In this document: in pieces, positions 1 to 20,000 of the stretch
Position numbering within the stretch: position 1 is the stretch's first letter
Layout: each line of letters starts with the position of its first letter
Origin: an uncultured virus (IMG/VR IMGVR_UViG_3300020166_000018)
Taxonomy: Duplodnaviria > Heunggongvirae > Uroviricota > Caudoviricetes
Length of the DNA stretch: 20,000 nucleotides
Virus record (IMG/VR): IMGVR_UViG_3300020166_000018
Strand: one strand, 5' to 3'
The notes under the pieces: generated by a model
The model's database searches: none
Told to the model about the DNA's origin: nothing
The model's input: only the letters and a program-made list of their open reading frames with translations
Translations under genes and position numbers: made by a program

Positions 1-2
1 CG

Positions 3-815
3 CAGGGACCCGAAGGTTTAATCGGTCCTAAAGGTAATGATGGTGGTATTGGTGCTATAGGTCCTAAGGGCGTTATAGGTCCATTAGGCCCACAAGGTCC
101 TGAAGGTTTAATTGGCCCTATCGGTATAGGAAACGTTCAAGGTGCTATTGGTCCAATAGGTCCAGGTGTAGCTCAAGGTGCAATTGGTCCTAAAGGTCCC
201 CAAGGTCCTGAAGGTTTAATAGGCCCAATTGGTCCCGAAGGCTTAATTGGTGCTAAAGGTCTTTTAGGTCCTTTAGGTGCAATTGGTCCCAAAGGTATTA
301 TAGGTGCTATTGGAGTAATAGGTCCACAAGGACCCGAAGGTTTAATAGGTAATAAAGGTCCAATTGGTGCTATAGGTGCAATTGGTCCTAAAGGTATTAT
401 AGGTGCTATTGGACCCTTAGGTCCCCAAGGTCCTGAAGGTCTTATAGGACCTAAAGGTAACGATGGTGGTATAGGCGCTATAGGTCCTAAAGGTATTATT
501 GGCCCCAAAGGGAACACAGGTGCAATTGGTCCACAAGGTCCTATTGGTCCTATAGGAATTGGAGCAGGTATAGGTCCACGTGGTCCTATTGGTCCTGCAG
601 CCCCACAAGGTGCAATTGGTCCTATTGGTCCTATAGGTCTTGAAGGTTTAATTGGTCCTATAGGTCCTGAAGGTTTAATTGGTGCTAAAGGTATAGCAAA
701 TGTTCAAGGTGCAATCGGCCCCAAAGGTCCTACAGCATCAATTGGTGCAATTGGACCACAAGGACCCGAAGGTTTAATAGGTCCACAAGGTCCTATTGGT
801 CCAAAAGGTGAAGCA
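3..815 (+). repeat. Collagen Gly-X-Y repeat block 1 (~270 aa, continues off the left edge)
   Basis: 9-nt periodicity GGN-NNN-NNN. Dominant triplets are [18 protein letters not shown]. Confidence 0.95.
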
Positions 816-3800
816 AATGAAATTGAAGGTAGTGTATTAATAGAAACGTTTTCAACCCATGGAGGTAATGGTAATACTTCCCAATACTCACAATACCCAG
901 GTAATGCTTCAGATTTTGAATCATTCTTTAATGTAAACCTATCAAATACATCATTTACAGATTCAGCAGTTGATAGTTTAAGTAATACTACAAATGCTTT
1001 AAATTGGACTAATACTGCAGGATTACAAACAATTTTAACTGTTCCAAATTCAGGAGCATATTTTTCAACCAGAGTAACAGGTATTTTTAGACCTAAAGAA
1101 ACTGGTACATATACTTTTTCAGCTGAATCCGATGATTCTGTCCAAGTAAAAATTGGAAGTACTATAGTTTACGGTTTTTATGGAGGTAGAGGTAGAAGTA
1201 GTGTAGGAACTCATACTGGTACCGTTTCATTAACAGCAGGTACTAGTTACAATATTGTAGTTTACCAACAAGAGTATGGTGGTGGAGATGGTTTAACTGT
1301 ATGGTGGAAAAAACCATCAGAATCCTCAGGTTCTACATGGTACCAACACACAGACGAAATTTTCACTTCAGGTGATCAAGGATCTCAAGGTTCACAAGGA
1401 CCACAAGGTTCTATAGGTCCTAGAGGCCCTGAAGGTTTAATAGGAAATAAAGGTCCTATTGGTGCAATAGGTGCAATTGGTCCTAAAGGAAATACTGGAG
1501 CGATTGGTCCACAAGGTCCTGAAGGTTTAATAGGCCCAATAGGCCCTATTGGTCCAACCGCCCCTATAGGTGCTAGAGGTCCTATAGGTCCAGGTGCTCC
1601 TATAGGTGCTAGAGGCCCTATTGGTCCACAAGGACCAGAAGGTTTAATAGGTCCACAAGGTCCTGAAGGTTTAATTGGTAATAAAGGTCCAATTGGTGCT
1701 ATAGGTGCAATTGGTCCTAAGGGCCCCATTGGTGCTATTGGACCATTAGGTCCACAAGGTCCTGAAGGTTTAATAGGAAATAAAGGTCCAATTGGCGCTA
1801 TTGGTGCTATAGGTCCTAAAGGAAATACAGGTATTATAGGTCCACAAGGTCCTGAAGGTATTATAGGCCCAAGAGGTCCTATTGGTCCTGCGGCCCCACA
1901 AGGAGCTAGAGGCCCAATTGGTCCAGCAGCACCTCAAGGTGCTATAGGTCCCATTGGTCCACAAGGACCAGAAGGTTTAATAGGCCCACAAGGTCCTGAA
2001 GGTTTAATAGGAAATAAAGGCCCAACAGCTCCTATAGGTGCTATCGGTCCTATTGGTCCTAAGGGTCCTGAAGGCTTAATAGGCCCACAAGGACCAGAAG
2101 GTTTAATTGGTAATATAGGCCCAGCAGCACCTCAAGGTGCTATAGGTCCCAAAGGTCCTGCAGCCCCACAAGGTGCTAGAGGTCCCATTGGTCCACAAGG
2201 ACCCGAAGGTTTAATTGGTCCACAAGGGCCCGAAGGTTTAATAGGTCCCAAAGGTCCTGCAGCCCCACAAGGTGCAATTGGTCCTATTGGTCCACAAGGT
2301 CCTGAAGGTCTAATTGGTCCACAAGGACCCGAAGGTTTAATAGGTCCCAAAGGTCCTGCAGCCCCACAAGGTGCAATTGGTCCTATAGGTCCTAAAGGAA
2401 ATGAAGGTGCAATAGGTCCACAAGGACCTGAAGGTTTAATTGGTAATATAGGCCCTGCAGCACCACAAGGTGCAATCGGTCCTAAAGGAAATACAGGCGC
2501 AATAGGCCCACAAGGCCCTGAAGGTTTAATAGGTCCAATTGGTCCTATTGGTTTAGCAAATGTTCAAGGTGCAATTGGTCCTATAGGTCCTAAAGGAAAT
2601 GAAGGTGCAATAGGTCCAATTGGTCCTGAAGGTTTAATAGGTCCCAAAGGTCCTGTTGCTCCCCAAGGTGCAATCGGTCCTAAAGGAAATACAGGCGCAA
2701 TAGGCCCACAAGGCCCTGAAGGTTTAATAGGCCCAAGAGGTCCTATTGGTTTAGCAAATGTTCAAGGTGCTATAGGTCCTAAAGGAAATGAAGGTGCAAT
2801 AGGTCCACAAGGACCAGAAGGTTTAATAGGTTCTAAAGGCCCTGAAAGTGCAATTGGACCTAGAGGTCCATTAGGGGAAAAAGGTCCAAAAGGTCCAAAA
2901 GGGTATACTGGTCCACGAGGTCCTAAAGGCCCTAAAGGTCCAGCATCTACCTCAGGAATTGGTCCTAAAGGTCCTGAAGGTGCAATTGGACCTAAAGGTC
3001 CAGCTTCTCCTTTGGGCCCAGAAGGCCCTATTGGACTAATAGGTCCTGGTGTTTCTCCTTTAGGCCCAGAAGGCCTTATTGGACCACAAGGTCCAAAAGG
3101 TGCTGAAGGTGCAATAGGTCTAATTGGTAATATAGGCCCAGCTAATATTACTCAAGGTCCACTAGGTCCCCAAGGTCCTGAAGGTTTAATTGGTCCCAAA
3201 GGTAATAGAGGTCCTATTGGTCCCCAAGGACCCGAAGGTCCTATTGGTCCAACAGCCCCACAAGGTGCAATTGGTCCTATAGGTCCTAAAGGAAGTGAAG
3301 GCGCAATAGGTTTACAAGGTCCAATTGGTCCCGATGGTCCTCAAGGTCCTGGGGGTCCAGCTGGAGCTATAGGCCCTAGAGGTCCTATAGGTCCTAAAGG
3401 AAATGAAGGTGCAATAGGTCCAATTGGTCCTAAAGGCCGTATTGGTCCTAAAGGTGTTACAGGTAATGGTCTAATAGGTACAACAACCAATGTAGCAATA
3501 GATACAGTTCCTTACCAACACAGTATGGAATTTGCAAATGGTTATCTCCAATCACATTCTGCAACATATAAAAATTATCGTTACTACCATAATGATGGAG
3601 TAAATGATTATGTTGCTGGAGATTGGGATCCTGTAGATGCTAACCCAGGAGAAGATGATTTTTCAATTAATTTTTGGGTTCGTAATAATGAGACAGATAA
3701 AACTAATATGATCTTTTGTGATTTTAATGCAGTTGCATTAAACGTTAATAATAATAACAATAGATGTTTTATCCAATACGCAGCAAATACTAATAGATTA

Positions 3801-4274
3801 CTACTACAGTTAAGAACTAATGCTACTAACTTTGGTTTACAAGTCCCCCTCCATAATAATTCAGGTACTACAGGAATTACAAGTTCATCTTCAGGATGGA
3901 GAGCTGCCCAACGTGGTAACGTCAATAGTGATAACTTCTGTATGATTACAGTTACCTATGATGCTTCTCAAACTACAGGGGCTAATGCTATTAAAATTTA
4001 TTGGAATGGTACTCGAATATCTAATAGTCAAGTATCACTTAACGGAACTAGTAATGCTAATTGTGATATGGATGAATGGGCTTACTACAAGAAAATCCTT
4101 TCTACTAGTGAAATTACTACATTATATAATAGTGGTAATATTAAAGCTGCTGACCTTTTAGTATCTAATGGTTTAACAGAAAGTTGTAGATTTGATATTA
4201 ATGGAAGTGCCACTACAACAGGTTCAACTTATACTAGCGTTAGTATTTCAGGAGGTACAACCCCATTATATTAA
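3..4274 (+). CDS. Giant collagen-like fibre protein (5' truncated, >=1423 aa): Gly-X-Y block / PA14 domain / Gly-X-Y block / LamG-ConA-like C-terminal domain
   Basis: Hand translation of the frame starting at nt 3 ([22 protein letters not shown]...) stays open and in frame with the tracked ORF 3012..4274, whose TTG 'start' is an internal Leu. Gly-X-Y repeats span about 3-815 and 1371-3485. Confidence 0.92.
816..1370 (+). other. PA14 domain (~185 aa insert) within the collagen protein
   Basis: Translation [37 protein letters not shown]...[34 protein letters not shown] matches the PA14 pattern (R.TG...P.ETG.YTF...SDD; L.AG..Y.I; E.GGG..L...W..P). The DD pair is at 1131-1136. Confidence 0.85.
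1371..3485 (+). repeat. Collagen Gly-X-Y repeat block 2 (~700 aa)
   Basis: Gly-X-Y with short interruptions and a recurring GPQGPEGLI unit. The string ggtcccaaaggtcctgcagccccacaaggtgc recurs at 2145, 2244 and 2343 (99-nt period). Confidence 0.95.
3570..4271 (+). other. LamG / ConA-like lectin jelly-roll domain at the fibre C-terminus (putative receptor binding)
   Basis: Motifs [25 protein letters not shown] and [23 protein letters not shown] follow the Laminin_G_3 pattern (FS...W; i..tyD; .lYvNG; iDE..iy...Ls..eI..lY). Confidence 0.8.
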
Positions 4275-4286
4275 TTTAAATAAATT

Positions 4287-4538
4287 ATGAGTACTAGATA
4301 TTTTTTAATAACAGGGTCAGAATATACAAATTACGATAGTTCTTTAGATCAACCCGCAGCATGGAATTTAGATAATAGTAAATGTGTTATAGAAGTTCCA
4401 ACTGGATTTACAGTTACTTCCTATATTCAAAAATTTAGAAGTAGTGGAGAATTTAAAACTTGGAGAAATGCTGATGCTAATTGGCCCGATTGGGAGACAC
4501 AAGCTCAACATGATGGCACAGATTTAGACGATTTCTAA
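4287..4538 (+). CDS. Hypothetical protein (83 aa) directly after the fibre gene
   Basis: ATG 12 nt after the fibre stop, TAA stop, fills the gap to the next gene. No motif recognised. Confidence 0.75.
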   Translation: MSTRYFLITGSEYTNYDSSLDQPAAWNLDNSKCVIEVPTGFTVTSYIQKFRSSGEFKTWRNADANWPDWETQAQHDGTDLDDF

Positions 4539-4554
4539 AAAACAAGTAAATGTT

Positions 4555-5706
4555 ATGAAATTAGTTATATATGCGGGGTATTATTCCCCACCCTACTCAC
4601 CTGAAACTATTGACGAAATTGGTTTAGGAGGTACTGAACAATGTATTATAAATTTAGCTAAAACCCTTAAATCCCAAAATCCAATTTGGGATATTTGGGT
4701 CGTTGGTGGAGTAGTTTATGGTGATTACGATGGAGTAATGTATAGACCTACACAAGATTTCAAAAATGAAGTTAAATCTGTAGATACTATAATCGGAGTT
4801 TCATACATTCATTACATTGAAGAATTTAAAAACATCGATTATACCGACTCAATATTTTGGGTACATAATACCGATTATTTTACGTGGTGGAATGGCGAAG
4901 AATTACCCAACCATCGTGAATTACTTTCAAATCCAAAACTAAAATCTATAGTTTGCTTAACAGAATGGCATAAAAACAAATTCATAGAACAATTCCCAGA
5001 AACACAAGATAAAATTCAAGTTATAGGTAATGGAGTAGATACTTCTAATTTTCAAGTAGGAGAAAAAAACCCAAATCAATACATTTACACTTCACATGCT
5101 GAACGAGGTTTAGGGCAAGTATTAAGTGAATGGAATGATATTTTATTAGTAAACCCAAACGCAGAACTTAAAATATCAACCCCACAATACGGCTTAGAAT
5201 ATTATAACCTTTATTACAAAGATTGGGTAAGTAGTTTGGATAACACAGAATTCCTTGGTACATTACCACAACACGAGCTATACAAACTAATGGCTGAGAG
5301 TACTTATTGGTATTACCCCTCATCATATGAGGAAACCTTTTGTATCACGGCATTAGAGATGTTAGGACATAATGTTCAACCTATTACATGGGAATGGGGT
5401 GGATTAAAAGAAACATTAAATAATTTTAATACCCGAGATAGAAATGAATCTTTAAATTGGGGTAAAGTAAACGAATATTTAGAACAATGTAATTGGGAAT
5501 CCAGAGTAAATAATAATTGGTTACCCCTACTATCAAAAGCAAATATGAAATTAGATAAATTTTACGTTTTAGCATTAAATGAAACCCCAGAAATGAGAGA
5601 AAAATGTGATAATTTACATTTACCCTCTCCTACTCCATATTGGATTAAACCTGGGGTTTTGATGCTAGACAAATGTCTCAAGAAGATTGGGATAAATTTG
5701 GTGTAG
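4555..5706 (+). CDS. GT4 (GT-B) glycosyltransferase domain followed by the N-terminus of a GT25 domain; 5' part of a frameshifted fusion gene
   Basis: N-terminal GLGGTEQ, VIGNGVD and the E-x7-E motif ETFCITALE indicate GT4. From 5545, MKLDKFYVLALNETPEMREK...WIKPG resembles a GT25 N-terminus. Sequence after ~5655 in this frame looks out of frame and ends in TAG. Confidence 0.82.
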   Translation: MKLVIYAGYYSPPYSPETIDEIGLGGTEQCIINLAKTLKSQNPIWDIWVVGGVVYGDYDGVMYRPTQDFKNEVKSVDTIIGVSYIHYIEEFKNIDYTDSIFWVHNTDYFTWWNGEELPNHRELLSNPKLKSIVCLTEWHKNKFIEQFPETQDKIQVIGNGVDTSNFQVGEKNPNQYIYTSHAERGLGQVLSEWNDILLVNPNAELKISTPQYGLEYYNLYYKDWVSSLDNTEFLGTLPQHELYKLMAESTYWYYPSSYEETFCITALEMLGHNVQPITWEWGGLKETLNNFNTRDRNESLNWGKVNEYLEQCNWESRVNNNWLPLLSKANMKLDKFYVLALNETPEMREKCDNLHLPSPTPYWIKPGVLMLDKCLKKIGINLV

Positions 5707-6887
5707 CAAAACACACTAGGTGGAATATAGAAGGTAGCAATCCTTGGTGGAAACGCGATGTAATGGAAGGTGAGTTAGGCTGTGGTTTATCTCATGTTGA
5801 TACATGGGTTGATGCTTATCGTGAAGGTTTAGAAACAGCACTTATTTTAGAAGAAGATTTCTACCAGGAGAGACCAGTAGATTGGGATCAAATAGGTCAA
5901 CTTATAGACAAAGGTTATGATTTAATTTATTTAGGTCGTAATGCCTTAGAAGCTTATCTAGAAAAACCAATTGAAGGTGTAGAAGGATGGGTAGAACCCG
6001 ATTATACCTATAATTCACACGCTTATATTTTATCTAAAAGAGGTATTCAAATTTTAGTAGAAGAATACATGGAGCAATACAAAAGTGAAATGTTTGCTTT
6101 TGATGAGTTCCTTTCTATTACTTTTGGTATGACCCATCGCCAGGATATTTTAGGTGAGTATTATGGTAAAACACGTTTAAGAGCAGCAGCTCCCGTAGAA
6201 GATTATTATACTCAAAAAGATAGCCCAGGATTAACGTTTTATATAGCGGAAGAAAAAAAAAACCCTTTAATAATTAGTTCTCCTAAATTTGGTATAGCTA
6301 ATGATGATAATTGGGAACAATGGTGTATAGATTATATACACCCTGTAATAAGAAAAGGTCAATATAAATTAATGGTAGATGAAATTGCCCCTAATGTAAT
6401 TGAATTTCCTTTATTCACAGAAAAGTTTTGTAAAGAAATGATTGTTTTAGCAGAAGATAAAGAATGGGTAACAGATAGACATACTTTTTACCCTACTACT
6501 GATCAAACTATGGAAAGTTTAGGCTTACAACATATTTACCAAAGGGTATTAGAACAATTTGTATATCCTATTTGGACTTGGTTTTGGGATTTACAAGGTG
6601 AAGGTTGGGATAATTTAAAAAGTGAAAATTTTATAGCTAAATATGATACAGAAAATCAAGGTAGCTTAGACTTGCATCATGATAGTTCTGTTATTACATT
6701 AAATGTAAGATTAAATAATGGATTTAAAGGTGGAGGAACATTCCTCCCAAAATATAAAACTACAGTACAACCACGAAAAACAGGATATGCAATGTCCCAC
6801 CCAGGAAATATTACACATTTGCATGGTGGTAGACCAGTAGAAGAAGGAACACGTTATATATTAGTATCATTTACAGACAAAAAATAA
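5673..6887 (+). CDS. GT25 procollagen-galactosyltransferase-like domain + PLOD-like lysyl hydroxylase (2OG-Fe(II)) domain; 3' part of the frameshifted fusion (frame open from 5649)
   Basis: GT25 motifs: GELGCGLSH, ALILEED, YDLIYLGR, EPDYTYNSHAYILS, DEFL. Hydroxylase motifs (~6300-6880): YIHP, FPLFTEKFC, PTTD, NFIAKY, QGSLDLHHDSSVITLNV, GGGT, HPGNITHLHGG, GTRYILVSF. Confidence 0.88.
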   Translation: MSQEDWDKFGVAKHTRWNIEGSNPWWKRDVMEGELGCGLSHVDTWVDAYREGLETALILEEDFYQERPVDWDQIGQLIDKGYDLIYLGRNALEAYLEKPIEGVEGWVEPDYTYNSHAYILSKRGIQILVEEYMEQYKSEMFAFDEFLSITFGMTHRQDILGEYYGKTRLRAAAPVEDYYTQKDSPGLTFYIAEEKKNPLIISSPKFGIANDDNWEQWCIDYIHPVIRKGQYKLMVDEIAPNVIEFPLFTEKFCKEMIVLAEDKEWVTDRHTFYPTTDQTMESLGLQHIYQRVLEQFVYPIWTWFWDLQGEGWDNLKSENFIAKYDTENQGSLDLHHDSSVITLNVRLNNGFKGGGTFLPKYKTTVQPRKTGYAMSHPGNITHLHGGRPVEEGTRYILVSFTDKK

Positions 6888-6890
6888 AAT

Positions 6891-7508
6891 ATGGACACAC
6901 TTTATTCATTTCCCCTAGATTTTGACAAATATGTCAATCAAAGCAATTATTATTGGTTTGAGGAAGGTTTTACAGCAGAAGAACTTCAAACCTTAGAACA
7001 ACAAGTCCAAGAAATTCCATCCCAAGCTGGAGTAACCGAATCAGGTAATCAAGATGAAGGTGAGGGGTTAGAATCTCGTAATTCTATGATTAAATGGGTT
7101 CCGTTTAGTGATGAAACTAAATGGATTTATGACAAAATTGGAATGTTAGCTAAAACTGCTAATGATGAAATGTTCCATTTTGATATCCATAACATGCCTG
7201 AAAATATCCAGTACACAGAATACTATGGTACTAATAAAGGCCATTACGATTGGCATATGGATATTGGAACTGAAGGCTTTATGAAATTTCGTAAAATTTC
7301 AGTTACAGGGGTTCAACTATCAGATTCTGATGAATATGAAGGTGGAGATTTACAAATTTGGCCTGGTGGTCAAACTCCTTATACTGCACCACGTGGTAAG
7401 GGTAATGTAGTAATATTTCCCTCTTATTTAATGCATAGAGTAACACCTGTTACTTCAGGTACTAGAAAATCATTTGTACTTTGGTTAGGAGGAGCTCATT
7501 TTAAGTAA
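6891..7508 (+). CDS. 2OG-Fe(II) oxygenase (P4Hc/PKHD-like phage hydroxylase)
   Basis: YDWHMD (HxD), RKISV, YEGGDL, FPSYLMHRVTPVTSGTRKSFVLW (distal His and 2OG-binding Arg). Confidence 0.9.
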   Translation: MDTLYSFPLDFDKYVNQSNYYWFEEGFTAEELQTLEQQVQEIPSQAGVTESGNQDEGEGLESRNSMIKWVPFSDETKWIYDKIGMLAKTANDEMFHFDIHNMPENIQYTEYYGTNKGHYDWHMDIGTEGFMKFRKISVTGVQLSDSDEYEGGDLQIWPGGQTPYTAPRGKGNVVIFPSYLMHRVTPVTSGTRKSFVLWLGGAHFK

Positions 7509-8269
7509 TGAAGGTAGCAGTTTGTGTTAGTGGTCAACCCCGCAATTACGAACAGGGTTACCATGAATTAAAAAAATGGTTTTTAGATAAGTATGATTGT
7601 GATGTTTATCTCCATACTTGGAAAGATACTAATTCAACAATGGGGGGAGGACATAAGTTCTCTACCCCTATTGAATATCAATTTACTGAAAATGATTATA
7701 CCCAAATCTCAGAATTATACAACCCAGTCAAAAGTCATTTTCAACTCCCAATTCCCTTTGATACAACAGAAATCAAGGGGCATTTAGGTTATAAATTACA
7801 TAATATCCTTAGTGGTTACTATTCAGTATATGCTTGTAATAAACTTTTACAAGACTCAGGTAATAAATATGATTATGTTATCCGTACTAGATTTGATTTA
7901 TCTTTTACTGATTATATTTCCCCCGAATGTATATTTTTAAAGGATATTACTCAACTAGAGTTAAATGGTATAAATGTATTTCAATACCCTATAGTTAATG
8001 GTTTTACAACTCGTATATCAGAAGTAGATGATTTATTTGCTGTAGGTTCTATGGATGTTATAAACACTTACTCTAATTGTTTTTCATATATGTTAAAGTA
8101 TATTTACATGGATAAAAAATACCCTGAATGGTTAGAAACTGTAGTCTCAGGTAATCCTGATAAGTTATGTCCTGAAAGTTTATTAAAGTATCATTTAATA
8201 CAAAATGGTATTGAAATTAACTATATAGATAGTCTAACCGATAATTTCACAGCTCATATTTTACGATGA
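7508..8269 (+). CDS. Putative glycosyltransferase-like protein, paralog 1 (SGQPR...RFD type)
   Basis: MKVAVCVSGQPR, DVYLHTW, YDYVIRTRFDL, DLFAVG. TAATG overlap with the upstream gene. Function inferred from motifs and context. Confidence 0.6.
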   Translation: MKVAVCVSGQPRNYEQGYHELKKWFLDKYDCDVYLHTWKDTNSTMGGGHKFSTPIEYQFTENDYTQISELYNPVKSHFQLPIPFDTTEIKGHLGYKLHNILSGYYSVYACNKLLQDSGNKYDYVIRTRFDLSFTDYISPECIFLKDITQLELNGINVFQYPIVNGFTTRISEVDDLFAVGSMDVINTYSNCFSYMLKYIYMDKKYPEWLETVVSGNPDKLCPESLLKYHLIQNGIEINYIDSLTDNFTAHILR

Positions 8270-9015
8270 AAATAGCATTATTAATTAGTGGTCAACCACG
8301 TAGGTATAGGGAAGGGTATCAAGAACTTAAAAAATGGTTTTTAGATAGATATGATATCGATGTATATCTACATGCATGGAAAGATACTGAATTTAAAAAG
8401 TATGATTTTTTTAATGAAGGTAAAGTTCAAAAAACATATGAAGTAGGAGATGATTTATACCAAAATTTATTAGATTGGTACCAACCAAAAGGCTATTTAT
8501 TTGAACCATCAATTGAATTTGATTCATCAGGTCTAAAAGGACCCAACAACCAACGTTTAAATTCTCAAATGGGCATGTGGATGTCTACACAACGCGTTTG
8601 GGATTTATGTGAATCTTCAGGTATAGAATATGATTTAGTTTTTAAAACTCGTTATGATCTTTTATTTACTCATTACGTTGCTAATAATTGTGATTTATTA
8701 ACTGATTTATCAAAGTTAGATAAGAATCGTGTTAATTTCTGGGAGTATGCTCCTCATTGGAACATGGACTGGCAAATGAATGATCAATTAGCTATTGGCC
8801 CACCTAACTTAATGAAAAAATATTGTAGCGTGTTTTCTGAAATGTTATTTAATATATTTTATAATCCGGAATACAGGGATGGAAATAATGATATATTCAT
8901 TAATGAAACATTAATTTTACAACATATAAATAATAAACATATTCCACTCAAACCAATGTATCATGGGTTCGAAGGATCTAGAGGTATTGATTGTGGGTGT
9001 CATATAATGAGATAA
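8266..9015 (+). CDS. Putative glycosyltransferase-like protein, paralog 2
   Basis: MKIALLISGQPR, ELKKWFLD.YD.DVYLH.WKDT shared with paralog 1, YDLVFKTRYDL, NDQLAIG. ATGA overlap with the upstream gene. Confidence 0.6.
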   Translation: MKIALLISGQPRRYREGYQELKKWFLDRYDIDVYLHAWKDTEFKKYDFFNEGKVQKTYEVGDDLYQNLLDWYQPKGYLFEPSIEFDSSGLKGPNNQRLNSQMGMWMSTQRVWDLCESSGIEYDLVFKTRYDLLFTHYVANNCDLLTDLSKLDKNRVNFWEYAPHWNMDWQMNDQLAIGPPNLMKKYCSVFSEMLFNIFYNPEYRDGNNDIFINETLILQHINNKHIPLKPMYHGFEGSRGIDCGCHIMR

Positions 9016-9016
9016 T

Positions 9017-11437
9017 ATGAAAGAACCAAAAGTTTTTTTTTATAATAACCACACTAGAGATTTTTACCGAGAACTCCAAAAACACCTCCCAGTTAAATTT
9101 AGGAATTTTACTGTAGGTAAATCTTGGTCGGGTCTTTCAGATGAACCCCATAATGGTGAACCTTATTTAAATGATATTGATAAAAAATTATTAGTAGAGC
9201 AAACAGTATGGGGTGATAATGATAAGTTAGTAGATCGCTCAATTTATTCTCACCACCCTAATGAATTTGAACATAATGTAAATTTGGTTTTAAATGAATC
9301 TAATCACCATTATTACTACCACAACTACCAAGGTCCTAAAATAGCGTATAATGTTTGGGAATCTACTAGACAAGAAGAAGGATTTTTTAATAAATTATTA
9401 GAATTTGATCAAATTTGGGTTCCTTCTCAATGGCAAGCAGATTGTACTATTGCTCAAGGAGCTAATCCCGATAAAGTAAAAGTAGTACCCGAAGGAGTAG
9501 ATACAAAAACCTTCTACCCAGAAGATCCCCAAACTACTTTAGATTATGTAGATGGTAGATTTAAATTTATTATCTTTGGCCGTTGGGATTATCGAAAATC
9601 TACAAAAGAGATGATTGAAACTTTCCTTAAAACTTTTGACCCATCCGAACCTGTAGACTTAATTGTTTCTATTGATAATATGTGGGGTAAAAATATGGAT
9701 GGTTTTGAAACTACAGAAGAAAGACTAGAACACTACGGATTTACTGATGAACGAATTAAAGTAAAACACTTCCCCTCTAGAGAAGATTACATTACATATT
9801 TAAAAAATGGTCATGTATTTTTATCATGTGCTAGAGCTGAAGGTTGGAATTTACCCTTAATTGAAGCTATGGCTTGTGGTACCCCATGTATCTACTCAGC
9901 TGATTCAGCTCAAATGGAATTTGCTAAAGGTAAAGGTCTACCTGTAAAAATTAAAGGTTTAAAACCTGCTAATGATGCTACATATGCTCGTTATAAAATG
10001 GCCAACAGTGATACCCCAGGTGATTACCCGGAACCTGACTTTGATGATTTAGCTCTTGTAATGCGAGATGCCTTTGAAAATTATACAGATCATAAAAAAC
10101 GTGCTCTAGAAGAATCTAAAATTATTCATAGAGATTTTAATTGGGAACGCATTGGTAAAATTGGAGCTGAAACTCTTAAAGACTTCTTAAAAAATTATAA
10201 AGAACCAAAAGATACAAACACCATAAAAGTTAACTACATAGGAGCCCCAAAGGTAGAAATTTTAGGTAATGTATCTAAATCTTATAAAGTAGAATTTATT
10301 AATCAAGAAACTAATGAAGTAATACACCAGGATACTATTACTAATGGTATGTGGACTGTCTGTAATAAAGAATATTATATCCCTTGGTTGATTAAAGTTA
10401 ATGGTAAAGAAATTTCTCGTTTAGATATTAAAAATCAAAAGATTTTAATTTCTTTAGAGTCTAAATCTATAGGCGATACTTTAGGTTGGGCACCTTACGC
10501 TATAGAATTTGCAAAAAAACATAAGTGTAAGGTTTATTTATCAACTTTTCATAATGAATGGTTTGAAGGTTTAGAATCATACAAAAATATTACATTTATC
10601 AAACCAGGCACTAATACTGAATGTGTAGCTCATTATAGAATAGGATGGTTTAAAGATAATGATAATAAATGGAATGTAGGGTCCCATAACCCTAGACAAT
10701 GTAATACTATTCCAATGCAGGCAACTGCATCTGATATTTTAGGGTTAGATTTTAAAGAAATAAATCATGGGGTTAATTTTCTCCCTAAAAAACGCCCCTT
10801 AAAGGAAAAGTATATTTGTATAGCTCCTCGTTCTACTGCTGGATGTAAAGAATGGCCACATTCTAATTGGTCTATTTTATCTAAACTTTTAAAGGGTTTA
10901 GGTTATAAAGTAATTAGTATATCTTACGAAGGATTTAAAGGTAAAGATATTATAGATAGACCAGGACTTAATTGGGAGGATACCTATAATTACCTTTATC
11001 ATGCAGAAGCCTTTATAGGGTTAAGTTCCGGTATTTCTTGGTTTAATTGGGCAATATCTTACGAAGGATTTAAAGGTAAAGATATTATAGACAGACCAGG
11101 ACTTAATTGGGAGGATACCTATAATTACCTTTATCATGCAGAAGCCTTTATAGGGTTAAGTTCCGGTATTTCTTGGTTTAATTGGGCAATGAATAAGCAT
11201 TCATTTATGATTAGTGGTTTTAGTGAAAAAGATCATGAATTTACTACAAATGTAACTCGTATTTCAAGTGATTCATGTTTTCCATGTTGGAATAATAAAA
11301 ACTTTATGTTTGATGCTGGGGATTGGAATTGGTGTCCTATTCATAAGGATACTGAACTACAACATATTTGCCAGAAATCTATCCATCCTAATCAAGTTTT
11401 TAAACAAATTAAACAACGATTAACTAGTAAAAAATAA
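9017..11437 (+). CDS. Two-domain glycosyltransferase: N-terminal GT4 + C-terminal autotransporter heptosyltransferase (TibC/Aah)-like domain
   Basis: GT4: VWES, WVPS, VVPEGVD, FGRWDYRK, EGWNLPLIEAMACG. C-half: SKSIGDTLGWAPYAIEFAKKH, YICIAPRSTAGCKEW, FIGLSSGISW, and the Cys cluster CFPCWN...WNWCP.HK...ICQKSI. Contains an in-frame 45-aa duplication. Confidence 0.8.
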   Translation: MKEPKVFFYNNHTRDFYRELQKHLPVKFRNFTVGKSWSGLSDEPHNGEPYLNDIDKKLLVEQTVWGDNDKLVDRSIYSHHPNEFEHNVNLVLNESNHHYYYHNYQGPKIAYNVWESTRQEEGFFNKLLEFDQIWVPSQWQADCTIAQGANPDKVKVVPEGVDTKTFYPEDPQTTLDYVDGRFKFIIFGRWDYRKSTKEMIETFLKTFDPSEPVDLIVSIDNMWGKNMDGFETTEERLEHYGFTDERIKVKHFPSREDYITYLKNGHVFLSCARAEGWNLPLIEAMACGTPCIYSADSAQMEFAKGKGLPVKIKGLKPANDATYARYKMANSDTPGDYPEPDFDDLALVMRDAFENYTDHKKRALEESKIIHRDFNWERIGKIGAETLKDFLKNYKEPKDTNTIKVNYIGAPKVEILGNVSKSYKVEFINQETNEVIHQDTITNGMWTVCNKEYYIPWLIKVNGKEISRLDIKNQKILISLESKSIGDTLGWAPYAIEFAKKHKCKVYLSTFHNEWFEGLESYKNITFIKPGTNTECVAHYRIGWFKDNDNKWNVGSHNPRQCNTIPMQATASDILGLDFKEINHGVNFLPKKRPLKEKYICIAPRSTAGCKEWPHSNWSILSKLLKGLGYKVISISYEGFKGKDIIDRPGLNWEDTYNYLYHAEAFIGLSSGISWFNWAISYEGFKGKDIIDRPGLNWEDTYNYLYHAEAFIGLSSGISWFNWAMNKHSFMISGFSEKDHEFTTNVTRISSDSCFPCWNNKNFMFDAGDWNWCPIHKDTELQHICQKSIHPNQVFKQIKQRLTSKK
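10919..11188 (+). repeat. Tandem direct repeat, 2 x 135 bp, in frame
   Basis: 10919-11053 and 11054-11188 are identical except a synonymous T/C (10957 vs 11092). Duplicates ISYEGFKGKDIIDRPGLNWEDTYNYLYHAEAFIGLSSGISWFNWA. Confidence 0.95.
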
Positions 11438-11441
11438 CTTA

Positions 11442-11450
11442 ATATTTATA
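11442..11450 (+). promoter_or_regulatory. ATATTTATA motif, copy 1 (putative late promoter element)
   Basis: Intergenic, ends 2 nt before ATG 11453. One of six copies ahead of consecutive genes. Confidence 0.5.
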
Positions 11451-11452
11451 AC

Positions 11453-11704
11453 ATGAATAAAATTTATTTAACAGAAGAAGAAAAAAAGGAAATTGTAGAT
11501 ATCCAAACCCAAGAGAACGATTATATGGTTCAATTAGGCCAAATTGAATATCAAATTCAATCCTTAAAATCACAAAAAATCACTATTGGAGAAAGTCTTA
11601 AACAATTTGAGCAACATAAAACAAAATTTGCTCAACAACTACAAGATAATTATGGTGAAGGTTCTATCAATATAGAAACCGGAGAATTTATAAAATCCAA
11701 TTAA
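11453..11704 (+). CDS. Small coiled-coil hypothetical protein upstream of the sheath
   Basis: Q/E/K-rich helical sequence ending LQDNYGEGSINIETGEF. ATG/TAA, fills the intergenic gap. Confidence 0.75.
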   Translation: MNKIYLTEEEKKEIVDIQTQENDYMVQLGQIEYQIQSLKSQKITIGESLKQFEQHKTKFAQQLQDNYGEGSINIETGEFIKSN

Positions 11705-11722
11705 ATTTTGAATTCTCTTCTA

Positions 11723-11731
11723 ATATTTATA
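11723..11731 (+). promoter_or_regulatory. ATATTTATA motif, copy 2
   Basis: Intergenic, upstream of sheath ATG 11755. Confidence 0.6.
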
Positions 11732-11754
11732 ACAAAACATTAACCTCCTAGGCA

Positions 11755-13494
11755 ATGGCAGAAACATTAGTATCACCTGGCGTATTAGCAAGAGAAAACG
11801 ACCAGTCATTTATCACGCAGCAACCTGTTCAAGTAGGTGCTGCCATCGTTGGTCCTACAGTAAAAGGTCCTGTAGAAATTCCTACAATAGTAACTTCATA
11901 TTCAGATTACCAAAACAGATTTGGTACTACATTTGAAAGTGGTAGTGATGAATATTCATTCATGACTAACATCGCAGCATATAACTACTTCCAAAATGGA
12001 GGTAATACTATGTTAGTAACACGTGTAGTCTCAGGTTCTTCAGATTGGGATTATGCTGAAGCAGAAATTCCAGCTTCTGGTAGTGGTACTTCATTTACAA
12101 TTGAAGCTATTGATAAAGGTATTATCTTTAACAATTCAGCATCCGATGGTGTAAACCTAATTGTTGGTGGTTCAGGATCTTTAGTAGACGGTACATCAGA
12201 TAATATTAGATGGGAAATTGCTAACTCATCTCAAGATGATGGTAATTTTACTTTATTAGTAAGACAGGGTAATGACAATGATAATAATAAAATTATTTTA
12301 GAGTCTTGGACTAACTTATCATTAGATCCTAAAGCTGATAATTACGTTGCTAAAGTAATTGGTGACCAATATTACACTTACAATAGTACAGAAAATTATA
12401 TTGAAATTACAGGTTCATATGCTAATGCCTCTAGATATATTAGAGTATCAACTGTAAATTTAAAAACACCAAATTATTTTGATAATGCAGGTAATGCTAA
12501 ATTAGCATATACAGCATCTGTACCACAAGTAGGTTCAGGTTCATATGGTGGTACTTTTGACGATGGTGATGGTAACATTATTCCATCAGGTAGAACAATG
12601 AATCTTTACGGTGACATTAACGCTACTGATACTCAAGGTTTAGTTGGTACTGATTACGATAATATGTTAGACTTATTATCAAATCAAGACGATTACCAAT
12701 TTAACTTATTAGTAACCCCAGGTTTGATTGATACAGCTCAAACTTCTCAAATGACTACTGCTTTAAACAATACTCAAATGAGAGGTGATAGTATTTACAT
12801 TATGGATTTAGTTCCTTATGCTTCCACTATTACAGCAGCAAACACACAAGCTAATGCTAGAAACTCATCATATGGTGCTGCTTACTGGCCTTGGTTACAA
12901 ACAATTGATCCAGATATGGGCGATCAAGTATGGGTACCAGCTTCGGCAATGATTCCGGGAGTATACGCGTTTAACGACAATGCCTCTGAACCATGGTTCG
13001 CTCCGGCGGGTATTAATAGAGGTGGTTTAACCACAGTAATTCGCCCAGAAAGAAAATTATCTCAAGCTAACAGAGATAGTTTATACCAGAATAAAGTTAA
13101 CCCAATTGCTTCATTCCCAGGTGTAGGAACAGTAGTATACGGTCAGAAAACATTACAACGTCAAGCTAGTGCTTTAGATAGAGTAAATGTTAGAAGATTA
13201 TTAATTGCTCTTAAATCATACATAGGTCAAACAGCTCAAACGTTAGTATTTGAACAAAATACAGCAGCTACTAGAAATAATTTCTTAGCACAAGTAAACC
13301 CATACTTAGAATCAGTAGTTCAAAGACAAGGTTTATATGCGTTTAAAGTAGTAATGGATGAAAGCAACAACACCCCAGATGTAGTAGACAGAAATCAGAT
13401 GGTAGGTGCTATTTATTTACAACCAACAAAAACAGCTGAATTTATTATCTTAGACTTTAACGTATTACCAACTGGAGCAACATTCCCTAGTTAA
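11755..13494 (+). CDS. Contractile tail sheath protein (T4 gp18-like)
   Basis: N-terminal SPGVLAREND and VGPTVKGP. C-terminal AYWPWL, PWFAPAGINRG, VNPI, GQKTLQ, ALDRVNVRRLL, VFEQN, PTKTAEFI. Confidence 0.96.
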   Translation: MAETLVSPGVLARENDQSFITQQPVQVGAAIVGPTVKGPVEIPTIVTSYSDYQNRFGTTFESGSDEYSFMTNIAAYNYFQNGGNTMLVTRVVSGSSDWDYAEAEIPASGSGTSFTIEAIDKGIIFNNSASDGVNLIVGGSGSLVDGTSDNIRWEIANSSQDDGNFTLLVRQGNDNDNNKIILESWTNLSLDPKADNYVAKVIGDQYYTYNSTENYIEITGSYANASRYIRVSTVNLKTPNYFDNAGNAKLAYTASVPQVGSGSYGGTFDDGDGNIIPSGRTMNLYGDINATDTQGLVGTDYDNMLDLLSNQDDYQFNLLVTPGLIDTAQTSQMTTALNNTQMRGDSIYIMDLVPYASTITAANTQANARNSSYGAAYWPWLQTIDPDMGDQVWVPASAMIPGVYAFNDNASEPWFAPAGINRGGLTTVIRPERKLSQANRDSLYQNKVNPIASFPGVGTVVYGQKTLQRQASALDRVNVRRLLIALKSYIGQTAQTLVFEQNTAATRNNFLAQVNPYLESVVQRQGLYAFKVVMDESNNTPDVVDRNQMVGAIYLQPTKTAEFIILDFNVLPTGATFPS

Positions 13495-13510
13495 TAGGTT
13501 TAAAAGTTAA

Positions 13511-13519
13511 ATATTTATA
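13511..13519 (+). promoter_or_regulatory. ATATTTATA motif, copy 3
   Basis: Intergenic, upstream of tube ATG 13541. Confidence 0.6.
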
Positions 13520-13540
13520 ATAGAATAAAATTAAACAACA

Positions 13541-14029
13541 ATGGCAGTATTAGATCCCAACGAAATATTCTTTACAGCATTTGAACCAAAACAACCCAAT
13601 AGGTTCATTATGTACATGGATGGGTTTCCTTCATTTATAGTAAAGGGTGTAAGTGCTGTAACTTTAACTCAAGGTTCTGTACCTTTAAATCATATTAACG
13701 TTCAACGTTTTGTTAAAGGTAAAACAGTATGGAACCCAATTACATTTACCCTTTTTGACCCAATTACACCTTCAGGTGCTCAAGCGGTAATGGAATGGGT
13801 ACGTTTACACCACGAATCAGTAACAGGTAGAGATGGTTATTCGGATTTCTATAAAAAAGATTTAACATTTAACGTATTAGGTCCTGTAGGTGATGTAATA
13901 TCTGAATGGATTATTAAAGGTGCTATGATTACATCAGCTGACTTTGGGGCTTATGGTTGGGATGATGTAGATGCTGCAGTAAACCTTACAATGGAAGTTC
14001 AACCAGATTACTGTATCTTGAATTTCTAA
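13541..14029 (+). CDS. Tail tube protein (T4 gp19-like)
   Basis: 162 aa right after the sheath. FEPKQPNRF, GKTVWNPITFTLFDPI, YKKDLTFNVLGPVGDVISEWIIKGA are typical of myophage tube proteins. Confidence 0.88.
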   Translation: MAVLDPNEIFFTAFEPKQPNRFIMYMDGFPSFIVKGVSAVTLTQGSVPLNHINVQRFVKGKTVWNPITFTLFDPITPSGAQAVMEWVRLHHESVTGRDGYSDFYKKDLTFNVLGPVGDVISEWIIKGAMITSADFGAYGWDDVDAAVNLTMEVQPDYCILNF

Positions 14030-14049
14030 AAAAAAGCAAATATTTTTGT

Positions 14050-14082
14050 AAAGAGAGCTTGGATTCGTTCAAGCTCTTTTTT
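14050..14082 (+). terminator. Rho-independent terminator after the tube gene
   Basis: Stem agagcttgga / ttcaagctct (one G-U pair) with a TTCG loop at 14064-14067, followed by a T run. Confidence 0.85.
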
Positions 14083-14088
14083 ATATTC

Positions 14089-14097
14089 ATATTTATA
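14089..14097 (+). promoter_or_regulatory. ATATTTATA motif, copy 4
   Basis: Immediately after the terminator and upstream of ATG 14127, where a re-initiating promoter would be expected. Confidence 0.65.
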
Positions 14098-14126
14098 CTC
14101 GAATAAAGTTATTATAAATAAAAGAT

Positions 14127-14852
14127 ATGGAATTTAAATTACCAACAGAAACAGTAACCCTACCATCTAAGGGTCTATTTTACTCAAAAGATAATCCACT
14201 TTCATCTGGAGAAGTTGAAATTAAATATATGACAGCAAAAGAAGAAGACATTCTTACTAATGCTAACTATATTCAAGATGGTACTGTATTAGATAAATTA
14301 ATGAAGTCACTTATAGTTAGTAAAATTAATTATAATGATCTCCTTATTGGTGATAAAAATGCTATTATGATAGCATCTCGTATTTTAGGGTATGGTAAAG
14401 ATTATAAGTTTACATACCAGGGTGAAGAACACATAGTAGATTTAAGTACCTTAGAAAATAAAGAAATAGATGATAATATTTTTACTTCTGGTGAAAATTT
14501 ATTTAACTTTACCCTCCCTACTACAAATGTAGATATTACTTTTAAATTATTGACACATGGTGATGAAGCTAAAATATCTCAAGAAATTAAAAGCCTTAAA
14601 AAAATTAATTCTAAGGTAACTGCTGATCTCACAACAAGACTTAAATACATTATTCAATCAGTAGACGGTAGTAATGAACCTAAAGATATTAGGCAATTTA
14701 TAGATAATTATCTCTTAGCCCAAGATGCCAGGGCATTAAGAAATTATATTAATGAAATTCAACCTGATGTTGACCTAACTTTTTTTCACGAACGGACTGA
14801 AAAAAGAAGTACAATTCCCATTGGACTTAACTTTTTTTGGCCTGACGTCTAA
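14127..14852 (+). CDS. Tail/baseplate-hub assembly chaperone-like protein (T4 gp26-like)
   Basis: LPSKG, IKYMTAKEEDIL, LLIGDKNAIMIASRILGYG, C-terminal IPIGLNFFWP. Lies between tube and tape measure. Confidence 0.7.
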   Translation: MEFKLPTETVTLPSKGLFYSKDNPLSSGEVEIKYMTAKEEDILTNANYIQDGTVLDKLMKSLIVSKINYNDLLIGDKNAIMIASRILGYGKDYKFTYQGEEHIVDLSTLENKEIDDNIFTSGENLFNFTLPTTNVDITFKLLTHGDEAKISQEIKSLKKINSKVTADLTTRLKYIIQSVDGSNEPKDIRQFIDNYLLAQDARALRNYINEIQPDVDLTFFHERTEKRSTIPIGLNFFWPDV

Positions 14853-15111
14853 AACTGCTCCTCAATATAGAATGAATACATTAACTGAAGTACATGATTT
14901 AGTATTTCATGGTAATGGTGGTTATATATGGAGCGATGTTTATAACATGCCTATTTATTTAAGAAGGTTTGCTCTCTCTAAAATACGAGACCATTTTGAA
15001 GCATTAAATAAAACTCAAGATGCAAAATCACCCAATTCAAAAACAGTAGTAGGTTCTGATGGAAAAGTTAAGGCCCCACAATTTAATAAACCCTCAACTA
15101 AATACAAGTAA
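14821..15111 (+). CDS. Hypothetical protein overlapping the chaperone 3' end; possible +1 frameshift extension, or independent start at ATG 14872
   Basis: The +1 frame reads FFGLTSKTAPQYRMNTLTEVHDLVFHGNGGYIWSDVYNMPIYLRRF. The overlap contains a T7 run (14832-14838). Confidence 0.65.
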   Translation: MDLTFFGLTSKTAPQYRMNTLTEVHDLVFHGNGGYIWSDVYNMPIYLRRFALSKIRDHFEALNKTQDAKSPNSKTVVGSDGKVKAPQFNKPSTKYK

Positions 15112-15126
15112 AAACATATTCTTTTA

Positions 15127-15135
15127 ATATTTATT
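15127..15135 (+). promoter_or_regulatory. ATATTTATT motif, copy 5 (variant)
   Basis: Intergenic, upstream of ATG 15151. Confidence 0.5.
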
Positions 15136-15150
15136 ACATATACATAGAAT

Positions 15151-17019
15151 ATGGCTGTAGGAGACAATTTAAATAAAGCAAATCAAGAAGCAAAAGAGTT
15201 AAATCAAGAATTAGCTCTTATAGCTGATGCTATTTCTTCTATAGGAGATTCCCTAAAAAAAGATTTTGTTGCGGAATTAGAAAAAGTAGGTGATCTTACA
15301 AAAGAGCAAAAAAATAATTTAGCAGGTACCTATTCTAAAGGTTTTAAAGAAGCAAGTAAAGCTGTAGAAGATGTAGCAGTTGCCCTAGCTAAACAAAAAG
15401 CAGGCACTCTTAAACTTTCAGAAATTCAAAAACTTCAAAATAAGTTAATTGAAATTAAAGCTAAAAAACAATTAGTTATAAACCAAGCTGATCTTTACGG
15501 TGTTAAATTAAGTGGAGAAAAGTTAACAGCATTAAACAAAGAAATAGACGCTTTAGATAAAGGTGTTGAAAAAATTAAAGATTCTAAAACTCAGTTTGGT
15601 GGTTTAGCTGCTTTAGCTGGTGAAAAATTTAAATCACTTAACCTTAATGTAAAAGATTTAGCAGGTGCTGTTTTAAAGTTTGCCATTCAAAAATTAAAAG
15701 AATTTGATACTGAAACAGTTAATATTCAACGTAATTTTGCTGTTACTAAAAAAGAGGCAATTCAAATTAACCAACAACTTGCTAGAACAGCCGTAGGAGC
15801 AAAAACTTTAGGAGTTAATTTAGAGAGTGTAACTAGGGGTGTTAATTCTTTAAATGAAGAATTAGGAGGTACTGCCCTTTTATTTACAGAAGACATTCAG
15901 GTAGGTATGGCTGAGCTTACAGACCGCCAAAAATTATCAGTTAAAGCTGCAGCATCATTTACTACCCAAGCTATCAACTCAGGTAAAGCTGTTGATACAA
16001 TTAGAGCAGAACAAGAAGCAACATTTAAAGCAGTTAAAGCCTCTACTGGTGTAGCTTTGAACTTTACCCAAACTTTAGAAGAAGCAGGACAAATTTCAGG
16101 GGCATTAAGACTTAATTTAGAAGCAACCCCCGGTGGTCTTACTGAAGCAGTGGCTCAAGCAAAATCTTTAGGTATAGAATTAGATGGTATCAAAGGTATT
16201 CAATCTAGTATTTTAGATTTTGAAACCTCTATTGCAAATGAATTAGCAGCAGAAGCTTTAATTGGTAGAGATATTAATTTAGAAAGAGCTAGATCAGCTG
16301 CCCTAAATAATGATATAGCAACATTAACCCAAGAAATTGCATCCCAATTTGGTTCAATTGAAGAATTCCAAAGTTTAAGTTTTGTTGCACAAAATGCATA
16401 TGCAAAAGCTTTAGGTATGTCTTCTGATAAATTAGCTGATCAATTAAGAACCTCAAAATCAATTAATGAACAAATAGAAACCGGTGTAGAAACTGCTGGT
16501 GATTCCCTTACTCAAAATTCTTCTGCCCTATCAGCTCAAGAAGCCTTAACTGAAAGTATAAATTCTTTAAATAGTATCTTAAAAACAAGCTTAGGACTTA
16601 TAATGGGTATAGCAACAGCTGCAGCAATACTCTTAGCAATTCCAACAGGTGGTTTATCTTTAGGTGCCCTAGGAGTAATTGGTGCTACTACAGGTGGTGC
16701 TGCTGCAGTTGCTGGAGGTGTAGGTTTAGCTGCAGGTGTTGGAACAGCAGCATTAGTAAGCGATGGTATGGCCCCTTCTTCTAAAGGTCCATTTACAATT
16801 ACAGATTCGTATGGTGCTACAGCAGTAACAACAGCAGGAGATAATGTAGTAGTTTCCCCTAACGTAAATTCTGGGGGTGGTAGTGGTATTACATCAGCAC
16901 AAGCTAATAAAATGATTTCTTTACTTGAAAAAGTTGCAAATAAAGATTTCTCTGTTAGTATGGATGGTCGTAAACTATCAGATGCTATGCAAACATCAGG
17001 AGTTTCTTATAGTAGTTAA
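15151..17019 (+). CDS. Tape measure-like protein (622 aa)
   Basis: Long Ala/Leu/Lys/Glu-rich helical protein with a Gly/Ala-rich hydrophobic segment near the C-terminus (LGLIMGIATAAAILLAIPTGG...). Canonical position after tube and chaperone. Confidence 0.75.
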   Translation: MAVGDNLNKANQEAKELNQELALIADAISSIGDSLKKDFVAELEKVGDLTKEQKNNLAGTYSKGFKEASKAVEDVAVALAKQKAGTLKLSEIQKLQNKLIEIKAKKQLVINQADLYGVKLSGEKLTALNKEIDALDKGVEKIKDSKTQFGGLAALAGEKFKSLNLNVKDLAGAVLKFAIQKLKEFDTETVNIQRNFAVTKKEAIQINQQLARTAVGAKTLGVNLESVTRGVNSLNEELGGTALLFTEDIQVGMAELTDRQKLSVKAAASFTTQAINSGKAVDTIRAEQEATFKAVKASTGVALNFTQTLEEAGQISGALRLNLEATPGGLTEAVAQAKSLGIELDGIKGIQSSILDFETSIANELAAEALIGRDINLERARSAALNNDIATLTQEIASQFGSIEEFQSLSFVAQNAYAKALGMSSDKLADQLRTSKSINEQIETGVETAGDSLTQNSSALSAQEALTESINSLNSILKTSLGLIMGIATAAAILLAIPTGGLSLGALGVIGATTGGAAAVAGGVGLAAGVGTAALVSDGMAPSSKGPFTITDSYGATAVTTAGDNVVVSPNVNSGGGSGITSAQANKMISLLEKVANKDFSVSMDGRKLSDAMQTSGVSYSS

Positions 17020-17027
17020 TATTTATA
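17019..17027 (+). promoter_or_regulatory. ATATTTATA motif, copy 6
   Basis: Overlaps the tape measure stop, upstream of ATG 17044. Confidence 0.55.
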
Positions 17028-17043
17028 ATAAAATAATATAATC

Positions 17044-17259
17044 ATGGGATTAAAAGATCAATTAGCAAACGCAGGTTCAAATTTAACACAATGGGATGGT
17101 GCAAACCCTTCAGATATGCCAGGAGCAAATCCACAATCAAGACTTCATAAAGAATATTCGATTAATGGTAATCCTAATATGTCTCAAAAACCATCACCTT
17201 CTCAATTAGATTTAGACGGGTTAACACCTCCAAAATACACAGATAACCTTCCAGGATAA
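17044..17259 (+). CDS. Hypothetical protein (71 aa), tail module
   Basis: ATG/TAA, fills the gap, preceded by the conserved motif. No function recognised. Confidence 0.75.
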   Translation: MGLKDQLANAGSNLTQWDGANPSDMPGANPQSRLHKEYSINGNPNMSQKPSPSQLDLDGLTPPKYTDNLPG

Positions 17260-17262
17260 TCT

Positions 17263-19366
17263 ATGCCTTTAATAGATCTAAAAACCGACCTTAAATCACT
17301 AAGATTTAAATCTGCCGACACTCCTGGTGATAGACCTGGTGGTGGGTGGAGTTATCAACCTTTTGTTACTAAAAACAAAGATTATTTAGATAATGTATCG
17401 ATTGAGGATCTAAGACGTACTGGTGGTAAAGATATGCTTTTAAGAGGAGGTACTCTTGTTCCTAAAAGTATATTTGAAGATGAAGAAAGACTAAGTAAAT
17501 TTTTATTTACTACTCCAGCAGGATTTATCTTTCAAACCCAACAAAACCTACTTTCAATTACAGGTGTTAGAGTATTTGGTGGTTACCCAAACCAAGTAAG
17601 AGCAGCTAATATTAATAAAGCAAATGATGGTACATATTTACCTACTTCTACATTAGCAGCTGTTGCAGGTACTGCTCTTGGGTTCCACCCTAACAAACAA
17701 GGAATAGATTTTACAGGAACCTCTGATCTTTTATCTCGTCCTCAATATTTAAATTTAATAAAAGGAGGAGTTTTTAATACTGGTAACTCTGAAGGGATAT
17801 CAAAAGTTGCAAATAATAGATTATTTAATCTTTATTCTAATAAAATAGTAGGCTTACCTATTACTGCCTTAGCACTTTCAAGTGGTAATGCTAATACAGG
17901 CCCTTTAGCACAATTCCTACTTAATAATAAGTTAATTAGAGGTGTTGCTAATTTTGTAGATAAAAATATAGGTAACCCTGAAAACTTATATGCTTATTTA
18001 GGAGGCCCTCAAGCAACTGAAGGCCCTGCAGGTAAAACTATCATTAAAATAGGTGGTGATTCTCCTTCAAGACAATATACAGGTGATGTATTAATAGGTA
18101 ATAATATTTTTACTACAAATAGAGCATCACAAAATTCAGCTTTAAAGTTCTCTACACTATCTCAAACCCAACTAGCTACTTATCCTGCTATTGGGGATGG
18201 TTCTACTTACAATACAGTTACAGATTTTAGAGATAATCTACAAGCTAAACCAAATTCATTTATTGCTAAATCTCTCCCATATGAAAAATATAACATTGAA
18301 CAAAGAGTTAATTTAGGAGACCCAGGAAGAAGAACAGTAAATAGAAGTAACCCTACAAAAGGTATACCTAGTAATGCTAAAGGTTTAGACCAAATCAATT
18401 CAATGTACTTATATCAAAGTGACGTTGTTACTACTGATAAACGTAAAAATGATTTAATTAAATTTAGAATAGCTACTATATTAAACGATAATCCTAGTCA
18501 ATCTATATTTACTCATTTTAGAGCATATATAAATTCATTTACAGATACTATGAATGCTAGCTGGAATAGTTTTAAATACTCGGGTAGAGGAGAAGACTTT
18601 TATACATATCAAGGTTTTCAAAATAGCATTTCAATGGGTTTTACAGTAGTAGCCCAGTCAGTACAGGAACTTTCTATTATGTTCCAAAAGTTAAATTACC
18701 TAAAATCAACTTTAGCCCCTGATTACTCAGATAGTGGCTATATGAGAGGTAATATTCATAAATTAACAATGGGTGCTTATTTTTATGAAGTTCCAGGTAT
18801 AATAGATTCTTTAACTTATACAGTTCCAAATGATACAACTTGGGATATTGCTATCCCTTCACAACCATCAGGCATACAAGATACATTATTAGGGGGAATT
18901 AATGTTAGAACCCCTCAAGTAAAAGAATTACCTCATAGAATAGAGGTACAAATGTCATTTAAACCTATTTATGATTTCTTACCCGAAACTGTAACAAGTA
19001 AAAGAATTACCTCATAGAATAGAGGTACAAATGTCATTTAAACCTATTTATGATTTCTTACCCGAAACTGTAAAAGATATAGAAGCTAGAGGAGCAAATA
19101 TGACTCAAAGATTTATTACTTTACAAGACTCTACAAGCAAATCATCAAATAATTTATATGCTGATGAAATTAGTGATGATTTTAGAGTAAATGACGCTAA
19201 TCAACAAGCTGCAAAAACCACCACAGCCGAACCAGTAGCACCTACTCAAAACCAAGATCCACTCCCAATATATGGTCCGCCTCGCCCCCCAGAAAATAAT
19301 TTTACAGCAGATTTTACCCAACGGCCAAACCCCCTAATGGATATATTTAATCAACCTATAGAATAA
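17263..19366 (+). CDS. Probable baseplate / tube-initiator-like structural protein (~674 aa), split into 17263..19017 and 19031..19366 by a 79-bp duplication
   Basis: C-terminal region FRAYINSFTDTMNASWNSFKYSGRGEDFYTYQGF...LAPDY...GIIDSLTY...ELPHRIEVQMSFKPI resembles tube-like baseplate proteins. Removing one repeat copy joins both ORFs in one frame (2104-79 = 2025 nt). Confidence 0.65.
18916..19073 (+). repeat. Tandem direct repeat, 2 x 79 bp, frameshifting
   Basis: 18916-18994 and 18995-19073 are identical (caagtaaaagaattacc...cccgaaactgtaa). Confidence 0.95.
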
Positions 19367-19665
19367 TGAATAGATATAGAACAATACCAACCAATAGAAC
19401 ATTAGATGGTACCAGACTGTATAAAACGGTTAAATACCCGCTTATTCCCCGCACAGAAAACGATATATATGTTATTACTGTTGAGGAGGATAGATACGAT
19501 AGGTTAGCCCAGCAATACTATAATGATTCTTCATTATGGTGGGTTGTCTCTACAGCAAATGCTGAATACGCTCAAGGTTCTCTTTATCCTCCTATTGGAG
19601 TACAGTTAAGAATACCTGGGAATTTAAATAATATTTTAGTAGCTTACAATGCTTTAAATAAATAA
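19366..19665 (+). CDS. LysM-like baseplate wedge protein (gp53 / tail X-like)
   Basis: YVITVEEDRYDRLAQQYYNDSSLWWVVSTAN...GVQLRIP is the usual phage baseplate LysM-like pattern. Confidence 0.8.
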   Translation: MNRYRTIPTNRTLDGTRLYKTVKYPLIPRTENDIYVITVEEDRYDRLAQQYYNDSSLWWVVSTANAEYAQGSLYPPIGVQLRIPGNLNNILVAYNALNK

Positions 19666-19668
19666 GTT

Positions 19669-20000
19669 ATGGGGAACATAGTAGGAGAAGATCATTTACT
19701 TTATGTAAAAAATCAAATCAAAGATAGACAAAAAATCCTCGGTAAAAATCTTAAAACTAATGAGGATATAGTTTGGGCTAATAACAAGGGTGGTTGGTGT
19801 CGTTTAATGTCTTCAATTAATATATCTGATCAAGATGTTATACGGGGTATAACCCCGATACCGATGAAACTGTTTTAGTTTCAGATAGCGGTTCTGAATT
19901 TAGAAACCAATATTTAGACCTTCAAGATTATGGGGGTCCTATGTTAGCCCAAGAATTAATTCTTCAAGGTGGTATTTTAAATTATGATGAACCTAGGGGG
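19669..20000 (+). CDS. Probable baseplate structural protein, 3' truncated, with a frameshift at ~19844-19847
   Basis: The tracked ORF stops at TAG 19878, but the -1 frame from 19848 (YNPDTDETVLVSDSGSEFRNQYLDLQDYGGPMLAQELILQGGILNYDEPRG) is open to the window end. Product inferred from position only. Confidence 0.55.

Follow-up and report, generated by a model that had tools for sequence, protein, structure and literature searches.

A collagen-like fibre gene and a putative lysine-hydroxylating and glycosylating cassette in an uncultured marine myophage

The collagen-like fibre of an uncultured marine phage is probably (I put it at about two chances in three) hydroxylated on lysines at the Y position of its Gly-X-Y triplets and then glycosylated by enzymes of the adjoining gene cassette, a reading drawn from sequence comparison. 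The observations behind it are the gene content, domain homologies, conserved catalytic residues, lysine placement and gene linkage of the locus. It implies that phages may decorate their collagens as animals do instead of leaving them bare, and the cassette would be a phage form of a collagen modification otherwise known from animals and mimivirus. The original prediction knew of no characterised example in a bacteriophage, and a literature search found none either, nor any description of a collagen-modifying cassette in phages.

Results and discussion

The window (the whole 20,000-nucleotide stretch of IMG/VR record IMGVR_UViG_3300020166_000018 analysed here) covers the late structural genes of a marine myophage that has not been cultured, with the post-translational modification cassette lying between the fibre genes and the sheath gene. 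From 3 to 11437 on the plus strand it carries a collagen-like fibre gene and then eight modifying-enzyme domains, followed by tail sheath, tube and baseplate genes (Table 1). Judged by the sheath protein, which is 54% identical to its counterpart, the closest cultured relative is Flavobacterium phage immuto. This layout had been predicted from the letters alone, and each part of it holds: a collagen-like gene of at least 1423 codons (Pfam Collagen, E 6.8e-103); cassette ORFs all on its strand, 1-16 nt apart or overlapping; two 2OG-Fe(II) oxygenase domains, namely the lysyl hydroxylase (LH) domain of ORF 5673-6887 and ORF 6891-7508; six glycosyltransferase-like domains (GT4, GT25, two GT-A-fold paralogues, a second GT4 and a TibC-like domain); and the sheath/tube module directly downstream. 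The small ORF behind the fibre gene has no match in Pfam, PHROG or NCBIfam, the one at the cassette/sheath junction has no significant family match in Pfam or PHROG, and the Pfam T4_baseplate match to ORF 14127-14852 lies under the cut-off.

Table 1. Features of the fibre, cassette and tail region of the window.
Feature	Position	Strand	Basis
Collagen-like fibre, 5'-open, at least 1423 aa	3..4274	+	Pfam Collagen; PHROG tail-fibre families
Non-collagenous insert of fibre, aa 272-456, with PA14 domain	816..1370	+	PF07691
C-terminal globular domain of fibre, aa 1157-1423	3471..4271	+	ESM Atlas and Foldseek
ORF order after fibre	4287-4538, 4555-5706, 5673-6887, 6891-7508	+	ORF listing
ORF order, continued	7508-8269, 8266-9015, 9017-11437, 11453-11704	+	ORF listing
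Small ORF, 83 aa	4287..4538	+	same position in relatives, 22-64% identity
GT4-type glycosyltransferase, N-terminal part of split GT4-GT25-LH gene	4555..5706	+	phrog_2170 4e-12
G run with 2-nt insertion relative to L001, splitting the tri-domain gene	5653..5656	+	reading-frame comparison
GT25 (COLGALT-like) and lysyl hydroxylase (PLOD-like) domains	5673..6887	+	structure-profile matches, PF01755
PKHD/P4H-like 2OG-Fe(II) oxygenase	6891..7508	+	PF13640 50.1 bits (cut-off 27)
GT-A-fold glycosyltransferase-like protein, paralogue A (DUF7796/phrog_13607)	7508..8269	+	phrog_13607 2.7e-26
GT-A-fold glycosyltransferase-like protein, paralogue B	8266..9015	+	phrog_13607 5.3e-22
GT4 domain of 806-aa bifunctional protein	9017..10276	+	PF00534 39.7 bits (cut-off 26.4); phrog_2170 4.2e-32
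TibC/Aah-type protein O-glycosyltransferase (BAHT-like) domain	10277..11437	+	TIGR04414
Small ORF, 83 aa, cassette/sheath junction	11453..11704	+	position kept in 12/12 close loci
Tail sheath	11755..13494	+	PF04984 and PF17482 above cut-off; phrog_23 9e-76
Tail tube	13541..14029	+	phrog_4542 7e-19
Baseplate hub-like protein	14127..14852	+	phrog_150 1.4e-9

The fibre, whose orthologue in the related locus L001 measures 1430 codons from stop to stop, contains 279 G-X-Y triplets spread over 21 runs, well above chance. Within them Pro stands 156 times at X and never at Y. Lys is found 42 times at Y and never at X, and since 42 of 42 lysines occupy Y the substrate matches the PLOD-like LH domain; this preference is nevertheless not specific evidence for lysine modification because Arg is biased likewise (382 at Y vs 25 at X). 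The PA14 domain (aa 351-439, 36.2 bits; cut-off 24) sits in an insert that is 87% identical in L003-L007 and, among the relatives compared, has no match in L001. The C-terminal domain finds no Pfam match even at E<=5, and is probably a Laminin_G_3/ConA-like lectin fold as judged from models: its ESM Atlas score is 0.97, 24 of 30 matches are Laminin_G_3 clusters, and the Foldseek matches of a weak AF2 model (pLDDT 56) are ConA-like jelly rolls. Its identity among close relatives is just 40-75%, and it is likely the receptor-binding tip. Relatives also carry neighbouring fibre proteins, some collagen-like and some with Gly-Ser-Ser repeats.

ORFs 4555-5706 and 5673-6887 are, by comparison with related loci, two halves of one GT4-GT25-LH gene, which forms a single ORF of 777-784 codons in four of the five relatives examined (L001, L002, L003 and L010). 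The Pfam GT1/GT4 scores of the first half fall just short of their cut-offs; the N-terminal GT4/GT1 domain is present in 21 of 27 long top-scoring representatives. The original prediction had compared the cassette with PLOD, COLGALT and mimivirus L230, and the domain searches it proposed return LH and GT25 matches in the second half. Against solved structures, aa 23-153 match COLGALT1 (E 1.8e-13), within a GT25 domain spanning 5673 to about 6270 that also scores 26.2 with PF01755 (cut-off 24), and aa 212-402 match PLOD3/LH3 (E 3.2e-24) and the L230 lysyl hydroxylase domain (E 2.5e-22). The Pfam 2OG models reach the LH domain below cut-offs only; its HHD, distal His and Arg motifs align with and are identical to those of PLOD3 and L230, and these residues are invariant in 26 homologues.

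A weak secondary match of the LH domain is phrog_2297, annotated as a DNA endonuclease, and phages reportedly pair glycosyltransferases with hydroxylation or hydroxymethylation of their bases. That the oxygenases and glycosyltransferases serve to hypermodify phage DNA, its bases being first hydroxylated and then glycosylated, is nonetheless hardly credible, given that the best matches are protein hydroxylases and that the cassette lies in the structural module, not in a DNA metabolism module. Moreover, a check of the cassette enzymes in Pfam, NCBIfam and PDB searches found none resembling a base modifier, with no match to Tet/JBP or any other nucleic-acid dioxygenase.

What, then, of the split in the gene? 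Relative to L001, the window copy has a 2-nt insertion at a G run (window CCTGGGGTTTTG, L001 CCAGGTTTTG) that cuts the first beta-strand region of GT25 off from the remainder, and two of 12 close relatives are disrupted too (L009 by an in-frame TAG at an invariant Trp, L012 by a frameshift in an A run). Were the frameshift real, the core enzyme would be a pseudogene here and the fibre of this phage, though maybe not those of its relatives, would go without hydroxylation and GT25 glycosylation. I consider this unlikely, because all three disruptions are homopolymer indels or single base changes in metagenome contigs, which fits sequencing or assembly error, and because the adjoining reading frames are intact, with 92-97% identity to L001 and no further decay.

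The remaining enzymes are more varied. ORF 6891-7508 is the best-conserved cassette protein (90-98% identity in 12 close loci); profile searches place it near a PKHD hydroxylase (3dkq, 2.5e-12), PiuC (7e-11) and a P4H (2.7e-7), and H182 and R192 are invariant, the HxD region almost so. The classical collagen P4H, which acts at Y, was ruled out as its identity because the fibre has no Pro there. The two paralogues that follow, 34% identical to each other and numbering 1 to 4 across relatives, are GT-A-fold glycosyltransferases according to structure prediction: the AF2 model of paralogue A (pLDDT 93.3) matches GT6 and GT31 enzymes in Foldseek (E 5.5e-7, TM 0.40-0.47). ORF 9017-11437 scores 253.6 bits with TIGR04414 against an NCBIfam equivalog cut-off of 200, and its match to the TibC structures 4rb4 and 4rap (2e-40) spans TibC residues 50-380 and preserves the CxxC...C...C pattern. 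An ADP-heptose donor is unsupported, because the heptose-donor pathway was not found in two large related genomes, where searches gave no match for GmhA and a PfkB kinase match that stayed below threshold.

These enzymes invite the thought that the cassette modifies capsid, sheath, other virion or host proteins. PLOD enzymes, however, recognise X-Lys-Gly in collagenous sequence, which these loci hold only in their fibres, and the linkage to collagen is kept down to 37% identity, which makes other targets very doubtful. In their favour, phage-encoded glycosyltransferases are said to glycosylate phage virions, as in mycobacteriophages, TibC-type enzymes usually act on beta-helical autotransporters and not on collagen, and the P4H-like oxygenase finds no Y-position Pro in the fibre. 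A 2OG oxygenase is also listed among cyanophage virion-associated proteins in the available portion of PMC12801897.

Cassette order is kept in 12 of 12 close loci, and the entire cassette adjoins the sheath gene in 32 of 89. Among dereplicated loci, 17 of the 34 whose upstream flank is at least 5 kb long have a collagen gene upstream of the LH homologue, and none of 46 has one downstream; because the clusters are not phylogenetically independent, the Fisher p of 2e-8 makes the support look stronger than it is. Collagen ORFs stand immediately 5' in all 10 dereplicated clusters with at least 55% identity and that much flank. The linkage persists at 37-38% identity, in L063 (12 contigs; a 1734-aa collagen with 226 Y-position lysines) and L046 (126 such lysines); the collagen of L019 has just 4 per roughly 300 triplets. 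The other 17 of the 34 have no collagen gene within 10 kb. Whole records were checked for ten loci with no collagen in the flank: three have collagen-like runs elsewhere, and the seven with no collagen anywhere are 10-55% complete. Six bacterial-genome loci of the LH homologue also have no collagen nearby.

The loci lacking a neighbouring collagen bear on the proposal that the glycosyltransferases, possibly together with the oxygenases, are auxiliary functions altering the cell surface of the host during infection, be it LPS O-chain, capsule or surface proteins, for instance to block superinfection, their adjacency to the fibre reflecting the plasticity of a host-recognition region. In L044 the GT25-LH gene has a sugar epimerase/dehydratase, a GT2 and another GT25 as neighbours but no collagen gene within 10 kb, although that record carries a huge Lys-rich collagen gene some 37 kb off. 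Pfam labels GT25 an LPS biosynthesis family, yet the closest solved relative of this GT25 domain is COLGALT1, not an LPS enzyme, and it is fused to a domain nearest the solved collagen lysyl hydroxylases. The GT4 and DUF7796 GT-A proteins have no acceptor-specific signature, whereas the TibC-type family glycosylates proteins. Glycosyltransferases in marine myophage host-recognition clusters have been read as host-surface modifiers (PMC7029224, in the part available). With collagen genes upstream in half of the 34 loci and downstream in none of 46, I find this account of the present cassette quite unlikely.

If the cassette does modify the fibre, the collagen-like chain would be produced in the host cytoplasm and the PLOD-like domain, by its homology and intact catalytic motif, would hydroxylate Y-position Lys in Gly-X-Lys using Fe(II), 2-oxoglutarate and O2. 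By homology again, the fused COLGALT-like GT25 would add a hexose onto the new hydroxyl, and the conserved fusion suggests that the GT4 lengthens that sugar. More speculatively, the PKHD/P4H-like oxygenase, the GT-A paralogues and the GT4-TibC-like enzyme might modify the fibre further, or might instead act on the adjacent fibre proteins of relatives, whether collagen-like or with Gly-Ser-Ser repeats. The product would be a triple-helical fibre bearing glycans, with PA14 and lectin-like binding domains.

Comparison with known systems

The bifunctional protein shares with E. coli TibC/Aah (BAHT) the TIGR04414 family and TibC residues 50-380, including the four conserved Cys; it differs in being phage-encoded and GT4-fused, with no autotransporter substrate nearby. 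BclA of Bacillus anthracis is a glycosylated protein. It resembles the unmodified Scl1/2 and E. coli prophage tail-fibre collagens, and the phage fibre, in its Gly-X-Y triple-helical stalk presenting globular binding domains at a cell or phage surface (PMC3368898 and PMC8968730, as far as the available text goes). These bacterial and prophage proteins are described without hydroxylysine chemistry, whereas this phage co-encodes a hydroxylase and glycosyltransferase set. Prokaryotic collagen-like proteins have been predicted to be hydroxylated by co-encoded 2OG/JmjC dioxygenases (Iyer et al., 2010; PMC2938197). Those operons differ in having beta-hydroxylase, PhyH and sulfotransferases on bacterial chromosomes, and the accessible part of that paper mentions neither a PLOD-type LH nor GT25 nor a phage fibre module and reads cyanophage dioxygenase arrays as secondary metabolism.

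With animal PLOD1-3/LH3 and COLGALT1/2 the phage cassette shares a homologous LH domain with identical Fe/2OG-binding residues, a homologous GT25 catalytic domain, and a substrate with Lys at Y of Gly-X-Y. In both, hydroxylase and galactosyltransferase are coupled, by fusion in the phage and as a complex in animals, to judge by the titles of PDB entries 8zgc-8zgh. The phage system would be cytoplasmic and bacterial where the animal one is in the ER, its GT25 and LH are one polypeptide, and a GT4 (GT-B) replaces the PLOD GT-A glucosyltransferase domain (PF25342, with no Pfam match in the window). Neither an accessory domain nor a signal peptide nor a lysyl oxidase partner came to light.

Mimivirus (L230/R699) likewise has a virus-encoded PLOD-like LH and collagen-like proteins in the same genome, and is to my knowledge the only viral case characterised earlier; L230 is reportedly a lysyl hydroxylase/glucosyltransferase acting on viral collagens. 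It is, however, a giant virus of amoebae and not a tailed bacteriophage, and L230 combines a PLOD-type GT with LH in place of GT4-GT25-LH. The phage cassette additionally encodes a PKHD-like oxygenase, a TibC-like domain and two GT-A paralogues, and lies in the tail module directly next to the gene for its presumed substrate.

A further parallel comes from cultured marine myophages, S-PRM1 and S-CAM9, with an LH domain 27.7% identical to that of the window and a fused GT25. Synechococcus virus S-PRM1 encodes a 614-aa protein, labelled merely 'hypothetical protein' in its record, with GT25, PLOD-GT (PF25342, 9e-46) and LH domains; no TibC-like gene occurs in the 18.5-kb stretch viewed. The middle domain is a true PLOD-type GT, so that the protein mirrors the three animal activities. 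The gene sits 1.5 kb downstream of a fibre gene with collagen and a C-terminal S74 chaperone, and two P4H-like oxygenases lie alongside. By these sequence criteria, the putative lysine-modifying linkage recurs independently in S-PRM1.

Gene order and type of phage

All long ORFs of the window lie on the + strand. Downstream of the collagen-like fibre gene comes a run of ORFs, spaced 1-16 nt apart or overlapping, that leads to the tail sheath, tail tube and baseplate hub-like genes (see table). Family, profile and structure searches bore out the domain content given in the original prediction, namely two oxygenase and six glycosyltransferase-like domains. Promoter and terminator scans gave 87 hits versus 83.7 in shuffled sequence and 15 versus 11.7, respectively, both at shuffle level; no terminator lay between genes within the cassette, and the scans are uninformative on operon structure.

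At 54% identity, the sheath resembles that of Flavobacterium phage vB_FspM_immuto, in which tail-fibre genes lie in the corresponding place upstream but no comparable cassette occurs; a megablast search of positions 4287-13494 against cultured phage records returned no match. GC content outside the collagen gene is ~31-35%, and related contigs run up to 130 kb (80% complete) and 170 kb (CheckV completeness 100%). Given the sheath kinship to immuto and relatives of this size, the phage is a large marine myophage, and its host, judged solely from the nearest cultured relative, is likely a member of the Bacteroidota. By their position relative to phage immuto, the ORFs beyond the baseplate hub may encode tape measure or baseplate proteins.

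Coordinates of features in the window and in cyanophage S-PRM1
Feature	Position	Strand	Evidence or remark
Collagen-like fibre ORF	3-4274	+	5'-open, 1423 aa; Pfam Collagen PF01391 336.9 bits versus cut-off 27.2, E 6.8e-103
Interruptions of collagen runs	130-200, 560-640, 1560-1600 and recurring; aa 44-58, 188-202, 520-534, 631-645, 709-723		~15 residues each
PA14-bearing insert	816-1370		
PA14 domain inserted in fibre	aa 351-439	+	Pfam
Small ORF	4287-4538		no Pfam match at E<=5
Putative GT4 ORF	4555-5706		Pfam GT1/GT4 25.7 versus cut-off 26.4, just under; phrog_2170 4e-12
GT25-LH ORF	5673-6887		GT25 aa 23-153, LH aa 212-402 (regions matched)
2OG oxygenase ORF	6891-7508		PF13640 50 bits versus cut-off 27
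DUF7796-like paralogues	7508-8269, 8266-9015		34% identity to each other; phrog_13607/DUF7796
GT4-TibC/Aah-type fusion	9017-11437		GT4: PF00534 39.7 bits versus cut-off 26.4
Small ORF	11453-11704		two non-significant Pfam matches only (E 0.05, 0.34; search at E<=5)
Tail sheath	11755-13494	+	Pfam, PHROGs
Tail tube	13541-14029	+	PHROGs
Baseplate hub-like gene	14127-14852	+	PHROGs; Pfam T4_baseplate below cut-off
ORFs beyond baseplate hub	15151-17019, 17263-19017, 19031-19366		622 aa, 584 aa and small; no Pfam or PHROG match
S-PRM1 (L101, MH629685) fibre-to-LH region	705-9546		all annotated hypothetical

The collagen-like fibre

By script count the fibre, which PHROGs assigns to collagen-containing tail-fibre families, has 279 Gly-X-Y triplets, grouped in 21 runs that are each four or more triplets long; the most frequent triplets are [12 protein letters not shown] (33), GLI and GPQ. 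The same kind of count placed 42 Lys at Y and none at X, which makes substrate available for lysine hydroxylation, and 156 Pro at X and none at Y. Stretches such as 'APQGA(I/R)GP(I/K)GPAAPQ' break the collagen runs at regular intervals and shift the Gly register; these interruptions look systematic rather than random. The PA14-bearing insert is also found in L003-L007 (87% identity), five of the loci that carry homologues of the cassette, and has no match in L001, whose enzymes are the most similar to those of the window; this patchy distribution suggests modular exchange inside the fibre.

No Pfam model matched the ~267 non-collagenous C-terminal residues even at E<=5. In the ESM Atlas this domain grouped with Laminin_G_3/ConA-like lectin clusters (score 0.97, 24 of 30 matches), and Foldseek with a weak AF2 model (pLDDT 56, 6-sequence alignment) pointed to ConA-like jelly-roll subdomains, a hint at the level of fold only. 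Among close relatives this tip is 40-75% identical whereas their enzymes are 80-97% identical, which fits a receptor-binding tip.

The GT4-GT25-LH gene

The C-terminal part of the GT25-LH ORF matches residues 512-714 of human LH3/PLOD3, whose structure is solved (E 3.2e-24), and residues 34-234 of the lysyl hydroxylase (LH) of mimivirus L230 (E 2.5e-22), the homology spanning the whole length of the domain. Its Fe(II) triad His-x-Asp...His and the Arg that binds 2-oxoglutarate (2OG) lie in 'lhHDss', 'itHlHgg' and 'gtRyi', where they are aligned with the same residues in LH3, and none of H335/H336/D337, H382/H384 and R394 varies among 26 aligned homologues. Generic Pfam 2OG models stay under their cut-offs here (PF25238 21 versus 31; PF03171 20.4 versus 23). 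The N-terminal part matches the catalytic domain of the collagen galactosyltransferase COLGALT1 (E 1.8e-13, and 1.5e-13 in a second search) and passes the GT25 model PF01755 (26.2 versus 24); the acidic E-x-D motif 'ileeD' is aligned with 'vfeDD' of COLGALT1, and E60 and D62 are likewise invariant among the 26 homologues.

The GT25 domain is split in the window, its N-terminal ~45 residues falling in the preceding GT4 ORF, for two extra G at 5653-5656 (a 2-nt insertion) separate the GT4 gene from the GT25-LH gene. Has the gene truly become a pseudogene in the genome of this phage? Close copies are disrupted in three of 13 cases: the window, L009, where TAG at 6696-6698 stands in place of an invariant Trp codon, and L012, whose reading frame is shifted within an A run of the GT25/LH linker at ~900-930. 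These could reflect assembly error, decay or on/off heterogeneity. GT4 and GT25-LH form one ORF of 777-784 codons with GT25 intact in four of the five relatives examined (L001, L002, L003 and L010). An alternative genetic code in L009 was rejected because TAG is a one-base change of the invariant TGG and no further in-frame stops occur. As for -1 programmed frameshifting at 5653-5656, the zero frame holds no canonical slippery heptamer.

Of 1.84 billion representatives, 380 matched the GT25-LH profile at E<=1e-30, and an N-terminal GT4/GT1 domain is present in 21 of the 27 long top-scoring matches, so that the GT4 partner is widespread. Two representatives of the LH family, P0205 and P0221, carry an N-terminal Peptidase_C39 instead of GT4, one of them also with GT25.

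Other enzymes of the cassette

The 2OG oxygenase that follows is nearest to PKHD/PiuC-type hydroxylases (2.5e-12) and more weakly resembles a prolyl 4-hydroxylase (P4H; 2.7e-7) in searches with a 15-sequence profile. The absence of Pro from the Y positions of the fibre rules out a classical collagen P4H; X-position Pro is a candidate substrate, which is a guess.

The paired paralogues downstream score 19.7 versus a cut-off of 27 for Pfam DUF7796 and fall among DUF7796 clusters in the ESM Atlas (0.98). A confident AF2 model (pLDDT 93.3, 26 sequences) resembles the GT-A families GT6 and GT31 (Foldseek E 5.5e-7, probability 1.0), but with a TM of just 0.40-0.47; D122, D130, D175 and E223 are invariant in the alignment and are candidates for the metal-binding DxD motif and catalytic base. 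Relatives carry one, two, three or four copies of this putative GT-A gene, and the tandem copy number varies among otherwise syntenic phages (L009:7736-9995, L022:3673-6660, L010:11834-12580).

In the last large enzyme gene, GT4 is fused to a TibC/Aah-type domain that scores 253.6 bits against TIGR04414 (BAHT, autotransporter O-heptosyltransferases; NCBIfam equivalog cut-off 200), a protein-glycosylating family, and aligns with TibC residues 50-264 and 283-380. The four-Cys metal site of the TibC/Aah family acts as an iron finger, and all four Cys are conserved ('sdsCfpCw...nwCp...hiCq' versus 'shgCygCw...lwCp...feCt'). Pfam and PHROGs found no autotransporter substrate for this domain in the window, and the related 130-kb and 170-kb genomes yielded, of an ADP-heptose pathway, no GmhA and only a sub-cut-off generic PfkB kinase. 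Hypermodification of DNA is a further, very improbable role for the cassette enzymes; one weak secondary PHROG match, annotated as a DNA endonuclease, speaks for it, but no other tool result does.

Several relatives have a third fibre-like protein, rich in Gly-Ser/Thr-Ser repeats, upstream of two collagen genes (L005:3-1439, L018:3-2927, L019:2-2161 and others). It contains up to 174 triplets and no Lys or Pro, and in the phage studied here it would be expected upstream of the window start. This protein is a plausible Ser/Thr O-glycosylation target of the TibC-like enzyme. A less probable alternative holds that the enzymes modify virion proteins other than the collagen fibre.

Conservation and linkage to collagen genes

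Gene order from GT4 to the baseplate is kept in 12 viral contigs at 77-97% identity, and a profile search recovered 79 viral loci and 10 loci in bacterial genomes, with the entire cassette beside a sheath gene in 32 of these 89. Within the clade of the window, two tandem collagen genes precede the cassette wherever upstream sequence exists, often with a gene for a Gly-Ser/Thr-Ser repeat protein ahead of them.

Dereplication at 90% identity left 54 clusters, in which I scored collagen as a same-strand flanking ORF with 30 or more triplets, using the truncated flanks of LH-positive contigs, with their own downstream flanks as control. A collagen ORF lies upstream in 17 of the 34 clusters with at least 5 kb of upstream sequence and downstream in none of the 46 with at least 5 kb on that side; counting against the link, 17 clusters (11 viral, 6 bacterial) have no flank collagen. 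The Fisher p of 2e-8 for upstream versus downstream is generous owing to kinship among the clusters. Every one of the 10 clusters at >=55% identity has upstream collagen, as do seven of the 24 at <50% identity. The collagens concerned include a 1734-aa protein with 226 Y-Lys and no X-Lys at L063 (12 contigs), one with 126 Y-Lys at L046, and two with 68 and 61 Y-Lys at L040.

Ten of the viral records without flank collagen were scanned whole, and collagen-like runs occur elsewhere in three and nowhere in seven, all 10 records being 10-55% complete. L041, L044, L084 and L088 lie in auxiliary or chromosomal surroundings. L088, a gammaproteobacterial contig, encodes a GT4-LH fusion of 559 aa (8948-10624) and L084, from Chryseosolibacter, a 443-aa LH-like protein between GH43 and MacB genes (9770-11098); neither has a collagen gene in its flanks.

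Across the 7426 triplets that adjoin LH genes, Lys occurs 1060 times at Y and 13 times at X, and Arg 382 times at Y and 25 times at X. The Lys-at-Y bias was therefore rejected as evidence of selection by the hydroxylase, since Arg leans towards Y as well.

A counterpart in cultured cyanophages

Searched against 50,697 phage records, the GT25-LH protein matches only S-CAM9, S-PRM1 and one marine contig, in each case over the LH domain. The S-PRM1 region begins with a fibre of 1824 aa (Collagen E 3e-25; 59 triplets with 23 Y-Lys) that ends in an S74 chaperone domain, followed in order by a 124-aa ORF, two P4H-like oxygenases and a 614-aa 'hypothetical protein'. The GT25 part of the latter matches COLGALT1 (7e-23), its PLOD-type glycosyltransferase part PF25342 (9.1e-46), LH3 (4e-33) and R699 (3e-31), and its LH part L230 (1.3e-9). 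As far as homology goes, this single protein is one that unites predicted counterparts of all three animal activities. S-PRM1 is an independent case, in which the predicted logic is shared and a middle or extra domain differs. S-PRM1 and S-CAM9 are in culture, with a related enzyme beside a collagen-bearing fibre, and the question is directly testable.

Discussion

What would these enzymes do together? By homology, the LH domain would hydroxylate Y-position Lys of the fibre chains, the fused GT25 would transfer a sugar onto the resulting hydroxylysine, and the fused GT4 would extend that sugar; I give this reading a probability of roughly two in three. The remaining enzymes may add further modifications to the collagen fibre or to neighbouring fibre proteins. 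Less probably, the cassette glycosyltransferases could remodel the host surface, which is the published reading of such enzymes in pelagimyophages (PMC7029224). For the numerous glycosyltransferases encoded in host-recognition regions of marine myophages, at present interpreted as acting on host LPS, the fibre reading offers an alternative.

A wider proposal is tentative, and I would sooner bet against it. Tailed phages of marine bacteria may run a complete, self-encoded cytoplasmic collagen maturation that comprises lysine hydroxylation, two-step O-glycosylation of hydroxylysine by a single polypeptide (GT4-GT25-LH or GT25-PLOD_GT-LH), a further hydroxylation and, on a neighbouring Gly-Ser-Ser repeat fibre, TibC-type O-glycosylation. 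The virion would then bear glycan-coated collagen fibres, many 'LPS-type AMG' glycosyltransferases in these host-recognition regions would really be virion-modifying, and the PLOD/COLGALT toolkit, seen so far as a trait of animals and giant viruses, would be widespread, and possibly older, among phages.

Collagen-like proteins of bacteria and phages are usually regarded as unmodified, and hydroxylysine glycosylation is considered a trait of animal collagens, with mimivirus the sole known viral exception. A conserved COLGALT-like/PLOD-like fusion beside Lys-at-Y collagen fibres would, if confirmed, bring this chemistry to bacteriophages, bear on the origin of the animal PLOD/COLGALT enzymes and offer compact single-chain enzymes for hydroxylated and glycosylated recombinant collagen from bacteria. 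Full-text searches of the openly accessible literature turned up nothing on phage collagens in connection with lysyl hydroxylase, hydroxylysine or COLGALT-type enzymes, and no word starting with phage, virus, viral, bacteria or prokaryot appears in a 2026 JBC paper on how lysyl hydroxylases evolved. Iyer et al., 2010 (PMC2938197) predicted that collagen-like proteins of bacteria are hydroxylated by dioxygenases of other families.

Finally, how does the cassette compare with known systems? Its TibC-like domain passes the score threshold of the TibC/Aah family, but without the usual substrate context of that family. PF25342, the PLOD-type GT-A domain, matched no window protein at E<=0.01, and LH is fused instead to GT25 and GT4. 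The window enzyme is therefore not of the mimivirus L230 type, which joins a PLOD glycosyltransferase domain to LH, whereas S-PRM1 does possess that domain. In its predicted chemistry, the cassette would nonetheless work like both the animal PLOD/COLGALT pathway and mimivirus L230.

Follow-up and report, generated by a model that had tools for sequence, protein, structure and literature searches.

The 20,000-nt stretch of phage DNA analyzed here (the window) carries, on the plus strand at positions 4555 to 6887, a single gene that encodes, when intact, a 776-aa enzyme made up of three domains. On sequence grounds, this protein is probably a fusion of a GT4 glycosyltransferase, a GT25 glycosyltransferase, and a lysyl hydroxylase of the LH3/L230 type that acts on the phage's own collagen-like fibers, and the interruption of its reading frame in the window is probably an error or a null allele. 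The phage is marine and contractile tailed, and its nearest cultured kin, as judged from the tail sheath, is a Flavobacterium phage; Flavobacteriaceae are likely hosts of phages with this module. We found no description of a GT4-GT25-hydroxylase fusion in the literature. A first-pass annotation, made from the letters alone, had interpreted the locus as a trifunctional collagen-modifying enzyme with this domain order; all elements of that interpretation that are testable in silico held, and it is supported to that extent.

The gene appears in the window as two overlapping ORFs. ORF1 (4555-5706, plus strand; 383 aa) encodes a GT4-like GT-B domain and the first part of the GT25 domain, as indicated by ORF calls, Pfam, PHROG, and Foldseek, whereas ORF2 (5673-6887; 404 aa) is shifted to the −1 frame with respect to ORF1, a frame that is open from 5649. 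Rereading of the window bore out both the coordinates and the frame relation given earlier for the two ORFs, with MKLDKFYVLALNE beginning at 5545 and ctGGGGTTTTgat at 5651-5663. Past position 5656, ORF1 continues for 17 out-of-frame codons (VLMLDKCLKKIGINLV, followed by a stop), and the ATG of ORF2 at 5673 corresponds to M373 of the intact protein. Using the 412-aa ORF2 frame as the query, we assembled a set of 120 listed homologs of 722 to 2060 aa. Among these, 113 are whole, collinear proteins of 723 to 859 aa, which are 46 to 99% identical to the query over at least 99% of its length; one of them (P0001) is an intact copy of 776 aa with 99% identity to the ORF2 frame. The search for intact fused homologs advised in the annotation thus yielded whole proteins rather than separate genes, and its view of the two ORFs as one gene of ∼776 aa was upheld by these homologs, by in-frame relatives, and by contigs from other studies that lack two letters at the junction.

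The break maps to a G run at 5653-5656 (plus strand), which has two extra letters compared with all relatives. Across the junction, the P0001 protein has the sequence ...WIKPGFDARQMSQ...; in the DNA, the window has CCTGGGGTTTTGAT, and its relatives have CCAGGTTTTGAT, CCTGGGTTTGAT, or CCCGGATTTGAT. The junction is in frame in all 11 loci recovered by a motif scan, and two further loci (L012 and L014) fell outside the scan pattern, yet their ORFs are uninterrupted. Because related loci are in frame at this point, the window carries a 2-letter addition and not a conserved shift site. Inspection of assembled contigs at 5653, a site whose reads the annotation had advised checking, gave the same answer: contigs of all three covering runs (X2, X9, and X10, from three studies) are devoid of the two letters, and they differ from the window at just 1 or 2 other positions over about 800 to 2030 bases. 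Run X1, the possible source of the window, has no contig over 4633-6504, and the comparison at 5653 therefore rests on X2, X9, and X10. The split is a 2-letter expansion of the G run, which most likely reflects a mistake of sequencing or assembly, or else a private null allele.

It is quite unlikely that the insertion is real in this phage genome and marks a split or decaying allele; ORF1 would then yield a GT4 protein that ends in an inactive GT25 remnant, and ORF2 an N-terminally truncated GT25 domain joined to the hydroxylase. The window sequence itself does carry the insertion, two other loci are also interrupted, at other places (L008, 635 plus 125 aa; L011, 341 plus 171 aa), and X1 has no contig across the site that would contradict it. 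However, near-identical contigs from three other studies do without the two letters, apart from the break, the two ORF pieces match the intact homolog at 99% and show no other damage, and a G run adjoining a T run is a typical place for length miscalls. A −1 slip at GGGGTTTT would also restore the frame, which raises the idea of a programmed ribosomal frameshift that yields a short and a long product. We rejected this explanation, whose probability is close to nil, since the shift is not conserved in relatives: it is present in 0 of the 11 related loci, the contigs of the three covering runs (3/3) have no extra letters, and the same +2 arrangement was found in no independent lineage. Moreover, the restored protein would contain an extra residue found in no homolog, and the zero-frame codons (cct-ggg-gtt-ttg) lack the X_XXY_YYZ heptamer that is the rule for −1 slippery sites.

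The N-terminal GT4-like GT-B domain comprises residues 1 to about 327 (window positions 4555 to about 5535). We modeled the intact protein with AlphaFold2 (mean pLDDT of 89.5) and counted residue conservation in a MAFFT alignment of the 120 homologs. Foldseek matched the model to the retaining GT-B enzymes MshA, PimB′, PimA, GlgM, and the α-1,2-glucosyltransferase tll1591 (TMt of 0.57 to 0.69), and phrog_2170, a glycosyltransferase family, matches ORF1 with an E value of 4e-12. The Pfam models Glycos_transf_1 (25.7 to 26.3 bits) and Glyco_transf_4 (24.2 to 24.5 bits) remain just below and below their respective cutoffs of 26.4 and 28.5 bits, whereas relatives pass the GT4-type models (e.g., P0152, with 45.1 bits). 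The EX7E motif, which marks GT4, is represented by E260 (5332-5334) and E268 (5356-5358), each conserved in 118 of the 120 listed homologs. The earlier GT4 call is therefore backed by a two-Rossmann GT-B/GT4-like fold in the model and by the EX7E signature. GT4 enzymes are retaining (α), and GT25 enzymes are inverting (β).

The GT25 domain begins at M331 (5545) within ORF1, and the rest of it, a COLGALT-like GT-A domain identified by Pfam, the COLGALT1 match, and conservation, is encoded in the second frame (5649-6251, plus strand). The Pfam GT25 model (PF01755; cutoff, 24 bits) scores 26.2 bits on ORF2 and 26.1 bits on P0001, and relatives reach 33 to 81 bits. The only solved relatives of the domain are COLGALT1 chains (E value of 1.2e-13), COLGALT1 being the sole GT25 protein in PDB; with this single comparator, the phmmer score to COLGALT1 (54 bits, against 26 bits for the Pfam family model) is no more than suggestive of a closer relation to COLGALT than to bacterial LOS galactosyltransferases. 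The E-x-D motif is formed by E432 (5850-5852) and D434 (5856-5858), which, together with D516 and E517, are invariant in the 120 listed homologs. The surrounding LILEED aligns to LVFEDD of COLGALT1, and the motif itself to E435-x-D437, which binds Mn in COLGALT1 and whose mutation abolishes activity according to the consulted part of PMC11897130. Both this alignment and the solved relatives agree with the COLGALT-like assignment proposed for the domain, and the COLGALT1 and PLOD motifs that the annotation had listed from recall are present in the HMMER alignments.

The C-terminal segment (6294-6887, plus strand, stop codon included) encodes residues 580 to 776 of the intact protein, which phmmer, Foldseek, and conservation identify as a PLOD/L230-like lysyl hydroxylase domain. 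The best solved relatives by phmmer are LH3 (E value of 1.1e-23; 86.5 bits) and L230 (E value of 3.8e-21; 78.2 bits), followed after a gap of about 60 bits by the next family, prolyl 4-hydroxylase (E value of 2.4e-3; 19.3 bits). Foldseek aligned the predicted model to L230 (6ax6) with a TM score of 0.86 to 0.87, an rmsd of 2.0, and 31% identity, and the top BFVD match is a Megavirus “procollagen-lysine 5-dioxygenase.” Sequence and fold thus both place the domain closer to the known lysyl hydroxylases than to 2OG oxygenases of other kinds. It has both the His-x-Asp...His iron triad and the 2OG-binding Arg: H707 (6675-6677) is conserved in all 120 listed homologs, and D709 (6681-6683), H756 (6822-6824), and R766 (6852-6854) are conserved in 119; they align to H667, D669, H719, and the GTRY arginine of LH3, respectively. 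The PLOD-like call made from the letters alone is consistent with these conserved residues and with the two solved relatives.

The fusion family is abundant in marine metagenomes, numbering at least 113 clusters when grouped at 90% identity. Cluster annotations of 10 of the proteins contain almost no names, the labels being “hypothetical protein [bacterium]” or “glycosyltransferase involved in cell wall biosynthesis.” Among 72 scanned distant representatives, 17 have the GT4-GT25-hydroxylase layout, 8 have the same hydroxylase domain fused to GT25 and GT_PLOD, and 22 have it fused to GT25 alone; the latter two kinds of fusion indicate that coupling of GT25 to the hydroxylase is recurrent, with GT4 filling the third position here. 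Elsewhere, the hydroxylase domain is also joined to a peptidase C39 or to a P4H-like domain. A FastTree phylogeny of 141 hydroxylase domains, in which the root is arbitrary and deep forks mostly have support below 80, placed the window within a GT4-GT25-hydroxylase clade (support of 97) in the microbial/viral half, and PLOD-type sequences (e.g., P0236, with a GT_PLOD score of 393 bits) in the opposite half. A protein search with the hydroxylase region alone brought back largely members of this family, and no named PLOD was among them; the closest cellular relatives are bacterial proteins that stand alone and are 43 to 46% identical, compared with only about 30% for L230. Megablast of the 4287-8269 DNA found no match in the phage collection searched, tblastn of both ORFs against it gave only partial matches (24 to 30% identity, none with coverage of at least 80%), such that the full fusion was not found among the cultured phages of this collection, from which close records may be missing, and locus scans of viral contigs with P0129 and P0153 retrieved nothing.

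Directly upstream of the enzyme region, the window encodes a giant collagen-like fiber protein (3-4274, plus strand; 1423 aa are present, the 5′ end being open), which we propose as the substrate of the fusion enzyme. Its G-X-Y triplets number 279, a PA14 domain lies internally (residues about 272 to 456), and the C-terminal noncollagen domain (residues 1157 to 1423) is variable, with only 40 to 73% identity in nine related loci. Pfam matches are Collagen (E value of 6.8e-103) and PA14 (E value of 6.6e-9), and PHROG tail fiber families match with E values down to 1.7e-164. All 42 lysines of the repeats occupy the Y position and none the X position, and collagen lysyl hydroxylases act on the Y position as described in the consulted section of PMC13382579. 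This pattern is no independent proof, because X is mostly proline (156 of the 279 triplets, with no proline at Y), which may partly explain it. A collagen-like fiber gene lies directly upstream of the fusion gene in all 10 loci with an upstream flank, and the same order occurs in two lineages that are only 35 to 38% identical: in L016-L018 (35% identical), the upstream collagen-like gene has 108 lysines at Y and none at X, and in L020 it has 70 at Y and 5 at X. This genomic context, which the first-pass annotation did not use, strengthens its reading: the upstream genes are collagen-like, with lysine at Y.

Two other views of the substrate were weighed against this context. The oxygenase might hydroxylate a residue other than collagen repeat lysine, or another protein, as is presumably the case for its stand-alone bacterial relatives, with the transferases glycosylating that product. 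At 20 of the 21 bacterial-genome loci with a relative of the hydroxylase, a collagen-like ORF is absent within 6 kb, and in Thiothrix eikelboomii a stand-alone 221-aa relative sits among the housekeeping genes ubiA/ubiD, recQ, and glyQS, from which it follows that this domain family is not linked to collagen everywhere. The greater identity of the window domain to stand-alone relatives than to L230 and the peptidase C39 and P4H-like fusions point the same way. This alternative is nevertheless unlikely: in each of three lineages, the phage fusions adjoin collagen-like genes with lysine at Y, and LH3 and L230, the sole characterized members with the same fold and motifs, hydroxylate collagen lysine. 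It is more doubtful still that the targets of both glycosyltransferase domains are glycans of the host envelope (LPS/O antigen or capsule), for instance as a block to superinfection, and that their link to the fiber gene is one of position only. In Pfam, the GT25 family bears the name “LPS biosynthesis protein,” JGI gives homologs the cell wall label cited above, and transferases near tail fiber genes of marine pelagimyophages have been read as O-chain modifiers in the consulted part of PMC7029224. However, such a role leaves unexplained the fusion to an LH3/L230-type hydroxylase in 113 of the 120 listed homologs, the COLGALT1-specific similarity, and the conserved place after collagen-like genes across lineages with 35% identity. 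We continue to favor the phage's own collagen-like fiber as the probable substrate, a reading that also suggests that some “LPS-type” transferases adjoining phage fiber genes modify fibers and not the host surface.

In the infected cell, the hydroxylase would convert Y-position lysine in the G-X-K-G repeats of the fiber to hydroxylysine, the GT25 domain would add a β-linked hexose (galactose by analogy) to the new hydroxyl, and the GT4 domain would add a second, α-linked sugar, as a counterpart of the nonhomologous GT_PLOD step in LH3 and mimivirus R699. We infer galactose transfer to hydroxylysine by GT25 from its fusion with the hydroxylase and its similarity to COLGALT1; the report that L230 places glucose, not galactose, on hydroxylysine (PMC9546862, consulted in part) counts against the galactose assignment. 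Glc(α1-2)Gal(β1-O)Hyl would be the product by the same analogy. The complete scheme, in which one 776-aa polypeptide in the bacterial cytoplasm would carry out the full animal-type conversion of Lys to Hyl, hexosyl-Hyl, and dihexosyl-Hyl on tail fibers, with a GT-B domain convergently replacing the GT-A glucosyltransferase of LH3/R699, is tentative, and we rate its chances as somewhat short of even.

The predicted enzyme resembles several known systems and differs from each of them. With human LH3/PLOD3 and GLT25D1/COLGALT1 (the KOGG complex; PDB 8zgc, 6fxk, and 9evj), it would share the three chemistries, i.e., lysine hydroxylation, hydroxylysine galactosylation by a GT25 domain, and addition of a second sugar. 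In animals, however, the activities are divided between two separate proteins that associate, with glucosyl transfer performed by a GT-A domain of LH3, whereas the phage would combine everything on a single 776-aa chain, with an unrelated GT-B (GT4) domain as the candidate for the third activity. A second GT domain is present in COLGALT1. Mimivirus L230, a bifunctional collagen lysyl hydroxylase/hydroxylysyl glucosyltransferase (PDB 6ax6, 6ax7, and 9nev), is likewise viral and joins hydroxylase and transferase in one chain, and it acts on the virus's own collagen-like proteins, but its source is an amoeba-infecting giant virus and not a tailed bacteriophage. Its transferase is a GT_PLOD/GT-A domain that places glucose directly on Hyl, whereas the phage protein has GT4 and GT25 and no GT_PLOD (L230 data as given in the consulted part of PMC9546862). 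The transferase of PLOD3 is also a Pfam GT_PLOD, in accordance with the earlier remark that the architecture of the phage protein is unlike that of PLOD3. Viral counterparts of both sugar steps exist in mimivirus as R699 (galactosylhydroxylysyl glucosyltransferase) and R655 (GLT25D-like), although each is a protein of its own, R699 belongs to the LH-GT-like (GT-A) kind rather than to GT4, and the activity of R655 is putative in the account of the same source (PMC9546862). Finally, metagenomic GT25-GT_PLOD-hydroxylase fusions (P0208, P0225, P0259, P0245, and others) likewise unite hydroxylase and GT25 domains of these families with a third domain in one chain, but in them GT25 comes first and the third domain is GT_PLOD, and they fall in the opposite half of the hydroxylase tree.

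Hydroxylysine formation and Hyl-O-glycosylation of collagen are known in animals and, among viruses, in mimivirus (L230 and R699). The fusion family places these kinds of collagen-modifying enzymes in tailed bacteriophages, in a new domain order and with a nonhomologous third transferase, and ties the fusion gene to giant collagen-like fiber genes. If the proposed activities hold, the known range of hydroxylysine glycosylation would widen, Hyl-linked collagen glycosylation would be widespread in marine phage fibers rather than a specialty of animals and giant viruses, and the family would provide a natural experiment on the ways to assemble the pathway. A single gene from a bacterial context could also serve to produce hydroxylated, glycosylated recombinant collagen in bacteria, and the need for modified recombinant collagen production is stated in the mimivirus papers (PMC9546862, in the part consulted).

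The remaining genes of this block all lie on the plus strand. An 83-aa ORF (4287-4538) occupies the same place between the fiber and enzyme genes in nine loci with 22 to 64% identity and has no match in Pfam or PHROG; this fast-evolving product may be a fiber tip assembly factor. Invariably located directly downstream of the fusion gene, a 205-aa protein (6891-7508) is a second 2OG-Fe(II) oxygenase of the PKHD/PiuC/P4H-like kind (Pfam 2OG-FeII_Oxy_3, E value of 5.7e-13; PKHD-type hydroxylases in PDB, E value of 5e-6), which is 79 to 98% identical in 14 loci and 46% identical at an unchanged position in the distant L016-L018, and which probably belongs to the same fiber modification module. A role as prolyl 4-hydroxylase on Y-position proline was considered and rejected, as the fiber repeats have no proline at Y and the best solved relatives of this oxygenase are of the PKHD/PiuC type. 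It is followed by two paralogous genes (7508-9015; 253 and 249 aa) that match phrog_13607 and, weakly, DUF7796 and are conserved in 14 loci. Farther on, an 806-aa fusion (9017-11437) combines a GT4 domain (Pfam Glycos_transf_1, E value of 4.9e-10) with an Aah/TibC-type protein O-heptosyltransferase domain at residues 421 to 681 (NCBIfam TIGR04414, 253.6 bits; cutoff, 200); as judged from these family matches, it adds another enzyme of protein glycosylation to the block that precedes the tail sheath gene.

The window has low GC content (about 29 to 48% per kb), all its long ORFs lie on the + strand, and it carries the enzyme gene as two overlapping frames, i.e., ORF1 (4555 to 5706, +; 383 aa) and ORF2 (5673 to 6887, +; 404 aa), the latter in the −1 frame relative to ORF1 and open from position 5649. 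The first-pass annotation gave the positions of the motif MKLDKFYVLALNE (from 5545) and of ctGGGGTTTTgat (5651 to 5663) correctly and took both ORFs for one gene, as is borne out by whole collinear homologues and by an in-frame junction in relatives. A search for homologous proteins of 722 to 2,060 aa returned 172 with E ≤ 1e-3 among 3,122 candidates. Among the 120 listed, 113, with lengths of 723 to 859 aa, covered at least 99% of the second frame (412 aa) at 46 to 99% identity. Intact fused homologues, which the annotation had proposed to look for, are thus available; P0001 (776 aa, 99% identical) runs uninterrupted over the junction (...PYWIKPGFDARQMSQEDW...).

Comparison of the junction across 15 related viral contigs, all but two of which (L013 and L015) span the site, revealed an in-frame configuration in all 11 loci located by motif scan; L012 and L014, outside the motif pattern, each encode the enzyme as a single unbroken ORF. 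The junction DNA reads CCTGGGGTTTTGAT in the window versus CCAGGTTTTGAT, CCTGGGTTTGAT, or CCCGGATTTGAT in relatives. The stretch or part of it is present in 20 public sequencing runs, 18 of which contain at least half of the sampled words, and Logan contigs of four of them (X1, X2, X9, and X10) were compared with the window at the site. At 5653 to 5660, the positions singled out earlier for a read check, bridging contigs from X2, X9, and X10 (three different studies) omit two letters at 5653 and show one or two other differences from the window; X1, the possible source run, has no contig across 4633 to 6504. Because relatives are in frame and these three contigs lack the two letters, the window is expanded by +2, in the simplest reading from GG to GGGG, and other samples of the same phage lack the expansion. 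Removal of the two letters yields 2,331 bases, i.e., 776 codons plus a stop. We attribute the extra letters to an error of assembly or sequencing or to a private null allele; the interruption is not a trait of the phage population. A programmed frameshift at the junction was excluded because the shift is not conserved in relatives. Were the split genuine, ORF1 would finish with 17 out-of-frame codons, and ORF2 would be missing the initial strand and helix of the GT25 fold (residues 331 to 367), including K350, a position that is basic (K or R) in 57 of 59 sequences. In two related assemblies the enzyme gene is broken elsewhere (L008:4791-7115, 635 plus 125 aa; L011:1-1637, 341 plus 171 aa).

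The proposed succession of GT4, COLGALT-like GT25, and PLOD-like lysyl-hydroxylase domains stood up to domain-wise comparison. An AlphaFold2 model of P0001 built from a 59-sequence alignment (mean pLDDT, 89.5; linker 566 to 576 disordered) is confident for the individual domains but not for their mutual arrangement (pTM, 0.49). Foldseek matches of the N-terminal GT-B domain (residues 1 to about 327) are retaining enzymes, namely MshA, PimB', PimA, GlgM, glycogen synthases, and the alpha-1,2-glucosyltransferase tll1591 (TMt, 0.68 to 0.69). GT4-type Pfam models fall narrowly under the cutoff in ORF1 (Glycos_transf_1, 25.7 versus 26.4 bits). The EX7E signature is the mark of GT4, a retaining family, GT25 being inverting, and E260-x7-E268 is conserved in 118 of the 120 listed homologues. 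The middle domain (residues 331 to about 565) scores over the GT25 cutoff in ORF2 (26.2 versus 24 bits), and its solved relatives in the PDB are only four COLGALT1 sequences (E 1.2e-13). Its LILEED motif aligns to LVFEDD of COLGALT1, whose catalytic GalT-C domain has its Mn site at E435-x-D437 (PMC11897130). E432, D434, D516, and E517 are unchanged in all 120 listed homologues.

As for the C-terminal domain (residues 580 to 776; window 6294 to 6884, +), a phmmer search of all PDB chains retrieved human LH3/PLOD3 (E 1.1e-23; 86.5 bits) and mimivirus L230 (E 3.8e-21), the latter reportedly the subject of a paper by Luther et al. in 2011; the next oxygenase family, prolyl 4-hydroxylase, reached only E 2.4e-3. 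Foldseek superposed the L230 hydroxylase domain with TM 0.86 to 0.87, rmsd 2.0 to 2.3, and 30 to 31% identity, and ORF2 also has weak Pfam matches to OGFOD2-like and 2OG-FeII_Oxy models. Residues H707-x-D709, H756, and R766, the aligned counterparts of LH3 H667, D669, H719, and the GTRY arginine, are conserved in 119 to 120 of the 120 listed homologues. In the human complex, all three activities are lost upon mutation of LH3 H667, D669, or H719 (PMC11897130). The top structural match in BFVD is a 'procollagen-lysine 5-dioxygenase' of Megavirus courdo11, and one uncultured Caudovirales protein already bears the same automatic name. A FastTree phylogeny of 141 hydroxylase domains placed the window within a GT4-GT25-hydroxylase clade (support, 97) inside the microbial/viral half, with PLOD-type proteins in the other half, in a tree whose deep forks are mostly unsupported and whose root is arbitrary.

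When 1.84 billion representatives were screened in full with the hydroxylase domain by HMMER, 2,130 proteins matched at E ≤ 1e-3, of which 70 reached E ≤ 1e-30; 82 of those listed measured 380 aa or more, and 72 of these were scanned with Pfam at E ≤ 1e-5. The hydroxylase was joined to GT4-type and GT25 domains, as in the window, in 17 of the 72; to GT25 with no other recognized transferase in 22; to GT25 and GT_PLOD in 8; to GT_PLOD without GT25, the PLOD/L230 layout, in 8; to a GT4-type domain without GT25 in 3; and to other partners (peptidase C39, P4H-like domain, or DUF6445) in 3, the remaining 11 showing the oxygenase only or nothing recognized. These counts make the GT25-hydroxylase coupling recurrent and show two unrelated transferase folds, GT4-type and GT_PLOD, as alternatives in the third position. 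By analogy, this supports a model in which the GT4 domain of the window enzyme would do the job of the GT_PLOD glucosyltransferase. The metagenomic proteins uniting GT25, GT_PLOD, and lysyl hydroxylase in a single chain of 641 to 1,159 aa (P0208, P0225, P0243, P0245, P0256, P0259, P0133, and P0191) amount to COLGALT plus PLOD in one polypeptide. The fused gene is a new architecture among multifunctional collagen lysine-modifying enzymes, carried by tailed phages. Members of its family are publicly named 'hypothetical protein' or 'glycosyltransferase involved in cell wall biosynthesis', and neither a phage lysyl hydroxylase nor a GT4-GT25-hydroxylase fusion was found in full-text searches that returned papers (PMC12220804 among them) on mimivirus L230 and R699, human LH3/COLGALT1, and bacterial collagen-like proteins.

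The window is a structural module of a contractile-tailed phage, encoding tail sheath (11755 to 13494), tube, and baseplate proteins. A flavobacterial host is possible, because the closest cultured relative of the sheath protein is that of Flavobacterium phage vB_FspM_immuto (53.7% identity) and a full-length enzyme relative (L020) is encoded by a 24-kb contig from a Flavobacteriaceae bin. Directly upstream of the enzyme, a 5'-open ORF (3 to 4274, +; 1,423 aa) combines a collagen match (Pfam Collagen, E 6.8e-103) with numerous PHROG tail-fibre matches. Its 279 G-X-Y triplets place all 42 repeat lysines at Y and none at X, and all 156 repeat prolines at X and none at Y; Y is the modified position in animal collagens (PMC13382579). 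A collagen-like ORF immediately precedes the enzyme in all 10 loci with upstream flank, within a conserved order of collagen-like gene(s), a small variable ORF, the fused enzyme, a 204- to 205-aa 2OG oxygenase, one to three phrog_13607/DUF7796 genes, a 757- to 806-aa GT4 plus heptosyltransferase protein, sheath, and tube. In a distant lineage of 41% GC (L016 to L018), the enzyme is 35% identical and collinear over its full length, a 1,682-aa collagen-like ORF about 1.2 kb upstream has 108 lysines at Y and none at X, and the small oxygenase (46% identity) lies directly downstream. In L020 (38% identity) the layout is the same, the collagen-like ORF having 70 lysines at Y and 5 at X. Neighbouring parts of the block diverge at unequal speeds: between related loci, the fibre C-terminal domain (residues 1157 to 1423) is 40 to 73% identical and the following 83-aa ORF (4287 to 4538) 22 to 64%, the pattern of a putative receptor-binding tip and its helper. 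The fibre protein also has an internal PA14 domain of carbohydrate-binding type (residues about 272 to 456), found in only five related loci.

In reference bacterial genomes, 21 loci harbor a hydroxylase relative, with a collagen-like ORF within 6 kb in only one, L020. Most are stand-alone proteins of about 200 to 220 aa on Thiotrichaceae chromosomes (L021 to L036), none with a collagen-like gene within 6 kb; the Thiothrix eikelboomii copy (L023:6058-6723), for instance, sits between ubiA/ubiD and recQ/glyQS, with a LuxR-type regulator among its neighbours. With 43 to 46% identity, these stand-alone relatives resemble the phage domain more closely than do LH3 and L230, so that the substrate cannot be assigned by similarity alone; collagen lysine is favored on the grounds of the fusion and the conserved synteny. 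Lysine at Y follows partly from the proline-rich X position. Stand-alone copies occur in Thiothrix, Thiolinea, Leucothrix, Cocleimonas, and other Thiotrichaceae. The draft genome of the cultured flavobacterium Aquimarina sp. RZ0 (L019) has a GT25-hydroxylase gene (4271 to 6337; 55% identical over residues 369 to 776) next to IS200 and DDE transposase genes and an ECF sigma factor gene, with no collagen-like ORF within the 12 kb examined.

Published reports interpret transferases beside marine myophage fibre genes as modifiers of the host O-chain (PMC7029224) and predict hydroxylation of bacterial collagen-like proteins by other families of dioxygenases (PMC2938197). The enzyme described here is very probably aimed at the phage's own collagen-like fibres, and the trifunctional collagen-modifying interpretation of the first-pass annotation, its observation confirmed, is supported in silico. 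We favor hydroxylation and glycosylation of the Y-position lysines of the fibre as a reasonably probable activity, more tentatively regard a dihexosyl-Hyl product of all three steps as conceivable but somewhat doubtful, and hold a product with the exact animal linkage to be much less probable. Donor sugars and linkages cannot be inferred; mimivirus L230 attaches glucose to Hyl (PMC9546862).

Further genes of the fibre block include a PKHD/PiuC/P4H-like 2OG oxygenase (6891 to 7508; 205 aa), which directly follows the fused enzyme in every locus and, at 79 to 98% identity in 14 loci, is more conserved than the latter. Classical Y-position prolyl 4-hydroxylation by this protein is unlikely, because the prolines of the fibre repeat are all at X. 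Two paralogous genes (7508 to 8269 and 8266 to 9015) match phrog_13607 and, weakly, DUF7796, and are conserved in the block in one to three copies per locus. Finally, an 806-aa protein (9017 to 11437) fuses a GT4 domain to an Aah/TibC-type autotransporter O-heptosyltransferase domain and exceeds the cutoff of NCBIfam TIGR04414 (253.6 versus 200 bits), a family that glycosylates proteins, thus providing a second predicted protein-glycosylation activity in the same fibre block.
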